A stretch of 63,904 nucleotides of DNA, filler included, from an uncultured bacterium (GTDB lineage Bacteria; DAOPZR01), in assembly GCA_964637655.1 (NCBI GenBank). It is 7 parts of 7 records of this genome, joined end to end, with 100 filler letters (N's around TTAATTAATTAA, not from the genome) between each part and the next. Parts side by side here need not be neighbours in the genome. Positions count along the whole stretch, not along the records: positions 9,519 to 18,903 come from CAZWUZ010000150.1; 6 more parts are not named here. One strand, given 5' to 3'. This document shows positions 1-63,904 of the stretch, piece by piece. The translations under genes were made by a program, and so were the position numbers. Within the stretch, counting starts at the first letter, position 1. Every line of letters starts with the position of its first letter. The notes beneath the pieces were generated by a model. It ran no database searches. It was not told the DNA's origin and saw only the letters and a program-made list of their open reading frames with translations.

Positions 1-1542
1 GTCATCACCACGGCCGCCAACAGTCGCATCGGCCTGCTGTTCACCGACATGACCATCTTCACGCTCGGGCCGTCCACCACGCTCGGCATCAACCAGTACC
101 TGACCAACCGCAGTGCCGAGTTTGCACTGCAGCGCGGCACGTTCCGCATGGTTTCCGGGGAGATTGCGCGACGCAACCCCGAAGGGTTCAACATGCGCTC
201 GCCATCGGCGACCATCGGCATTCGCGGCACCACCACCGGGCATGAGATTGGCGACAACGGCGAACAGCACTACGTGCTCGATATGGCGCCGGGCCATCAG
301 GTCATCATCGGCGGGCAGCAGCCCGGGATTCCCCCGGTCACGGTCACTGCCGACCTGACCGTGGTCAGCGTCACCCCCGACGGCAGCATTGGCGGGCAAC
401 AGGCCATCACCCCGCAGCAGGCGGACGCGTTTTCCGCGCAGTTCACCTTCGATGACCCGCGCGCCTACCTGCCGCCGCCGCCGGGCACGCCCCCGCCACC
501 CGTTGACGAAAACGGCAATCCGCTGCCGCCACCGCCCGGCGGCACCCTCCCGCCCCCACCCGACGGCACCTATCTGCCGCCACCGCCTGACGGCACCTAT
601 CTGACCGGCACCTACCTGCCGCCGCCTGACGGGACGCTGCTGCCGCCACCGCCCGACGGTACCTATCTGCCGCCGCCTGACGGCACGCTGCCGCCGCCAC
701 CGCCCCCCGGCACGTTCGATCCGCTCGCCCCGTCGGTAACCGGTGACCAGATTGTCACGCAGGTTTCGCTCCCCCCGTACTACCCGACCCACTTCGGCGG
801 GGTGATGCTTTTCTATAACACCGCCGGCAACGGGTTCAACCCGGGCGGCGTTTTCGCGACCAGCAGCATGCTCAGCGTCGCCACCGCCCCGACTTTTTAC
901 GGCAGTGCCGGCGGCGAAGTGGTCACCGGTACCGGCATCAACGCCATTACCAGCGTTTTCCAGTCACCCAGCTACAACTGGTCGGGCACCGCCTACGGGT
1001 ACAAGGCTGTCAGTGGCGGCATCATGCTGCCGGGCACGCAGCAGCGCTACATGGAATGGGGCAACTGGGTGCTCAACGACCCTGCATACACCTTTGTCAA
1101 CACTTCCGACCTGCGCCTGGCCGCGGCTCACTGGCTTGACGGGACCAAAACCCCTGACCTGCGCATCAGCGAACTGGGCGCGCAGAGCGTAACCGGTCAC
1201 TATACCGGCGGAGCGCGCGGCACCTATATGCTGTCGGGGAGCAGTCCGCAGGCCATCAGCGGCACCTTCGCCTGCGACATCAACTTCAATACCGGGCAGG
1301 TCAGCAACACGGCCATCAGTTTCCCGTCGCCGGCGATTTCGCTGACCCAGGCCTCGCCCGTTTCCCTTGCTGCCGGCGGGCTGTTCAGCCTCTCCTCGCT
1401 GAGCGTGACCATGCCGGGCGGTTCCGCTTCCGGCAGAATCGACGGGGCCTGTTTCGGGCCTAATGCGGAGGGCGTGGGCGGCGATTTCTTCGCGACCAGC
1501 GCCAGCGACAACGCCATCGGCACCTTCAGCGCCACCCGCTGA
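1..1542 (+). CDS. FecR-domain protein with Pro-rich repeat linker and C-terminal transferrin-binding-protein (TbpB)-like beta-barrel; 5'-truncated
   Basis: Frame open from base 1. N-terminus ITTAANSRIGLLFTDMTIFTLGPST...SPSATIGIRGT is FecR-like. C-terminus YTGGARG...SGTFACDINF...GRIDGACFGPNAEGVGGDF resembles the TbpB C-lobe barrel. Confidence 0.7.
   Translation, partial: VITTAANSRIGLLFTDMTIFTLGPSTTLGINQYLTNRSAEFALQRGTFRMVSGEIARRNPEGFNMRSPSATIGIRGTTTGHEIGDNGEQHYVLDMAPGHQVIIGGQQPGIPPVTVTADLTVVSVTPDGSIGGQQAITPQQADAFSAQFTFDDPRAYLPPPPGTPPPPVDENGNPLPPPPGGTLPPPPDGTYLPPPPDGTYLTGTYLPPPDGTLLPPPPDGTYLPPPDGTLPPPPPPGTFDPLAPSVTGDQIVTQVSLPPYYPTHFGGVMLFYNTAGNGFNPGGVFATSSMLSVATAPTFYGSAGGEVVTGTGINAITSVFQSPSYNWSGTAYGYKAVSGGIMLPGTQQRYMEWGNWVLNDPAYTFVNTSDLRLAAAHWLDGTKTPDLRISELGAQSVTGHYTGGARGTYMLSGSSPQAISGTFACDINFNTGQVSNTAISFPSPAISLTQASPVSLAAGGLFSLSSLSVTMPGGSASGRIDGACFGPNAEGVGGDFFATSASDNAIGTFSATR
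466..723 (+). repeat. Intragenic tandem repeat encoding (L)PPP(P)DGTY-like units
   Basis: Repeated ccgccgcctgacggcacctatctg-like units; the protein reads LPPPPDGTYLPPPPDGTYL... Confidence 0.85.
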
Positions 1543-1554
1543 GCACGGCAAACA

Positions 1555-1590
1555 CAACGGCCCGGCACGCGTGTGCGTGCCGGGCCGTTG
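1555..1590. terminator. Hairpin between convergent genes, probably a bidirectional terminator
   Basis: Perfect inverted repeat caacggcccggcacgc-gtgt-gcgtgccgggccgttg between the two stop codons. Confidence 0.7.
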
Positions 1591-1603
1591 CCTTGTCTGT
1601 CGT

Positions 1604-2929
1604 TTATGCGCGGATGATACCAAGCACCTCATCGCGCATCTGTGTCATCAGCGCCCGCGATTTCGCTTCGAGATTGAGCCGCACCACCGGTTCGGTGTTG
1701 GAACTGCGCACGTTGCACCACCAGTCCGCCGCCTCGATGGAGAGGCCGTCAAGCGAGAACTGTTTCAGCGACGCGTATTTCTCCTGCAGTGCGCTGATCA
1801 CCCCGGCCGGGTTGCCCACCCGCGAATTGATCTCGCCCGAAGCGCAGTAGCGGCACATCGGGGCGAGGATTTCCGCCACCGGGCGCCGGTCCTGTGACAG
1901 CAGCTGCAGCACCTTGAACATCGCCAGAAAGCCGCTGTCACAGTAGAAATTATCGCGGAAATAGTAGTGGCCGGAGAGTTCGCCGGCAAAGACCGCATTG
2001 AGATCGCGCAGCTGCTGCTTGATGTAGGAATGCCCGACGCGGCTCATCACCGCCTTGCCGCCGGCTTTTTCGATTTCCTCCTTCACCGCCCACGACGAGC
2101 GCAGGTCGTAGAGGATGGTCGCGCCCGGCTGCTCGCGCAGGTAGGCCTGCGCGATGAGAATCGTGATCATATCGCAGGAAATCATTTCGCCGCGGTTGTC
2201 GATGAACGCCACGCGATCGGCATCACCGTCAAAGGCAATGCCCAGGTCAGCCCCGGTCGTCTTCACCCGGGCGCAGAGCTCGCGCACGTTTTCCTCTTTC
2301 AGCGGGTTGGCTTCGTGATGCGGGAAACTGCCGTCCAGTTCAGGGTACATGACCGTGGCCTGCACCGGGTGGGGTGCGAGCAGTTCCGCCACGTACTTGC
2401 CCGCCATGCCATTGCCCGCATCGATGATAACCTTGAGCGGCGCCAGCGGGGCCGTTACTGATTTCTGCAGATAGGCGACGTATTCGGCAAAACAGTCGCG
2501 CGGCTTGATGCTGCCGTTCGGTTCCGCTGCCCCGCGCGGGTTCGCGTTGAAGATTTCCTCGATCCTGTTCAATCCGGTGTCGTAGCTGATGGGGATGGCC
2601 TGTTCGCGGCAGAGTTTGAAGCCGTTGTACTGCGGCGGATTGTGCGAGGCGGTGATCATGATTCCCGCCTTATACCCGTGCGTGCCGACGACGTAATAGA
2701 TATGCGGGGAGTCGCAGACCCCGACGTCGACGACGTCGCTGCCGCAGTGACGGATGCCCCGCGCCAGCGCCGAGAAGATTTCCTCGCCCGACAGGCGCAT
2801 ATCGCGCCCGACGACGATCTCCGGCTGCTGGAAGTATTTTGCCGCGGCGATGCCGAACCGGTAAGCGACATCGGGATTCAACTGCTCGGGAACGGTACCA
2901 CGGACATCATAGGCCTTGAAGATGGACAC
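1604..2929 (-). CDS. manB: Phosphomannomutase/phosphoglucomutase
   Basis: Motifs IFKAYDVRG, ITASHNP (phosphoserine), FDGDADR (metal loop), GELSGH, VRSSNTEP. GTG start at 2929 has GGAGG 8 nt upstream. Confidence 0.93.
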   Translation of the reverse strand: MSIFKAYDVRGTVPEQLNPDVAYRFGIAAAKYFQQPEIVVGRDMRLSGEEIFSALARGIRHCGSDVVDVGVCDSPHIYYVVGTHGYKAGIMITASHNPPQYNGFKLCREQAIPISYDTGLNRIEEIFNANPRGAAEPNGSIKPRDCFAEYVAYLQKSVTAPLAPLKVIIDAGNGMAGKYVAELLAPHPVQATVMYPELDGSFPHHEANPLKEENVRELCARVKTTGADLGIAFDGDADRVAFIDNRGEMISCDMITILIAQAYLREQPGATILYDLRSSWAVKEEIEKAGGKAVMSRVGHSYIKQQLRDLNAVFAGELSGHYYFRDNFYCDSGFLAMFKVLQLLSQDRRPVAEILAPMCRYCASGEINSRVGNPAGVISALQEKYASLKQFSLDGLSIEAADWWCNVRSSNTEPVVRLNLEAKSRALMTQMRDEVLGIIRA

Positions 2930-2989
2930 GGGACATGCCTCCGTCAATATGGATAGGTGCAACCGCGGGCGGCAGCCGCCGCGCGCCGT

Positions 2990-3175
2990 TTACAGGGTCT
3001 TGATGGCGCTGACCGGGCAGGCCTCGATTGCCTCCCGCGCCGCATCGGCATGCTCCTCCGCTACCGGCAGTTCCTGCACGACCGCCTTGTTGCCGCTCAT
3101 CTCGAACACCTCCGGGGCGATCGAGACGCACAGGCCGCAACCGATACAGGTATCCGCATTCACTTCCAGTTCCAT
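2990..3175 (-). CDS. Monocluster [4Fe-4S] ferredoxin
   Basis: CIGCGLC...ACPVSAI in 61 aa; GGAGG ribosome-binding site. Confidence 0.92.
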   Translation of the reverse strand: MELEVNADTCIGCGLCVSIAPEVFEMSGNKAVVQELPVAEEHADAAREAIEACPVSAIKTL

Positions 3176-3449
3176 ACCAGCACCTCCTACGGGCCGCGTA
3201 CGCGCGACCTGGTCTGCAGAGGATAAAACATTACGCCCGCGCCCCTGTCAAGCGCAGGAGGCGCGCCGTGCCGGTGGCGCCNNNNNNNNNNNNNNNNNNN
3301 NNNNNNNNNNNNNNNNNNNNNNNNNNNNNNNNNNNNNNNNNNNNNNNNNNNNNNNNNNNNNNNNNNNNNNNNNNNNNNNNNCGCCGCCAAGCCGTCCATG
3401 GCAGCGGCGGCACGCTCACCTCCTGTATGCAGGCCGCCGCCAAGCCGAC

Positions 3450-3477
3450 AAAAAAGCCGCCCCCTTGCGGGGGCGGC
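3450..3477 (-). terminator. Rho-independent terminator after flaG
   Basis: Minus strand gccgccccc-gcaa-gggggcggc followed by TTTTTT. Confidence 0.85.
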
Positions 3478-3494
3478 CCCTGTCACTGCGTTCG

Positions 3495-3887
3495 CTAGCG
3501 CTTTTCGTCCAGGATCACGCCCATGAAGTCGTGAATCCGTTTGACCAGATTCAGCATCTCCTTGGACGGTATCTCCCGGATGACCTTGTCGTTGTCGGTG
3601 TCCACTACGTTCACCTGCACCTTCCCGCTTTCGTGGGAGAGGTTGAACCGGACCGAGCGGTGAAACGCCTGCGCCATCGAGTTCATCTGGCCGACAGCCG
3701 CTTCCAGTTCCTCCTGGGCGGCCTTCGTCGCCCGGGCGCCGGGCTCACTCTCCTGACGGTTCCGTGCACGTTCCGCTCCCGCTTCTGCTGCCTGCGGTTG
3801 CGGCCGGTCGGGTGTTTCCACCGCGGCCCGTGCTGCGGGTGATGCCGTTGCGGACATCGCCACCGGAGTCATTTCCGTGATGTTCAT
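3495..3887 (-). CDS. flaG: Flagellar protein FlaG
   Basis: SVRFNLSHESGKVQVNVVDTDNDKVIREIPSKEML...GVILDEKR signature; lies downstream of the flagellins. Confidence 0.9.
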   Translation of the reverse strand: MNITEMTPVAMSATASPAARAAVETPDRPQPQAAEAGAERARNRQESEPGARATKAAQEELEAAVGQMNSMAQAFHRSVRFNLSHESGKVQVNVVDTDNDKVIREIPSKEMLNLVKRIHDFMGVILDEKR

Positions 3888-3963
3888 TACCATCACCTCC
3901 TCCGTGAGGTTGCTACATCCTTACAGGGTGCTGCTTTGCGGATCCAATGCGGACGTTGCTACG

Positions 3964-4794
3964 TCAGCCGAACAGCGAAAGAACGTTGCGCGAGCTGAGA
4001 TTCGCCTGTGACAGCATGGCCATGCCGGCCTGACTCAGAATCTGCCCCTTCGTGTAGTTGACCATCTCAGCAGCCATGTCGACGTCGCGGATACGGCTTT
4101 CCGACGCCTGCATGTTCTCCTGGGCCACCCGCACAAAGTTGTACGTATGCTCCAGCCGGTTCTGAATCGCCCCGAGCGTGGCGCGGTCACTGGAGACCGA
4201 GTTGATCGCGTCCGACAACGCGGTGATGGCCGTTTCGGCCCCCGCCTGTGTCGCCACGCTGACCGCGTTGATCCCCAGTCCCGTCGTCGACATCGAACCG
4301 ATGTTGAGGTTCAGCGTCTGGTTGGCACCCGCCCCGACGTGGAGCGCGACGTTGCCCGTACCGCTGGCGTATGCCCCGGTCAGCAGTTGCTTGCCGTTGA
4401 AGACCACCGTGGTCTGCATCCGGTTGATCTCCGACAGCAACTGGCTCACTTCGACCTGGATCAGCTGACGGTCCGACGCCGTGTTGGTGTCGTTCGCCGA
4501 CTGAATAGCCAGGGTCCGCATACGCTGCAGGATCAGGTGCATCTCTTCCATGCCGCCTTCCGCCGTCTGAATCAGCGAAATGCCGTCCTGGATGTTGCGA
4601 GAGGCCTGTTCCAGCCCGTTGCTCTGCGTGCGCAGTTTTTCCGAAATCGCCAGCCCCGCCGCGTCATCAGCGGCGTGGTTGATGCGATATCCGGACGACA
4701 GTTTTTCCAGCGACTTCTCCATCGCACTGTTGGTAAGATTCACCTGACGATGCGCGAAAAGCGCCGGAAGGTTGGTTTGAATTCTGAAGGACAT
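3964..4794 (-). CDS. fliC: Flagellin 3 (276 aa, minimal D0/D1 type)
   Basis: EKLSSGYRINHAADDAAGLAISEK and ESRIRDVDMAAEM motifs. Confidence 0.96.
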   Translation of the reverse strand: MSFRIQTNLPALFAHRQVNLTNSAMEKSLEKLSSGYRINHAADDAAGLAISEKLRTQSNGLEQASRNIQDGISLIQTAEGGMEEMHLILQRMRTLAIQSANDTNTASDRQLIQVEVSQLLSEINRMQTTVVFNGKQLLTGAYASGTGNVALHVGAGANQTLNLNIGSMSTTGLGINAVSVATQAGAETAITALSDAINSVSSDRATLGAIQNRLEHTYNFVRVAQENMQASESRIRDVDMAAEMVNYTKGQILSQAGMAMLSQANLSSRNVLSLFG

Positions 4795-5047
4795 GACGAA
4801 ATCCTCCCTCCTTGGACGTTCGTGCCGCCCGGGCCTCCATGCCCGTGAGCAGAGCCGCCGTCACCGTGACCGCGACGGATGACATCCGCCGCGTCCCCGG
4901 TTCCGAAAGACAGCGTCCCTGCGCGGCTACCTGCAGAAGTTATGCCGTCCGCACCGGAATCCGCACCCTGTGGTATTCGATTGTCACTCCCGTCGGTGGT
5001 TCATCACCTCCCTCGTCGCCGCGGGCTCCCGTCCGCGGTTCGGAAAC

Positions 5048-5105
5048 AACCGGGAGCGACGCTGATGATACCGATCATCAGTCCGTCGTCGCGCCGCTCC
5101 CGGTT
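5048..5105. other. Long nested stem-loop downstream of flagellin 2
   Basis: aaccgggagcg...cgctcccggtt encloses ctgatgat-accg-atcatcag; no U-tract. Confidence 0.65.
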
Positions 5106-5133
5106 CATACTGCCTGTGTCTGTGCCGCGTCGC

Positions 5134-5964
5134 CTACTGGAACAGCGCCAGCAGGTTCGACGGCCGCGTGTTGGCCTGCGCCAGCATCGCGTTGCCCGCC
5201 TGCAACAGGATCTGGTTCTTCGTGTAATTCGTCATCTCCATCGCCATGTCGACGTCGCGGATGCGGCTCTCCGACGCCTGCATGTTCTCCATCGCCGTCC
5301 GGATGAAGTTGTACGTATGCTCCAGCCGGTTCTGGATGGCGCCGAGGTCGGCGCGGTTGCTCGACACCTCGTTGATGGCGTTCGACAGCAGTCCGATGGC
5401 TGTCTCCGCTCCCGCCTGCGTGGCGATGCTCAGGCCGTTGATCCCCAGGCCGGTGGTCGACATCGAGCCGATGTTCACCGACAGCACCTGGTTCTGGTTC
5501 GCCCCCGCGTGCAGCGCAATGCTCCCCACGCCGGTCGCGTACGCCCCGGTCAGCAGCTGCTTGGTGTTGAAGACCACCGTCGTCTGCATCCGGTTGATCT
5601 CCGACATCAGCTGGTTGACCTCGACCTGGATCAGCTGCCGGTCCGAGGCCGTGTTCGTGTCGTTGGCCGACTGAATGGCCAGTGTCCGCACGCGCTGCAG
5701 GATGAGATGCAGTTCCTCCAGCCCGCCTTCCGCCGTCTGGATCAGCGAGATGCCGTCCTGCACATTGCGCGAGGCCTGTTCCAACCCCGCCACCTGCGTG
5801 CGCAGTTTCTCGCTGATCGCGAGCCCCGCGGCGTCATCCGCCGCGTGGTTGATCCGGTAGCCGCTCGACAGTTTTTCCAGCGACTTGTCGAGCCGCAGGT
5901 TGGTGATGCCCAGCTGGCGATGCGCGAATAATGCCGAGATGTTATGTTGGATGCGCATATCCAT
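5134..5964 (-). CDS. fliC: Flagellin 2 (276 aa)
   Basis: Same flagellin N- and C-terminal motifs; AAGGAGG ribosome-binding site. Confidence 0.96.
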   Translation of the reverse strand: MDMRIQHNISALFAHRQLGITNLRLDKSLEKLSSGYRINHAADDAAGLAISEKLRTQVAGLEQASRNVQDGISLIQTAEGGLEELHLILQRVRTLAIQSANDTNTASDRQLIQVEVNQLMSEINRMQTTVVFNTKQLLTGAYATGVGSIALHAGANQNQVLSVNIGSMSTTGLGINGLSIATQAGAETAIGLLSNAINEVSSNRADLGAIQNRLEHTYNFIRTAMENMQASESRIRDVDMAMEMTNYTKNQILLQAGNAMLAQANTRPSNLLALFQ

Positions 5965-6150
5965 GACCGTTCCCTCCTTGGGTTCTTACCCATGTGTTCC
6001 GCCGTGCCGTCCCTGGCCCGGCGGTACCTCCGAATAATTGTCTAAGAACGTATCAATGATGCCGTTCTCTGCCCGTACTGCCACTACCCCTGCCCGTGTG
6101 TGCTCAACCGCGTCTCTATGTCAACCCTGTTCAGTGCCTGCTTTCTGCTC

Positions 6151-7029
6151 CTACTGGAGCAGCTGCAGCACAGACTGTGTCTTCAGGTTGGCCTGCGCCA
6201 GCATCGCATTTCCTGCTTGCAACAGGATCTGCGTCTTGGTGAAATTCGTCAGTTCTTCCGCCATGTCGGTGTCACGGATGCGCGCCTCGGAGGCCTGCAT
6301 GTTCTCCATCGCCGTGCGGATGAAGTTGTAGGTGTGCTCGAGCCGGTTCTGCTTCGCCCCGAGGTCCGCCCGGTTGCTGGAAACGTTGTCGATCGCCGCG
6401 CTGATCAGGCCGATGGCCGACTCCGCCCCGATGCGCGTCGTCATGCCGACTCCCTGCACCACGCCGGCATTGTTTTTCCAGATGAGACCGTTGATGCCCA
6501 GTCCCGTGGTCGACATCGAACCGATGTGCAGCCCCAGCACCTGGTTCATATTGGCGCCGACATGCAGCTGGATCGAGCCGATCCCGACCGCGTAGTCGCC
6601 CGTCAGCAGCCGGCGGGTGTTGAACACCACCGTCGTCTGCATGCGGTTGATTTCCTGCAGCAGCTGGTCGACTTCGACCTGCAGCAGCTGCCGGTCGGAC
6701 GTGGTCAGCGTGTCGTTCGCCGACTGAATGGCCAGCGTGCGCATGCGCTGCAATATGAGATGGAGCTCCTCCAGGCCACCTTCCGCCGTCTGGATCAGCG
6801 AGATGCCGTCCATGGTGTTGCGCGCCGCCTGTTCGAGACCCTTGACCTGCGTGCGCAGTTTTTCGGAAATGGCGAGACCCGCCGCGTCATCAGCCGCGTG
6901 GTTGATGCGGTAGCCCGAGGACAGTTTCTCCAGCGACTTGTCGAGCCGCAGGTTGGTGATGGTGAGCTGGCGATGTGCAAACGTCGCCGAGAGATTATGT
7001 TGGACAAACATTCCGCTTGCCATGATCAT
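6151..7029 (-). CDS. fliC: Flagellin 1 (~290 aa)
   Basis: Flagellin N- and C-terminal motifs. The start is probably the ATG at 7023, after AAGGAGG. Confidence 0.96.
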   Translation of the reverse strand: MIMASGMFVQHNLSATFAHRQLTITNLRLDKSLEKLSSGYRINHAADDAAGLAISEKLRTQVKGLEQAARNTMDGISLIQTAEGGLEELHLILQRMRTLAIQSANDTLTTSDRQLLQVEVDQLLQEINRMQTTVVFNTRRLLTGDYAVGIGSIQLHVGANMNQVLGLHIGSMSTTGLGINGLIWKNNAGVVQGVGMTTRIGAESAIGLISAAIDNVSSNRADLGAKQNRLEHTYNFIRTAMENMQASEARIRDTDMAEELTNFTKTQILLQAGNAMLAQANLKTQSVLQLLQ

Positions 7030-7081
7030 TCCTCCTTGAATGATTGCAAGTAGTTATTCCGCCGGGGCATCCTTGCTCCGG
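7025..7081 (-). promoter_or_regulatory. Paired CsrA-binding hairpins in the flagellin 1 leader, one covering the Shine-Dalgarno
   Basis: Minus strand CCGGAGC-AAGGAT-GCCCCGG and ATCATTC-AAGGAG-GAATGAT place ANGGA in hairpin loops, like the hag/flaB CsrA sites. Confidence 0.7.
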
Positions 7082-7110
7082 GTCGCCGCGTTTTCCCGCG
7101 AACCGACGAC

Positions 7111-7144
7111 AAAAAACGCGTACAGCGATGCTTCGCCTACGCGT
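7111..7144 (-). terminator. Intrinsic terminator between csrA and flagellin 1
   Basis: ACGCGTA-G-GCGA-AGCA-TCGC-TG-TACGCGT followed by TTTTT. Confidence 0.7.
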
Positions 7145-7236
7145 GAATCAGTTCTTTTTCCCACCTCCTTGGTGTCGTTGTCACCGGCATCCGTGCCGGT
7201 GTCCTGCGTTCCTGATACCCCCTTGCGGGGGCTCGT
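7111..7236 (-). ncRNA. Candidate CsrA-sequestering small RNA or terminated leader (~125 nt)
   Basis: Sigma28-like promoter upstream; five GGA motifs including the CACCGGC-ACGGAT-GCCGGTG hairpin; ends at an intrinsic terminator. Confidence 0.45.
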
Positions 7237-7243
7237 ATTGCTC

Positions 7244-7271
7244 TTATCGTCAGCTGGTGCGGCAAACTTGA
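7244..7271 (-). promoter_or_regulatory. Sigma28 (FliA/SigD)-like promoter
   Basis: TCAA-N16-GACGATAA versus consensus TAAA-N15/16-GCCGATAA, upstream of the flagellins. Confidence 0.65.
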
Positions 7272-7292
7272 GCCGATTGTATCGACATTTTT

Positions 7293-7556
7293 CTATTTCT
7301 TTCCATGGCTGTCAGTTGTATCATCTTTTCTGGCGGGAAACAATTTCCCCAACCCGCTCAGTTTAGGCGTGCCATCCTGCACAGCGCTGATGTTCGCTTT
7401 TTTAATCTCGTCATACACTTCCTTGCGGTGTACCGAAACCTCGCGTGGGGCGCGGATACCGATCTTGACCTGGTCACCGTGAATATCAACCACGACCAGT
7501 TCGATCTGGTCGCCGATCATGATGCTCTCGTTCGTCTTGCGGGTGAGGACCAGCAT
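7293..7556 (-). CDS. csrA: Carbon storage regulator CsrA
   Basis: [18 protein letters not shown]...[19 protein letters not shown], with the C-terminal extension typical of FliW-partnered CsrA. Confidence 0.97.
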
Positions 7557-8014
7557 CAGTGTCCCTCCCCCGCCTGCGCCGCTTCCATTTCCTGCAGCAG
7601 CAGGTGGCGCACGTGGTATTCCTCGTTGAGCAGAATGATCTGCCGCCCGCGCTTCTCCTGCTCGCTGAACGCCACCGGGCCCTTGAGATTGACGGTCATC
7701 AGCTGCGGGTTGTCAGGCACCACGACGATGCCGAAGAAAATCAGGCCGGCCGCCTCCTTCACCCCCAGCGCGGCGAGGTCGCTGCCGCTCACCTTCGGGG
7801 CGAACTTCGCCCCGAGCACTTCGCGCAGATTGACCACGACCACGGCCAGGTGCGGGTCGGTCACCGACTGGAGCCAGGAGAAGGGGCGCTCCTCGGGAAC
7901 GCTGAGCAGGGCGAAGCGCGTGCTCTCCGCGAAACCGATCAGCCCCTCGGGGATGGTCAGGATGCTGTCGTCCGCCACGGTCACGGGGCCGAACGGTTTG
8001 GTCGTAATGTCCAC
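7556..8014 (-). CDS. fliW: Flagellar assembly factor FliW
   Basis: TKPFG...PEGLIGF...PFSWLQS...MTVNLKGPV...GRQIIL; adjacent to csrA. Confidence 0.93.
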
Positions 8015-8027
8015 GGTATGCTGCCTC

Positions 8028-9338
8028 CTATTTCAGGAAACTCATCAGGGATAGACTGAAGATGCGCGCCCCGGCCGACAGCGCCGCCTGCTGCATCGTT
8101 TCGAACTGTTTGAGCTGCATGATGGCGTCGGCCATATCGGTCTCGCTCGCCTCCTGCAGCAACTGCGTCGTCTGGATCTTGTAGTCGGTCAGCCGGCTTT
8201 CCTTCTGCTCGAGCCGGTTCTGCCGGCCGCCCGTCTCCGCGCGCCACAGCAGCAGCCCTTCGAGCGCGTCGTCAAGCAGGCCGAGGTCCTCGCCGCTCAA
8301 CCGCGCGGCATTGTCGCTGTTGAGATCGTCGCGGATCTGAATGAGCAGGCGGAAGGAGGTCATCTTGACCTCGGTGGCGGTCGCCGCGACATTGTCGGTG
8401 TAATTGCCGTCCGCGTCCAGCGCGGCGTTGCCGTTCACCACCTGCAGATCGTTGAGCAGTCCTTCCCGCACCGCCGTGGCGCCGTTGCGGTCGACATCCT
8501 GCAGCCACAACTGCCGCGGGTCGCTCGAGGTCAGCACGAGGCGCGACGCCCCCGGCACCGTGGTGTCGACTGACGCCTGCACGCCGGCGCCCGCGCCGTT
8601 GATGCGCGCCACCACCGCATTGAGCGAATCGACCGTCGTATCGTAGTAGATGTTCTTCCCGTTGACGCGGAAGTAGCCCTGGCTGGCGCCAACGGCGGCG
8701 TCAAGTGTCGCCGTCTCGTCCGCCACCGCCAGCCCCGCGGTCACGCGGTGGTTACTCACCTGGAACAGTTCGTCGCCGATGACATTGACCTGCAGGCGCA
8801 CGTTTTCGTCCACCTCGCGGTAGACCGCGTTGCGGTCGCTGCGGTAGACGACATCCGTAATATTTCCCGCCGCGTCGGTCACCTTGCCGAACGGCGACTC
8901 GTTGAACGTGCTGTTGAGCGTTTCGTTGCCGCCGAACAGGTAGCGGCTGCCATGCTGCACATTGGCGGTGTTGACCAGTTCGTCGAGCAGCTGGTCGACC
9001 TCGCGCGCAATCGCCTGGCGGTCGAGCGCGACATTGCTGTCATTGGCCCCCTGCACCACCAGCGAGCGCACGCGCTGGTAGATGCTCCCCACCTGGTCGA
9101 GGGCATTGTCCGTCGCCATCAGCCAGTCCTTGGCCTCGGTGATATTGGCGAGGTACTGCTCCGTGCGCGTGATGTCGCTTTTGTACCACATGGTCTGGTG
9201 CGTCGCCACCGGGTCGTCCGAACTGTAGCGCAGCTTGCTCCCCGAGGAGATCTGGTAGTTGAGCAGGTCGATGCTGTCGAGGTTGCTGTGCAGATTGCTG
9301 AGCACCGTGCCGTAGATGCTGGCGCTGGTCACACGCAT
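8028..9338 (-). CDS. flgL: Hook-associated protein FlgL
   Basis: QISSGSKLRYSSDDPV, RYLFGG and C-terminal QQAALSAGARIFSLSLMSFLK. Confidence 0.93.
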   Translation of the reverse strand: MRVTSASIYGTVLSNLHSNLDSIDLLNYQISSGSKLRYSSDDPVATHQTMWYKSDITRTEQYLANITEAKDWLMATDNALDQVGSIYQRVRSLVVQGANDSNVALDRQAIAREVDQLLDELVNTANVQHGSRYLFGGNETLNSTFNESPFGKVTDAAGNITDVVYRSDRNAVYREVDENVRLQVNVIGDELFQVSNHRVTAGLAVADETATLDAAVGASQGYFRVNGKNIYYDTTVDSLNAVVARINGAGAGVQASVDTTVPGASRLVLTSSDPRQLWLQDVDRNGATAVREGLLNDLQVVNGNAALDADGNYTDNVAATATEVKMTSFRLLIQIRDDLNSDNAARLSGEDLGLLDDALEGLLLWRAETGGRQNRLEQKESRLTDYKIQTTQLLQEASETDMADAIMQLKQFETMQQAALSAGARIFSLSLMSFLK

Positions 9339-9352
9339 GTCAGGTCACCCCC

Positions 9353-9418
9353 TTACGACGTCTTCAGCCCGTTGATGATGCGGTCGAGCATGCTGTCGTA
9401 GATGTTGATGAAGCGCGA
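9353..9418 (-). CDS. flgK: FlgK C-terminal fragment (contig end)
   Basis: ...RFINIYDSMLDRIINGLKTS* immediately upstream of flgL. Confidence 0.75.
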   Translation of the reverse strand, partial: SRFINIYDSMLDRIINGLKTS

Positions 9419-9518
9419 NNNNNNNNNNNNNNNNNNNNNNNNNNNNNNNNNNNNNNNNNNNNTTAATTAATTAANNNNNNNNNNNNNNNNNNNNNNNNNN
9501 NNNNNNNNNNNNNNNNNN

Positions 9519-9680
9519 TAGCAGATTCCCCAACAGCAGCAATTCCAGCCATGCGCGTGCAGCAACCGCTCCCTGAGGCAGAATGAAATAGATATTCGCA
9601 ATTGTGTAGCACAGCAGCGGTACCTTGAACAACACCATGCCCCAACGAATGCCGGCGCCCCGCAACATATCCTTAGTCAT
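9519..9680 (-). CDS. Membrane protein, truncated tandem paralog of 9673-10671
   Basis: GAGIRWGMVLFKVPLLCY...WLELLLLGNL is near-identical to the N-terminus of the upstream gene. Confidence 0.65.
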
Positions 9681-10671
9681 TGTTGCTTTCCGCTCCGTAT
9701 GGAACCACCGCATCAGTCGATGCCATCTCGCACCACAGACGGCTGCGTCGCACCAGCAGCGGTCCAGTAGCTACTGTTCCCACCACTACGCCACCGGGAA
9801 CCGCTTCAATCGCAGATAAAAAGGCAGACCCGCCCATGAGCGGCAAGAGCGGGACATGCGCAAGCGGGGAAAGCATGTGATCGAAAGCCAGCGTGAATAC
9901 GAGCACGTTGTCCAGCAACGCGATTAGCCACCCGCCAAATACGGCGAATCCCACGCTCAGGAACCACAGTCCGATTTCGCTGCGCGTTGCCAAGCGGTGT
10001 TCCGCTGTCCGTGCCAAAACCCGCCCGACCGTTGCCGCAAGCACATAGTTGATCACCATGATCCCGGCTGTCAGAAACAAGGACACTGGAAACAGGTAGT
10101 CGACCTCGAAATCCGCGAGCAAAACAGCGATGGCCAGCAACACCGGCAAAACCGCCAGCAGCACGCATCCGGTTCCCATCACGCGGCCGATTACGGCAGC
10201 GAAACGGTCCGCCTGACCTGCGCCGCCTGCTGCTGAATGTCTGCCTATCCCGATAAGCAGTGTGTAGCCGGCAAAGAGTCCGGCAATCGCACCGTGCAGC
10301 GCTACCATAACCGCCCCGGGGACCGTAACTGTGCACGAGGACATGTCGTACGGCACAGGCAGCGGCAGCATCGCCAGTGACAACGTGTCAACGCCTGCCG
10401 TAAGTATCCCAATTGCAACCGCTGCGGGCAGCACCCATTTTCCCACAGCAGATAGTTTCCATTTTCCGCCGCGCGGCAGAAACATTTCCACACACCAACC
10501 GGCGCCATACGCCACTATCAGATTCCCCAACAGCAGCAATTCCAGCCATGCGCGTGTAGCAACCGCTCCCTGCGGCAGAACAAAATAGATGTTCGCCACG
10601 GCATAGCACAACAGCGGCACCTTGAACAGTACCATGCCCCAGCGTATTCCTGCGCCGGCGCAGTTCATCAT
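9673..10671 (-). CDS. Hypothetical polytopic membrane protein
   Basis: Many hydrophobic segments; the start overlaps the stop of the upstream gene. Confidence 0.65.
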   Translation of the reverse strand: MMNCAGAGIRWGMVLFKVPLLCYAVANIYFVLPQGAVATRAWLELLLLGNLIVAYGAGWCVEMFLPRGGKWKLSAVGKWVLPAAVAIGILTAGVDTLSLAMLPLPVPYDMSSCTVTVPGAVMVALHGAIAGLFAGYTLLIGIGRHSAAGGAGQADRFAAVIGRVMGTGCVLLAVLPVLLAIAVLLADFEVDYLFPVSLFLTAGIMVINYVLAATVGRVLARTAEHRLATRSEIGLWFLSVGFAVFGGWLIALLDNVLVFTLAFDHMLSPLAHVPLLPLMGGSAFLSAIEAVPGGVVVGTVATGPLLVRRSRLWCEMASTDAVVPYGAESNND

Positions 10672-12155
10672 CTGCTTTTTGCCTCAAGCAGCTGCCGCAG
10701 CAGGTTGCCATGCAGTGCGCGCCAGGCGGTGTAGCCGCCATACACCACCTTGACGTCGGGACGGCCGGCATGGGCAAGCCGGTAACCGGCGGCAAACGAA
10801 ATCATCCCCGTGCCGCACATCAGGATGACTTCGCGATCGCGCGGGATGCGCCGCCAGTACCGCTCAAACCATACCGGCGACCACTCAACTGCCGTCGGAA
10901 TGCTCGCCGACAGCATCCGCTCATAGGGGAAGCGGATATCGATCAGGAACGTGCGCGGCGACTGCAGGCGCGCGGCATCGAGATGCTGCGGATCGAGGTA
11001 CGCGAGGCCCGGCGGATCGGAACGGGTGATGCGCTGCAGGACCTTCAGGACGTAGCGCAGATCGGCCGCCGTCGTGGTGCGCCCCATGCTGAGCCGGAAC
11101 GACGACAGCGCGGCGGCCGCATCGATTCCCATCCCGAGCAGCACATGCGACGGTTCCACCCGGTCGGCAGTGCAGGCCGAGCCGATCGAGACACTTACCG
11201 TGTAGCAGTCGAGTCCGGCAAGGAGCCGCACCCCCTCCTTCCCCGGGAACGTCAGATTGACGGTGCCCGGCAACTGGTGTACATCGTCCGCTGCGTTGAC
11301 GATAACCCCGGGATGGGCACGACGCAGCGCGGCCAGAAACTCCATACGCAGTCGGCGCAGCCGCGCGAGTTCCTTCTCCCGGCACGATGCCGCCAGCGAC
11401 GCTGCCACACCCAGTCCGACGATCTGCGCCACCCCTTCCGTGCCGGTGCGCTGCCCGCGTTCCTGATCGCCGCCGGCCAGCAGCGGCTGCCACGGGGTCG
11501 TGCCGCGCCAGTAAATCGCACCGGCCCCTTTCGGACCGTTGATCTTGTGCGCGGTCAGCACGAGGAATTCGCAGCCGAGTTCGTCAACAGCTGTGGCAAT
11601 CTTGCCGAACGACTGCACCGCATCGGTATGCAGCGGGATATTCCGTTCCCGCGCCAGCGCCGCAATCTCCGCCAGCGGCTGGATCGCCCCCGTTTCATTG
11701 TTGGCGTGCATCACCGAAATGAGTATGGTGTCCGGCCGGAGCGCCGCCCGCACCGCGTCGACCGTCACCCGCCCGTCGCCTGCCGCCGGCAGGTACGTCA
11801 CCGCCCCGCCGGCCGCCTCGACCTGCCGGCAGGCGCCGAGCACGGAATCGTGCTCGATTTGCGTCGTCACGATGTGTCCGCGACTGCCGGCCGCACGAAA
11901 CACCCCCTTGATGATCGCGTTGTTCCCCTCGGTCCCGCCGGAAGTGAAATATACCTGTTCCGGGCGGCAAGCCAGCGCCGCCGCTACCTGCCCGCGCGCG
12001 CTTTCGACCAGTCCGCGCGCCGTCCGCCCGTGGGTATGCAGCGATGACGGGTTCCCGTGCTGCTGTGCCAGCACGCGCCCCATCGCCTTGCGCACAGCCG
12101 GAGCCACCGGCGTCGTCGCGTTATGATCGAGGTAGACATCCCTGATCCAGAGCAT
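10668..12155 (-). CDS. Class I cysteine desulfurase (NifS/IscS type) fused to a C-terminal rhodanese domain
   Basis: YLDHNATTP, FTSGGTEGNN, HTDAVQSFGK, AHKINGPKG (PLP lysine), SIGSACT (catalytic Cys). C-terminus LIDIR...ILMCGTGMIS...VYGGYTAW is rhodanese-like. Confidence 0.88.
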   Translation of the reverse strand: MLWIRDVYLDHNATTPVAPAVRKAMGRVLAQQHGNPSSLHTHGRTARGLVESARGQVAAALACRPEQVYFTSGGTEGNNAIIKGVFRAAGSRGHIVTTQIEHDSVLGACRQVEAAGGAVTYLPAAGDGRVTVDAVRAALRPDTILISVMHANNETGAIQPLAEIAALARERNIPLHTDAVQSFGKIATAVDELGCEFLVLTAHKINGPKGAGAIYWRGTTPWQPLLAGGDQERGQRTGTEGVAQIVGLGVAASLAASCREKELARLRRLRMEFLAALRRAHPGVIVNAADDVHQLPGTVNLTFPGKEGVRLLAGLDCYTVSVSIGSACTADRVEPSHVLLGMGIDAAAALSSFRLSMGRTTTAADLRYVLKVLQRITRSDPPGLAYLDPQHLDAARLQSPRTFLIDIRFPYERMLSASIPTAVEWSPVWFERYWRRIPRDREVILMCGTGMISFAAGYRLAHAGRPDVKVVYGGYTAWRALHGNLLRQLLEAKSR

Positions 12156-12167
12156 CGCTACTCCTCC

Positions 12168-12806
12168 TTACCAGACCAGCGGAATGAAACGGTAACGCAC
12201 CTGCTGCCGGTAGGCGCGATACGCCGGGTCGCGGTCGAGGAACCGTTCCTCCAGCAACGCCCGCCAGACATAGCAGGCACTCGACAGCACGACCACCGTC
12301 ACAGTCCACGGCGTGCAGTGCCCGACAACATAGCCGAGCCGCAGCATGATATCCGTCAGGTACATCGGATGCCGCACGATACGATACAGGCCCTGCGTCC
12401 GCACCTCGCGCAGGGCGACCAGTATGCCGAAGCTGCGTCCGAGATTCAGCAGCGTGATAATTCCCAGCAGGTTGGCTGTGAGCGTTACGGCCCGCGCAAC
12501 CGCTGCCGTCTGCGCATCGCCGGTCGGCATCGTGCCGGGGAGCAGTACCGCCGACAGGACAGCAGCCAGCGCCACGGCCTGATGCCACGGTGACGGATCG
12601 AGCGCGCGATGATCATGGCGCAGCAGGAACAGCGCGGCCAGCACACAGCTCTGCACGATGAAGGAACCGGTAACGATATCGAATGAGCCGGCTTGCCACG
12701 CCGCTGTTCCCTGCCACAGCATGCCGCCGGCAAAGGTGAAAAACAGCCAGATGTTCACCACCTGCTGCCGGCGCGACCGCGGGACCGGAACGGGAGCGAC
12801 ACTCAT
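12168..12806 (-). CDS. ICMT/PEMT-family membrane methyltransferase-like protein
   Basis: LGRSFGI...TQGLYRIVRHPMY...RALLEERFL...YRAYRQQVRYRFIP; ATGA overlap with the upstream gene. Confidence 0.8.
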   Translation of the reverse strand: MSVAPVPVPRSRRQQVVNIWLFFTFAGGMLWQGTAAWQAGSFDIVTGSFIVQSCVLAALFLLRHDHRALDPSPWHQAVALAAVLSAVLLPGTMPTGDAQTAAVARAVTLTANLLGIITLLNLGRSFGILVALREVRTQGLYRIVRHPMYLTDIMLRLGYVVGHCTPWTVTVVVLSSACYVWRALLEERFLDRDPAYRAYRQQVRYRFIPLVW

Positions 12807-14227
12807 GCGCGTATCCCCGGCGTCATTGTCTGCCGGCGCACATTGCGCACGCAGGCGGGCAGCAGTGTTCCGTCCGCCTGCGGATACGCCTGGCAGCAGC
12901 GGCGCACGCGCGCCAAATCGAAGGTGGCAGCATCCTGAAAGGCATGGATGAATATCGATTTTATCCTGCGTTCCGCCAGCACGAACGCGCGCCGCGGATC
13001 GAAACCGCCGCAGCAGGCGGAGTCGCCCAGTTCGCGCATGATGCCGCGCAGCGTCGCCAGCACCTTCTCCCCCTCGGGCACCGCGCCGACCGGTCCGCTC
13101 CACAGGTTGTAGACGAGATCGCGCAGCCGTTCGTGTTCGTCCGGCGCCAGCCCGAAGACAACGCGGTTGGCGATGGTGTCGAGCAGCGTTTCCGCATCAG
13201 TGAGCCGCGCCAGCGGCACGCTGCCGCCATCGTCGAGCATCAGGTAGAACGCCAGCGAAAAGCAGAGCGGACTGCTGCACGGCAGCGGCACGAAGTCGGC
13301 GGCGTTCACCCGCGGGTTGCCGCATGCTGCCAGCCTCGCCACCACGTCGGGTATCGTCAGGCGCACCGTGTCCGGCAATGCCGCCGCGCGGCCGGTGAGG
13401 GCCAGCGGCTGGATCATCATGCTGATGATTTCCGGGTGCGCGAAATAGTAGTCGAGCACCGGGCCGAACTGGTCGTCATTGATCCCCGCACCCACGGTCA
13501 TAGTCAGTGACACAGTCGCCCCCGCCGCGCGCAGGCGCTCCAGCACCGCCATTTTCTGCGGGTGCAGTTCCCGCCCGCGCAGCGCGATATCGGCAGTCGT
13601 GCTGAACCCGTCGAACTGCAGCGAAACGACAACTCTGCGGCGCGCCAGCTCATCCGCCAGTCCCGGCTCGGCGAGCAGGCGCAGCCCGTTAGTCGACAAA
13701 CTCACGCGGACGATTTCGGGACGCGCCAGCGCCGCATCGATAAGCGCCAGCAGCTGCGGATGCAGCAGCGGCTCGCCGCCGGACAGGTTGAGCAGGTCAA
13801 TCTGTCCCTCGGCGGCCAGCAGCCGGTCGAGCATGCCGGTAAACTCGGCTGGCGACAGGTCCCCGGAAGTTGTGCGGCCGGAATCGTTGAGGCAGATCGG
13901 GCAGGCGAGATCACAGCGTGCGGTAATCTCGATGATCGGCATGCACAGATGCTGTTCGTGCCGCGCACAGAACCCGCAGCCGTCCGGGCAGGCGGCACCC
14001 GCATCACCCGCGAACGCACGCGGAGTCCAGCCCGGCTTGGCGATCCGCTGGGTGCGCAGGTACTCCTCCGCGGTGGCGCGCACGCGCACACGTGACTCGC
14101 CGTGTGCCGGACAGTGCTTGCGGAACCACACCCCGTCGGCATCGCTCTCCACCCGTGCCGGCAGCAGCATGGCACAGGCCGGGCAGGTCGACCAGGTCAT
14201 GCCGAGCACCCCGCGCTCCGCGACCAT
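12803..14227 (-). CDS. Radical SAM enzyme, Tes/GDGT-MAS (MJ0619)-like, copy A
   Basis: N-terminal STCPAC...KHCPAHG; CPDGCGFCARH; radical SAM CDLACPIC; SGGEP; LQFDG; CSSPLC; C-terminal FDLARVRRCC...LLPAC. Confidence 0.82.
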   Translation of the reverse strand: MVAERGVLGMTWSTCPACAMLLPARVESDADGVWFRKHCPAHGESRVRVRATAEEYLRTQRIAKPGWTPRAFAGDAGAACPDGCGFCARHEQHLCMPIIEITARCDLACPICLNDSGRTTSGDLSPAEFTGMLDRLLAAEGQIDLLNLSGGEPLLHPQLLALIDAALARPEIVRVSLSTNGLRLLAEPGLADELARRRVVVSLQFDGFSTTADIALRGRELHPQKMAVLERLRAAGATVSLTMTVGAGINDDQFGPVLDYYFAHPEIISMMIQPLALTGRAAALPDTVRLTIPDVVARLAACGNPRVNAADFVPLPCSSPLCFSLAFYLMLDDGGSVPLARLTDAETLLDTIANRVVFGLAPDEHERLRDLVYNLWSGPVGAVPEGEKVLATLRGIMRELGDSACCGGFDPRRAFVLAERRIKSIFIHAFQDAATFDLARVRRCCQAYPQADGTLLPACVRNVRRQTMTPGIRA

Positions 14228-15252
14228 CAGCGCGGTTTCACCGAGCAGTGGAATTCACGCAGCTGCCGCAGGCGCGGCCGCATTCGCATGCTCTCCGCGA
14301 ACCCGCGGCACGACGTCCAGCACTGCCCGCACTGCTTCGCCTGCTGCACGGCATACAGCCGCGCGCGCAGTTCGTCAATGCCGTCAGTCAAAATGGATCC
14401 GACCGGTTCGTCAAGCATCTCCGTGCAGCGTGCCACCCGGCCGCGATGGTCGATGTTGAGCAGCAGGCGCCCGGTCTGGCAGTTCCCGATGCCGCCGTCG
14501 GCGACCGCCCGGTCCATCTGCTCGAGGTAGCTGGTCAGCGAGATGAATTCGGGATAGCGGCGTTTCAGGTCGAGCAGGTGTGCCGTCACGCGCTGATGCG
14601 GCAGCCGCCGCGCCTTCGCCCCGCGGTTCCACGAGTAGAGATTGACCATGTAGGTGACGTCCAGTTCGCGCGCCAGCCGCAGCAGCGGCTCGATCTCATC
14701 GAGGTTGTCATCCATCAGCACCGTGATCATATGGACGCGATTGCGGCGGTCGGGTCGCGCCCGGTGCAGCAGCTGCAGCGCGGCGACCGCGCGCTCCCAC
14801 GAGCCGGGACAGCCGCGCTGCGCGTCATGTTTCGCCGGGTCGCGGTAGTCGACCGACACGGATATTTCCTGCAGGCCCGCCTGCAGCAGCGACTGCGCGC
14901 GCGCCGCGTCGACATGCCAGCCGTTGGTGATCAGGATGGGAAAATGGCTGGCGGTGTTGAGCAGGGCGATGATCTCCTCGAGATCGGTGCGGATGAGCGG
15001 CTCGCCGCCGGCCAGGGAGACGATCATCGTCCCCAGCCGGTTCAGTTTCCGGCCGATCAGGCGCACGTCGTCGAGCGTCAGTTCCTGCGCCGGGTCATGT
15101 GCCGTCTTCCAGAAGTCGCAGATCTGGCAGCGGAAATTGCAGCGGTAGGTCACCTGCAGGTTGCAATGCACGAAGCGGCCGCGCATGAATCCCCAGGCCA
15201 GCCGGGCACAGCGGTACTGATAGTGCAGTTCCCGGGTAAGCGCGCTAGGCAC
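14227..15252 (-). CDS. Radical SAM enzyme with SPASM/twitch-like C-terminus
   Basis: CNFRCQIC, GGEP, ITNG; CQTG...G.VARC...CGQCWTSC. Confidence 0.85.
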   Translation of the reverse strand: MPSALTRELHYQYRCARLAWGFMRGRFVHCNLQVTYRCNFRCQICDFWKTAHDPAQELTLDDVRLIGRKLNRLGTMIVSLAGGEPLIRTDLEEIIALLNTASHFPILITNGWHVDAARAQSLLQAGLQEISVSVDYRDPAKHDAQRGCPGSWERAVAALQLLHRARPDRRNRVHMITVLMDDNLDEIEPLLRLARELDVTYMVNLYSWNRGAKARRLPHQRVTAHLLDLKRRYPEFISLTSYLEQMDRAVADGGIGNCQTGRLLLNIDHRGRVARCTEMLDEPVGSILTDGIDELRARLYAVQQAKQCGQCWTSCRGFAESMRMRPRLRQLREFHCSVKPR

Positions 15253-16276
15253 GGGACACCGCCGGGGTCAGTGACCGCCACGCCCGCGCTTCGCCCAGTG
15301 CCGCCAGCGGATGCCGCTGGAAAAGCGACAACCCCATATGACAGAAGATGCGGCACTGCTCCGCGCAGCCGTTGTAGCTGCCGCTTCTGCGCGCCGCTTC
15401 CGCCAGCGCGGCACGATAGCTTCCTGCCGCCAGCAGGTCGACCGTCGCCGGTCCCGTTTCCAGGCAGGGATAATAGAGCCTGCCGTCGGGACGCACCGTC
15501 GGGATGAGCAGCGGGTGGCAGGCGAACGCCTGCCGGTCGCGCAGCCCCTGCAGGTACGGCAGAACTCCCAGCACCGCACCGCCCTGCCGCTTGGCGGCGA
15601 TCACCGCGTCGAGCAGCGCACGGTAATCGGGATCATCCTCGAGCCCCGGCACCGGCTGCCGGCCGTCGAGCGCCGGCGAGAGATGGAACCCGATCCGCCG
15701 GGTCAGGCAGAAGTCGAGCAGTTCCCGGGTGTCGGCAAGATGGCCCGGCAGCGCCACGGCGCTTACGGCCAGCGTGGTGCCGGTCTGCGCGCGCACACGC
15801 AGGGCATACGCAAGCGAGTCGCGCAGCTGCTCCGCCTGCGCGACGGTAATGCCGCTGATGCGCGCCTGCTGCTCCGGCCGCAGCGCATCGAGGCCGAGCA
15901 CGAGCACGTCGGTAAGACGCAGCAGGTCAGGCCGCGCATGCAGCTGCAGCGGCCGCGTGTTGAGCACCGTGCGCATGCCCTGCTGCCGCGCATGCGCCAG
16001 CAGCAGTTCGAGATCATCGCGCAGGGTCGGCTCGCCGCCGGTGAAATCAACCGTATCGGTCGCTGCCGCCATCAGGCTGAGCAGCCGGCAGGCGTCGGCT
16101 GTGCCAAGTTCGACGACCGGGGTTGCCGCAAACGGTTGCCCGGCACCGTCGGAACAGAACCGGCAGGCGCAGGTGCAGCGGTGTGTCACGTAATACGACC
16201 AGAGGAGCGGCCGCACGGGCTGACGCCCCGCCAGCAGGCTGAGCAGGTTCCCCGCGTAGTTCCGCAACGACTTCAT
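15245..16276 (-). CDS. Radical SAM enzyme with SPASM/twitch-like C-terminus
   Basis: CTCACRFC, TGGEP; CHP...PDGRLYYPC...CAEQCRIFC. Confidence 0.85.
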   Translation of the reverse strand: MKSLRNYAGNLLSLLAGRQPVRPLLWSYYVTHRCTCACRFCSDGAGQPFAATPVVELGTADACRLLSLMAAATDTVDFTGGEPTLRDDLELLLAHARQQGMRTVLNTRPLQLHARPDLLRLTDVLVLGLDALRPEQQARISGITVAQAEQLRDSLAYALRVRAQTGTTLAVSAVALPGHLADTRELLDFCLTRRIGFHLSPALDGRQPVPGLEDDPDYRALLDAVIAAKRQGGAVLGVLPYLQGLRDRQAFACHPLLIPTVRPDGRLYYPCLETGPATVDLLAAGSYRAALAEAARRSGSYNGCAEQCRIFCHMGLSLFQRHPLAALGEARAWRSLTPAVSRA

Positions 16277-16854
16277 GCGGACATTTCTTTCGCCGGCAGC
16301 GGACGCGCGGGCACGCCCGCCACCGTCAGTCCGTTGGCAACGTCGCGGGTCACCACCGCGCTGCAGCCGACCGTCACCTCCGCGCCGATGCTGACCCCGG
16401 AGCGGACCGTGGCAAACGCGCCGACCACCGCACCGCGCCCGACCCGCACGCGTCCGAGCCGGAACCCCGTCGCCGTGTATTCATGCGCCAGCAGCCGGCA
16501 TTCCATGCCGAGGAACGCGTCATCTGCCAGTTCGATCAATTCCGGCATGACCGGATCGAGAAACACCCCGGGCGCGATATAGACATCACGCCCGATCCGC
16601 ATCCCCAGCGCCCGGTAGAGCGCGATTTTCAGGAACGAGAGCGGGGTCATGCGCGCCAGCGCCGCCACGACGTAGCGCGCATGGAAGCGCAGCCAGTCGC
16701 TGACAGTGATGAACAGCACCGCGCAGACGCAGTAGGCGTCGTCAGGTTCGCGATCGTGACGCGGCAGCAGCAGCGGCCGGGTGCGGTCGCCGGCCAGAAA
16801 CGCGGTGAATTCCGCCCGCTCGGCCTGCCAGCGTGCGCTACGTGGTCGGGACAT
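16273..16854 (-). CDS. Hexapeptide-repeat (left-handed beta-helix) acyltransferase
   Basis: GMRIGRDVYIAPG...VRVGRGAVVGAFATVRSGVSIGAEVTVG...VVTRDV...VAGVPAR. Alternative start at 16866. Confidence 0.85.
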   Translation of the reverse strand: MSRPRSARWQAERAEFTAFLAGDRTRPLLLPRHDREPDDAYCVCAVLFITVSDWLRFHARYVVAALARMTPLSFLKIALYRALGMRIGRDVYIAPGVFLDPVMPELIELADDAFLGMECRLLAHEYTATGFRLGRVRVGRGAVVGAFATVRSGVSIGAEVTVGCSAVVTRDVANGLTVAGVPARPLPAKEMSA

Positions 16855-18253
16855 AGTAGCGTTCATCCTCCATCCGGTAGATAAGATTGTAAGTGCAGGC
16901 GGGGATCAGGCGTCCCGGGGTCGCCGGCACCAGGTCGGGACAGGTCATCGCCCGGCTGCAGTCGAACGTGTCCTCGTCCATGTGAGCGTGCACGTAGACC
17001 GTGCGCACGCACGCATCGCTCAGCTGCTGGCGCGCGAACGCGCTCAGTTCCCGGTCCGCCGGGTACAGTTTCTCGACGATGCCGCGGAACACGCGCAGCG
17101 CCTCCGTCTCGCCGCGCGCGTAGAGCTGGTTGAGCCCGTCGCGCAGCAGCTGCGCATCGTCGTCGAGCCGGATCAGGTACGAATCGCGCATCAGCGCGAG
17201 CAGGCGGTCGCGCGGCACGCAGCGGGCCAGCGGCAGGAAACGGTCGCCGTCCTTGAGGAAGTAGGCGGTCAGATAGCAGAGCGGATGCGCGGACGGGCGC
17301 GGCAGGAAATCATCGATGGCCAGGCGCCCGCCGGAATGGCTGCATACCGTTGCCGCCGCCTCGTCAACCGGCAGATGCCGGCGTTCCGGCCACTGACCGC
17401 CTCCCTGCCCGGTATAGGTCATCGTCTGCACGGTGTAACTGAGAATGCTGTCATACTGCCGCATCAGCTCGAGGATGTCGCCGGCCGCCGCTTCGTTCAC
17501 GCCCGGGATCATCACCTGCAGCAGGGTCATCTTCACCCCCGCGCGGGTCAGGTTGTCGATGGCCCGCAGTTTGCTGCCGACCAGGTCGCGCCCGTGCAGC
17601 CGCCGCGACACCTCCGGGTCGAGCGTGTTGAACGAGAGCACCACGTAGACCCCGAGTTCCGCCAGGCGCGCGCAGAGGTCGGGATCTTCGGCCAGTTTCA
17701 GGCCGTTCGAGTTCATGGTGATGCGCCCGATCTCCGGACGCCGGCAGACGGCAAGGAGTTCTGTCAGTTGCGGATGCAGGGTCGGCTCGCCGCCGGTGAT
17801 GTTGATCAGGTCGACCGAGCCGGCGGCGGCGACGATCCAGTCGACCGTTGCCTGCATTTCCGCCACCGGCATGAAGTACTTCCGGTCGGGACGGTTGTAG
17901 GTGAAACAGATCGGGCAGTCGAGGTTGCAGGCGTTGGTGATGGAAAAGACCGGCAACTGGCAGGGGCTGGCATGCCAGGTGCACGGGCCGCAGTCGTGCG
18001 GGCAGCCGCGGCGCGGCGGCTGCGCCTGCGGCAGCGGCGCACGATCAGGAACCGACGCCAACGCCTGCCGCAGATACCACTCCGCGCTGCCGGCAATTTT
18101 CGCCGGCTGCGTGGTGCACGTCGGGCAGAGCGCCTGCTGCCAGACCGCGCCGTCGCGGAAGAATACCCGCGCCGGCACGATGGTGCGGCAGGTGCGGCAC
18201 ATCCCGCGCACCGTGGTGAAGTAGGTTTCCGCCTTCTCGTCAAGCCGCGGCAT
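16838..18253 (-). CDS. Radical SAM enzyme, Tes/GDGT-MAS (MJ0619)-like, copy B
   Basis: GMCRTC...LCPTC; GCPHDCGPCTWH; CNLDCPIC; TGGEPTLHP; AHPLC; C-terminal FDCSRAMTC...LIPACTYN. Confidence 0.82.
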   Translation of the reverse strand: MPRLDEKAETYFTTVRGMCRTCRTIVPARVFFRDGAVWQQALCPTCTTQPAKIAGSAEWYLRQALASVPDRAPLPQAQPPRRGCPHDCGPCTWHASPCQLPVFSITNACNLDCPICFTYNRPDRKYFMPVAEMQATVDWIVAAAGSVDLINITGGEPTLHPQLTELLAVCRRPEIGRITMNSNGLKLAEDPDLCARLAELGVYVVLSFNTLDPEVSRRLHGRDLVGSKLRAIDNLTRAGVKMTLLQVMIPGVNEAAAGDILELMRQYDSILSYTVQTMTYTGQGGGQWPERRHLPVDEAAATVCSHSGGRLAIDDFLPRPSAHPLCYLTAYFLKDGDRFLPLARCVPRDRLLALMRDSYLIRLDDDAQLLRDGLNQLYARGETEALRVFRGIVEKLYPADRELSAFARQQLSDACVRTVYVHAHMDEDTFDCSRAMTCPDLVPATPGRLIPACTYNLIYRMEDERYYVPTT

Positions 18254-18683
18254 GCAGTTCCCGCCAGAGCAGGCGCCGTCGCCCGGCGTCGGCATATTCG
18301 TGCAGCGCTGCCAGCTGCACGGTCAGTTCGCCGTCGGCCAGCGGACCGCCGCCGCTCGTCACCGTGCACGCGAGTGTCAGTTGTTCCGCCGTGCGGCCGC
18401 TGACAGTCAGCGTCGCTTCCAGCAGCGCACCGCGCCCGGCAACCGCGGCAAAGCGGAACTGCCCGACCCCGGCAAGCAGGCAGCACTGCTGCCAGTCCGA
18501 GCCGGCCATGACCAGCCACTGCGCCAGGTCGACACATGTGCCGATGATCAGCGACTCGGGATACTCACCCTTGCGGCCGAACGGCTTGTACAGCGAGTAT
18601 TCCTCGAAGGATACCGCCTTGCGGCCGCTGATCGCCTGCCACGGTGTCAGCGCGTCGATGCGGTCCACCAGCCGCCAGCGCAT
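18240..18683 (-). CDS. FabZ/FabA-like hotdog-fold dehydratase
   Basis: MRWRLVDRI...ISGRKAVSFEE...YPESLIIG: FabZ-like, but divergent at the usual catalytic positions. Confidence 0.7.
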   Translation of the reverse strand: MRWRLVDRIDALTPWQAISGRKAVSFEEYSLYKPFGRKGEYPESLIIGTCVDLAQWLVMAGSDWQQCCLLAGVGQFRFAAVAGRGALLEATLTVSGRTAEQLTLACTVTSGGGPLADGELTVQLAALHEYADAGRRRLLWRELHAAA

Positions 18684-18903
18684 CAGATGCCGCCGTCCAC
18701 GAACAGGTTCTGCGCGTTGATGTACGACGCGCGGTCGCTGACGAGGAACGCCACCATTTCCGCCGCCTCCGCCGGTTCGCCGGGCCGGCCGGCGGTGCAG
18801 TACTTCATGTATTCCGCCAGTTCGCGCGGCGGCACCATTTTCCCCACGCCCTCGGTAAGCAGTCCCGGCACCACGGCGTTGACCCGGATATGATAGCGCG
18901 ACA
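18683..18903 (-). CDS. FabG-like short-chain dehydrogenase, C-terminal fragment
   Basis: IRVNAVVPG...GRPGEPAEAAEMVAFLVSDRASYINAQNLFVDGG. Confidence 0.82.
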
Positions 18904-19003
18904 NNNNNNNNNNNNNNNNNNNNNNNNNNNNNNNNNNNNNNNNNNNNTTAATTAATTAANNNNNNNNNNNNNNNNNNNNNNNNNNNNNNNNNNNNNNNNN
19001 NNN

Positions 19004-19804
19004 CGCGTCTACTTCCGCCCCGGCGACGACGCGCGCGCTGAACCGGCCGTCGCGACCGCGGGCGAAACACCAGACCGCGTGCCCCTGCAGCAGGCGCAGG
19101 TGCGCTCCTTCGGGCGCGGTCACCGCCAGCGCCAGGTCCCACCAGGCGATACTGACCAGCATGGCGAGCAGGCCGGGCGCCACCGTCCAGGTCGTGTCAT
19201 CCGCACCGGCAATCAGCCAGCCCTCGTTGGCAAAGAGTGCGAGCAGTCCGTCAAGCGCCTCGTCGTCGGGCACTGGTGACGTTTCTTCACCCAGCCGGGC
19301 GAAGCCGTGCACCAGTGAGCCGGGCTGCCCGCCGGCCAGTGCCTGCCGCACGGCGTCCGTGGCAACCGTCAGGGCGGGGGCATCCGGAGACAGGTCATCC
19401 GGCACCGGACAGGCGGCACGCAGCAGGTCAGCGAGCGCGAGAAAGAGCGCACTCCCCGTCGGCGCGAGTGCCGGCAGTTCCGCCAGCGGCAGGGGGAGCG
19501 GCGGCAGCGCCCGCAACGCACCACCCAGCCATGCCACCAGTTCCGCGTCAGTAAGCGGAAAGCGCAGGCGCAGTCCGCCGTCGGCCTCGGGCGTTGAGAC
19601 CACCCAGCCGGCAGTGCCGCGGCCGGCGCGGTACGGCCACGGCTCGCCGCATCGCGCCGCGCGCCGGCCGGTCAGCACGCGCACCGGCTGCTGCAGCGTG
19701 CGCACCGCCGCCGCCAGTTCCGTCGCCGGCACGTGTTCCGCGGCCAGAGTCCCGGCCAGCGCAGCGGCCAGCCGGTCAGCGGTGAGGATCAGGTCATGGG
19801 CCAT
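19004..19804 (-). CDS. Hypothetical protein (3' end lost at contig edge)
   Basis: ATG 4 nt downstream of the upstream stop; no recognisable motif. Confidence 0.6.
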
Positions 19805-19808
19805 CGTC

Positions 19809-22800
19809 TCACCCCTGCCGCGCCATGCCAAGCGCCTGGAACTGCCCGGCGACCTTGTTGGCGAACTCGTCAAACCCGCCGGTAAAGCCGGCGCCGCGCA
19901 GCGCCCGGTCAACCGACTCGAAGTTGCCGGTACCGGTAACGTCGGCCCCCTTGATGATGTTCATTCCGCGCTCCATTTGCGGCGTCAGGTTGCCGACCCG
20001 GTACCCCTGCTGGCGGTAGCCGCCGCGCACGGCGTTGAGCGTGCTGACCGCTTTCTGCGCCTGCGCCACCCCCTCGAGTCGGGGCGCGCTGTGTCCCGGT
20101 TCGATCCCGGTCATCTTCTGGTGCCACATGTTGCCGAACTGCGCGGGATCGCGGAGTGTCGACTTGCCGCGGATGACATTGACGATGTTGGAAATCTGCC
20201 CGTTCTGCGTCGCGTAGTCGGGGCTCGCCTCGATGTCGAAGCGGTCGGTGGCGCGCCAGTTCAACTGCTGCAAACTGTTGCCGCCCGACAGCCGCCCGAT
20301 AATGCGGTTCGACTGGTTGCGCCACAGGTCGGCGGACACCTCGCGCCACGTCCCGTCGGGATTCTGCATGGTGACGCGGAAATCGCGGTCGGCGCCGACG
20401 GCCGAGCCCGCCTTGTGCGGGGTGGAGAACGACTCGACGCGGACAACCCGGCCGCGATAGTCAGGGAGCGAGCGCACGAAATCGACCAGTTCGCGGTCAT
20501 GCGGCTGCACCAGCGTCTGGTTGTAGGTGCGCAGGAAGCCCTGCTGCACATCCGGCGGCGCGGTCTTGAGCGAGCGCAGCAGTTGCGGGTCGCGCTGAAT
20601 GGCGATCATGTCCGCCGCGGTCATGCGCGGCGGCGTGCCGGTCATGCGCGACACCGCATCCTTGATCGCCTGCGGCATCTTGAACTGCCAGTTCATCCGT
20701 CCCATGAGGAACTGCACGACGAGACGGTCGCGCACCGTGCGTGCCGTCTGCTTCATCGCGTCGCACATCGACATGCCGCGCGCGATGTTGGAGGCGAACT
20801 GGAACCCGACATAGATGGCCCAGGCCGCCGCCTTGCGTTCCGGCGTCTGCCCGAGCACCCGTTCGAGTATTGCCGGGTCAGTGACCATGCCGCCGACGAT
20901 AAGCGCGCCCTGTGCCACGACATCCTGCCAGTTGAGCGTCTGTTCGAGTTCGACGACAATCTCCCAGAACCAGTCGTCGACCTGGTCAAACCCGCGCTCA
21001 TAGCCGACCACCATGATGTTCTCGATCAGCGACTTGAGGATGGGCGCGCCGATGACCCCGAGCGGACCGAAGGCCACCCCGGCCGCCGCCTGGAAGACGA
21101 GGTCCGACCCCCACTTGAGGTTCTCGGTAAAGAAAAGCGCGCGGTCCTCCCACTTCTCCTGCGAGCGGTACCCTTCCGCCCCCTCAGCGAGGATCAGGTT
21201 CTGCGCAATCTTCCAGATTTTCAGGCGGAAGAGTTTGAGCCCCTCGTGCCCGAGCACCTGCGCGTGGCGGTCGATCATCTCCCGGAGACGGCTGTGCATC
21301 GGCTCGGAGACGAAGCGGATGGCGCGGTAGCAGCCGTCGCGCTCACGCCGCCAGTCCTCGCTGCCGACATCCGGCTCGACCACCTGCAGCGCCAGGGTGA
21401 ACTCCGCCGAGAACTCCGCGCGGTCCTCCTTGCCGATGACGCGCACGACCATGGGAATGGCGAAGGTCTGGCCCGGATCGCCGGGAATGAGGTCGCGGCT
21501 GCGCCACGTCCAGATGCCGGAGTTATTCTCGCCCGGACGGTCATACTTGTATTCCGGATTGGCCACGGAGAGCAGGTTGCGGATCTCCTGGGAGGGGGCA
21601 TTGTCCTCGAACCACAGGTCCTGCACGAGCTGCGTATCGGCGACAAGTTTGCCCTCCGCGTCCTTCGCTTAGACGACGTATTCGATTTCCTTGCGGATCT
21701 CCCGGTAGCACTTGTGCAGGACCCGGCCGGCGCCGGGGCGGCCGCGCGGCAGCACGACCAGTCCCTCGCGCGCGAGGATGACGGGGAGAATGCGCTCGAG
21801 TTCCTTGTCACCCTGCCGGGCGAAGATGTGCAGTTTGGTCGTTACCGACGCGCCGCTCACCCCCTCGGGCGAGGTCGCAGGCGGTGTCACCGCCACTTCG
21901 ATGACGCCCGGGGTCGCGGTCTCCGTAAAGCCGGTGCTGCCAAGCTGCTCATTGTCGAGCGTAAGTTCCCACTGCCACGGTTCGCTGCCGGGATTGGTGA
22001 GGAACGCCTTGAAGGTCACCGGCGTGTTCTCGCCCTGAATGAGCGTAACGGTGTCGGGGCGGAGATCGACATCGAGTTCCGGCAGGCCGAGCAGTTCGAG
22101 CGACGCCGTCGCCGACAGTTCCTGCTCCCCGGCGGTCGCGCTGATGCTAACGGTGACCGGACTCGGCGGCTGGCGGGTGACATCGCTCCCCTGCGGGTCG
22201 GAGGCCTCGAGGGCGACGGCGGTCCACGTCGCGTCCCAGGCGACCGGGTCGCTCATATCGAGCCATTCGTTCCCCTTGCTGAACGAGATGGTCGCCGTAT
22301 CGCAGGGATTCTCGGTGCCGTCGGCGGCGACGAGCACCACCTTCGCCTTGAGCACCGCCTGGTCGCGCCCGTCAGGAACGATGGCGCGTTTGCCCCCGTC
22401 GAATTCGTGCACCAGTTTCGGCTCACCGCCGATGAGCACGGTGCAGCGCGCGGAGGCCGACACGCTGCCGCCCGGCGTCGGCGCGCTCGCGTGCAGGGTC
22501 AGCGCGTAAGCTCCGGCCGCGAGGGTGGTCAGGTCGATTTCGTTCATCGTCAGGGTGAGGGTACGGGTCGCGCCCCCCTGGCTGTCGTCAGCAACGCTGA
22601 ACCATTCCGCCGCGCCGCCGGCGACACTGAAATTCATCGCCCCGGCCGCCGCCGCGGGATCGCCTTCCGGATCGTTCGTGGTCACGGTAAATGACGCGGT
22701 GAACGACGCGCCCGGTTTCCCGTCGAGCCGGGCCGGGCCGCCGCTGCCATGCAGCGCCCAGCGCGGCGGTTCCGGTTCCTCCGCCTCTTCGCCGTCGAGC

Positions 22801-23903
22801 GGCGGCACCAGCGGCCCGACGGCGCCGCCGACGCCCGGCGGCAGCCCGCGCACGCCCGCTTCAAGCGCACCGTCCGAAGTGATCCAGCCGCCGAGGTTCG
22901 AGCCGGATTCCCGCCAGCCCCCGTCATCCGCCCACGCCGCTTCGGTGAACAGTACGGAAAGGAAACCGTAGGCGGCAGCGGTCGCCGTGCCGAGGATGAG
23001 CAGGCCGGCGACCGGGGCCGGCGGCTGCGCCGGCGGTACCGCGCCGCGCAGAAAGACAAAGGCGCCATAGAGCAGGGCCGCACCGACGAGGAAAGCGAAC
23101 GCCGCCTGTGACAGCGCCAGCCCGGCATTGATGATGCCGCCGGTCAGCGTGCTGACATCGAACTGGACGAGCAGGATGCCGGCGAGCAGGAAACCGGGCG
23201 CCAGCCCGGCGATGACCCCGCGCAGCAGTTTCAGGTTGAGCGCCGTGCGCGCGAATCCCTGCTGCCCGAGCCGCGCCACCGAGCGCGACCACGCGGCCGA
23301 GAGAAACATCGCCAGCAGATAGCCGGGGCGCGACATGCCGAAGAACGTCAGCCCGAGGGCGAGCGAGAAATTGGCCGGCGTGTTGAGGCGCGGGATGATG
23401 CCGAAGGTAACGATGGTGACGCCGGCGAGCACCGCATTGAGCGTCAGTGCCGCCCCGGTGCCGAGCAGAAAGGCGCCGCGACCCGGCCGCCCGTTGGCGG
23501 TCGCCTGGCGGTAGAGCAGTACCGGGCGGGTAAGGAAATGCGTTATGGCGCCAAGCGGCCCCATACGGAAAACCGAGGTGAGCAGCGACCAGAGAAGCGC
23601 CGACGAGAACCCGTAGAGCAGGAACGAGGAGATGGCATTGCCCGAGACGTTGAGAAACGGCGAGAGCCAGGTGTCGGGGGCGAACCCCTCATTGGCATAG
23701 ACGACCAGAAACGTGTGGATGAGCCAGGTGACGATGAAAATGAAGCCCATTACCGGGAGACGCGGCAGCAGGTAGCGCAGGAGCATCCCCGGCAGCATCT
23801 TGAGGGCATCAGTCGCCCCGCCCCCGAACGCGGCGATGAACGCCTCGGCCGAACCCGGTTGCGGACCGCGACCGCCGGCCGGCGGCTGCTGCGGAGTTGT
23901 CAT
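19809..23903 (-). pseudogene. Large membrane-anchored protein (~1364 codons) interrupted by one in-frame TAA at 21669-21671
   Basis: ORFs 21669-23903 and 19809-21626 share a frame and read EIEYVV*AKDAEGKLVADTQLVQDLWF across the stop. Confidence 0.65.
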
Positions 23904-23936
23904 GGCCTTCTCCCTGACTCCGATATGGTGGGCATC

Positions 23937-25010
23937 CTAACACCGCCCTCCGTCACCGTCAACGGGCGCCGGACGGAACCCGCGAATGACAATCCAGATG
24001 GCGACCGGCGCGAGCAGACCGGCGGCGACAGCGAGGTGGAAGAACAGGTGCGGGACCCCCTCGCGGGCGACGAGGAAGAGCATATAGCCGGCAAAGACCG
24101 CCAGCAGCAGCGCCCCCTCACTGCGGCCGATGCGGTGCCGGCTGAACGCGACGAGCATGAGCAGTGCGGAGACCGCGAGGAGCACGGGGAGGTCGGTGGC
24201 GCGCACCACGGGGGAAACCGCCAGCGGGGCGGGGGCGCAGAGCGCGGCGGTGCCGAGGATGCCCAGCAGATTGTAGATATTGGAGCCGACGACGTTGCCG
24301 ACCGCAATACCGCGCTCGCCCTTGTACGTGGCGGCGAGCGAGGCGGCAACTTCGGGGAGCGAGGTGCCGCCCGCAACGATGGTCAGCCCGATGACCAGCT
24401 CGCTCACCCCGAGCGCGCGGGCAAAGGCGGCAGCACCATCGACAAACCAGTCAGCGCCAAGCACAAGAAACCCGAGCCCGGCGAGTGTCAGAGCGGAACC
24501 GGCCAGCGCCGCCCGGGCGCGGGACCCTGGCGCCACGGTGCCACTTGTCGCGACGGCGGCGGCGCGTTCCGTGCGCACCACCAGCCAGGTGTAGGCGCCC
24601 AGCAGCAGGACAAGCAGCGCCCCTTCACTTCGCGTCAGTGTACCGTCAGCGGCAAGCGCAGCCACCAGCAGCGTGGCCAGCAGCATGGCGCCCATATCAC
24701 GCCGGAGGAGCAGCGGGGCGATGGCGAGCGGCACCAGCAGCGCACACGCGCCGGTAATCAGCGCGCTGTTGAAGATGTTCGACCCGATAACATTGCCGAC
24801 CGCCACATCCGCCGACCCGGCCCACGCCGCCATGACACTGACCGCCAGTTCCGGCGCGCTGGTCCCGAAGGCAACGATGGTCAGTCCCGCCACCAGCGGC
24901 GAGATGCCGAGCAGCGTCGCGAGACGCGTCGCACCGCGCACGAGCAGTTCGCCCCCCAGCGCGAGCAGCAGCAGACCGCCGGCGAGCAGGCCGGCAATGG
25001 CCGGGGTCAT
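23937..25010 (-). CDS. Ca2+/Na+ antiporter (YrbG/CaCA family)
   Basis: Two alpha repeats, GTSAPE...GNVIGSNIFN and GTSLPE...GNVVGSNIYN. Confidence 0.92.
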   Translation of the reverse strand: MTPAIAGLLAGGLLLLALGGELLVRGATRLATLLGISPLVAGLTIVAFGTSAPELAVSVMAAWAGSADVAVGNVIGSNIFNSALITGACALLVPLAIAPLLLRRDMGAMLLATLLVAALAADGTLTRSEGALLVLLLGAYTWLVVRTERAAAVATSGTVAPGSRARAALAGSALTLAGLGFLVLGADWFVDGAAAFARALGVSELVIGLTIVAGGTSLPEVAASLAATYKGERGIAVGNVVGSNIYNLLGILGTAALCAPAPLAVSPVVRATDLPVLLAVSALLMLVAFSRHRIGRSEGALLLAVFAGYMLFLVAREGVPHLFFHLAVAAGLLAPVAIWIVIRGFRPAPVDGDGGRC

Positions 25011-26068
25011 GGCAGCGCCGCCACCGCGGCGGCGGAGAGGCGCAGCACGCCGTCACGGGTACCGAGCCACAGATTGCCCTGCACGTCGGCGGTCATCACC
25101 TTGATCTCGTTGTGACAAAGCCCGTCGGCGGTGGTCAGCACGCGCCAGCGCCCCTGCCGCAGGTAGGCGAGCCCGTCGTATTCCGAACCGACAAAGATGG
25201 TGCCGTCAGGATGCACGAAAAGCGAGCGCGCCTTGGCGCCCGCCAGCCCGTCGGAGGCGGTCAGCGTGCGGGCGATGTGCCAGCCGGTATCAGCCAGTGT
25301 CATGACCGCCACGCCGCCGCGGTCGAGGAAGCCGGTCGCCACCCAGACCTCGCGGTCACCGACCGGGACGATGGCATTGATGTTGTTGTGCGGCAGTCCG
25401 TTGGCGGTGGTGAAATACGCGATTTGCCTGCCATCCCACACCGTCAGCCCGCCGCTCGGCGCGCTATACGAGCCGAGCCAGCAGGCCATGCTGTCGGTCG
25501 CATCACGCCGCCGCGCCGGCAGCAGGGTGATGACATTGACCATGTCCGTCAGGTTCCCTATTTGCAGGCCGCCGGCATCGCCCGTCGTCCGGTCAATGAC
25601 GGTCAGGCCCTGCCAGCCGCCCGCCCAGACCGCGTTGTCCGCAGCGACGGCCAGCGCTTTTACTTCGCCCGGCACGCGCGTGTCGCTACGCCCGTGCTGC
25701 AGGTCGGTGAACAGACCGCGGTCGGTACCGACCCACGCCCCGCCGGGAAGTCCCGTATCGGGGAGAATGGCGTTGACGAACAGGCCGCCGTCACCGTCGG
25801 GCGGCAGCAGGCGGCGGACCTGCCCGTCGGCGAAGCGGATGAGATGCAGTCCGTCCCGGCCGCCGGCGAGCATGCCGTCGGCGCGCGCCCCGAGCGCCTG
25901 CACGTCATGCGGCGGGCGGAACACCGTCCAGCCGTCAGGGAGCGGCACGGGCGGGGGCATGAAGAGCCAGCGGCTGACCGCAAAAGCGACAGCAGCCACA
26001 GCGCCCAGTCCGAGCCAGAAACGGAGCGCGAGGCGGAGTTCGGCTGCCGTGAGGCGCGGTTCAGCCAT
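25007..26068 (-). CDS. Membrane-anchored beta-propeller (Reg_prop repeat) protein
   Basis: Repeats TTANGLPHNNINAI and TTADGLCHNEIKVMTADVQGNLWLGT; N-terminal TM helix. Confidence 0.8.
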   Translation of the reverse strand: MAEPRLTAAELRLALRFWLGLGAVAAVAFAVSRWLFMPPPVPLPDGWTVFRPPHDVQALGARADGMLAGGRDGLHLIRFADGQVRRLLPPDGDGGLFVNAILPDTGLPGGAWVGTDRGLFTDLQHGRSDTRVPGEVKALAVAADNAVWAGGWQGLTVIDRTTGDAGGLQIGNLTDMVNVITLLPARRRDATDSMACWLGSYSAPSGGLTVWDGRQIAYFTTANGLPHNNINAIVPVGDREVWVATGFLDRGGVAVMTLADTGWHIARTLTASDGLAGAKARSLFVHPDGTIFVGSEYDGLAYLRQGRWRVLTTADGLCHNEIKVMTADVQGNLWLGTRDGVLRLSAAAVAALP

Positions 26069-26708
26069 TGCTCAGTTGTCCTGCCTGCAGCAGCACGCGC
26101 CGGTCACAGCGCAGGCCCGGTTCCGGCTCGTGGGTCACGTGGATGCAGGCCGCGCCGGTCGCCGCCAGTTCCGTCTCCAGCAGCCGGATGACCGCGGCAC
26201 GGCTCATGGGATCGAGCCAGACCAGCGGTTCGTCGAGCAGCAGCAGCGCCGGGCGCGCGGCAAGCGCGCGCATCACCGCCACGCGACGCGCCTCGCCCCC
26301 CGACAGCGTGCCGGGACGCCGGGTCCCATAGCCCGCCAGTCCGCCGGCGGCGAGCAGTTCCGCCACCCGTGGCGCGGCGGGAGACGCGAGTCCGAAGCCG
26401 ATATTCTCCGCCACGGTCAGATGCGGCCAGAGCGCGTTCTGCTGGAAGACGAAACCGAGGCCGCGCGCGTGCGGCGGCACCGCCACCCCGTCACCGCTGA
26501 CGACACACCCGCCGCAGTGCACGCTGCCGCCGCCCGGTTCATCCAGCCCGGCAATCAGGCGCAGCAGCGTCGTCTTGCCGCTCCCCGACGGGCCGCAGAG
26601 CAGCAGACGTTCGCCGGCAGCGAGCTCGAGGTCGAGCGGCCCGAGCCGGAACGCACCCGCGCCATACCGCAATCCGCGCAGCATGAGCGCCGCGGTCATG
26701 CGCGCCAC
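26061..26708 (-). CDS. ABC transporter ATP-binding protein
   Basis: GPSGSGKT, LSGGE, LLLDEP, H-loop. Confidence 0.9.
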   Translation of the reverse strand: MARMTAALMLRGLRYGAGAFRLGPLDLELAAGERLLLCGPSGSGKTTLLRLIAGLDEPGGGSVHCGGCVVSGDGVAVPPHARGLGFVFQQNALWPHLTVAENIGFGLASPAAPRVAELLAAGGLAGYGTRRPGTLSGGEARRVAVMRALAARPALLLLDEPLVWLDPMSRAAVIRLLETELAATGAACIHVTHEPEPGLRCDRRVLLQAGQLSNG

Positions 26709-28192
26709 CCGGTCAGACCGCGCATGAGCAGCACACTGCTGAGTCCGGCGGCAGCCAGCACGGTCAGTGCCAGTCCCGCCACCATCTCCGCCGCGCCGTA
26801 GTGCAGATAGTCGTAAATGCGCATGGTGACCGTCGCCGCGCCCGGCGGCACCACCAGCATGGTGGCCCCGAGTTCACCGAGCGTCAGCGCGAAGACCGCC
26901 GCCGCTGCCGCCAGCACGCCCGGACGCAGCAGCGGCAGGCGGAGACGCAGCCAGACCGTCAGCGGCGACCGCGGCACCAGCCGCGCCGCGTCGAGCAGGT
27001 TGCCGTCAAGCGCGGCGCGGTGCAGGACGAGCAGCAGCACCGCCCACGGTGCGAACCGCGCAAAGCCGGCAAGCATCGGCATGGCCAGGGTGCCGTACAG
27101 GCCGCACGGCAGCAGCGTGTTCCACAGCGTGATCAACCCGACCCCGACCAGCGGCGCGGGCGCGACGAGCGCCGGCAGCAGCCACCAGCAGCGGGCCCGG
27201 CGGCGACCGGCCGCCACCAGCAGGGCGAACCCCACCGCCGCAACCGCCGTGACCGCAGCCACGACCAGTGAGACGCGCAGTTCCGCCGCGGCGGCCGTGG
27301 CGGCAGAGATAACCGCTGCCGGCGAACCCGCCTGCCAGGCCAGCGCCGCCACCGGCACAACCACCGCCGTGACGAGCAGTGCTGCGGCGCCCTGGCGCGC
27401 AAGGCGCCAGCATCCGGAAGCGCGCAACGTCGGGTACGTACCGGTCCATGCCGCCACGCCGCCCGCAGCCAGCGCGAAACGCAACGCGAGCACGCCCGCG
27501 GGCACAGTCACCGCGAGCAGCGGCAGCGCCAGCACCGCCATGCGGCCGGCGTCGCCGGTGGCACTGAAGTCGGCGAACAGTTCGAGCGCGTAGACGTTGA
27601 CGGAAAACGCCGAGGAGACGCTGAAATCGATGAGCGACAGGAGGAAGACCGCGAGCATGCCGGCCAGCACACCCGGCAGCGCCAGCGGCAGCGCGATGCG
27701 TCGCGCTACCGCGGCTTCCGTGCCATGCAGGCGCGCGGCGTCGAGGAGGGCTGACGGAACCGTGACCACGCCGGCAAACGCGCAGGCCACAGCATACGGC
27801 AGGTAGGCGAGCAGACCGACCCAGACGCTGCTGCCCCAGCCGGACACCGGCAGGAGTGACAGACCGGTCAACTGATTGAGCCGGCCGGCCAGTGCCAGCC
27901 AGGCCAGGGCGTGCAGGTAGGGAGGAATGAGCGCCGTGAGCAGCGCGAGGAACAGCCAGCGGCGCACGGCGCGCGGCGGGCAGCCAAGCGCGAGCGTCAG
28001 GGCGATACTGCCGGCAGCGAGGGCCACCGTCCCCGACCAGACGATCCCGTCGAGCAGAAGTCCGGCACGACGCGCGGACCCGAGCAGGTCGGTCACCGTT
28101 GCCGGCACCACCGCCGTTAACGGCGCCACGAGCGGCAGGATAAGGCAGAGCAGTACCGCCGCTGTCGTCAGGCTGGAAAGCAGCAGGCGCAT
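26696..28192 (-). CDS. ABC permease, Fe3+/thiamine (FbpB/ThiP)-like, two transmembrane domains
   Basis: Two EAA-like loops (LLDAARL) and TLGELGAT. Confidence 0.8.
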   Translation of the reverse strand: MRLLLSSLTTAAVLLCLILPLVAPLTAVVPATVTDLLGSARRAGLLLDGIVWSGTVALAAGSIALTLALGCPPRAVRRWLFLALLTALIPPYLHALAWLALAGRLNQLTGLSLLPVSGWGSSVWVGLLAYLPYAVACAFAGVVTVPSALLDAARLHGTEAAVARRIALPLALPGVLAGMLAVFLLSLIDFSVSSAFSVNVYALELFADFSATGDAGRMAVLALPLLAVTVPAGVLALRFALAAGGVAAWTGTYPTLRASGCWRLARQGAAALLVTAVVVPVAALAWQAGSPAAVISAATAAAAELRVSLVVAAVTAVAAVGFALLVAAGRRRARCWWLLPALVAPAPLVGVGLITLWNTLLPCGLYGTLAMPMLAGFARFAPWAVLLLVLHRAALDGNLLDAARLVPRSPLTVWLRLRLPLLRPGVLAAAAAVFALTLGELGATMLVVPPGAATVTMRIYDYLHYGAAEMVAGLALTVLAAAGLSSVLLMRGLTGWRA

Positions 28193-28198
28193 GGCAGG

Positions 28199-28369
28199 CT
28201 ACCGGGCGAACAGTTCCCGCAGCACATCCTGCGAAGCGGGGAAGGCGGCGGCCGCCGCCGCGAGCAGTTCCGGCGGAATCTGCGCGAGCAGGCGGGCGGC
28301 AGCCGGCGAGAGACACCCCTCGCGTTCGAGCCGCTCGCGCACCGCCACTGACGCAAGGTGTTCCGCCAG
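28199..28369 (-). CDS. C-terminal fragment, possibly an ABC substrate-binding protein
   Basis: Open frame ending ...FPASQDVLRELFAR* just upstream of the permease. Confidence 0.45.
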   Translation of the reverse strand: MAEHLASVAVRERLEREGCLSPAAARLLAQIPPELLAAAAAAFPASQDVLRELFAR

Positions 28370-28469
28370 NNNNNNNNNNNNNNNNNNNNNNNNNNNNNNN
28401 NNNNNNNNNNNNNTTAATTAATTAANNNNNNNNNNNNNNNNNNNNNNNNNNNNNNNNNNNNNNNNNNNN

Positions 28470-29289
28470 TCACGACGATATCCGGCGTCACCCCGAGCCG
28501 GCGCAGCGGCGGCAGCGCGGTGTCGACGGCAATGACCACCCCGCGCCCCGCCGCCTGCGTCAGCAGCGCGCCGTTGCCGTCGAGCGACGGGCCGCCGCCG
28601 ACGACAAACGCCGGGCGGCCGCGCGCACTGCGGTCAAGCCGGGTCACCGGCGGCAGCTGCAGGATTTCCGGCAGCGACTCCCAGAAATGCTGCTGCCAGC
28701 GCGGGGCGAAGAGCAGCAGTGTCGCGCGGGTGCGCTGCTCGACGGTAATGCGTTCGGCCAGACGTTCGCGGAAGACGGGGAGGAAGCCGGGATAGAGCGC
28801 GTCCGCGCCGTGCAGCGGCACGAACCCCGCCAGCGGCAGCGCGTCGAGGTCCTGCGTTTCCGTCACCTGCGCCGCCGCCGCGTCGGGATCGTCACTGACG
28901 ATCACCGTCACGTCACGCCGCGCCAGCACCGCGCGCAGGTCGGTGACGCCCAGCGCCCGGGTGAGGATATCCGCCCGCGGTTCGACGATGACCAGGGGAG
29001 CCTGCGGGAAGCGCTGCTGCAGCCCGACGAGGTGGTAGCCGGCGCCGGCGCCGATAACGATGAAGAGCGGGGCGGGGCGCAGGGCGGTAACCACCTCGCG
29101 CATCTCCTGCAGCGGGTTGTCCTCGGGGTGCACCGCGCGCTGGCGCAGCGCGTCGAACAGGTTGGGCCAGCGCCCGCGGCTGACCACGCTGACGCTTCCC
29201 GGTCCGGTGTTGCGCAGGCGCTCCGCCAGCGCCGGGTGGCGCGTCGCCAGGGCGGCGAGGTTTTCCGCGAAGCGCTCCGCGCCCGCCAT
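28470..29289 (-). CDS. Maf (motility-associated factor, DUF115/MptE-like) flagellin glycosyltransferase, 3'-truncated
   Basis: RFAENLAAL...IGAGAGYHL...PAFVVGGGPSLD...VIAVDTAL...GVTPDIVV. Confidence 0.82.
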
Positions 29290-29310
29290 AGTCAGCCGCC
29301 GCGGCGCCCG

Positions 29311-31170
29311 CTACTGCAGGCGGACATACAGTTCGCCGTCCCACACCGAGGTTCCGGCCGCCGGGCGCTGCTCGACGACCAGCCCGGACCCCTCGATGCG
29401 CGCGCGCGGGAAGTCGCTGCCGAGCAGGCGGATGACATCGGCCAGTGTCAGCCCGCGCAGGTCGGGCATGATCCCCGGTTTACCGTCGTACGCGCTGCTG
29501 CGCGCGATCCCCGACGTCCCGCCGATGTCCGCCAGCGTCCCCGGCGCACTGATGCCGAGCTGCGCGAGGATACGCTGCGCCACGTCACGGAAGACCGGGG
29601 CCGCCACGGTGCCGCCGTAGTAGCCCTCGCGCGTCGGGTCGGTGATCGACACGAGAATGGCGAGTTTCGGATCATCCGCCGGCGCCACACCGATAAACGA
29701 ACCGATCCAGCGGTTGTCGTAGTAGCCGCCGGTTTCGAGATTGGGCAGCCGCGCCGTCCCCGTCTTGCCCGCCACCGAGAAGCCGTTGACCGCCGCCGCC
29801 CGGCCCGAGCCCCGCTCCACCACCCCGCGCATCATGCGCAGCAGCGTGCGGGTTGTCCCGTAGCTGACCACGCGCCGCACCTCCTGCCGCTGCCCCCGGT
29901 GAAGCACCGTACCGTCGCGCGTGGTCACCGCGCGCACCAGGCGGGGCCGCAACAGCACGCCGCCGTTGGCGATGGCCGCCGCCGCTGTGGCCATCTGCAG
30001 CGGCGTCACCATAATCTCATAGCCGATGGCGAGCGAGTGACGCGACTGGCCCGACCAGCGCTCCGGGCGGTAAAGCGCCCCGCCGACCTCCCCGCGCAGT
30101 TCGATGCCCGTCGGCAGGCCGAACCCGAAATCGCGCAACACCGCATACAGGTCGCGCGGCTGGATGCCGTCGATGGCCTCGACCATCCCGACATTGCATG
30201 AGTTGGCGAGCACGTCCGCGAAGGTCTGGTCGCCGTGATTGTGCACGCAATGGATCGTGCGCCCGGCGCGGCTGATATACCCGGGACAGAAGAACCGGCG
30301 GTTGAGGTCCACCGCACGCTTCTCCAGCAGCGCCGCCGCGTCGAAGATCTTGAAGATCGAGCCGGGCTCGAAGACGTCGGTGATGGTGCGGTTGCGCAGC
30401 CGCGGGCGGCTTGCCGTGTCGAGATAGTCGCCGTAGCGGTTCGGGTCGAAGGTCGGCCACGACGCCATGGCCAGCACGTCGCCGCTGCGCACGTCGAGCA
30501 CCACCACCGTGCCGCCACGCGCCCCGTACTTCTCGCAGCTGCTGCCCAGCTCCTCGGTGGCGATATGCTGCGTCAGGTGGTCGATGGTCAGCGTCACCCG
30601 CGCCGGTTCCGGGTTGTCCTCGGCGTGATAGCGCAGCCAGCGGTCGCCCCACAGTTCCATCCCCTCGAGCCCGCGGTCATCACCGCTGACAAACCCGAGC
30701 AGGTGCGCCCCGAGATCGTCATACGGGTAGACGCGCCGGTATTGCGTTTCGAGGGTGATGTGGTCGAGCCGCAGCCGCCGCACCGCGTCCGCCTGTGCCG
30801 GCGAAATGGCGCGGGCCAGCCAGACCAGTCCGCTCCGCTGCTGCAGTTTCGCCAGCAGTTCCGCCTCCGGCAGGCCGAGCACCGGTGCCAGCCGTTCCGC
30901 TGTCCGCTGCCGCTTCTCCGGCAGGATGCGCAGCGCGTTGGCCGCCACCGACTGTTCGGCCACGCTCAGCGCCAGTTTGACCCCGTTGACGTCGGTGATG
31001 GTGCCGCGCGCCGCGACGGAATAGGAGACGCCGCCGGTCGCCATCCGCCGCAGATTCGCCTCCGCCCCCAGCACGTGCACCCAGGCCAGTCGCGCAAAGA
31101 GCAGCACAAACGCGCCCAGCACAAAACCGCTGAGCACGCGCACCCGCTGCCGCATCAGGTCATCAATCAT
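29311..31170 (-). CDS. ftsI: Class B penicillin-binding protein (FtsI-like) with C-terminal PASTA domain
   Basis: RGTITD, EPGSIFK (SxxK), SCN, KTGT; MPDLRGLT PASTA. Confidence 0.88.
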   Translation of the reverse strand: MIDDLMRQRVRVLSGFVLGAFVLLFARLAWVHVLGAEANLRRMATGGVSYSVAARGTITDVNGVKLALSVAEQSVAANALRILPEKRQRTAERLAPVLGLPEAELLAKLQQRSGLVWLARAISPAQADAVRRLRLDHITLETQYRRVYPYDDLGAHLLGFVSGDDRGLEGMELWGDRWLRYHAEDNPEPARVTLTIDHLTQHIATEELGSSCEKYGARGGTVVVLDVRSGDVLAMASWPTFDPNRYGDYLDTASRPRLRNRTITDVFEPGSIFKIFDAAALLEKRAVDLNRRFFCPGYISRAGRTIHCVHNHGDQTFADVLANSCNVGMVEAIDGIQPRDLYAVLRDFGFGLPTGIELRGEVGGALYRPERWSGQSRHSLAIGYEIMVTPLQMATAAAAIANGGVLLRPRLVRAVTTRDGTVLHRGQRQEVRRVVSYGTTRTLLRMMRGVVERGSGRAAAVNGFSVAGKTGTARLPNLETGGYYDNRWIGSFIGVAPADDPKLAILVSITDPTREGYYGGTVAAPVFRDVAQRILAQLGISAPGTLADIGGTSGIARSSAYDGKPGIMPDLRGLTLADVIRLLGSDFPRARIEGSGLVVEQRPAAGTSVWDGELYVRLQ

Positions 31171-31901
31171 TCGATCGGGCCAAGCCGCGCAAACGGCCAG
31201 TAGATGCAGAAGGCCTTGCCCAGCAGGTTGGGGCGCGGCATGAACCCCCAGAAGCGGCTGTCGGCGCTGTTGTCGCGATTGTCACCCATGACAAAATACC
31301 ACGCGCCCGTCACCGTCAGTTCCGTCACCGGGCGGTTGTCGAGGTAGCACTGCGCGCCGACCCAGCGCAGTTCCTCCCCGCGCTGGCGGCAGAGTTCGCG
31401 GTAGGCAAGTTTCGCATCGTCTGTCAGCCCGGCCAGCTGCACCGTCTCGCCGTCGCGCGGCACGTGCACCGGCCCGTACTCGTCGCGCGTCAGCTGGCGC
31501 GGCACCCCGCGGTGGATGGCGTAGGGCTCGGTCAGCTCGGTGCCGTTGACATAGACCAGGCCGCCGCGCACCGCGACCGTGTCGCCCGGGCAGCCGATGA
31601 CCCGCTTGATGTAGTCCTTGGCTTCCCCGGGCCCGGGATAGACGAAGACGATGATGTCCCCCCGCTGCGGGTCGCTGAACCGGTAGATGAAGCGGTTGAC
31701 CAGCACATGGTCGTCGATGAGCAGCGTATCCTCCATCGACGACGAGGGGATGAAGAAGGCCTGCACGATGAAATAGCGGATGAGCAGCGCGAGGGTGACC
31801 GCGACGACCACCGTCTCGACCACCTCGCGCAGCGCCGAAGTACGCTGCCGCCCCCACAGCGCGCCATAGCGCTCCCGCAGCCGTCGCCAGGATGTCCGCA
31901 T
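31167..31901 (-). CDS. lepB: Signal peptidase I
   Basis: IPSSSMEDTL, YIKRVIG, FVMGDNRDNSADSRFWG. Confidence 0.95.
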   Translation of the reverse strand: MRTSWRRLRERYGALWGRQRTSALREVVETVVVAVTLALLIRYFIVQAFFIPSSSMEDTLLIDDHVLVNRFIYRFSDPQRGDIIVFVYPGPGEAKDYIKRVIGCPGDTVAVRGGLVYVNGTELTEPYAIHRGVPRQLTRDEYGPVHVPRDGETVQLAGLTDDAKLAYRELCRQRGEELRWVGAQCYLDNRPVTELTVTGAWYFVMGDNRDNSADSRFWGFMPRPNLLGKAFCIYWPFARLGPIE

Positions 31902-31915
31902 GGCCGTTCGTGTCC

Positions 31916-32248
31916 CTACTTGAGGAACACTTTTTTGATGTTCCAGTTCTTGAGTTTTTCGATCTGCTTTTTGTTGAGCACGGTCCCCGCCTCGAGCAGC
32001 ACCATCTTGTTGGCGTTGTCGTGCACGTCCTCCGCCAGCGTGTCACCCTCCTGCAGCGACTCGACGCTGGTGTAGGATCCCGTCCCGCCGCTGCTGCGCT
32101 TCGCCGGGCCCGACGCCGCGGGTCGCTGCTCCTCCTTGAGCGTGCGCAACACGAAACGGATGTTGCGGTTTTTCAGTTTCAGCGCGATGATCACCCCGAG
32201 CAGCAGGATGACACTGACCACGATGATGGCGATTTCCCTGGTTTCCAT
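31916..32248 (-). CDS. Small single-TM protein with an HD-GYP N-terminal-like domain
   Basis: N-terminal TM helix, then SVESLQEGDTLAEDV...LLEAGTVLNKKQIEKLKNWNIKKVF. Confidence 0.7.
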   Translation of the reverse strand: METREIAIIVVSVILLLGVIIALKLKNRNIRFVLRTLKEEQRPAASGPAKRSSGGTGSYTSVESLQEGDTLAEDVHDNANKMVLLEAGTVLNKKQIEKLKNWNIKKVFLK

Positions 32249-32275
32249 GCGCTTGCGGCCCCCCTCCCCGTGGCG

Positions 32276-32304
32276 ATTCTATCCCGTCGGTTTTTTCCTG
32301 TCAA
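32276..32304 (-). promoter_or_regulatory. Sigma70-type promoter
   Basis: TTGACA-N17-TAGAAT on the minus strand. Confidence 0.75.
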
Positions 32305-32308
32305 CCGC

Positions 32309-34927
32309 CTACGCCCAGGCGATCAGCCCCGTCTCGAACGGGTTCAGGTCCTGCGCGTGGCGCGGCAGCACGCGCACCCCGATGCCGTGCCGCCCGCTCT
32401 CGGTAAAGCGGAACGTGCCGCGGTAGGCCACCCCGCCGTCCGCAACCGCGCCTGCCGTCATCGGCAACGCCGCGCCGCGTACCACCTCGCCGCGCGAATC
32501 GAGCGGCCCGCAGACCAGTTCCACCGCCAGTTCCGCCGGCGGCAGCCCGCCGGTCTGCAGTACAATGCTCACCTCGTGCTCGAGCCCGACCGCGTACTCC
32601 GCCTCCGCGCCGCCGCTCACCGCCACCGACTTCACCTTCACCTGCGGCCAGGCCGCGCGCACCTTCTCCTGCCAGCGCGCCAGTTCGCCGAGCAGCGCCG
32701 CCTGCCCGAGCAGCGCCGAGCCGCGCTGATGCCCCGGCAGGTAGAACTGCTGACAGTATTCCTCGACCATGCGGTCGGTGTTGAACGCCGGCACCAGGTG
32801 GCAGAGGCACGACTTCATCATCTCCAGCCACTGCCGCGGCAGCCCGTCGGCACCGCGCGTGTAGAAGGTCGGCACCACTTCCTTTTCCAGCAGGTCGTAG
32901 AGCGCGTTGGCATCGATGTCGTCCTGCCGCTCCAGCTCCGCCGGTTCGAGATGCTCGCTGCGATCGCCGATGGCCCAGCCCGCCCCCTGCCGGTATCCCT
33001 CGTCCCACCACCCGTCGAGCACCGACAGGTTGAGCACGCCGTTGGCCGCCGCCTTCATCCCGCTGGTGCCGCTCGCCTCGAGCGGCCGGCGCGGGTTGTT
33101 CAGCCACACATCAGCCCCGCTCACCAGGTAGCGTGCCACGCAGATGTCGTAGTCCTCGATGAAGACGATGCGCCCGCGCAGTTCGGGCTCGCGCTGCAGG
33201 TGGACGATCTGCTTGATCAGTTCCTTGCCGAGATTGTCCTTGGGGTGCGCCTTGCCGGCGATGATGATCTGCACCGGGCGCGCCGGGTCGCCGCTGACGA
33301 TCCGCTTGAGACGCTCCACGTCGCGGAAGAGCAGGTTGGCGCGCTTGTAGGTGGCGAACCGCCGCGCGAAACCGATGGTCAGGATGTCGGGGCGCAGCGC
33401 CTCGCCCGCGCTCGCCACTTCCGTGTTCAACCCGTGCTTCGCCTCCGTCTGCGCCGCCAGCCGCTTGCGCGCGAACGACACCAGCCGCTGCCGCCGCCGC
33501 TCATGCGCCCGCCACAGTTCCTCGCCCGGGATCCGCTCGACGCGCGCCCAGACATCCGCCTTCGCCGTGTGGCTGATCCACCCCGGGCCGAGGTAGCGGT
33601 GGTAGAGGCCGCCCAGTTCGCCGGACACCCACGAGCGCACGTGCACCCCGTTGGTGATGTGCCCGATCGGCACCTCGTCGGTCTGCGCCGAGGGCCAGAC
33701 CTCGTCGAACATCAGGCGCGACACCTCGCCGTGCAGCTTGCTCACGCCGTTGCGGTACGCCGAGGTGCGCAGCGCGAAGACCGCCATGTTGAAGTCGTTT
33801 TTCTCGTCCGCCAGCGGGCTTTTGCCCAGCGCCAGCACGCGCGCCAGCGGCAGGCCGCGCTGCTCGCAGTAGGGGGCGAGGTACTTCTCCACCATCGCCA
33901 GCGGGAAGCGGTCGATCCCCGCCGGCACCGGCGTGTGCGTGGTAAACAGCGTGCGCGCCTGAGCTGCCAGCCGCGCTTCGTCGAACCCGAGCTTCCGCTC
34001 CTGCATCAGGTGGCGGATCTGCGCCAGCGCGAGGAACGCCGAGTGCCCCTCGTTCATGTGGCAGAAGGTCGGGGTGCGCCCGCTGGCGAGCAGCGCGCGG
34101 TAGCCGCCGATGCCGAGCAGCACTTCCTGGCGGATGCGCAATTCCGTGTCGCCGCCATACAGTTGTGCCGTCAGTGCGCGCACGGGTTCCGGGTTCTCCG
34201 GCAGGTTGGCATCGAGCAGCAGCAGCGTCACGCGCCCGACCAGCACCTGCCACACCTGCACGGTGAACGTGCTCTTGCCGTCAGGGACGCTCACCCGCAG
34301 CGGCTTGCCGTCCGCGCCCGCCACCAGTTGCAGCGGCAGGTTGTAGAAATCGAGCGGCGAATAGAATTCCTGCTGCCAGCCGTCCTGGTTGAGGTTCTGC
34401 CGGAAGTACCCCTCGCGGTAGAGCAGCCCGACGCCGGTCAGCGGCAGCCCGAGGTCGCTCGCCGACTTGAGGTGATCCCCCGCCAGCAGCCCGAGCCCGC
34501 CGGAATAACTCTGCAGCGCCTCGGTCAGCCCGAACTCCATCGAGAAGTAGGCGATGGTGCAGCCCGCGTTCTCCGCCGCGTGACGCGAGCGGTACCAGGT
34601 GTTCATCGGCATCCGCTCGGGATCCGCCGACGGGTTCCCTGCCTGCAGGTAGTCGTCGAAGTGGCGCAACACCCGCGCGTAAAAGGCGCGGAAGGCGTCA
34701 TCCTCGGCCGCAGCCAGCAGCTTCTCCTGCGGGATGCGCCCGAGCAGCGCGACCGGGTTGTGGTAGGTCTCCTCCCACAGTTCGTCACTCAGCCGGCGGA
34801 ACAGTTCCACCCCTTCGGTATTCCAGCACCACCACAGGTTGTAGGCCAGTTCTTCGAGCCGCTTGAGCGCCGGCGGCAGGTTCGGCCGCACCCGCATCGT
34901 TTTCAGCAGTTTGATACCCATCGTCAT
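32309..34927 (-). CDS. glgP: Alpha-glucan (glycogen) phosphorylase
   Basis: LAYNLWW, YFSMEFG, YSGGLG, GFARRFATYKR, EASGTSGMK. Confidence 0.96.
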   Translation of the reverse strand: MTMGIKLLKTMRVRPNLPPALKRLEELAYNLWWCWNTEGVELFRRLSDELWEETYHNPVALLGRIPQEKLLAAAEDDAFRAFYARVLRHFDDYLQAGNPSADPERMPMNTWYRSRHAAENAGCTIAYFSMEFGLTEALQSYSGGLGLLAGDHLKSASDLGLPLTGVGLLYREGYFRQNLNQDGWQQEFYSPLDFYNLPLQLVAGADGKPLRVSVPDGKSTFTVQVWQVLVGRVTLLLLDANLPENPEPVRALTAQLYGGDTELRIRQEVLLGIGGYRALLASGRTPTFCHMNEGHSAFLALAQIRHLMQERKLGFDEARLAAQARTLFTTHTPVPAGIDRFPLAMVEKYLAPYCEQRGLPLARVLALGKSPLADEKNDFNMAVFALRTSAYRNGVSKLHGEVSRLMFDEVWPSAQTDEVPIGHITNGVHVRSWVSGELGGLYHRYLGPGWISHTAKADVWARVERIPGEELWRAHERRRQRLVSFARKRLAAQTEAKHGLNTEVASAGEALRPDILTIGFARRFATYKRANLLFRDVERLKRIVSGDPARPVQIIIAGKAHPKDNLGKELIKQIVHLQREPELRGRIVFIEDYDICVARYLVSGADVWLNNPRRPLEASGTSGMKAAANGVLNLSVLDGWWDEGYRQGAGWAIGDRSEHLEPAELERQDDIDANALYDLLEKEVVPTFYTRGADGLPRQWLEMMKSCLCHLVPAFNTDRMVEEYCQQFYLPGHQRGSALLGQAALLGELARWQEKVRAAWPQVKVKSVAVSGGAEAEYAVGLEHEVSIVLQTGGLPPAELAVELVCGPLDSRGEVVRGAALPMTAGAVADGGVAYRGTFRFTESGRHGIGVRVLPRHAQDLNPFETGLIAWA

Positions 34928-35505
34928 TACTCCTCCGTCGCGGCCTGCGCCGCGCGTTTGCGTGCGCGTGCCTGCCGCCGCTGATAGCGTTCGTTATCAC
35001 TGTAAATACACCCGCAGTAATTCTGCAGGTACAGACCCCATGCCCGCGCCTGCTGCTGCGCCGCGCGGAACTGCGGCCGCCAGTCTGCGCTGATAAACTC
35101 AATTCCCGTACGCGCTGCCGCCGCCTGCCCCGCCGCGAGAATCGCCTCCCGGTCGAGATAGGGGCTCACCAGCATGGTCGTGGTAAACGCGCGGTACCCG
35201 TGTGCCGCCGCGTACGCCGCCGTCGCGTCGAGCCGCTGCCGCAGGCAGACCGGGCAGCGGTCCACGCCGCCCGCCGGGATGCCGGCCAGCCACGCCGCGG
35301 CATCATAATCGCCCGTCGTCTGCACCGTCAGGCCCAGCCGCAGCGCCGCCGCCCGCAGGTGTTCCTCCCGCCGCAGGTACTCCGCCGCCGGGTGAATGTT
35401 CGGGTTATACCATAAAACGTCGGGAACGTCACCGCGCGCGATGAGTTCCGCCGCCGGGGCCAGCAGGCAGGGCCCGCAGCAGGCATGCAGCAGCAGGTCA
35501 GCCAT
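34927..35505 (-). CDS. queH: Epoxyqueuosine reductase QueH
   Basis: LLHACCGPC, YNPNIHP, RCPVC, YLQNYCGC. Confidence 0.9.
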   Translation of the reverse strand: MADLLLHACCGPCLLAPAAELIARGDVPDVLWYNPNIHPAAEYLRREEHLRAAALRLGLTVQTTGDYDAAAWLAGIPAGGVDRCPVCLRQRLDATAAYAAAHGYRAFTTTMLVSPYLDREAILAAGQAAAARTGIEFISADWRPQFRAAQQQARAWGLYLQNYCGCIYSDNERYQRRQARARKRAAQAATEE

Positions 35506-35512
35506 AACGCGC

Positions 35513-36532
35513 TTAGAAGAGCGACGCCGTGCCGGGCGGCGGGGTCAGGCCGAGATGGGTGTAGGCCGCCGCGGTCGCCACCCGCCCGCGCGCCGTGCGC
35601 TGCAGCAGGCCGCGCTGGATAAGGAACGGTTCGTACACGTCTTCGAGCGTACCCGTCTCCTCCCCCAGCGCCACCGCCAGCGTCGCCACCCCCACCGGGC
35701 CGCCGGCATGGTTGGTGATGACCGTGCGCAGCAGCGCGCGGTCCATGCGGTCGAGTCCCAGCGCATCGACTTCGAGCCGGTCGAGCGCGCGCGCCGCCAG
35801 TTTCCCGTCGATGCCACCGTTCGTCTCCACCTGCGCAAAATCACGCACGCGCCGCAGCAGCCGGTTGGCGATGCGCGGGGTGCCGCGGGCGCGGGCGGCG
35901 ATGGCCTCCACGCCCGCCGGGTCGATGGCGATATGCAGCAGCGCGGCCGCGCGCCGCACAATCGCCGCCATCTCATCGTCGGGATAGTAATCGAGGCGCA
36001 ACACGATGCCGAAACGCGAGTGCAGCGGGGCCGAGATGGCGCCCGCGCGCGTCGTCGCGCCGATCAGCGTGAACGCCGGCACCGGCAGCACCATCGTCTC
36101 CGCCGCCGGCCCCTTGCCGTAGACGATGTCGATGCGCCGGTCCTCCATCGCCGGATACAAGCGCTCCTCCACCGGCGCGCCGAGGCGGTGGATCTCGTCG
36201 ACAAACAGGCAGTCGCGCTCCTGCAGATTGGTGAGGATGGCTGCCAGATCGCCCGCGTGCTCCAGCGCCGGGCCCGAGGTGGCGCGCAGCGTCACCCCCA
36301 GTTCATGCGCGACAATGTTGGCCAGCGTCGTCTTGCCCAGTCCCGGGGGGCCCGAAAGGAGGACATGGTCGAGCGCCTCGCCCCGCTGCTTGGCCGCCAG
36401 CACGAAGACGCGCAGGTTTTCCTTGAGCCGCTGCTGCCCGATGAACTCGTCGAGCCGCACCGGGCGCAGCGACAGATCGACCGCACGGTCGTCCTCCGCC
36501 GCGCGCGGATTGACCAGCCGTTCGTCCGCCAT
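35513..36532 (-). CDS. ruvB: Holliday junction helicase RuvB
   Basis: LRPVRLDEFIGQ, GPPGLGKTT, DEIHR, RGTPRIANRLLRRVRD. Confidence 0.96.
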   Translation of the reverse strand: MADERLVNPRAAEDDRAVDLSLRPVRLDEFIGQQRLKENLRVFVLAAKQRGEALDHVLLSGPPGLGKTTLANIVAHELGVTLRATSGPALEHAGDLAAILTNLQERDCLFVDEIHRLGAPVEERLYPAMEDRRIDIVYGKGPAAETMVLPVPAFTLIGATTRAGAISAPLHSRFGIVLRLDYYPDDEMAAIVRRAAALLHIAIDPAGVEAIAARARGTPRIANRLLRRVRDFAQVETNGGIDGKLAARALDRLEVDALGLDRMDRALLRTVITNHAGGPVGVATLAVALGEETGTLEDVYEPFLIQRGLLQRTARGRVATAAAYTHLGLTPPPGTASLF

Positions 36533-36533
36533 C

Positions 36534-37022
36534 TCAGGCCAGCCGCTGCGGCAGCAGGGCGAAAAATTCGTAGATGGCCTGCCCGGCCGCCTCGGGTGCC
36601 ATCCCCATCACCAGCATCGTCAGCGCGCTGCCGAGGAAAGCGAGTCCGCCGACCAGCACCGCCATCACCGTCACCGCGCCGAACGCGCGCCCGAACGTCG
36701 TCCGCCCGGCAATCTTGACCATGAGCAGGAAGAAAACGAGGAGCAGGGCAAGCAGCCAGAAGGTGGCAATGAGCGTGGTTGGCACCGGGGTCTCGCCGAA
36801 CATGACCGTCTGCAGCACCGCGTTGCGCGCGACGATGACCAGCACGATGTAGCCGAGTCCCGCGGTGAGGATGTTGCCCATCAGCGTGATGAAGAGCAGG
36901 GCGGGATATTCGAGCGTTTCGCGCGTGAACAGGCGCAGCGCCACCAGCAACCCGAGCGCCATCACCACCGCCGCCATCACTAATGCCAGAATAGTCTGGA
37001 CGAACACCACCGGATCGAACAT
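36534..37022 (-). CDS. Hypothetical membrane protein
   Basis: Four hydrophobic segments; GGAGG ribosome-binding site. Confidence 0.7.
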   Translation of the reverse strand: MFDPVVFVQTILALVMAAVVMALGLLVALRLFTRETLEYPALLFITLMGNILTAGLGYIVLVIVARNAVLQTVMFGETPVPTTLIATFWLLALLLVFFLLMVKIAGRTTFGRAFGAVTVMAVLVGGLAFLGSALTMLVMGMAPEAAGQAIYEFFALLPQRLA

Positions 37023-37097
37023 GCACTGCCTCCGACGGGGATGATAGCATCCCCGTCCCGGGCAGGCAACCGCACGGAGGCGCGCCGTGTCGCTGCC

Positions 37098-37247
37098 GCC
37101 AGTGTGTCCCCTCTCCCACCGGGAGAGGGCGCCGCGCAGCGGCGGGTGAGGGGTGGAAGATCAGCAACTGTATGTCGGAAAGCATCTGTTCAGCCAGTGT
37201 GTCCCCTCTCCCACCGGGAGAGGGCGCCGCGCAGCGGCGGGTGAGGG
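37098..37247. repeat. Two identical 55-bp REP-like palindromic repeats (period 95 bp) running into an assembly gap
   Basis: gccagtgtgtcccctctcccaccgggagagggcgccgcgcagcggcgggtgaggg at 37098-37152 and 37193-37247. Confidence 0.85.
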
Positions 37248-37439
37248 NNNNNNNNNNNNNNNNNNNNNNNNNNNNNNNNNNNNNNNNNNNNNNNNNNNNN
37301 NNNNNNNNNNNNNNNNNNNNNNNNNNNNNNNNNNNNNNNNNNNNNNNGCTGCACCGGGCCTTTCCTCGCCGACCGCAAAGACCGTGATGCTACTCTGTCG
37401 CCGCTTGCCCGTCATCCCGCCGCATGGCATACTGTCCGC

Positions 37440-37810
37440 ATGGCCCGCCTGCTGCCGCTGTTTCTTCTCTTCGTCGCCGCCTGTGCCGTGGCGCCGCCCC
37501 CCTCCGTCCCGCGCCATGTCGGGCGCGGTGTCCATCCCGGCGACATCGTCCATCTGGTCACCGGCGTGGGAACCATCGACATCACCCTGTACGACAAACA
37601 GGCGCCCGAAAACTGCGCCAGTGTCGTCGACCTGATTGCGTTCGGATTTTACGACGGGATGCTCTTCTACGAGTTGAGTGACAGCTGGGTCAAGACGGGC
37701 TGCCCGCGCAATGACGGCCTCGGTGGTCCCGGCTACTACGTGCCTGACGAAATTGATCCCGTGCTTCGCTTCGACCGCGCCGGCGTGGTGGCCATGGCCA
37801 GCGACGGACC
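37440..37810 (+). CDS. Cyclophilin-type peptidyl-prolyl isomerase lipoprotein, 3'-truncated
   Basis: Lipobox VAAC; GTIDITLYDKQAP...GFYDG...GCPRNDGLGGPGY...DEI...GVVAMA. Confidence 0.82.
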
Positions 37811-37922
37811 NNNNNNNNNNNNNNNNNNNNNNNNNNNNNNNNNNNNNNNNNNNNTTAATTAATTAANNNNNNNNNNNNNNNNNNNNNNNNNNNNNNNNNN
37901 NNNNNNNNNNGGTCGTGCGCGC

Positions 37923-39158
37923 TCACAGCCATGTTGTCACCCGCTCGACGATGCGTGCGCTCGCGCCCGCCTGCCCCAGCACGCGCTGCCGCCCCTCGCT
38001 GCCGACCGCAGCGCGTCGGGCGGCATCGTCAAGCAGCAGTGCTGCCGCCGCCGCGAGCGCCGCACTGTCGGCAACGGTCTGCCCGCCATGCGCCTCGAGC
38101 AGCGCCACCGCGGCGCGGAAATTGTGCGTATGCGGCCCGTACAGGACGGGCACGCCGAAGACCATCGGCTCCATCATGTTCTGCCCGCCATGCGGGATGA
38201 AACTGCCGCCGAGAAAAACGAACTGCGCACTGGCATAGAAACCGGCGAGGTCACCGATGGTGTCGATAACCAGCAGGTCAGCGGTCCACGCGCCTCCCTG
38301 CGACAGGCACTGCGCGCTCCAGCCGCGTGCCTGCGCGGCAGCCACGACCTCGGGCGCGCGCTGCGGGTGACGCGGGCAGATAACGAGTTTCACCCGCCCG
38401 CGCAGCTGTGTATGCGCGTCGAGCACCGCGGCAAATTCACCGGGATGCACGCTTCCCGCCACCCAGTAGGGCGGGGCGGCCTGCGCCAGCGGATGCGCTG
38501 CGCGCTGCGCCAGCAGCGCAATACTGTCGAACTTGGTGTTGCCGACAACCTGCACCGACTCCGCGCGCGCCCCGAGCGCCACCAGGCGCTCCGCGTCGGT
38601 CTCCGTCTGCATGGCGCACCAGTCGAGCGCACCCAGCGCCTCCGCGAAGAGCCCGCGCCAGCGCTGATACCCGCGCCACGAGCGGTCGGAAATGCGCCCG
38701 TTGATGAGTGCCTGTTTGACCCCGGCGCGGTGCGCGGCGATGATGCAGTTCGGCCAGAGTTCGGTTTCGGTGTAGAGCATGACGCGCGGCGCAAAAAGGC
38801 GCAAGGCGCGGGCGATGGCCCCCGGCAAATCGAAGGGAAAATAGGCGAAACGTTCCGCCTGCAGCCGCTGGCGCGCCAGTTTCTGCCCGGTCAGCGTCGT
38901 GGTGGTGATGACCCCGGTGATCTCCGCCGCCACGCGCAGGCGCTCCCAGACCGGCTGGGCCGCCAGGGTTTCACCCACCGACACGGCATGCAGCCAGACC
39001 ACCGGCCTGCCCGCGGGCAGCGGCGCGCCAGCGAGGTAGAGGCGCGGCCAGACGCCCCCCGCGCCACGCCCGCTGAGACGGTTGCGCAGCGCGTAGAGCG
39101 GCAGCCCCACGGGCAGCGCCGCGTACCAGAGCGCGGTATAGAGCGCGCGCAGCGTCAC
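37923..39158 (-). CDS. waaA: Kdo transferase
   Basis: VWLHAVSVGE, YTETELWPN, INGRISDRS, GNTKFD, GGQNMMEP. Confidence 0.93.
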   Translation of the reverse strand: MTLRALYTALWYAALPVGLPLYALRNRLSGRGAGGVWPRLYLAGAPLPAGRPVVWLHAVSVGETLAAQPVWERLRVAAEITGVITTTTLTGQKLARQRLQAERFAYFPFDLPGAIARALRLFAPRVMLYTETELWPNCIIAAHRAGVKQALINGRISDRSWRGYQRWRGLFAEALGALDWCAMQTETDAERLVALGARAESVQVVGNTKFDSIALLAQRAAHPLAQAAPPYWVAGSVHPGEFAAVLDAHTQLRGRVKLVICPRHPQRAPEVVAAAQARGWSAQCLSQGGAWTADLLVIDTIGDLAGFYASAQFVFLGGSFIPHGGQNMMEPMVFGVPVLYGPHTHNFRAAVALLEAHGGQTVADSAALAAAAALLLDDAARRAAVGSEGRQRVLGQAGASARIVERVTTWL

Positions 39159-40942
39159 GCGGTATGCTCCGCGTCAGCGAACTGCAATTCGTACAGCCGG
39201 CGGTAGAGTCCGCCGCGGGCGAGCAGTTCCTCGTGTTTCCCGCGGTCGACGATACGCCCGCCGTCGAGGACGATGATCAGGTCGGCGGTGGTGACGGTCG
39301 ACAGGCGGTGGGCGATGACCAGCGTCGTGCGCTGCGCCATGAGGCGTTCGAGCGCCTCCTGCACCGCGCGTTCCGATTCGGTATCGAGGCTGGATGTCGC
39401 TTCGTCGAGCAGCAGGATGGGCGGATTCTTGAGCACGGCGCGGGCGATGGAGAGGCGTTGCCGTTCGCCGCCCGAGAGCGTCATGCCGCGTTCGCCAATG
39501 ACCGTGTCAAGCCCCTGCGGCAGTTTCGCGATGAAGTCGGCGGCATTGGCGGCGCGCGCCGCCGCCATGACCTGCGCATCGTCCGCCCCGTCCGTGCCGT
39601 AGGCGATGTTATGCCGCACGGTGTCGTTGAACAGCACCACCTCCTGCGTGACGATGCCGATCTGCCGGCGCAGCGAGCCGAGGTCAACCGCGCGGACATC
39701 CTGCCCGTCGATGCACACCTCCCCCTGCGTCGGGTCGTAGAAGCGCGGCAGCAGGTTGAGCAGCGTCGTTTTGCCCGCCCCGCTGCTGCCGACAATGGCG
39801 ACGCGCATGCCGCGCGTCACCTCGATATCGACGCCGCGCAGCACCGGCTCATCGCCATAGGCGAAATGCACGTCACGATAGGTGATGCGGTCGCGGAATG
39901 CCGGCAGCGCGGGCGCGCCCGGGACACTGGTCACCGCCACCGGCGCATCGAGAATCTCGAACAGGCGTTCCCCGGCGGCGACGATCTGCTGCAGCGTGTT
40001 GTTGACCTGGGTGAGCGAGCGCAGCGGCTTGTAGAGCGAGATGAGCGCGGCCATGAAGGCGAAAAAGGTCCCGGTGGTGAGGCTCTCGCGCACCACCTGC
40101 AGGCCGCCGTAGACGATGATGCCGGCAATGGCGAAGGCGGCAATCAGTTCGAGCACGGGGGGCGCCAGCGCCTTGATGCGCAGGATGCGCAGCGAGGCGC
40201 GCAGGAACGCGGCCGCGCGCGCGCCGTGCCGCTGCCGCTCGTACGCCTCCATGGTAAACCCCTGCACGATGCGGATGCCGGCCACGCTCTCCATCACCAC
40301 CGAGGAAATCTCCCCCTGCTCCTGCTGCAGGGAGCGGGTGGTGGTGCGCATGCTCTTCCCGAAGAAGGCAATGATCCAGCCGACGAACGGGAAGACGAGC
40401 AGCGAGATGAGCGCCAGTTTCCAGTCGAGCAGGAAAATCAGTCCGAGCAGGAAGATGACCTCGGCCGGCTCGCGGATGAAGGCGGCAACGATGTTGCTGA
40501 TCGAGTTGAGGATGATGCTGATATCGCCCGTCAGGCGCGAGACAAGGTCGCCCGTCTTGCGCCGGTCGAAATACGCCAGCGACTGGGCGAGCAGCCGGGC
40601 GTAGACCGCGTTGCGCAGGTCGGTGCCCGCGCGCATGCCGCAGCTCCCCATGAAATAGGCCTGCCCGTAGGAGGCCAGTCCCTTGCAGAAAAAGACCAGC
40701 ACGAGAAAGCCGGCGGTACCGAAGAGCATCTGCGCGCGCGTGACGGTCAGGACGATGCCGGTCAGCGGCACGGGGTAGTGCACCAGGTCGCTGCCCGCGG
40801 TGAAGACATGGTCGATGATCGGCTTGATGGTGTAGATGGTGACGGCGTTGAACAGCGCGAAGAGAATCATGCAGACCGTGGCGACGGCGAGATGCCCCGC
40901 GTACGGTCTGATATAGGCGAACAGCCGCGAGTAGGTGCTCAT
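39155..40942 (-). CDS. msbA: Lipid A export ABC transporter MsbA
   Basis: TMD plus NBD (GSSGAGKT, LSGGERQR, DEATS); lies between lpxB and waaA. Confidence 0.88.
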   Translation of the reverse strand: MSTYSRLFAYIRPYAGHLAVATVCMILFALFNAVTIYTIKPIIDHVFTAGSDLVHYPVPLTGIVLTVTRAQMLFGTAGFLVLVFFCKGLASYGQAYFMGSCGMRAGTDLRNAVYARLLAQSLAYFDRRKTGDLVSRLTGDISIILNSISNIVAAFIREPAEVIFLLGLIFLLDWKLALISLLVFPFVGWIIAFFGKSMRTTTRSLQQEQGEISSVVMESVAGIRIVQGFTMEAYERQRHGARAAAFLRASLRILRIKALAPPVLELIAAFAIAGIIVYGGLQVVRESLTTGTFFAFMAALISLYKPLRSLTQVNNTLQQIVAAGERLFEILDAPVAVTSVPGAPALPAFRDRITYRDVHFAYGDEPVLRGVDIEVTRGMRVAIVGSSGAGKTTLLNLLPRFYDPTQGEVCIDGQDVRAVDLGSLRRQIGIVTQEVVLFNDTVRHNIAYGTDGADDAQVMAAARAANAADFIAKLPQGLDTVIGERGMTLSGGERQRLSIARAVLKNPPILLLDEATSSLDTESERAVQEALERLMAQRTTLVIAHRLSTVTTADLIIVLDGGRIVDRGKHEELLARGGLYRRLYELQFADAEHTA

Positions 40943-42084
40943 GCGCTCTCCTGATAGTCGCGGGCGACACTGTGCGCCGCCCGGCTGATGCCATCGTCCT
41001 GCAGCGTTGCCGCCAGCCCGGCCAGGTGCTCGCGCCGCCGCACCTGCGCGTCATCCGCCCATTCCCCGGCCAGCGCCGCTGCCAGGTTTTCCGCGGTGCA
41101 CTCCCCCTGCAGCAGTTCCGGCATAACGGTTGCACCCGCCAGCAGGTTCGGCAGCCCGGCATGGTTGACGCGGGCAAGGCGCCGCGCGAGGAAATAGGTG
41201 GCCGGCGCCATGCGGTAGGCGATAACGGTCGGCACATGGTGCAGCATGAGTTCGAGCGTCACCGTTCCCGAGGCGGCCAGCGCAACCCGCGCGCGGCGCA
41301 TCGCCGCGTAGCGCTCGTCGATGACCTGCACCGGCACCGGGTGCGCGCGCAGTTGTGCCATCAGCCACGGGCGCGGCAGGTTGGGCGCGGGGGCCAGCCA
41401 GACCGCGCAGGGGTGCTCCCGCTGAAAACGATGAGCGGCATCAAGCAACACCGGCAGCAGGCGCTCCCATTCCGACGGGCGGGAGCCCGGCAGCAGCAGC
41501 AGCGGCGGCCGGTCGTCGCGCCCCGGGTACTTCGCCGCGAACTCCGGCAGGTCGGGCTCGTCGCGCAGCAGTTCAGGCAGCGGATGCCCGACGAATTCGC
41601 TGACGACACCACGGGCGGCCAGAAAATCGTGTTCGAACGGGAAAATGCTGAGGACGCGGTGCGCCACACGCCGCAGCGTGCGCGTGCGCCAGGCACCCCA
41701 GACCCAGACCTTCGGGGGGATCCAGTAGAGCACACGCGTCGACGGCGTGAGCGTGCGCACCGTTGCCGCCGCGCGCAGGTTGAAGCCGCCAAAATCGATG
41801 CACAGCACGACGCGCGGCGGGTTGGTGCGCACCTCGTCACGCAATGCCGTCAGGGCGCGGCGCAGGAAGCCGAGTCCCCCGGCCGCCTCGGAGAGTCCCA
41901 TCAATCCGCGCGCGGCGAGCGGATAAACCAGTTCCGCCCCCGCGTCGCGCATCGCTTCCCCGCCCAGCGCGCGCAGCGGCACGCCGGGGAGCAGCGCCTG
42001 CAGGTGACGGATGAGCCGGGCCGCGTAGAGGTCGGCCGACAGTTCGCCCGTCACCAGCAGGATGCCGCCACTGCCCGCGGTCAT
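40939..42084 (-). CDS. lpxB: Lipid-A-disaccharide synthase
   Basis: GELSAD, IDFGGFN, PPKVWVW, FVGHPL, LLPGSR, ASGTVTLE. Confidence 0.93.
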   Translation of the reverse strand: MTAGSGGILLVTGELSADLYAARLIRHLQALLPGVPLRALGGEAMRDAGAELVYPLAARGLMGLSEAAGGLGFLRRALTALRDEVRTNPPRVVLCIDFGGFNLRAAATVRTLTPSTRVLYWIPPKVWVWGAWRTRTLRRVAHRVLSIFPFEHDFLAARGVVSEFVGHPLPELLRDEPDLPEFAAKYPGRDDRPPLLLLPGSRPSEWERLLPVLLDAAHRFQREHPCAVWLAPAPNLPRPWLMAQLRAHPVPVQVIDERYAAMRRARVALAASGTVTLELMLHHVPTVIAYRMAPATYFLARRLARVNHAGLPNLLAGATVMPELLQGECTAENLAAALAGEWADDAQVRRREHLAGLAATLQDDGISRAAHSVARDYQESA

Positions 42085-42085
42085 A

Positions 42086-43804
42086 TCAGTCGATGAACAG
42101 CGGCACGAAATCGAACTTGCTGATATCGACCAGTCCCTTGTCGGTCAGTTTGAGCTGCGGGATGACCGGCAGGGCGAGGAACGACAGGGTCATGAACGGA
42201 TCGCTGAGCGTGCAGCCGAGCGCCGCCGCCGCCTGCGTCAATTGCGCGTTGATGGCCGCCACCTCGGCCAGCGGGCGCGGCGAGATGAGCCCGGCGATAG
42301 GCAGTTCGAGCATGGCTTTCGTCTCAGTCCCGTCCACCACCACCGCACCGCCCGAGGCGGCGATGACCGCCTGCGCCGCCGCCGCCATCTCCGCGTCGCT
42401 GCCGCCGACGACGATGATATTGTGCGAGTCATGTGCCACCGAGGTGGCCAGCGCGCCGCGGGTGAGGCCAAATCCCTTCACCAGGCCGACGGACACTTTC
42501 TTCGACGCGCGGTGCCGGTCGATGACCGCGATTTTGAGCACATCGTTCGCCGGGTCTGCCACCACCGCGCCGTCCGCGACCCGCACCGCCAGGGCCAGCG
42601 ACTCGGTAACGATCTGCCCCGGGACGACGCCGATGACGCGTGCCGTCTTCCCCTGCACCGGAATGCGGAAATCGTCCGCCGTCACCGCCTTGGCATTCAT
42701 CGAACTGCGCAGGTGCTCGAAGCGCGGGGTGGGAAGCACCACCGTCACCTGCCCGCGCTCCGCCGCGCGGGCGCCCCACTTGTAGACCGCTTCCACCGTT
42801 ACCTGCTCAAGATCGGAGAGGACGATGATGTCCGCCTTGTAGCCGGGAATGATCGCCCCGAGCGCCGGCAGGCGGAAATAGTTGGCGGCATTGAGTGACG
42901 CCATGCGGTACGCGGTGATCGGGTTGACCCCGAACGCGATGGCGCGGCGCACCATCTCATCGATATGCCCGCGCGCGAGGATGGTGTCGGGATGGCGGTC
43001 GTCGGTGCAGAAGACGAGCTGCGCCGCGTTCTGCTCCGTCACCAGCGGCAGCAGATCGTCGAGGTTGCGTGCCCCGCTCCCCTCGCGGATCATCACCGTC
43101 ATGCCGCGCCGCAGTTTTTCGCGCGCCTCCTCCACCCCGGTGCACTCGTGGTCCGAGCGCACCCCGGCGGCGATGTAGGCATTGAGGTCCTTCCCCGAAA
43201 GGCCGGGCGCATGCCCGTCGACCACCTTGCGCTGGTCATAGGCGAGCTGCAGTTTCTTGAGCACCTCGGGATCCTTGAACAGCACCCCCGGGAAATTCAT
43301 CATTTCGCCCAGCCCGCGCACCCACTTGCTCGGCATCAGCGGGGCGAGCGAGAAGGCGTCGAGATGCGCACCCGCGGTTTCGAGGTGCGTGGCGGGAACA
43401 CACGACGGCAGCATGACGAAGACGTTGAGCGGGTTGTGCTTGCTCGACTCGAGCACGAAATTGATGCCGTCGATGCCGAGCACGTTGGCGATCTCGTGCG
43501 GGTCGATGACCGCGGTGGTGGTGCCGTGCGGCAGCACGGCGCGGGTGAATTCGGGCACGGTCACCATCGAACTCTCGAGGTGCACATGCCCGTCGATGAA
43601 TCCGGGGGCGAGGAATTTCCCGGTGACATCGACCACCTGCTTCGCCGCGTAGCCGTCGCCCAGACCGACAATCCACCCCTCGGCAATGGCCACGTCCGCC
43701 GGGTGGATCTCCCCGGAAAAGACGTTGACCACCTGACCACCCTTGAGCAGCAGGTCGACCGGCTGTTCCCCCCGGGCGTAGGCAATACGTTTCTGCAGTT
43801 CCAT
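42086..43804 (-). CDS. ade: Adenine deaminase
   Basis: PGFIDGHVHLESS, DPHEIANV, DGHAP, CTDD, SVAHDSHN. Confidence 0.95.
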   Translation of the reverse strand: MELQKRIAYARGEQPVDLLLKGGQVVNVFSGEIHPADVAIAEGWIVGLGDGYAAKQVVDVTGKFLAPGFIDGHVHLESSMVTVPEFTRAVLPHGTTTAVIDPHEIANVLGIDGINFVLESSKHNPLNVFVMLPSCVPATHLETAGAHLDAFSLAPLMPSKWVRGLGEMMNFPGVLFKDPEVLKKLQLAYDQRKVVDGHAPGLSGKDLNAYIAAGVRSDHECTGVEEAREKLRRGMTVMIREGSGARNLDDLLPLVTEQNAAQLVFCTDDRHPDTILARGHIDEMVRRAIAFGVNPITAYRMASLNAANYFRLPALGAIIPGYKADIIVLSDLEQVTVEAVYKWGARAAERGQVTVVLPTPRFEHLRSSMNAKAVTADDFRIPVQGKTARVIGVVPGQIVTESLALAVRVADGAVVADPANDVLKIAVIDRHRASKKVSVGLVKGFGLTRGALATSVAHDSHNIIVVGGSDAEMAAAAQAVIAASGGAVVVDGTETKAMLELPIAGLISPRPLAEVAAINAQLTQAAAALGCTLSDPFMTLSFLALPVIPQLKLTDKGLVDISKFDFVPLFID

Positions 43805-43822
43805 ATTCGTCTCCTTGCGCGG

Positions 43823-46800
43823 TTATTCCGCGTCGTCAGTATCGTCCTTCAGGCGCGGCTCGGTATACTCCGCCGTGCGGATTTCCCCCTGGTCGTAGAC
43901 AAAGGTCGTACGCTGCACGGTGCTTTCGATGTTCAGTGTCGCATTGCGGATAACCAGGTGGCAGCCCGGGTGGACAAACTGCGAGGCGCTGATCGTCCCC
44001 TCGCGCTTCTCCGCCAGCTTCGCCTGCAGCACCTGCAACTGCTGTTCCGCCTTGTAGACCCGCTGCTGCAGGTTGGCGGCCGCCCCCTGCAGCTGCTGCA
44101 GCAGCGTTTCCTTCTCAGGTGGCAGCGTCCCCGCCTTCCGCTTCACCTCGAGCAGCACTTTCAGGCCGAGGCGCACCTTGTGCGCATGCGCCGCGTAGTC
44201 CTGCAGCGTTTTTTCCAGTTCCGCCGCCTGCTGGCGCAGGTGCGGGTCGAGCCCGACCTCAATAACGGTCTTTGTCGCCACCGCCGTGCCGAGTTCCTTG
44301 GCGTGCACCGCGCGCCCGGCGCGCACCGTGCCGCCGATGATGACCCCCTTCTTCCCCGCGTGACAGGTGACCGCACGCCCGGCGCCGACGGTGCTGTGCA
44401 TGATGGTCTCCTGCACCACCACGTCGCGTCCCGCCTGCAGGTGCGCCGCCTCGACGAACCGCGCACGGATGTCCCCGCCCGCCTGCACGCGGCTGTGCTC
44501 GTCGCCGATGATGCCCCCGCCGATAATGATGTTGCCCTCCGCCTCGAGGGTCGCCTTCTCGACGTCGCCGGCCATGATATTGCCGGCGGCGCGCACGCTG
44601 AACCCCTGGCGCACCGTTCCCTTGACCATCACCGCGCCGAGGAAATTGATGTTGCCGGTGGAGAAGTCGACGTCGCCGCTGACCAGGTGCACCGGCTCGA
44701 CGCGCAGCACGCGCCCGATGAGCACCACCTGCCCGTCCGCGGTGGCCGTCACTTCGCGCCCGTCCGGTGTGACCGCAACATTGCGCCCGAAGGTGTACTG
44801 CGCGTCGCGTGCCGGTTTGACCGGCACCTCCTTGTTGTACACGTCGATGCCCGGGGTGCCCGGCACCGGCGCATGGCGCAGGGCGATCACCTGGCCCGCG
44901 GTAACGCTCTCGAGCAGGTTCATCTCATGGAAATCGACCTGCCCGCTGTCGTCCTCGGCCAGTTTCGCCTTGCTGTCGCCGAGGTTGACCTTGAATTCCA
45001 GGCGCCCGTCCTGCGCCGGCTGCGCGGGGAGTCCCTGCGCCACCACCACCGGCGTCCCGTACGTCCCCTCCGCAAATATCTTCTGGATGGACGCGAGGTC
45101 GCAGCGCGTGAGGCCCTGCTCCGCCAGCGCCTCGACCAGTTCCTCCGCCGTCGTTGCCCGCCCGAGCGGTTTGGCCGCCTGCACCGTCACCGTGCAGGTC
45201 ATTTTGTCCGGTGACACCGTAATGCTGAACGAACCGTCAAGGTCGGGTTCCGGCTGCCGCGGCCCGATCACCGTCTCCGCGCCCGTCGCCTGCCGCACCG
45301 TTTCCGCCAGCAGTTTCATATCGAGCCCGCTGCGGTAGCGGCGCTTGTCCAGTTCCGCGCGCACGGCATCAGGCGTAACTTTCACCCCGTCGCCTTTCGC
45401 CGGGTAGACGATGAGCACCAGCCCCTGGTCGCTGTTGGTGAGTACAAAGCGCCCGTTTTCCTTTTCGTCGAGCCGGGCGAACGCGGCCGCCGGCGACGCC
45501 TGGTCGTCTTTCGCCGCCCTGATGCTGACGCGCAGGATGTACGGCTTGTGTCCGACCCCGAACATCCCCTTGCTCATCTCCTGGACGACCTTGTGCTGCA
45601 GGCGTTCGGGCGGCTCCCCCAGCAGTTTCGCCGCCTCCTGCAGTCCCGCCGCGATGCTCTCGCAGGTGACCTCGACGCTGGTACGCCGCGGACCCGGCGC
45701 ATACTTGCGTTCGAGCGCGGCGGGATTGTCGCCCGCCACCGTCTGCACCACCACGAAAATCTTCGGTCCCGCCGGTACCGGGGCGCCTTTTTTCCCTGCG
45801 GCCGCCGGTGCCGGGTCAGGAAGCGCGAAGACCAGCACCTGGTCGGCCGGCAGCCCGAGGAAATGCGCTCCCTGCCGTCCCGCTGCCGCCGTGTCCGTCG
45901 CCGTCAGGCGGATGACCTTGCGCGTGCGGGTGAGTTTGGCCGCGTGTTCTTCGAGATTGACCGCGACGTGGTCGGCCGCGGGCGCCACTGCCAGCGCACT
46001 GCGTCGTTTCACTTTCGGCTCGCGGTAGACCTCGGCGACCACGCGCCCTTCCTTTTCCATGAAGCAGGGTCGCTTTTCCTCCTTGCCGACGGCGGTCGGA
46101 TCGCTCCGCCCGATGACCATTTTCACCCCGGGATAGGCGCTGCCGGCGACATTGACCATGCCGCTGTGCGCCGCCGCCAGCGCCGTGGTCAGGCGCTTTT
46201 CCTGCGCCTGCAGGCGCTGCAGGAGATCCCCCGCCTTCTTCTTGGCCGCGAGCTGCTGTTCGAGCATCGCCTTGCCTTCGTCGGTGAGCGTCCCGGCCGC
46301 CTTGCGCGTGATCAGCCCGGCCACCGCCTGCGTCACCGCGTCCAGCTGCTCTTTGGCCAGCGCGCTGTCGCGGCGCACCTGTTCGAGCGCCTCCTTGTCG
46401 GAGCCGCGCGCGCCCACCAGCACGCTGGTCTCTACCCCGGCCGTGGTCCCCAGGTCGCGACAGTTTATTTCCTCGCCCGCCTGCAGCGTACCGCCGGCGA
46501 TAACCCCTTTGTCACCCGTGCAGACAATACGCGCCCCCGCACTGACGCGGCTGTGCAGGATGGCCTCGTCGACGATGATATTGTTCTCCGCCTCGAGCGC
46601 GGCATTCTCGACGAACCCGGCATAGATATCATTGCCGGCACTCACCCGCCCCTGGCTGCCCCCGAGAATGCCCTTGCGCACGATGACGCTGCCGCCCGCC
46701 ACCAGCGTGGTGCGCCCGACCGTGCCGCCGACGATGATGTCGCCATCCGCCTGCAGCACCAGCCCGTCCGCGACGTTGCCGGCCACCATGATGCTCCCCG

Positions 46801-47244
46801 GCGTGACGATGTTCCCCGTCTGTACCGTCAGATCACCGTCGATGTGCCGGATGGGGGAAACCGCGACATGGTCGCCGGCCCAGCAGACGATACCGTCGAC
46901 CGCGGCGAAAAGTCGACGGCCGCCGTCGCCGCAGAGCACCTGCTCACCCGGAGTAAAAAAGACGTCGCCGTCTTCGCCCGCCGCCAGCGATGCGGCGAGC
47001 AGCTGCCCGGCCCGCACCGACAGGTCGCCCACCTCGCCACCCGCGAGCAGCGCGCGCAGTTCCTTGAGCGTGAGTTCACGTTCGCGCTGCCAGGGCCAGG
47101 TATAGAGGCGCGTGCCGGTGCCGTCCGCCGGTGCCATCGCCTGGTCCGGCGCCGCCGCGGCGGCCGCCGGCTCCGCGGCGGGCGCCTTCCCCGTGGCGGC
47201 CGTCACCTGCTCATCCGTCAGTTTGAGCAGCGTCACCGGCTCGC
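43823..47244 (-). CDS. FapA (DUF342) flagellar assembly protein with two DUF342 modules and Jag_N-like domain(s); 5'-truncated
   Basis: Two beta-helix blocks (GDLTVQTGNI... and GDVDFSTGNINF...). A Jag_N-like segment SVEVTCESIAAGLQEAAKLLG...KGMFGVG lies between them. Confidence 0.8.
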
Positions 47245-47344
47245 NNNNNNNNNNNNNNNNNNNNNNNNNNNNNNNNNNNNNNNNNNNNTTAATTAATTAA
47301 NNNNNNNNNNNNNNNNNNNNNNNNNNNNNNNNNNNNNNNNNNNN

Positions 47345-47399
47345 AAGTGGGTCACTTTGAAGTGCCCACGGGTGGGTCACTTTCAACTGCCCTTTGACA
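47345..47399 (-). mobile_element. IS21-family-like terminal sequence at contig edge
   Basis: Minus strand TGTCAAAGGGCAGTTGAAAGTGACCCACCCGTGGGCACTTCAAAGTGACCCAC has a TG end and two AAAGTGACCCAC repeats 25 bp apart. Confidence 0.7.
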
Positions 47400-47692
47400 G
47401 TCCTATCGCCATGGGAAAGACTGGTGAATTCCATTAGTTTAGCCCGGAGATAGGACAAACAGGAGCTGTCGCCGATTTTCGCCAATGCATACGCCGCTGT
47501 TATTTTCACCCGCACCGGTTCGTTCTCGGCATTCAGCAGTTCGCGAATTACCGGAATGATTTGCGGTTCCCCAGTGCTTGCCATGGTCTGGATATATAAG
47601 GGCTTTAATGGCCGGCTTGATTCCAATCCCAACTGGTCAATTAGATACGGGACGACATCCGCTCCAGACATCACCGATAATGCATTTAAAGC
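47400..47692 (-). pseudogene. HEAT-repeat protein fragment (lower GC), cut by the IS end
   Basis: ADVVPYLIDQL...QIIPVIRELLNAENEPVRVKITAAYALAKIG; no credible start. Confidence 0.5.
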
Positions 47693-48060
47693 ATGACGGC
47701 AGGGATTGCCACAGTGACGAACATGACCGGCGCTGGGACAAGCCGCCGGCGCATGATGACCGGTACGACTGCGACCGGCGCGACGATCGCGATGACCGGC
47801 GTGATGTCCGTTCCGGCCCGGCCTGTGAGCGGCATGACCAGCCGGCCGGACATGTGGACAACCGCATGGGCCATGACAATCGCAACACGCCGGACCGCAA
47901 CCAGCATGCCGGTTCCGCCGCACCCGCCGGCAACGGCGGGCGGGTTCACGACGACAATGGCCACGGCAACGACCCTGGGCACACCGATCCGAGCAATCCC
48001 GGCCGGGGCAACGGCAACCACGGCACGCAGCCGGGCGGCAACGGCCGCGGGAACAGGTAA
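47680..48060 (+). CDS. His/Asp/Arg/Gly-rich low-complexity ORF, probably the 3' part of a truncated gene
   Basis: HDDRYDCDRRDDR...DDNGHGNDPGHTDPSNPG; followed by a strong terminator. Confidence 0.5.
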   Translation: MHLKHDGRDCHSDEHDRRWDKPPAHDDRYDCDRRDDRDDRRDVRSGPACERHDQPAGHVDNRMGHDNRNTPDRNQHAGSAAPAGNGGRVHDDNGHGNDPGHTDPSNPGRGNGNHGTQPGGNGRGNR

Positions 48061-48075
48061 GCAAGTTCAGAGGGG

Positions 48076-48109
48076 CAGCGGCGACGGGATAACCGTCGCC
48101 GCTGTTTTT
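48076..48109 (+). terminator. Rho-independent terminator
   Basis: cagcggcgacgg-gataa-ccgtcgccgctg followed by TTTTT. Confidence 0.85.
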
Positions 48110-48156
48110 ATGTATGCCGGTTGGCACCCGCTGGCAAACTGATTCTCGCGCGGTAC

Positions 48157-48185
48157 TTGCCCCGGGAAATGGATTAGGTTACACT
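48157..48185 (+). promoter_or_regulatory. Sigma70-type promoter
   Basis: TTGCCC-N17-TACACT upstream of GGAGG and the ATG at 48206. Confidence 0.55.
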
Positions 48186-48205
48186 CGGTTTCGCGGAGGA
48201 ACACC

Positions 48206-49738
48206 ATGGTTGCCGAAAGGTGTGATGTCGACGGCGTTGCCTTAACATTGATTTTGCCTGCCCAGTTGCAATTCAAGTCGGTTGCGGTGGGGTTCGTGTG
48301 CAATTCCGCTGCCGCCATGGGTTTTACCCGGCATGAAATTGAACAGATCGAGTTAGCGGTGGACGAGGCGCTTACGAATGTCGCGGAGCATGCGCTGGCG
48401 GATACGCCGGATGCCGGATACACGTTGACCTGTCGCGATACCGGAACGGGCATAGCCGTTGTTATCGATGAAAAGGGCCTGCCCTTCGACCCTGAAGCGG
48501 TTCCCGTCTACGATCCGCAGCGCGCGGCGGTTGAACCGGAGCAGGCAGGATTGGGCCTGCACCTGATGCGGCGGATGATGGACCAGGTTGAATTTCGCAA
48601 TCTCGGGCGGGACGGCAAGCAGACCATCCTGACCAGGCACCTCGCAACCAAACGCATAGATAATCTGCTGGCGGCGGCAACCGGGACGCCGGCGCTGCCG
48701 GTCCCGGCGACTCCGACCGGAACCTGGCGCATCCGGGAATTTGCCCCGCGCGACGCCCTGGGGATTGCCCGCTCGGCCTATCGCACTTATGGCTACACCT
48801 ACGAACCGTTCATTTACTACCCGGAACAGATCACGGCGATGAATGCGCGCGGGGAATTGCTCTCGCTGGTGGCGGTGAACGAAGAGGATGAAGTAGTGGG
48901 CCATATCGCGCTGAAATTTCGTCCGGATATGCCCGCACTGGCCGAGGTGGGGGTCGGGTTGGTGATCCCGGAATATCGCAACCGCAGGATATTCGACCGG
49001 TTGCTGGAACAGATTCATGCGCGGGCCGTGGCGCGCGGTCTGACCGGCCTGTTTTCCCGGCCGGTGACCAGCCATGCGGTATCGCAAAAATTTGTGGAGA
49101 AGTTCCTGCATCAGGTCCCGGTCGGTATCCTGCTGGGGATCTTTCCCGACGACGTGGAATTCAAAAAAATGACCGGCAAGGTGCGGCAGAAGGAAAGCGC
49201 CATAATCTACTACGGAATGTTGCGGGCAGCTCCGGCGCGCACGGTATTCCTGCCGCCCGGCTGCCGCGACCGGGTGCTGGCGGTCTTTTCCTCGCTTAAT
49301 ATCCCGGTGATCACGGGTGCGGTGGACGGCGCGGCGGCAGCGGGCGAGACGGAATTGCACAGCAGCACCTGCGAGGTGCTTAACGTGGCGGAATTGCGCG
49401 TGCCGGTGCTTGGCGTTAATGTACTGGCGGAAATCGACCGCGTCCGACGCGAATTATGTTTGCGGCATATAGACGTTATCTACCTTTATCTTGACCTGGA
49501 AGACCCGCTGGCCGCCGCGGTGGGTGAGGCGTGCTGTCGCGCCGGTTTCCTTTTCGCCGGGTTGCTGCCTTTCGCCGGCTGCGGCCGCCATACGCTCATC
49601 CTGCAATATCTCAATAATCTCGCCATCGATTACGCGGCGATCAGGCCGTTTTCGCCGGTGGCGCGCGATCTGCTGTCGTATGTGCACAGCACCGGCGCGC
49701 CTGACGGCCATGGAGACGCAAATGCCTCAGCAGTATGA
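48206..49738 (+). CDS. RsbW-like HATPase (anti-sigma/Ser kinase) fused to a GNAT acyltransferase domain
   Basis: IELAVDEALTNVAEHA...IDEKGLPFDP...GLGLHLMRRMMDQV, then VVGHIAL...GLVIPEYRNRRIF. Confidence 0.78.
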   Translation: MVAERCDVDGVALTLILPAQLQFKSVAVGFVCNSAAAMGFTRHEIEQIELAVDEALTNVAEHALADTPDAGYTLTCRDTGTGIAVVIDEKGLPFDPEAVPVYDPQRAAVEPEQAGLGLHLMRRMMDQVEFRNLGRDGKQTILTRHLATKRIDNLLAAATGTPALPVPATPTGTWRIREFAPRDALGIARSAYRTYGYTYEPFIYYPEQITAMNARGELLSLVAVNEEDEVVGHIALKFRPDMPALAEVGVGLVIPEYRNRRIFDRLLEQIHARAVARGLTGLFSRPVTSHAVSQKFVEKFLHQVPVGILLGIFPDDVEFKKMTGKVRQKESAIIYYGMLRAAPARTVFLPPGCRDRVLAVFSSLNIPVITGAVDGAAAAGETELHSSTCEVLNVAELRVPVLGVNVLAEIDRVRRELCLRHIDVIYLYLDLEDPLAAAVGEACCRAGFLFAGLLPFAGCGRHTLILQYLNNLAIDYAAIRPFSPVARDLLSYVHSTGAPDGHGDANASAV

Positions 49739-50549
49739 ACAGGTGTATCAGCGCAATATCGGGCTCTTTACCGCCGACCAACAGGAGAAGCTGCGCCGGG
49801 CGAAGGTGACGGTGGCCGGAGTCGGCGGGGTGGGCGGGTATCAGGCAGTGGCGCTGGCGCGGCAGGGGATTGGCGAACTGGCGATTATCGATCCCGGCGT
49901 CTTCGATCCGCCGGACATGAACCGCCAGTACGGCGCCATGGCCTCGACAATCGGCCGTAACAAGGCGGAAGTGACTGCCGAATTGCTGCGCGACATCAAC
50001 CCGCATATGCGGGTGCGGGTGGTGGCGCGCTGCATCGATGACGTGGAGGAAATGCGCGCGTTCATGGTCGGGTCGGCGCTGGTCGTTGACGCCATCGACT
50101 ATGCGGGATTCAATCACAAGCAGCTGTTCCATCAGTGCGCCCGCGAACAGGGAATGCCCATCCTGTCGGGACCCATTCCCGGCTTTGGTGCCACCCTGAT
50201 GGTCTTTGCACCGCACGGGATGACGGTTGAGGAATTCTATTCAGCCCCGGCCGAGCGCGCTGCCTGGCCGGGCCATATGCTGCCGATCGATCGCCTGCTG
50301 CCCGCTTCGCTTATTCCGCCCCCGCTGGCGGCGTTCGCGGCCGGGGAAGCGCCATATCTGACCAGTAACGGCGCGGCGGCGCAATTGGCCGGTGGTCTGA
50401 TCGGTTTGGAAGCGGCGCTGATGATTGCCGGGCTGCGCACGCTGGCGGAGCAGGTGGTGGTGCCCGAAGTCTTGTACCTCGATGCGGTGCATTATGCCTG
50501 CATTCGCTTCAACCCCCTGACCCGCACGGAGGTGTCGCATGCGCGATAA
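49722..50549 (+). CDS. ThiF/E1-like adenylyltransferase
   Basis: YQRNIG...QEKLRRAKVTVAGVGGVG, IDPGVFDPPDMNRQ, IGRNKAEV, DINP, VVDAID. Confidence 0.88.
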   Translation: MPQQYEQVYQRNIGLFTADQQEKLRRAKVTVAGVGGVGGYQAVALARQGIGELAIIDPGVFDPPDMNRQYGAMASTIGRNKAEVTAELLRDINPHMRVRVVARCIDDVEEMRAFMVGSALVVDAIDYAGFNHKQLFHQCAREQGMPILSGPIPGFGATLMVFAPHGMTVEEFYSAPAERAAWPGHMLPIDRLLPASLIPPPLAAFAAGEAPYLTSNGAAAQLAGGLIGLEAALMIAGLRTLAEQVVVPEVLYLDAVHYACIRFNPLTRTEVSHAR

Positions 50550-51933
50550 AGTTGCTGAACGGGTGGCGCTGCTGACGGATGCCGGCAGTTTCACGGAATT
50601 CGTTCCGGCCAGTCCGGCGGGCTGGGTGACTGGTACAGCTAAGGTTAATGGCCGCCGGGTTTATCTTGCCCTGATCGATCCGGAAACGGTGCCGGCCAAT
50701 GGGTTTGCCAGTCACTTGCATATGCTCGAGCTGCTGGACCGGGTGCGCACCGCTCCGGCGCCCGTGATCACGGTGTTCGATACGCCGGCCCAGCATCAGC
50801 GGGCAGATCGCAGCCCGATCCCGCAGGAACCGCAGCGCCTGCTCGCGGATAAGCGCGGGGTGGGGCGCTGGTATGTGCTGCAGGCGCGGCTGTCGGGCAA
50901 GGTGCCGCAAATCGCCGTCGTTTGCAGTCGCATGGGCGCGGCTCTGACCTTTCCCATTGCGCTTTGCGATGCCGCGGTGTTCACGGTCGGCTCCGGCATG
51001 AGCGTGGGCCGGCCGGATGTGGTGGAGAAAATGCTGCGGGAAGCGGTTGACTACGGGCAGTTGGGCGGCGGACAGATGCACTGCGCCGTGTCGGGCTCGG
51101 CCGATCTGGCGGAAGTGACGGAAGCGGCGGCGTTCGCCTGGGTGAAACGCTACCTCGCGTATTTCCCCGTTGCGTCCGGCGGCGCACTCCCGACGCTGGC
51201 GGCGGCGCCGCCTGATGCCGCCGCCAAGCCGCTGGCGACGCTTGTGCCCAAGGACCCCAATTGGGGCTTTGCCATGGTCGATCTGATCCGCGCGGTGGTT
51301 GACGGCGATTCGCTCTGCCAGTTGCGGGAGGGGTACGCCGGCGAACTGATCACCGGCCTCGCCGCGGTCGAAGGCCGCGTCTGCGGGATTATCGCCAACA
51401 ACACTATGCTGCGCGGCGGCCTGTTCTTTCCGGAGTCATCGCGCAAGGCGGCTCGTTTCGTTTCGCTTTGCGATGCGTTTGGTATCCCCCTGGTTTTTCT
51501 CGCTGATTCGGCCGGGTTCATGGTCGGTAAGCAGGTCGAGCAGGGCGGGAGCATTCGCGCCGCGGCGCAGCTCTTTGCGGAGCTGGCCAATGCCGTGGTG
51601 CCAAAGCTGTCGATTGCCGTGCGTCGCGATTATACCGCGGGCGTGTACGCGATGGCCGGACCCGGGTTCGAGCCCGACCGCTTTCTCGCCCTGCCGACCG
51701 CGGTCATCTCGATTTACGGCAAGCTGGTGGCGGAAAAACTGGACGCCACGGACCGGGAACAGCAGAGTCGTGATGAGATGCTGGCGGGCGCGGCCAATCC
51801 CGAATTGCTGGCGCAGCAGGGCCTGGTCGATGCGGTTATTCAGCCGGACGATTTGCGCCCGGCCATCAGCGATTTTCTCGCCCGGGCGGCGGGCCGGGGG
51901 TCGGCTTCCGGCCGGCCGCTGCTGCTGGGATAG
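50539..51933 (+). CDS. Acyl-CoA carboxyltransferase-beta/decarboxylase-like protein
   Basis: SGKVPQI, LGGGQMHCAVSG, KAARFVSLCDAFGIPLVFLADSAGFMVG; N-terminal half degenerate. Confidence 0.85.
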   Translation: MRDKVAERVALLTDAGSFTEFVPASPAGWVTGTAKVNGRRVYLALIDPETVPANGFASHLHMLELLDRVRTAPAPVITVFDTPAQHQRADRSPIPQEPQRLLADKRGVGRWYVLQARLSGKVPQIAVVCSRMGAALTFPIALCDAAVFTVGSGMSVGRPDVVEKMLREAVDYGQLGGGQMHCAVSGSADLAEVTEAAAFAWVKRYLAYFPVASGGALPTLAAAPPDAAAKPLATLVPKDPNWGFAMVDLIRAVVDGDSLCQLREGYAGELITGLAAVEGRVCGIIANNTMLRGGLFFPESSRKAARFVSLCDAFGIPLVFLADSAGFMVGKQVEQGGSIRAAAQLFAELANAVVPKLSIAVRRDYTAGVYAMAGPGFEPDRFLALPTAVISIYGKLVAEKLDATDREQQSRDEMLAGAANPELLAQQGLVDAVIQPDDLRPAISDFLARAAGRGSASGRPLLLG

Positions 51934-51944
51934 CAGCGATTAAC

Positions 51945-53378
51945 ATGGAGGAGAGCATGCGTCCGGTGCTGCAATATCGCTGGCGGATCGAGTTGCTGAT
52001 GGACCGGCCGGCGGCGGTCTATTACGGTCTGCGCAATTACCCGGGCAACCAGCGCCAGGTGCTGACGGTCAGTGCGCCGCTGGCGAAGATACTGGCGGCG
52101 CTCGATGGTAAGCGGCCGCTGGCTGAACTGGCGCTCGCCCCGGAGCTGGCACCGGAGCTGCGGACGCTGATCGCCGAGGGGGTGGTGGTGGACGCGGCCG
52201 CGCGCCGCATGGCGTCGACCCGGGACCGGCACCGTACCTGTGTGGCCTGCATCAATAACGACTATGTCATACCCGGTCTGGAATTCGACGCCGCGGGGGT
52301 CTGTGCTTTCTGCCAGTGTTACCGTCAGGCCGATCCGGCCCGGCGTTCGACCCTGCACACGGTTACCGAAGAGGAATTGCTGGCGACGGTGCACGCCCGG
52401 CCGGGCGTGCGGTTCGATGTGCTGGTGTTCTATACCGGCGGCAAGGACTCGTCGTTCCAACTGTGGTATCTGGCGAAGCGGCTGAAATTGCGCGTGCTGG
52501 CGGCGTTCTGGGACATGCCCTACACGCATCAGACGGCGCGCGACAATATCCGCCGCGCCCGCGCCTGCCTGCCGGAAGTCGAATTTATCGAGTGGACGAT
52601 TGCCTGGGACACTGTGCGCACGGCGATGCGCGACCAACTGCGGCAGTTCGGCTGGCCGTGCCTGTGCCCGAGCGCGGCGTTTCCGCTGTTCTATCCGCTC
52701 GCGTTTCGCGAACGGATCCCTTTCGTGCTGTTCGGCATGGAGGACGCGCAGGCGGCGGTGATGGACTATGTGTTCGCCCGCCCGGCGCCGGCGGGCCAGC
52801 TGCCGCCGCCGCGCGCGCAGACGCTTGATTTTCTCAAGGTGCGCGCCCTGCCGCGCCCGCTGCGGCCGCCGGTGACCTGGGAGGCCGATCTCGCCAATTA
52901 TCATGCGTCGGTGCGCAATGTCCTGGCGCCGGTATACAACGATTTGGTGGACATCGTCCGCCGCGCTGAAACCGACCCGGCGCTGCCGATCCCGCTGGTC
53001 AAGCGGCTGTGCACCGACAAGAACTACGGGACCTGGTCCGAGGTGTTTCAGGTGCTGCAGCGTGAGCTCGACTGGCGGATGCCGCCGCAGGAGAGCATGC
53101 TGCATACCAGCTGCCGCATCGAGGCGGTCAAGGATTACTGCCAGTTCCGCCGTTTTCAGGCGATGCGCACGGTGTTTTTCCCGCAGTCGCTGGTGGAGAT
53201 CAGCGCGGCCGTTCATTTTGGCCTGCTGACCCGTGCCGAAGCGCTGCGCCAGTCGCGCGAATTGGGCTATCTGGCGCCGCCGCCGGTGCTGGCGGAACTG
53301 CAGCGCGATCTGCAAATCAGCGAAGAAGATATCCGCACCAGCCGCGACGAACTCGCCTGCGTGCTGGGCGACAGTTAA
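51945..53378 (+). CDS. PP-loop (AANH; WbuX/N-acetyl-sugar amidotransferase-like) enzyme with an N-terminal PqqD/RRE-like domain
   Basis: ILAALDGKRPLAEL...LRTLIAEGVV; CVAC...GVCAFC; TGGKDSS; HTSC...GLLTRAEAL. Confidence 0.7.
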   Translation: MEESMRPVLQYRWRIELLMDRPAAVYYGLRNYPGNQRQVLTVSAPLAKILAALDGKRPLAELALAPELAPELRTLIAEGVVVDAAARRMASTRDRHRTCVACINNDYVIPGLEFDAAGVCAFCQCYRQADPARRSTLHTVTEEELLATVHARPGVRFDVLVFYTGGKDSSFQLWYLAKRLKLRVLAAFWDMPYTHQTARDNIRRARACLPEVEFIEWTIAWDTVRTAMRDQLRQFGWPCLCPSAAFPLFYPLAFRERIPFVLFGMEDAQAAVMDYVFARPAPAGQLPPPRAQTLDFLKVRALPRPLRPPVTWEADLANYHASVRNVLAPVYNDLVDIVRRAETDPALPIPLVKRLCTDKNYGTWSEVFQVLQRELDWRMPPQESMLHTSCRIEAVKDYCQFRRFQAMRTVFFPQSLVEISAAVHFGLLTRAEALRQSRELGYLAPPPVLAELQRDLQISEEDIRTSRDELACVLGDS

Positions 53379-54589
53379 CTGCGGGCGGCGGTTTCCTGCC
53401 GCGCCGCCCGGCGCAGATACTTGCCGATCAGCAGTGCCCCGCCGAGCCCGAGCATGCCGCCGCCGCCGATGACGTGCGCTTCCCCGATTCGGTCCGCCAG
53501 CCCGCCGCCCAACAGTCCGCCCACCGGTATCAGTCCGATAAAGGCGCCCGTGTAAATGGCCATGACCCGGCCCCGCAGTTGCTGCGGGACGGTGGTCTGC
53601 AGCCAGGCGGTCGACGTGGCCTGCTGAATCATGAACCCGAACCCGGCGACCAGCAGCAGCGGCAGCGCCGCCGTCAGGGTGCCGGTCAGGCCGAGCGCGA
53701 TCAGGGCACCGTTGAACAGCATGCAGCCGGCCACCGGGAGCTGCGCGGTGCTGCGGCCCGGGTGCCGCGCGGCGAGGAGCAGGGCGCCGAGCAGGGCGCC
53801 GCCGCCGTTGACCGCCATGAGCAGGCCGAGGGTGCCGGCCTCGCCGTGCAGGATGCGGTGTGTGTAAGCAGGCATGATGACAAGATACGGCAGTCCGGCA
53901 ACCGACGTCAGCACCAGCAGTGCCAGCAGCAGGCGTGTGATGCGATGGTGGCGGATGTATGACAGTCCTTCGCGGAACTCGCTGACCAGCGAACGGGTCG
54001 GGCCGGCCGCTGCCGCCGGGATGCGCATCAGCAGGTAACAGCCGACCACCGGAATATAGGAAATGCCGTTGGCGAAAAAACACCAGCCCTCGCCGATGAA
54101 CGGGATGGCGGCGCCCGCCAGCGCCGGGCCGGCAAGTCGCGCGCCGTTGAAGACCGCGGCGTTGAGCGCGACGGCGCTGGTCATGGCCGGTTTGGCGACG
54201 AGTTCGGGCAGCAGCGCCTGGCGCGCCGGAATGTCGACGGCGCCGACCAGCCCGCACAGGCAGGCGATGACCATGATATGCAGCGGGGTGATCAGCGCCG
54301 TCAGCGTCAGTGCGGCCAGCAGCAGGGCGAGCAAGGTGAAAAGTAGTTGCGTGATAATGAGCAAAGTGCGCCGGCTGTAACGGTCGGCGAAAACACCGGC
54401 GAATGGCGCCAGCAGCGCCTGCGGCGCATTTTGCAGCAGGGCGAGGAAGCCGAGAATGGCGGCCGATCCGGTCAGGCGATAGACCAGCCAGGCCTGCGCC
54501 ACCTGCTGCAGCCAGGTCCCGGTCAGGGAAACGATTTGTCCGGAAAAGAACAGGCGGTAATTGCGCGAAGCGAGGGCGGGCGGCAGCAT
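53375..54589 (-). CDS. MFS transporter (MFS_3/EntS-like)
   Basis: RNYRLFFSGQIVSLTGTWLQQVAQAWLVY, GVFADRYSRR, PQQLRGRVM. Confidence 0.9.
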   Translation of the reverse strand: MLPPALASRNYRLFFSGQIVSLTGTWLQQVAQAWLVYRLTGSAAILGFLALLQNAPQALLAPFAGVFADRYSRRTLLIITQLLFTLLALLLAALTLTALITPLHIMVIACLCGLVGAVDIPARQALLPELVAKPAMTSAVALNAAVFNGARLAGPALAGAAIPFIGEGWCFFANGISYIPVVGCYLLMRIPAAAAGPTRSLVSEFREGLSYIRHHRITRLLLALLVLTSVAGLPYLVIMPAYTHRILHGEAGTLGLLMAVNGGGALLGALLLAARHPGRSTAQLPVAGCMLFNGALIALGLTGTLTAALPLLLVAGFGFMIQQATSTAWLQTTVPQQLRGRVMAIYTGAFIGLIPVGGLLGGGLADRIGEAHVIGGGGMLGLGGALLIGKYLRRAARQETAARS

Positions 54590-56136
54590 CAGGTTCGGTG
54601 CAGGTTGCCGTCGGGGTCGAGCATGGCCAGTAGCGTCGCGCGGTCGAGCTTGCCGGCCGGCGTGGCGGGCAGTTCGTCGAGGACGATCCAGCGGTCCGGC
54701 AGGCGCGGGCCCATGAGCAGTGTGGCGAGGTGTTGCTCCAGTTCCGCGGCGGTGGGCGCAGGCGTGCCGTTGACCGCGACGAAGGCGATGACCTTCGCGC
54801 CGTGCCGCTCGTCGGGAATGCCGATTACGCCGCTGCGCCGCACGCGCGGGTTCCGGTTGATAGCGTCTTCGACTTCGCCGGGGGATATGTTGCAGGTGTC
54901 GCGGACGATCATGTTCTTGCAGCGTCCGACGAAATAGTAATAGCCGTCCGCGTCCCGCCGCGCCAGGTCGCCGGTATGCAGCCAGTCGTCGCGCAGGGCG
55001 CGCGCGGTGTTTTCCGGGTCGTTCCAGTAGCCGGCCATCATCGTCTTTGCGCGGACGAGGATTTCGCCGGGTTCGCCCTCCACCACGGCGCGGCCGGTAT
55101 TGTCGATGAGGCGGATATCGACTCCGGGCAGGGGCTTGCCCATCGACCCGGTTTTATGTGCGGTGCCGGGCGGGGTGGTCATGTAAGTGCTGCATTCGGT
55201 CATGCCGATGCTTTCGCTCAGCGGGAAGCCGAGCAATTCATGGAAGCGCTGATGCAGCCGCTCCGAAACCACGTCGCCGCCGCAGCTGGCGTAGCGCAGG
55301 TCGCGACATGCGGACGGCGCAAAATCCGGCAGTTCGAGGACATCCCAAAGTTGCGACGGGCCCGCGGCCAGGCAGGTGGCGCGCTGCCGGGTCAGGAGCG
55401 TGAGGAAAATCTCCGGGGTGCATTGCACGGGGAAGATGGCGGTGCCGCCGGCGAAGAGCATGGGCAGCAGGGCGGTGGAAAATGCCGCGCCGTGCGCGAG
55501 GTAACCGCTGTTGAGGTAGCGGTCTGACGCGGTCAGTTGCAGGCCGCGGGCGCGGTTCATGGCGCAGGCGACGAGCGATTGCTGTGTGTGGGTCACCCCT
55601 TTGGGCTGACTGGTGCTGCCCGAGGTATAGAGGATGATCGCCGGGTCCGCGGGCTGCAACGTCGGCCAGTCCGTAACCGCCGGCGCCTTGGCGACGACGG
55701 TTTGCCAGGCCTGCGGTTCGCCGGCCGGAATATCGGTGATGAAGATCCGCTCCAGCGACAGGACGCTGCTGCGCAGGTCTTTGATGACGGGATAAAGTTT
55801 TTGGCTGGCCAGCAGGAAGCGGGCGGAACAGTGGTTGAGCGCGTAAATCACTTCCGGGGCCTTGCTGTAGCAGCTTACCGGCACCGCAATCACGCCGGCG
55901 CGCGAGCAGGCGAGGTAAAGGACGATGATTTCGGGGATATTATGCATGAACAGGCTGACGCGGTCGCCCGGCCGGACGCCAAGCCCGAGCAAGGCGCGCG
56001 CCCCGGCTTCCACTGCGTCGGCAAGTTCGCGATAAGGGAGCTGCTGGTTGCCGCAGATGACGGCGGTATGGTCAGGCGTGCTTGCGGCTGCTGCTGTGTG
56101 AAGTTGATGGATGAACACGGTAATTCCTCCATGCAT
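54589..56136 (-). CDS. Acyl-CoA synthetase / AMP-binding enzyme
   Basis: ILYTSGSTSQPKG, GMTE, WLHTGDL, PAGKLDR. Confidence 0.9.
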   Translation of the reverse strand: MHGGITVFIHQLHTAAAASTPDHTAVICGNQQLPYRELADAVEAGARALLGLGVRPGDRVSLFMHNIPEIIVLYLACSRAGVIAVPVSCYSKAPEVIYALNHCSARFLLASQKLYPVIKDLRSSVLSLERIFITDIPAGEPQAWQTVVAKAPAVTDWPTLQPADPAIILYTSGSTSQPKGVTHTQQSLVACAMNRARGLQLTASDRYLNSGYLAHGAAFSTALLPMLFAGGTAIFPVQCTPEIFLTLLTRQRATCLAAGPSQLWDVLELPDFAPSACRDLRYASCGGDVVSERLHQRFHELLGFPLSESIGMTECSTYMTTPPGTAHKTGSMGKPLPGVDIRLIDNTGRAVVEGEPGEILVRAKTMMAGYWNDPENTARALRDDWLHTGDLARRDADGYYYFVGRCKNMIVRDTCNISPGEVEDAINRNPRVRRSGVIGIPDERHGAKVIAFVAVNGTPAPTAAELEQHLATLLMGPRLPDRWIVLDELPATPAGKLDRATLLAMLDPDGNLHRT

Positions 56137-56166
56137 CAGGGTTAAAAGCTGCTTGTTCTTCCGGAG

Positions 56167-56502
56167 TCAGATTTCCTGCAGGGCCTGCGCTCGGGTCGGG
56201 AAAATCCTGATGGCGCTGCTGACGGAAGCGTTCGCGAACATCTGCCCGATTCCCTTGTTGACGCCGCAGACGGCGAACGACCCGCCGAGCGTATTCATCT
56301 TGTCCTGGGCCGAGAGCAGGATCACCAGCGCCTGGTGCGCAAGGAACTCGGTTTCGCTCAAATCGATTACCACCTTGCCGCCGGGCGTGTCCGTCAGCGT
56401 GTTGATGGCGTCGCGCAGCTGCCGCGCGTGATGGGCCGAGATGCTGCCGCGGCAGGAAATCACCTTAGTCCGTAGGACATTCAATCCCCGCCTCCGCGCC
56501 AT
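56167..56502 (-). CDS. STAS-domain anti-sigma factor antagonist
   Basis: VISCRGSI...KVVIDLSETEFL...IRIFPTRAQAL. Confidence 0.75.
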   Translation of the reverse strand: MARRRGLNVLRTKVISCRGSISAHHARQLRDAINTLTDTPGGKVVIDLSETEFLAHQALVILLSAQDKMNTLGGSFAVCGVNKGIGQMFANASVSSAIRIFPTRAQALQEI

Positions 56503-56618
56503 TTTCCTATTGCTGACTNNNNNNNNNNNNNNNNNNNNNNNNNNNNNNNNNNNNNNNNNNNNTTAATTAATTAANNNNNNNNNNNNNNNNNNNNNNNNNN
56601 NNNNNNNNNNNNNNNNNN

Positions 56619-56745
56619 GTTCGTCACGCAATGCCTCGTTGACCAGTTCTGAGACCGATTGTGCAGTTTCGAGCGATTTCAACCGCAGTGCCCGATGCAC
56701 CGCCGGATCAAGATATACCGTCGCCCGCTTGGTCAATGCTGTCAT
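56619..56745 (-). CDS. CopG/RHH-type antitoxin-like regulator, 3'-truncated
   Basis: KRATVYLDPAVHRALRLKSLETAQSVSELVNEALR. Confidence 0.8.
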
Positions 56746-56771
56746 GTGCCACCTCCCGCTGGTGTTGTGAC

Positions 56772-56800
56772 ATCATAGCACTGTAACGTTATAGCGTCAA
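56772..56800 (-). promoter_or_regulatory. Sigma70 promoter with an internal near-palindromic operator
   Basis: TTGACG-N17-TATGAT; the spacer holds CTATAACGTTACAG (one mismatch from a palindrome), a plausible RHH autoregulation site. Confidence 0.7.
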
Positions 56801-56839
56801 TAGCCCAACGCGGCGCGAAGCGGAAGGCGTGGAACGACA

Positions 56840-57634
56840 TCAAAGTAGCAAACCCCAGACCGTTTGCAGGGCCCGGACAAAGACCGTATCAAGCAGTTCA
56901 CGCGGGACGTTCTCGCAATGCAGGGTGGCCGCATACGCGCGGAAGTGTGCCAGGCGCTCTTCGATAAAATCGTTCACGACATCGAGGCGCGGTTCAAGGC
57001 CGAGTTCTTCTTCCGCCAGTTTGCGCGCCAGCAGGCGGTCAAGTGCCGGGCGCAGCGCCGCGGGTGCCTGCGTGTCGAGCAGTTCGGCGTACGCCATGGG
57101 CGGCATCGTGCCACGCTGCTCGATCCACTGGCAGGCAAAGACGGGGCGCAGCACGTAAAAATACTTCTTGATGCGCACCTGCTCTCCCTTGAGGTATTCT
57201 CGGAAATTCCCCTCGGCCATGTGCAGGTAATGATAGAGCGCGCGGGCCGGCAAGAAACACGTCGGCAGCAGGTCGCGCAACTGCTGTGCAACCGGCGACT
57301 CCTCGTGATAGATGTGGTGCGACACCAGCCACTCCATGAGCGGCGGATTCGATTTGCGGAACAGTTGCAGGGCCTTGCGCAGGTCCCAACCGCTGTAATC
57401 GAAAGTAGCGTCGACGGGATACTCGATCACATCACGCCCGGGCTCGATGGTCAGGTACCAGGCGGGGCGGTGCAGGTAGACGAAGCGCACATCATAGTCG
57501 CTGTCCTGCGACGGAAAGCCCCAGGCGCGGCTGCCTGATTCGACTGCCAGCAGAATGCGCACGTCATGCTCCGCCGCGATACGCGGCAGGCGGGCGCGGA
57601 TAACCGCGCGGTTTTGCTCAGGCGACGCCATCAT
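56840..57634 (-). CDS. Pol-beta-superfamily nucleotidyltransferase (YcgL/RlaP-like)
   Basis: AVESGSRAWGFPSQDSDYDVRF, GWDLRKAL, KKYFYVLRP. Confidence 0.88.
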   Translation of the reverse strand: MMASPEQNRAVIRARLPRIAAEHDVRILLAVESGSRAWGFPSQDSDYDVRFVYLHRPAWYLTIEPGRDVIEYPVDATFDYSGWDLRKALQLFRKSNPPLMEWLVSHHIYHEESPVAQQLRDLLPTCFLPARALYHYLHMAEGNFREYLKGEQVRIKKYFYVLRPVFACQWIEQRGTMPPMAYAELLDTQAPAALRPALDRLLARKLAEEELGLEPRLDVVNDFIEERLAHFRAYAATLHCENVPRELLDTVFVRALQTVWGLLL

Positions 57635-58395
57635 GCCATCAGCCCGCGTGATGCCAGGCTGCAGCAGTCGTCGGTGTTTTTGCCGATGATGATATGGTCC
57701 AAAAGCCGCAGCCCAACCGTCGCGCAGGCCGCCGCCACCGTCCGGGTCAATTCGATGTCGTCAGCCGACGGTTCGGCCACACCCGACGGATGGTTATGCA
57801 CGAGGATGACCGCGGAGGCGGCCCGCAGCGTAGCTTCGCGGATAATTTCCTTGGGGTCGACCGGGCACCCGGCCAGCGTCCCGACCGTCAACGGCAGATG
57901 CGCGAGCGGCGCGTTCTTGGTATTGAGCAGTATCACCTGAAAATGTTCCTTGACCGCATCACGCAGATAGGGGCCGTAGAACTCCGCCGCGTACGCGAGC
58001 GCCTCATCGGGACTGGTGATTCCTTTGCGTTTACCGGCCTGTTCGCGTGCAAACCTGCGCCCCAGTTCGAACGCCGCATGCAGTTGCGCTGCCTTCGCCG
58101 GGCCGATGCCCTTGATCTCCCGCAACTGGGCCAGTGTTGCGCCCTCAATGGCGCGCAGCGTCTTGAATTTTGCCAGCAGGCGCTGCGCGAGGTCTTCCGC
58201 GCTCTCCCCCTGCTGCCCGGTACGCAGGATGATAGCAATCAGTTTCCCGAGCGACATGCTTTCCGCACCGCGCGCCAAAAGTTGCTCGCGCGGCCGCTCC
58301 TCCTGCTGCCACTCCCGTATCGCCAGGTGTCGGCTGCGGGGGCGCGAGGAGGCGGCATTACTGCTGCGCTGCTCAGGTGCCGGCTTGTCCGTCAC
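57631..58395 (-). CDS. radC: RadC family (JAB domain) protein
   Basis: ERPRE, IKGIGPAKA, VHNHPSG...PSADD, LLDHIIIG. GTG start after GGAGG. Confidence 0.92.
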   Translation of the reverse strand: MTDKPAPEQRSSNAASSRPRSRHLAIREWQQEERPREQLLARGAESMSLGKLIAIILRTGQQGESAEDLAQRLLAKFKTLRAIEGATLAQLREIKGIGPAKAAQLHAAFELGRRFAREQAGKRKGITSPDEALAYAAEFYGPYLRDAVKEHFQVILLNTKNAPLAHLPLTVGTLAGCPVDPKEIIREATLRAASAVILVHNHPSGVAEPSADDIELTRTVAAACATVGLRLLDHIIIGKNTDDCCSLASRGLMA

Positions 58396-58442
58396 GCCTA
58401 TCCTCCCCGCGGATGTGCTGTTGTTTCCCGGTATCGCACCGG

Positions 58443-58898
58443 TCAGCATTCCGCCCAGAATAGTTTCAGCGCACTGCTGCGGGCGATGGCAGCATAATCG
58501 CCATCGCGGGTTACCAGCGCGCCGACTCTGCCTGCCTGGGCCGCAATAATGAAATCAACCAGGTGTCGGCGACCGCGCAACGCGCCGGGGTGTTTGCGCA
58601 ACGTGGACTGTACTGCCGCCCGCATCTCGCCGGCCTGCCAGAAATCCTCGCCGACCGGGGTCAGCACCCGCAGGCCGGCTTCGCGAATAAACTCCTCCAC
58701 GCGCGCCCGGCTGCCAAGCAGCACGAGCAATTCCGCCCCGATCAGTTCATTGATCGCCGGGACATACCCTGCAGTTCTGGCTGATTCGGTTGCCCGTACT
58801 GCGGCCCGGCAGTAGGGATCGGTGGCCGGGCGGCGAAGAATATCCGAAAGAATACACGTATCGAGCAGGGCGTAGGCAACTTCGGCGGCATGCTTCAT
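58443..58898 (-). CDS. PIN-domain (VapC-like) toxin
   Basis: LLDTCIL...AELL...VDFIIAAQA...LVTRD. Confidence 0.85.
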   Translation of the reverse strand: MKHAAEVAYALLDTCILSDILRRPATDPYCRAAVRATESARTAGYVPAINELIGAELLVLLGSRARVEEFIREAGLRVLTPVGEDFWQAGEMRAAVQSTLRKHPGALRGRRHLVDFIIAAQAGRVGALVTRDGDYAAIARSSALKLFWAEC

Positions 58899-59158
58899 TC
58901 GAGCCGGCTCGCGCCGCGCTTCGGAATGGTTTTCTTGCCACGCACCTCCGCCAAAGCCCGGTCAGTGCGGCCTGCGGACGGGGTATCCGCAAACCGACCG
59001 GCAAAAACAGCCAGTCCCTGCACCTTCGGCCTGATTTCCAGCACGCGCCCCCGGGCGGAGAACTCCACCACATCGCCAACCTTGAGGTCCACCTGCTCGC
59101 GCATTGCTTTCGGGAGCACCACCAGGCCCTTGGCCATGATTTTCGACGTTGCCTTCAT
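58895..59158 (-). CDS. AbrB/MazE-family antitoxin
   Basis: SKIMAKGLVVLPKAMREQVDLKVGDVVEF; ATGA overlap with the PIN gene. Confidence 0.87.
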   Translation of the reverse strand: MKATSKIMAKGLVVLPKAMREQVDLKVGDVVEFSARGRVLEIRPKVQGLAVFAGRFADTPSAGRTDRALAEVRGKKTIPKRGASRLE

Positions 59159-59206
59159 TGGCGCCTCGCTTTCGTAGGTACAAAAGCAGTATAACCTTCC
59201 ACCCAG

Positions 59207-59234
59207 ATTATACCACAACAGACAAAGCGGTCAA
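59207..59234 (-). promoter_or_regulatory. Sigma70 promoter of the toxin-antitoxin pair
   Basis: TTGACC-N16-TATAAT with an extended -10 TG. Confidence 0.7.
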
Positions 59235-59267
59235 GCACCGTGGTGCAGGCCGCACCGTCAGGACCGG

Positions 59268-59717
59268 TCAGGGGACCCTCGCTCCGGCAGTACCGCCCGC
59301 CGCGAGAAAGGCATGGAGTTTGCGGCAGGTGGCATCATAGGCGCGGCGCTCGTTCGCGCTGAGGTGGCGGCAGTACAGACCGCCGTCCGGATCGACCGAG
59401 TCCGCCAGCAGGTCGGCCGGGGTGACCTCCGCATAGCGGTCGTACATGTTGACGTCGCGGATCATTTCGCCCCCCAGCAGCCACAGGTGGTCGATATGCC
59501 GCCGCGCGGTTTTCGGCGACAGCGTACCGCTGGCGAGACGTTCGGCAAACGGCAGCAGCGCCACGACAATCCCGCGGCCATAGGGGATGTCATCGGCATC
59601 ACCCATCCACCGCTCCGGCCACGTGAGCAGTTCCGGGCAGAGTTTCGACAACGCCGGCGATACCGCCGGCGGCCAGGCGACCGGCAGTGGAGCAGGACGG
59701 CCTTTTCTGCGCGTCAT
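59268..59717 (-). CDS. Conserved-looking hypothetical protein
   Basis: TAATG coupling to the upstream gene; paralogous to the C-terminus of 61526-62293. Confidence 0.65.
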   Translation of the reverse strand: MTRRKGRPAPLPVAWPPAVSPALSKLCPELLTWPERWMGDADDIPYGRGIVVALLPFAERLASGTLSPKTARRHIDHLWLLGGEMIRDVNMYDRYAEVTPADLLADSVDPDGGLYCRHLSANERRAYDATCRKLHAFLAAGGTAGARVP

Positions 59718-61216
59718 TACTGCCACAGTTCCTGCCAGCGCGACGCGGTCAGTTCCCGTATCTGCCGGTAATAGTGTTCAATATCCGTATTGCCGATGCC
59801 TGAGACCACCGCTTCCAGGTGCAGCGCCAGCACGGAACCGACGGCATGGACGGCTTCATGCCGGTCGAGTCCCTCGCCAACCAGGCGGGTCAGTGCCGCG
59901 GCAACCGGTGTCTCATCGACCATGAGCGCCTGGGTCTCGACCACGGCATGGACCACGTAATGCAGCTGCGCCCCTTCGATCCTGACCTTCGCCCGGCGAT
60001 GGTACTTCTCCACCAGATTGTAGCGTTCCGTCTCGTCGAGCGCCAGCCACTGCTTCGCGTCAGGGGCCTGCAGCGGATCGTAACAGAATGATGCATCGGT
60101 GCCGGCCCGTGCCTTACCGCGTATTTTCGTTTTGCCGGTGTCCCGATGCGCGTGCAGCCACGCGAGTGGTGCATCGTGCCGCCCCCAGGCCTCCAGCAAC
60201 ATATCGCAGCAGACCAGCGCCTCGCCTACTTCGCCCGGGCCGCAGTTGGACGGTAACTGCGCGGGCAAGGACTTGTCACCCAGCAGATACTGCTCGACAT
60301 ACCGGTTGTTCGCGCGCGCCTGCGTGAGCGCCTTTTCCGCCGCCGCCTCGTTACCGGCCAGCACTTCCAGCAGGACCAGGCCCCAGGCAAACACCGCGCT
60401 GCCATCGTTAGCATACTGCTGCAGCAGTAATCGCGCGCCGGTGCAGTCCCCGAGCGACAGGTACGCGGCCAGCAGCGAGTCGCGATTACCCTGATTGTCG
60501 TTGGGATTCAGTTTGAGCAGCGCCCGGTATTCCGCGATGGCCTCCTGTGCATGCCCTTCCACCCATAGTTCCTCAGCAAGCAACCGCCGTGCACGCATGT
60601 AGGGGCGGGTCTCGTGGATGAGCCAGTACTGTCCCTGCTGGCGATCCAGTTTCTGTGCTTTCAGTTGCCGTTCGCCAAGGGCAACGATGCGGCGCAACTC
60701 GCGGAGGTACGCCTCACCCACCAGCGTCAGTTCCGCCTTGAAGGCCAGGGCATCGATATGCTCCGGATCGAGTTGCAGCACCTGATTGATGCCCAGCAGC
60801 TGCTTTTTGGGCGAGCGTTCCTTGACCGCCTCATAGAACAATTGCTGCGCTTTTGCCGCAGTTGAGGTGGTGTGCCGGTCCGTGCCGCTGGATAGATCAC
60901 CCGCGGGCGCCGGTGGTGTGCCGGGTGTGGTGGCGGCTCCGGTCAGGCCGCAGCACTTTTTGTACTTTTTGCCGCTGCCGCAGGGGCAATAATTATTGCC
61001 GGGCACCGCGCCCGCAGCGGATGGTGGCGTCGTTGCCGCCGAGCGTTGCTGCCATTGCAGTTTTTTCAGGTCGGTGATGTCTTCCGGCTTGTCCGGCTCG
61101 ATGCCGACAATGAACTTCCACCCGTGCTGCTCGCACAACTGCGCAATTTCCTGTGCGCGCTCCTCGGTCTGTACCCGGACAATCGCCGGCTTCTTCTCAC
61201 TGCCCAATTTTGCCAT
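59717..61216 (-). CDS. SEC-C motif / TPR-like / DUF1841-like fusion protein
   Basis: KLGSEKKPAIVRVQTEERA...CPCGSGKKYKKCC; LKLNPNDNQG; HAVVETQ...GLDRHEAVHA. Confidence 0.75.
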   Translation of the reverse strand: MAKLGSEKKPAIVRVQTEERAQEIAQLCEQHGWKFIVGIEPDKPEDITDLKKLQWQQRSAATTPPSAAGAVPGNNYCPCGSGKKYKKCCGLTGAATTPGTPPAPAGDLSSGTDRHTTSTAAKAQQLFYEAVKERSPKKQLLGINQVLQLDPEHIDALAFKAELTLVGEAYLRELRRIVALGERQLKAQKLDRQQGQYWLIHETRPYMRARRLLAEELWVEGHAQEAIAEYRALLKLNPNDNQGNRDSLLAAYLSLGDCTGARLLLQQYANDGSAVFAWGLVLLEVLAGNEAAAEKALTQARANNRYVEQYLLGDKSLPAQLPSNCGPGEVGEALVCCDMLLEAWGRHDAPLAWLHAHRDTGKTKIRGKARAGTDASFCYDPLQAPDAKQWLALDETERYNLVEKYHRRAKVRIEGAQLHYVVHAVVETQALMVDETPVAAALTRLVGEGLDRHEAVHAVGSVLALHLEAVVSGIGNTDIEHYYRQIRELTASRWQELWQ

Positions 61217-61529
61217 GGTTCTCCTCGCCTCCCACCACCAGCGCCAGCAGTGACGGATGCACTTTCCAGCGCTGCTGGTCGTCAGTCAGAATCGATGCTG
61301 TCTTCTTGTTGAGCCGTGTTATGACCCCGTACTTCCGCAGCCCGACCTTGTCGAGGAAGGTGACGCGGCTGCCGCAGCGGAACTGTGACAGCATGACCGT
61401 GCTGCGCGCCTGTGCCACTAACTGCAGGCGTTCGTACACCAGCCGGCTGAGTTGCCGCAATTCGTCCTCATTCAACTGCAGCATGAGATCGGCGGCCGTG
61501 GTAAAGGCCGCGCTGTGTGGTCCGGTCAT
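61197..61529 (-). CDS. Hypothetical protein (helix plus SH3-like beta barrel)
   Basis: Translationally coupled; FRCGSRVTF...GVITRLNKKTASI...WKVHPSLL. Confidence 0.65.
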   Translation of the reverse strand: MTGPHSAAFTTAADLMLQLNEDELRQLSRLVYERLQLVAQARSTVMLSQFRCGSRVTFLDKVGLRKYGVITRLNKKTASILTDDQQRWKVHPSLLALVVGGEENHGKIGQ

Positions 61530-62293
61530 GGAGTATCCGCTCCGTTATTTCCGCCTGCCAGGAGGAAGGCGTAGAGTTTGCGACAGGTGGCGTGAAACGA
61601 TTCTTCGGCTGCTTCGCCGCCGGGATGATACGAGAGTTGCGGGCCACCGTCAGGCCGCAGCGCCGCGGTCAGTCGCTCCGCGGCAGTCGGCTGCAGATAT
61701 TCCGTGCCCGTGCCACCGCCGGCACACAACGTGGCGCCAAGTGTTTCAAGGTTTTCCAGGTAATGCGTCAATTTACCCTCGTCCATGCCGCTGGCAGCGA
61801 GATGCACCGCGAACGGCTGCAGCAGGGCGAACATTTCGGCGCAGAGGGTGCTGTCGGCGGCATCCTTCGCCAGATGCTCCCACGACTCAGGCCAGTCGAA
61901 ATAGTCGCTGTCGATCGCTTCAGGGGTGGTTGGCTTGCCCCGCATGCGCTCGTCGAATCCCTCCTCCTCTTCGCCGGCATACTCGTCGTCGTCCGCTTCC
62001 TCCCAGTCGATGACCGTGCCGCCCCCGACGGGGTAGTACGGGCTGGCGAGCACATTGCTGTTGCCTTCGCGATAGACCTTGAAATCGCGCACGGTGAACA
62101 GCTGGTCCTCGTGCCCGTCGAGCAGTTCGTCGTCCAGCGAAGGCACCGGGATGAACGGATAGAGCAGGTGCAGCACCTCTTCTTTCCGCTCGTCGGGGAT
62201 AAGGTATTCCTCCACCATATCTTTGCCGATCTTCACCAGCCGGGTCGGGAAGGGGAGCCGCGCGTCAGGGTCAGGTCTGGCTTTCATCTTCAT
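61526..62293 (-). CDS. Two-domain hypothetical protein with an acidic linker
   Basis: ATGA overlaps at both ends; C-terminal domain paralogous to 59268-59717. Confidence 0.65.
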   Translation of the reverse strand: MKMKARPDPDARLPFPTRLVKIGKDMVEEYLIPDERKEEVLHLLYPFIPVPSLDDELLDGHEDQLFTVRDFKVYREGNSNVLASPYYPVGGGTVIDWEEADDDEYAGEEEEGFDERMRGKPTTPEAIDSDYFDWPESWEHLAKDAADSTLCAEMFALLQPFAVHLAASGMDEGKLTHYLENLETLGATLCAGGGTGTEYLQPTAAERLTAALRPDGGPQLSYHPGGEAAEESFHATCRKLYAFLLAGGNNGADTP

Positions 62294-62636
62294 TGCGCCA
62301 TGCTCCTGCGCAGGCGTTGTCTTTCGGACTGCGGCAGCGATTCCTCGTCCCACATTTCCCGGTAGGACTGTATGTAAAACACCGTCGCCTCCTGATCGAG
62401 GGTGAAATAATAGCGGCACAGTTTCTTGAAAATGACGAGCACGTCAGGGTCGAAACAGAAATCGAGCAGGCGGTCGAGCAGATGCTCGATGCGGATGCGG
62501 CTCTGACAACCGGTGGCAACGACGGCATCGACTGCCGGCGCCAGTTCGGCAGCAGCCAGTTGCGCCAGTTCGCGCGACTGTTCAGTAAGCGCCGTGATCA
62601 TTTGCAGCAGTTCNNNNNNNNNNTAGGCCCGGTCAT
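62290..62636 (-). CDS. Hypothetical protein spanning a 10-N gap
   Basis: IEHLLDRLLDFCF...FKKLCRYYF...YREMWD; start uncertain. Confidence 0.6.
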
Positions 62637-62686
62637 GCCGCGAGGGAACAGGTGCGGGCCGCCGTTTGCGGACGGCAGCGGTGCGC

Positions 62687-63718
62687 TTAGCGCCGTGTAC
62701 GTTTGCGGCGCCGCGGTGGCGTGCGCTGCCGGCCTTCGAGGCGTTTCGCCGCGGCGATGAGGAAATCCTGCTCGCTGCGGGTCGTTTCTTTCGCTGTGCG
62801 GGTCTGGTAGTTCGCATATTCCACCTCCGCCTTGTCGAGTGCCAGTTTCGCGCTGATGCGTCCGGCATGGGTCAGCAGGTTGCGCCCCGATAATTTCAGA
62901 AAATCGTCCAGTTTGGCAATCCAGTCGCGCATATGCATCACGCGTTGCTGCAGCGCCTGCAGTTCCGCGAATTCAAGATAAGCAGTGACGATGCGGTTCA
63001 GCGCCTCCAGTTCGTCCGGTTGCAGGTAATTCTTGGCGATGGCGGCATCCGCCTTGACCGGCCGCGTCCCGGTCCATGAGGTCATGCCCATGTGCGGCTT
63101 GCCCGCATCCGCGCGCTCAGCAATGATCTCCGCCGCGGTATGTCCGTGCGCCGCCCAGTGCATCTTGTTCTGCACCACGGCAAAGAACTCCTGCGACAGG
63201 TCGTTGTCCGGGTCGTAATCGACGCTGGTGGCGTAGATATCGAGCACCTTGCGCCAGAACACCTTTTCCGACGAACGTATGTCGCGGATGCGTGCCAGCA
63301 ATTCGTTGAAATAGACGCTGCCCCCCGCCTGTTTCAAGCGGGCATCATCCATGGTGAAGCCCTTGACGAGGTATTCGCGCAGCCGCTCCGTCGCCCATTG
63401 CCTGAACTGCGTTCCGCGTTTCGACCGCACCCGGTACCCGACAGCCAGAATCATGTCGAGATTGTAGAATGCGCGGATACGCTGAACCTGCCGTTTGCCT
63501 TCTGATTGAACTGTTAAGTATTCCTTAATAGTTGCCGGCAACTCTTTATCTTTCAATATGTTGCGGATATGCATGCTGATATTTGGCACGGTACTATTGA
63601 ATAACTGTGCCATCTGCAACTGCGTCAGCCAGACGGTCTCGTTCTCCAGTCGCACCTCCAGCCGTTGCCTGCCGTCTTCGGTCTGGTAGAGAATGATCTC
63701 CCCCCAAGCTTCAGGCAT
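62687..63718 (-). CDS. rhuM: RhuM-family protein
   Basis: ETVWLTQLQMAQLF, YNLDMILAVGYRVRSKRGTQFRQWAT, QNKMHWA, AKNYL. Confidence 0.9.
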   Translation of the reverse strand: MPEAWGEIILYQTEDGRQRLEVRLENETVWLTQLQMAQLFNSTVPNISMHIRNILKDKELPATIKEYLTVQSEGKRQVQRIRAFYNLDMILAVGYRVRSKRGTQFRQWATERLREYLVKGFTMDDARLKQAGGSVYFNELLARIRDIRSSEKVFWRKVLDIYATSVDYDPDNDLSQEFFAVVQNKMHWAAHGHTAAEIIAERADAGKPHMGMTSWTGTRPVKADAAIAKNYLQPDELEALNRIVTAYLEFAELQALQQRVMHMRDWIAKLDDFLKLSGRNLLTHAGRISAKLALDKAEVEYANYQTRTAKETTRSEQDFLIAAAKRLEGRQRTPPRRRKRTRR

Positions 63719-63904
63719 GCTTCTGCACCTTGGCGGAGATGGCTGCCCAGTCCTGACCCTTGGGCATGATGAACAGGCATTTGCCGTTGCTGCGCTTTTC
63801 CCATAGTTCGCCGAGGCGCCGCTTCTCTGCGCTGTCCGGCGTCTCCCACAGCAAGGCGCTTTTGTATTCGAACACCAGAATCCGGCCATCTTCCAACTGG
63901 ACGA
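63711..63904 (-). CDS. C-terminal fragment of a type III restriction (Res-like) endonuclease
   Basis: DGRILVFEYK...DSAEKRRLGELWEKRSNGKCLFIM (PD-(D/E)xK-type tail). Confidence 0.65.
   Translation of the reverse strand, partial: VQLEDGRILVFEYKSALLWETPDSAEKRRLGELWEKRSNGKCLFIMPKGQDWAAISAKVQKHA

Follow-up and report, generated by a model that had tools for sequence, protein, structure and literature searches.

One of the described systems nearest to the locus considered here is archaeal Tes, or GDGT-MAS (MJ0619; 7TOL and 7TOM; NCBIfam NF045702), whose mechanism involves a C–S cluster adduct, as set out in section 2.1 of PMC13459092. Two other radical SAM enzymes, the bacterial membrane-spanning lipid synthase Mss and the GMGT synthase Gms, also join unactivated carbons of lipid tails; Mss is described in PMC13159169 as only remotely related to Tes, and both are set beside the enzymes of the present cluster by their descriptions rather than by reference sequences. 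Bacterial homologues of Tes have been proposed as brGDGT synthases (PMC8941075), and homologues of Tes, GrsA and Gms are reported in many Planctomycetota MAGs (10.1101/2024.06.25.600576, 10.1101/2023.10.20.563219). For the radical SAM (seleno)protein TrsS (NF045646), our literature searches found no functional description beyond one row of a table in PMC13188914.

The window, i.e., the whole 63,904-nucleotide stretch analysed, consists of contigs chained with N44-TTAATTAATTAA-N44 spacers, and the cluster is confined to one contig of 9.4 kb (9519-18903). ORF analysis bears out the nine co-oriented, mostly overlapping genes described in the first-pass annotation, all on the minus strand of this contig (Table 1); the family calls come from Pfam and NCBIfam profile searches. 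The junctions are overlaps of mostly 1–8 bases, with a 12-base gap ahead of the NifS-rhodanese gene; if the first start codon is used, the overlaps are 56 bases between the FabZ-like gene and tesB and 29 bases between tesB and the acyltransferase gene. The operon runs past position 10668 into the gene of a membrane protein and then the start of a tandem copy. At the other end, it is truncated by the contig boundary, as had been suspected: the SDR (FabG-like) gene is without its N-terminal ~165 aa. The remaining fragment aligns to residues 166–237 of the 237-aa orthologue of locus L025 with 65% identity, and it matches Pfam adh_short_C2 (E 2.3e-15) and FabG-type NCBIfam models.

Table 1. Genes of the cluster and its downstream flank, with the basis of each assignment.
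Feature	Position	Strand	Basis
SDR ketoreductase (FabG-like, KR2), C-terminal 73 aa	18686..18904	-	Pfam, NCBIfam, L025 orthologue
FabA/FabZ-fold hotdog protein (FabZ-like)	18240..18683	-	ESM Atlas, weak FabZ models
Tes-like B (TesB), 485 aa, radical SAM	16838..18295	-	7TOL match, NCBIfam, motifs
Hexapeptide acyl/acetyltransferase, left-handed beta-helix, 197 aa	16273..16866	-	Pfam Hexapep
Radical SAM enzyme, 343 aa	15245..16276	-	Pfam Radical_SAM
Radical SAM enzyme, 341 aa	14227..15252	-	Pfam Radical_SAM, AF2 fold
Tes-like A (TesA), 474 aa, radical SAM	12803..14227	-	7TOL match, NCBIfam, AF2 fold, motifs
ICMT/PEMT-family membrane methyltransferase, 212 aa	12168..12806	-	Pfam PEMT, ICMT
Cysteine desulfurase (NifS/IscS type) + C-terminal rhodanese, 495 aa	10668..12155	-	Pfam Aminotran_5, Rhodanese
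Polytopic membrane protein, 332 aa	9673..10671	-	hydrophobic windows
Tandem paralogue of 332-aa membrane protein, start only	9519..9667	-	identity to 332-aa protein

Related loci were found in Planctomycetota, Victivallales, Elusimicrobiota, Nitrospirota, Desulfobacterota and Leptospiraceae, 38 in all, and the contig covers the downstream portion, about two-thirds, of a conserved ~16-gene cluster. The chain-building genes upstream of the SDR gene do not lie within this window. In the relatives, the region before the cut point encodes a small membrane protein, a FabA-like dehydratase, a CLF-like inactive ketosynthase, a ketosynthase (KS), a ketoreductase (KR), a nitroreductase-family flavoprotein and an ACP. 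Where 9 kb or more of upstream sequence is available (24 loci), ACP, KS, nitroreductase and KR accompany TesA/TesB in 23, and the FabA-like, CLF and FabZ-like genes are present in 22; the conserved neighbourhood and the ACP and KS that had been expected in the missing part are thus both found. The intact KS adjoins a truncated KS-like protein, there are one or two KRs, and the conserved small ORF that heads the cluster encodes a two-helix membrane protein. The earlier proposal of a dedicated type II FAS branch holds insofar as the cluster has its own chain-building genes; a plain FAS it is not, given a KS/chain-length-factor pair in the style of type II PKS.

The same is true of the FabZ-like label, which survives only in part. 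This protein has no Pfam match and reaches only 25 and 21 bits with the NCBIfam FabZ models, and the ESM Atlas places it at 0.98 to FabA-like and ApeI/ApeP-like clusters, in keeping with a hotdog fold. The dehydratase histidine, however, is missing from all 24 FabZ-like orthologues, versus its presence in 22 of 23 upstream FabA-like genes, and the Glu column holds Gly in the window copy. Its probable role is that of a non-catalytic partner to the FabA-like dehydratase encoded upstream.

Alignment to GDGT-MAS, suggested at the outset, gives full-length matches for both Tes-like proteins: against 7TOL, TesA matches over residues 11–464 (E 1.5e-40) and TesB in two stretches jointly covering residues 31–483 (E 5.7e-36). 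The AF2 model of TesA (pLDDT 84.9) has 7TOM as its best Foldseek hit (E 5.7e-37, TMq 0.81). Both proteins carry the ligands of a rubredoxin-like site (C15/C18/C39/H42 in TesA, C33/C36/C57/C60 in TesB), a CxxxCxxCxxH N-cluster (C80/C84/C87/H90; C98/C102/C105/H108), a CxxxCxxC radical SAM cluster (C105/C109/C112; C123/C127/C130) and a C-terminal cluster (C322/C444/C459; C340/C452/C467). The four sites are kept in 35 TesA and 30 TesB orthologues, with the N-cluster, radical SAM and C-terminal cluster ligands at 100%. All the cluster motifs read from the sequence at first are therefore present in both copies, except that the N-terminal site of TesB is CxxC...CxxC, not CxxC...CxxH. TesA has additional invariant cysteines at C95, C317 and C445, and TesB has additional ones at C112, C184 and C208; of these, C95 and C317 of TesA and C112, C184 and C208 of TesB are invariant within their clade and absent from the true Tes proteins compared. 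Such clade-specific cysteines may point to a different chemistry.

Membership of the Tes family, in contrast, was not borne out. TesA scores 249 bits with the TrsS model (cut-off 490) and 198 bits with the Tes model (cut-off 450), and TesB 182 and 167 bits, respectively. The two are 30% identical to each other, and the tree places them not with Tes but in two separate clades outside both the Tes and TrsS families; with midpoint rooting, they lie across the root from true Tes and TrsS. Since they fall below the Tes cut-off and on the far side of this root, the Tes reaction can be transferred to them by analogy only.

TesB occurs together with TesA in 33 of the 38 loci, the remaining 5 being cut by contig ends, and it is found with TesA in every one of the 24 loci having at least 9 kb upstream. 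Complex models of TesA with TesB gave ipSAE values of 0.89, 0.89 and 0.90 versus 0.10 for the best control; 58 of 80 solved complexes attain the mark for this score, as do 2 of 110 mismatched pairs. The runs had at least 79% of contacts in common, with partner pLDDT of at least 87. A heterodimer is predicted from these models, although the score may reflect merely a homodimer-type interface common to paralogues. No TesA–TesB fusion occurs among the 13 long representatives examined.

The acyltransferase has heptaprenylglyceryl-phosphate O-acetyltransferase as its best NCBIfam model (98 bits; cut-off 300), and its H128 is invariant in 24/24 orthologues. The 343-aa radical SAM protein (Pfam Radical_SAM, E 1.7e-9) keeps C34/C38/C41 and C253, C271, C304, C308 and C312 in 19–21 of 21 orthologues and finds generic core matches only in the PDB; its sequence assigns it to the twitch/SPASM class, with a five-Cys C-terminal domain. 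The 341-aa protein (E 4.8e-23; best NCBIfam model the PTO1314 family, 109 bits, cut-off 306) is of the same class and is its architectural paralogue: C38/C42/C45 and C258, C276, C308, C311 and C315 are invariant in 25/25, and its AF2 model (pLDDT 85.6) has BlsE (TMq 0.69), MoaA, SkfB and anSME as best PDB folds.

The ICMT-like gene starts at ATG 12806, overlapping the tesA stop; a 311-aa ORF was rejected in favour of this start, which gives 212 aa. Its product matches Pfam PEMT (3.8e-9) and ICMT (3.2e-7) and, weakly, the NCBIfam models for isoprenylcysteine O-MTase, LmtA and MddA, with R143-H144, Y147 and E184-E185 conserved in 15/15. NifS-rhodanese matches Aminotran_5 (2.6e-67), Rhodanese (1.2e-8) and the NifS model (395 bits; cut-off 530), and it keeps the PLP lysine K204, C328 and the rhodanese cysteine C447 in 13–14 of 14. 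The two are cluster members here, as first described, but accessory rather than core parts, each occurring in 12 of 31 loci. The 332-aa membrane protein, whose gene overlaps that of NifS-rhodanese by 4 bases, is translationally coupled to it and lineage-specific: it has nine hydrophobic 19-residue windows, no Pfam or NCBIfam match, no tblastn match in the 38 related loci and a best Atlas match of 0.85, a lead only. Its tandem paralogue, ~50 codons before the contig ends at 9519, is 89% identical over 37 residues to residues 6–42 of the first copy.

We propose, at a probability of about 0.45, that the cluster builds its own carrier-bound chain, which the Tes-like heterodimer then remodels through C–C coupling. 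KS/CLF, ACP, the reductases and the hotdog proteins would assemble an acyl or polyketide-type chain, on which TesA and TesB would act together. By analogy with GDGT-MAS, each paralogue would cleave SAM and take a hydrogen from an unactivated sp3 carbon, the radical then being parked on a sulfide of the C-terminal [4Fe-4S] cluster. The two small radical SAM enzymes might carry out more C–C or C–H chemistry, the hexapeptide transferase might transfer or cap the chain, and the ICMT-like enzyme might methylate a carboxyl or thiol group, while NifS-rhodanese could supply persulfide sulfur that keeps the sulfide-donating clusters intact. The product, suggested at first to be a cross-linked, cyclised or thio-bridged lipid, may be either a bulk membrane lipid or a specialised lipid metabolite.

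Sulfur insertion is a less likely outcome on the chain. Here, the Tes-like pair would stop short of C–C coupling and, much as LipA, BioB or MiaB do, deposit sulfur from a cluster or a persulfide on its substrate. NifS-rhodanese would donate this sulfur and the ICMT/MddA-like enzyme would methylate the thiol, yielding a lipid with a thiol, thioether or methylthio group, or else a cofactor resembling lipoate. GDGT-MAS does make a substrate–sulfur adduct under limiting SAM, according to the same section 2.1 of PMC13459092. A rhodanese-domain gene is present in 24 of the 31 clusters with enough downstream sequence, either fused to NifS (14 loci) or, in 13 loci, immediately following TesA in a membrane-anchored form fused to a Cys-rich polytopic domain; in the other 7, none is found within the fetched flank, which argues against sulfur insertion. 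ICMT and NifS-rhodanese occur together in 13 loci and alone in one each, but the presence of ICMT in only 12 of 31 loci counts against this reading, and its MddA match (E 0.0055) reaches 16 bits against a cut-off of 270. No IscU/SufB-type Fe-S scaffold gene was seen in the annotated clusters; with this and the frequency of rhodanese, delivery of sulfur to the product is no worse a fit than repair of the clusters. On the other hand, the whole Tes ligand set is kept, and sequence does not separate a sulfur donor from a radical trap.

It is improbable that the cluster makes a specialised metabolite other than a lipid, namely a small molecule built from a short polyketide, akin to cispentacin or a prodiginine precursor, with radical SAM enzymes as tailoring enzymes. 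The KS/CLF chain builders are of the appropriate style, and scattered occurrence in numerous phyla suggests that the biosynthetic cluster is mobile. The KS weakly matches cispentacin AmcF (221 bits; cut-off 325) and the FabA-like protein AmcE (39 bits); a class III aminotransferase is added in 5/38 loci, the one copy scanned (L025) having PigE as its best model (398 bits; cut-off 850), and a further SPASM radical SAM gene, present in 4/38 loci, adjoins it in L025. However, the AmcF, AmcE and PigE matches are all under cut-off, the Tes fold has to date been linked to long lipid tails only, and the partners include membrane-embedded proteins (ICMT-like, the small TM protein, rhodanese-polytopic) and, in relatives, the lipid-related neighbours APP1-type phosphatidate phosphatase and a CrtC/Svf1 lipocalin-like protein.

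Slightly poorer still are the prospects of a membrane-spanning lipid synthase of the published type, which would couple the tails of ordinary phospholipids (iso-diabolic acid/brGDGT), its neighbours being unrelated or precursor-supplying. The bacterial homologues cited above speak for it, and Gms shares the SPASM/twitch class with the 341- and 343-aa enzymes; these, however, are shorter than the 400-aa floor of the Gms collection. Against it stand the position of TesA and TesB beyond the Tes clade and the cluster's own chain-building genes. Moreover, five cluster-bearing genomes searched held one true Tes (577 bits), in an unrelated neighbourhood, and our literature searches gave no bacterial Tes homologue with a biochemical test.

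A role in ladderane lipid synthesis is close to refuted by distribution. Cluster genes do occur in L006, a MAG labelled Kuenenia stuttgartiensis, and in L030 (Brocadiia), both with the order 343-aa enzyme, 341-aa enzyme, TesA, and L006 also has ICMT and NifS-rhodanese. The other 36 of the 38 loci, however, are titled as other groups, which are not known to be anammox bacteria or, hence, ladderane producers. Radical SAM enzymes are named as favoured candidates for ladderane formation in PMC13459092, but the Kuenenia clusters kuste3603-3608, kuste2802-2805 and kuste3335-3352, as listed in PMC4790861, PMC2649909 and 10.64898/2026.05.19.726425, differ in their gene lists, and none listed there has four radical SAM genes with NifS; the present cluster is different from these 'ladderane' clusters. 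Peptide (RiPP) maturation is equally hard to credit, for although there is a resemblance of the two small radical SAM enzymes to SkfB, anSME, SuiB and PqqE (fold, NCBIfam), no small ORF of precursor type was seen, the one at the head of the cluster encoding the two-helix membrane protein, and it is ACP, KS and KR genes that are conserved as partners.

The first-pass annotation knew of no characterised cluster of this make-up, and our literature searches likewise found no published description; the cluster type is widespread in bacteria, yet unstudied. TesA and TesB resemble archaeal Tes/GDGT-MAS in four-domain fold (TesA model), full-length sequence and metal sites, but they are only ~25% identical to a true Tes, score far under its cut-off, form separate clades, and are bacterial, an obligate paralogue pair with extra invariant cysteines, set in a KS/CLF/ACP cluster rather than among isoprenoid ether-lipid genes. 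TrsS belongs to the same superfamily and is the top NCBIfam model for both; they miss its cut-off, neither ORF has an in-frame stop codon, and the TrsS representatives P0207 (515 bits) and P0215 (595 bits) group by true Tes, apart from TesA and TesB. As to the chain builders, the aryl-polyene (ApeI/ApeP), anammox (amxFabF2/amxFabFmut) and ishigamide (Iga11/12) systems share with the relatives of this locus a KS with a truncated KS-like protein, ACP, KR and a catalytic FabA-like protein beside a His-less hotdog protein, and the Atlas neighbours of the hotdog protein include ApeI/ApeP-like clusters. Tes-family radical SAM enzymes are not reported for any of these systems; in anammox Cluster I their place is taken, as described in 10.64898/2026.05.19.726425, by a B12 radical SAM enzyme together with a phytoene-desaturase-like gene. 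Because the present cluster couples its own chain-building genes to paired Tes relatives, it offers a concrete route to finding what bacterial Tes relatives make.

The cluster lies on a single 9.4-kb contig of the window (9519-18903), and every gene in it is on the minus strand. Nine co-oriented genes had been claimed in the first-pass annotation, and the open reading frames, with their Pfam and NCBIfam names, confirm them; at most of the junctions, neighbouring genes overlap by 1–8 bases. The methyltransferase gene has its ATG at 12806, where it overlaps the stop codon of TesA, and so spans 12168-12806 rather than a longer ORF. The operon also extends past 10668, the limit of the stretch first noted, into a polytopic membrane protein of 332 aa and then a partial paralogue. 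The 332-aa protein belongs to no family and has no counterpart in any of 38 related loci; its best match in the Atlas (0.85) is a lead only, and a BLASTP comparison with the rhodanese-polytopic protein of other clusters gave nothing significant (E 0.23). Rfam gave no match in the whole window at gathering thresholds.

The window, 63,904 bases long, joins at least seven contigs end to end, so genes separated by a spacer are not neighbours. Two flagellin genes (3964-4794 and 8028-9338) are on a contig other than that of the cluster, and another contig encodes a penicillin-binding protein that ends in a PASTA domain (29311-31170, minus strand). PASTA domains are typical of Gram-positive-type lineages. 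This is at odds with the PVC-like affinities of other genes and may reflect a mixed genome bin or an unusual lineage. Long ORFs at 19809-21626, 21669-23903, 31892-34984, and 35396-36718 (605, 744, 1030, and 440 aa) match no Pfam family at E ≤ 1e-5.

Table. Genes of the cluster, breaks in the window, and metal-ligand positions of the two Tes-like proteins, TesA and TesB.
Feature	Position	Strand	Basis or remark
SDR ketoreductase (FabG-like), last 73 codons, cut at contig end	18686-18904	minus	Pfam, NCBIfam
FabA/FabZ-fold hotdog protein	18240-18683	minus	Pfam, NCBIfam
TesB (Tes-like B)	16838-18295	minus	Pfam, NCBIfam
Hexapeptide-repeat transferase	16273-16866	minus	Pfam, NCBIfam
Radical SAM enzyme, 343 aa (rSAM343)	15245-16276	minus	Pfam, NCBIfam
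Radical SAM enzyme, 341 aa (rSAM341)	14227-15252	minus	Pfam, NCBIfam
TesA (Tes-like A)	12803-14227	minus	Pfam, NCBIfam
ICMT/PEMT-family membrane methyltransferase	12168-12806	minus	Pfam, NCBIfam
Cysteine desulfurase fused to rhodanese (NifS-rhodanese)	10668-12155	minus	Pfam, NCBIfam
Polytopic membrane protein, 332 aa	9673-10671	minus	directly after NifS-rhodanese
Tandem paralogue of the 332-aa protein, first ~50 codons, cut at 9519	9519-9667	minus	89% identity over 37 residues
Spacers between contigs	9419-9518, 18904-19003, 28370-28469, 37811-37910, 47245-47344, 56519-56618		N44-TTAATTAATTAA-N44
Internal gaps	3282-3381, 37248-37347, 62614-62623		two scaffold gaps of 100 N, one gap of 10 N
Rubredoxin-like site	TesA C15/C18/C39/H42; TesB C33/C36/C57/C60		Cys in 34-35/35 and 30/30
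N-terminal [4Fe-4S], CxxxCxxCxxH	TesA C80/C84/C87/H90; TesB C98/C102/C105/H108		35/35 and 30/30
Radical SAM cluster, CxxxCxxC	TesA C105/C109/C112; TesB C123/C127/C130		35/35 and 30/30
C-terminal cluster, three Cys columns	TesA C322/C444/C459; TesB C340/C452/C467		invariant, common to the true Tes L039

A scan of one genome per species matched 74 stretches, 41 of them coding for a relative, which gave the 38 loci. By record title, these belong to Planctomycetota (including one Kuenenia-labelled MAG and one Brocadiia), Victivallales/Verrucomicrobiota, Elusimicrobiota, and Nitrospirae, with further loci from Deltaproteobacteria/Desulfobacterales, Leptospiraceae, ‘Candidatus Zipacnadia’, an unclassified MAG, and an untitled metagenome chromosome. 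The carriers include MAGs assigned to Victivallis vadensis, a cultured species (L026, L028). The two nearest TesA relatives are 89% and 82% identical to the window protein and the next at most 65%.

Genes were counted by tblastn with the window proteins and the neighbours at L025, a locus whose upstream genes are present and were identified by Pfam. TesA and TesB occur together in 33 of the 38 loci; in the remaining five, a contig end cuts off the upstream side. Where at least 9 kb of upstream sequence is available (24 loci), TesB is found in all 24; a ketosynthase (KS), a nitroreductase, an ACP, and a FabG-like ketoreductase (KR) in 23 each; and a FabA-like dehydratase, a short KS-like protein, and the hotdog protein in 22 each. 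It had been guessed that the part lost at the contig end would include ACP and KS; as far as the relatives go this is right, and the neighbourhood that holds them is conserved. In the window, the hotdog protein and the final 73 aa of the KR are all that is present of this part, and tblastn with the L025 proteins found none of the missing upstream genes on the other window contigs. A dedicated type II fatty acid synthase branch had been suggested; the chain builders of the relatives are a KS/chain-length-factor (CLF) type pair with a nitroreductase-family flavoprotein, not a plain synthase. The type II KS/CLF-ACP set (KS, inactive KS-like partner, ACP, KR, and dehydratase) occurs in 22–23 of the 24 loci.

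Downstream, the 31 loci with at least 3.5 kb of sequence hold the hexapeptide transferase in 21 cases, rSAM341 in 21, rSAM343 in 18, and the ICMT-like and NifS-rhodanese genes in 12 each. The exact nine-gene order of the window is found again in 6 loci and the order TesB-transferase-rSAM343-rSAM341-TesA in 11, while TesB directly adjoins TesA in 14. Some variable neighbours have a lipid flavour; they encode a phosphatidate phosphatase of the APP1 type, an Lnb-N/DUF7840 protein, a lipocalin-like protein of the CrtC/Svf1 kind, and a B12-binding radical SAM enzyme (L001:11427-12521, L001:13221-15119, L002:11444-12538, L033:12777-14093). An extended form of the cluster, at L025:13512-16030 and three to four other loci, has in addition a class III aminotransferase (also in L005, L011, L017, and L034) and a fifth radical SAM/SPASM enzyme (L011, L017, L034). 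The L025 aminotransferase, the one copy scanned, has PigE of prodigiosin synthesis as its best model, at 398 bits against a cut-off of 850.

Both Tes-like proteins align with the solved GDGT-MAS of Methanocaldococcus jannaschii (the archaeal Tes MJ0619; PDB 7TOL). With phmmer, TesA matches over its full length (E 1.5e-40, residues 11-464), and TesB matches in two stretches that together span the protein (E 5.7e-36). The AlphaFold model of TesA (pLDDT 84.9, pTM 0.88) matches 7TOM with E 5.7e-37, TMq 0.81, and TMt 0.78, the runner-up PDB fold reaching just 0.38. The four-domain Tes architecture, with rubredoxin-like, N-terminal, radical SAM core, and C-terminal domains, is thus found together with full-length homology.

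Tes has four metal centres, with the C-terminal [4Fe-4S] cluster held by three Cys and one Met, as given in section 2.1 of PMC13459092. In an alignment of 35 TesA and 30 TesB orthologues with one protein that passes the Tes model (L039), the Cys and His ligands appear to match these four centres, the C-terminal site by its three Cys. The fourth ligand of the rubredoxin-like site is His in 27 of 35 TesA orthologues and Cys in 6; it is Cys in 25 of 30 TesB orthologues, which makes TesB a four-Cys variant of the site. Each clade also has invariant cysteines of its own, C95, C317, and C445 in TesA and C112, C184, and C208 in TesB. C445 of TesA has a counterpart in MJ0619 (‘CC’) and none in L039.

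TesA and TesB are nevertheless not Tes in the strict sense. They score 198 and 167 bits against the Tes equivalog model (NF045702, cut-off 450), and their orthologues in five genomes score 136–213 bits, against 577 for the true Tes in G004, one of the cluster-bearing genomes. TesA and TesB are 30.6% identical to each other; identity to a true Tes is 25% for TesA and 24% for TesB. Exhaustive searching with HMMER yielded 5312 representatives at E ≤ 1e-3, 1403 at 1e-10, and 324 at 1e-30. A FastTree tree was built from 163 sequences, namely the two window proteins, 66 locus proteins, and 95 of the 150 best representatives; the other 55 were left out because only lengths of 425–600 aa were kept. 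TesA and TesB form separate clades (n = 41, support 0.97; n = 33, support 0.96), and the midpoint split (0.988) parts both from proteins scoring above the Tes cut-off (L039, 577 bits; P0249, 481) or the TrsS cut-off (P0207, 515; P0215, 595). Four representatives sampled from the TesA/TesB side are under both cut-offs. The designation Tes-like thus holds for full-length homology, fold, and motifs; it fails for Tes proper, from which both proteins cluster away. TrsS, of which just one table row was found in the available text of the literature, is ruled out as an identity by its cut-off (NF045646; 249 and 182 bits against 490) and by tree position, and no protein in any of the five cluster-bearing genomes exceeds that cut-off.

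Two cluster-bearing genomes have a third, solitary gene of the Tes superfamily (G002:C1:65971-66897, and L041/L053 at G005:C1:340048-341391). Both fall outside the TesA and TesB clades, and L041 groups with the representative P0176. The true Tes itself (L039/L054, G004:C142:26924-28399) is in a MAG labelled Kuenenia stuttgartiensis. Its neighbours are HEAT-repeat, Ser/Thr kinase, MutL, and UvrD genes, and at a distance of about 6.5 kb the opposite strand has a KS-like ORF of 387 aa; ACP, KR, and a Tes-like partner are absent near it on this contig, and so it shares no context with the cluster. Many long overlapping ORFs suggest a high-GC contig, which may be a binning contaminant.

Structure prediction supports binding of TesA to TesB. 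Models of the complex scored 0.89, 0.89, and 0.90, against 0.10 for the best control, shared at least 79% of their contacts, and had partner pLDDT of at least 87. Among solved complexes, 58 of 80 reach the mark applied, as do 2 of 110 mismatched pairs, counts that hold only roughly for this run because our own alignments were supplied; paralogues of a homodimeric enzyme could also pass by likeness. In the predicted interface, the rubredoxin-like and N-cluster regions of both chains are joined, and C-terminal stretches beside the C-cluster ligands (TesA 438-443, TesB 445-451) touch the rubredoxin-like domain of the other chain. No like complex is deposited as such, since 7TOL and 7TOM each hold one chain. 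Among 13 long representatives (561–981 aa) there is no TesA-TesB fusion, each having one Tes module.

The hotdog protein had been read as FabZ-like. A FabZ dehydratase it is not, for all 24 orthologues have P, A, or R in the catalytic His column (P34 in the window), and the Glu column, E in 21 of 24, is G48 here. The upstream FabA-like gene of the relatives keeps the dehydratase His in 22 of 23 cases. Neighbours of the hotdog protein in the Atlas are FabA-like and ApeI/ApeP-like clusters, and we infer that it is the non-catalytic partner in a heterodimeric dehydratase. rSAM343 and rSAM341 have in common a CxxxCxxC motif and five conserved C-terminal Cys. The model of rSAM341 (pLDDT 85.6) is nearest in fold to BlsE (TMq 0.69), MoaA, SkfB, and anSME, which places the enzyme, as modelled, in the twitch/SPASM class. 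The hexapeptide transferase has an invariant His128; its best model is heptaprenylglyceryl-phosphate O-acetyltransferase, far under the cut-off.

Sulfur transfer is a further recurrent theme. NifS-rhodanese matches both Aminotran_5 and Rhodanese of Pfam, scores 395 bits against the NifS equivalog cut-off of 530, and keeps its PLP lysine (K204), desulfurase cysteine (C328), and rhodanese cysteine (C447) in 13–14 of 14 sequences. It nearly always co-occurs with the ICMT-like gene. In 13 loci without either, a protein of about 440 aa directly follows TesA (L012:11405-12727, L033:11401-12735, and 11 more). It is anchored in the membrane at its N terminus and has a rhodanese domain as well as a polytopic domain whose conserved Cys include Cx5CxxCx7C; apart from the rhodanese domain it has no family match. 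Of the 31 loci that extend far enough downstream, 24 carry a rhodanese gene of either form. No Fe-S scaffold gene is among the annotated cluster neighbours.

The best-supported account has three steps. A dedicated KS/CLF-ACP system would assemble a carrier-bound chain, the TesA/TesB pair would run Tes-type radical chemistry at unactivated carbons, with the C-terminal cluster as radical trap, and the remaining enzymes of the cluster would tailor the product. We prefer C-C coupling or ring closure as the outcome, at a probability of roughly 0.45, because the whole Tes ligand set is retained. The chief competing reading has sulfur remain in the product. It is a serious option in view of the rhodanese genes, the ICMT/MddA-like methyltransferase, and the C-S adduct known from GDGT-MAS, though on balance we regard it as unlikely. 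It is tempting to go further and see in TesA/TesB a lipid-directed radical sulfur-insertion machine, an idea to which we give less credence again: persulfide from NifS-rhodanese or, in the other cluster variant, from the membrane rhodanese/Cys-rich protein would load the C-terminal cluster, and sulfur would be put on an unactivated carbon of the carrier-bound chain, followed by a thioether bridge to a second chain or S-methylation by the ICMT/MddA-like enzyme. If true, these would be the first enzymes of the Tes family to release the C-S intermediate as their product, and the bacterial lipids so made would form a new, sulfur-containing class.

According to a published proposal, bacterial Tes homologues join ordinary membrane lipids to yield the brGDGT biomarker lipids (available text of PMC8941075). 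This fits the present clade poorly, because TesA and TesB come with chain builders of their own and the only true Tes found lies elsewhere. Ladderane synthesis is close to excluded, both by distribution and by gene content. The titles of 36 of the 38 related loci name groups other than Kuenenia/Brocadiia, and to our knowledge these groups are not anammox bacteria. Nor could the cluster be mapped onto those that Rattray 2009 and Javidpour 2016 give for Kuenenia, the gene lists being different: the published ‘ladderane’ clusters comprise amxACP, amxFabZ, FabF2/FabFmut, a phytoene-desaturase-like protein, and a B12 radical SAM enzyme, or else kuste3335-3352, and no Tes-like pair, NifS-rhodanese, or hexapeptide transferase is listed in the available text (PMC4790861; 10.64898/2026.05.19.726425). 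A peptide substrate has no support, since the small conserved ORF that heads the relatives' clusters, examined as a possible precursor, is a two-helix membrane protein.

The cluster bears on the role of bacterial Tes homologues, for none of which a biochemical test was found in the literature. It shows that one large group of these homologues, ranging over Planctomycetota, Victivallales, Elusimicrobiota, Nitrospirota, Desulfobacterota, and Leptospiraceae, works as a conserved pair linked to dedicated genes for chain building, which suggests that the product is something else than bulk phospholipids joined together. Metagenome counts of ‘Tes homologues’ may therefore overstate the number of tetraether producers. 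No paper on this cluster was found, supplementary figures that might show bacterial tes-gms clusters lying outside the search, nor any on radical SAM enzymes with a chain length factor, nitroreductase, cysteine desulfurase, and ACP in Planctomycetes. The superfamilies are known already; the paired Tes-like clades, their KS/CLF-ACP link, and the sulfur-transfer partners have not been described. With a compact cluster of about 16 kb and carriers assigned to V. vadensis, the question looks directly testable.

Among known systems, Gms, the archaeal lipid-bridging enzyme, is of the SPASM/twitch class, as rSAM341 and rSAM343 would be. The likeness is at class level only: Gms sequences were collected in its paper with a Tg-Gms query at E ≤ 1e-80 and at least 400 aa, whereas the two enzymes here are shorter. 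In the conclusion of a 2026 review, radical SAM modification of lipids is almost entirely isoprenoid, and the only proposed ketoacyl cases are the ladderanes and the Jaw5 product (PMC13459092); a cluster of four radical SAM enzymes acting on an ACP-borne chain would broaden that picture.
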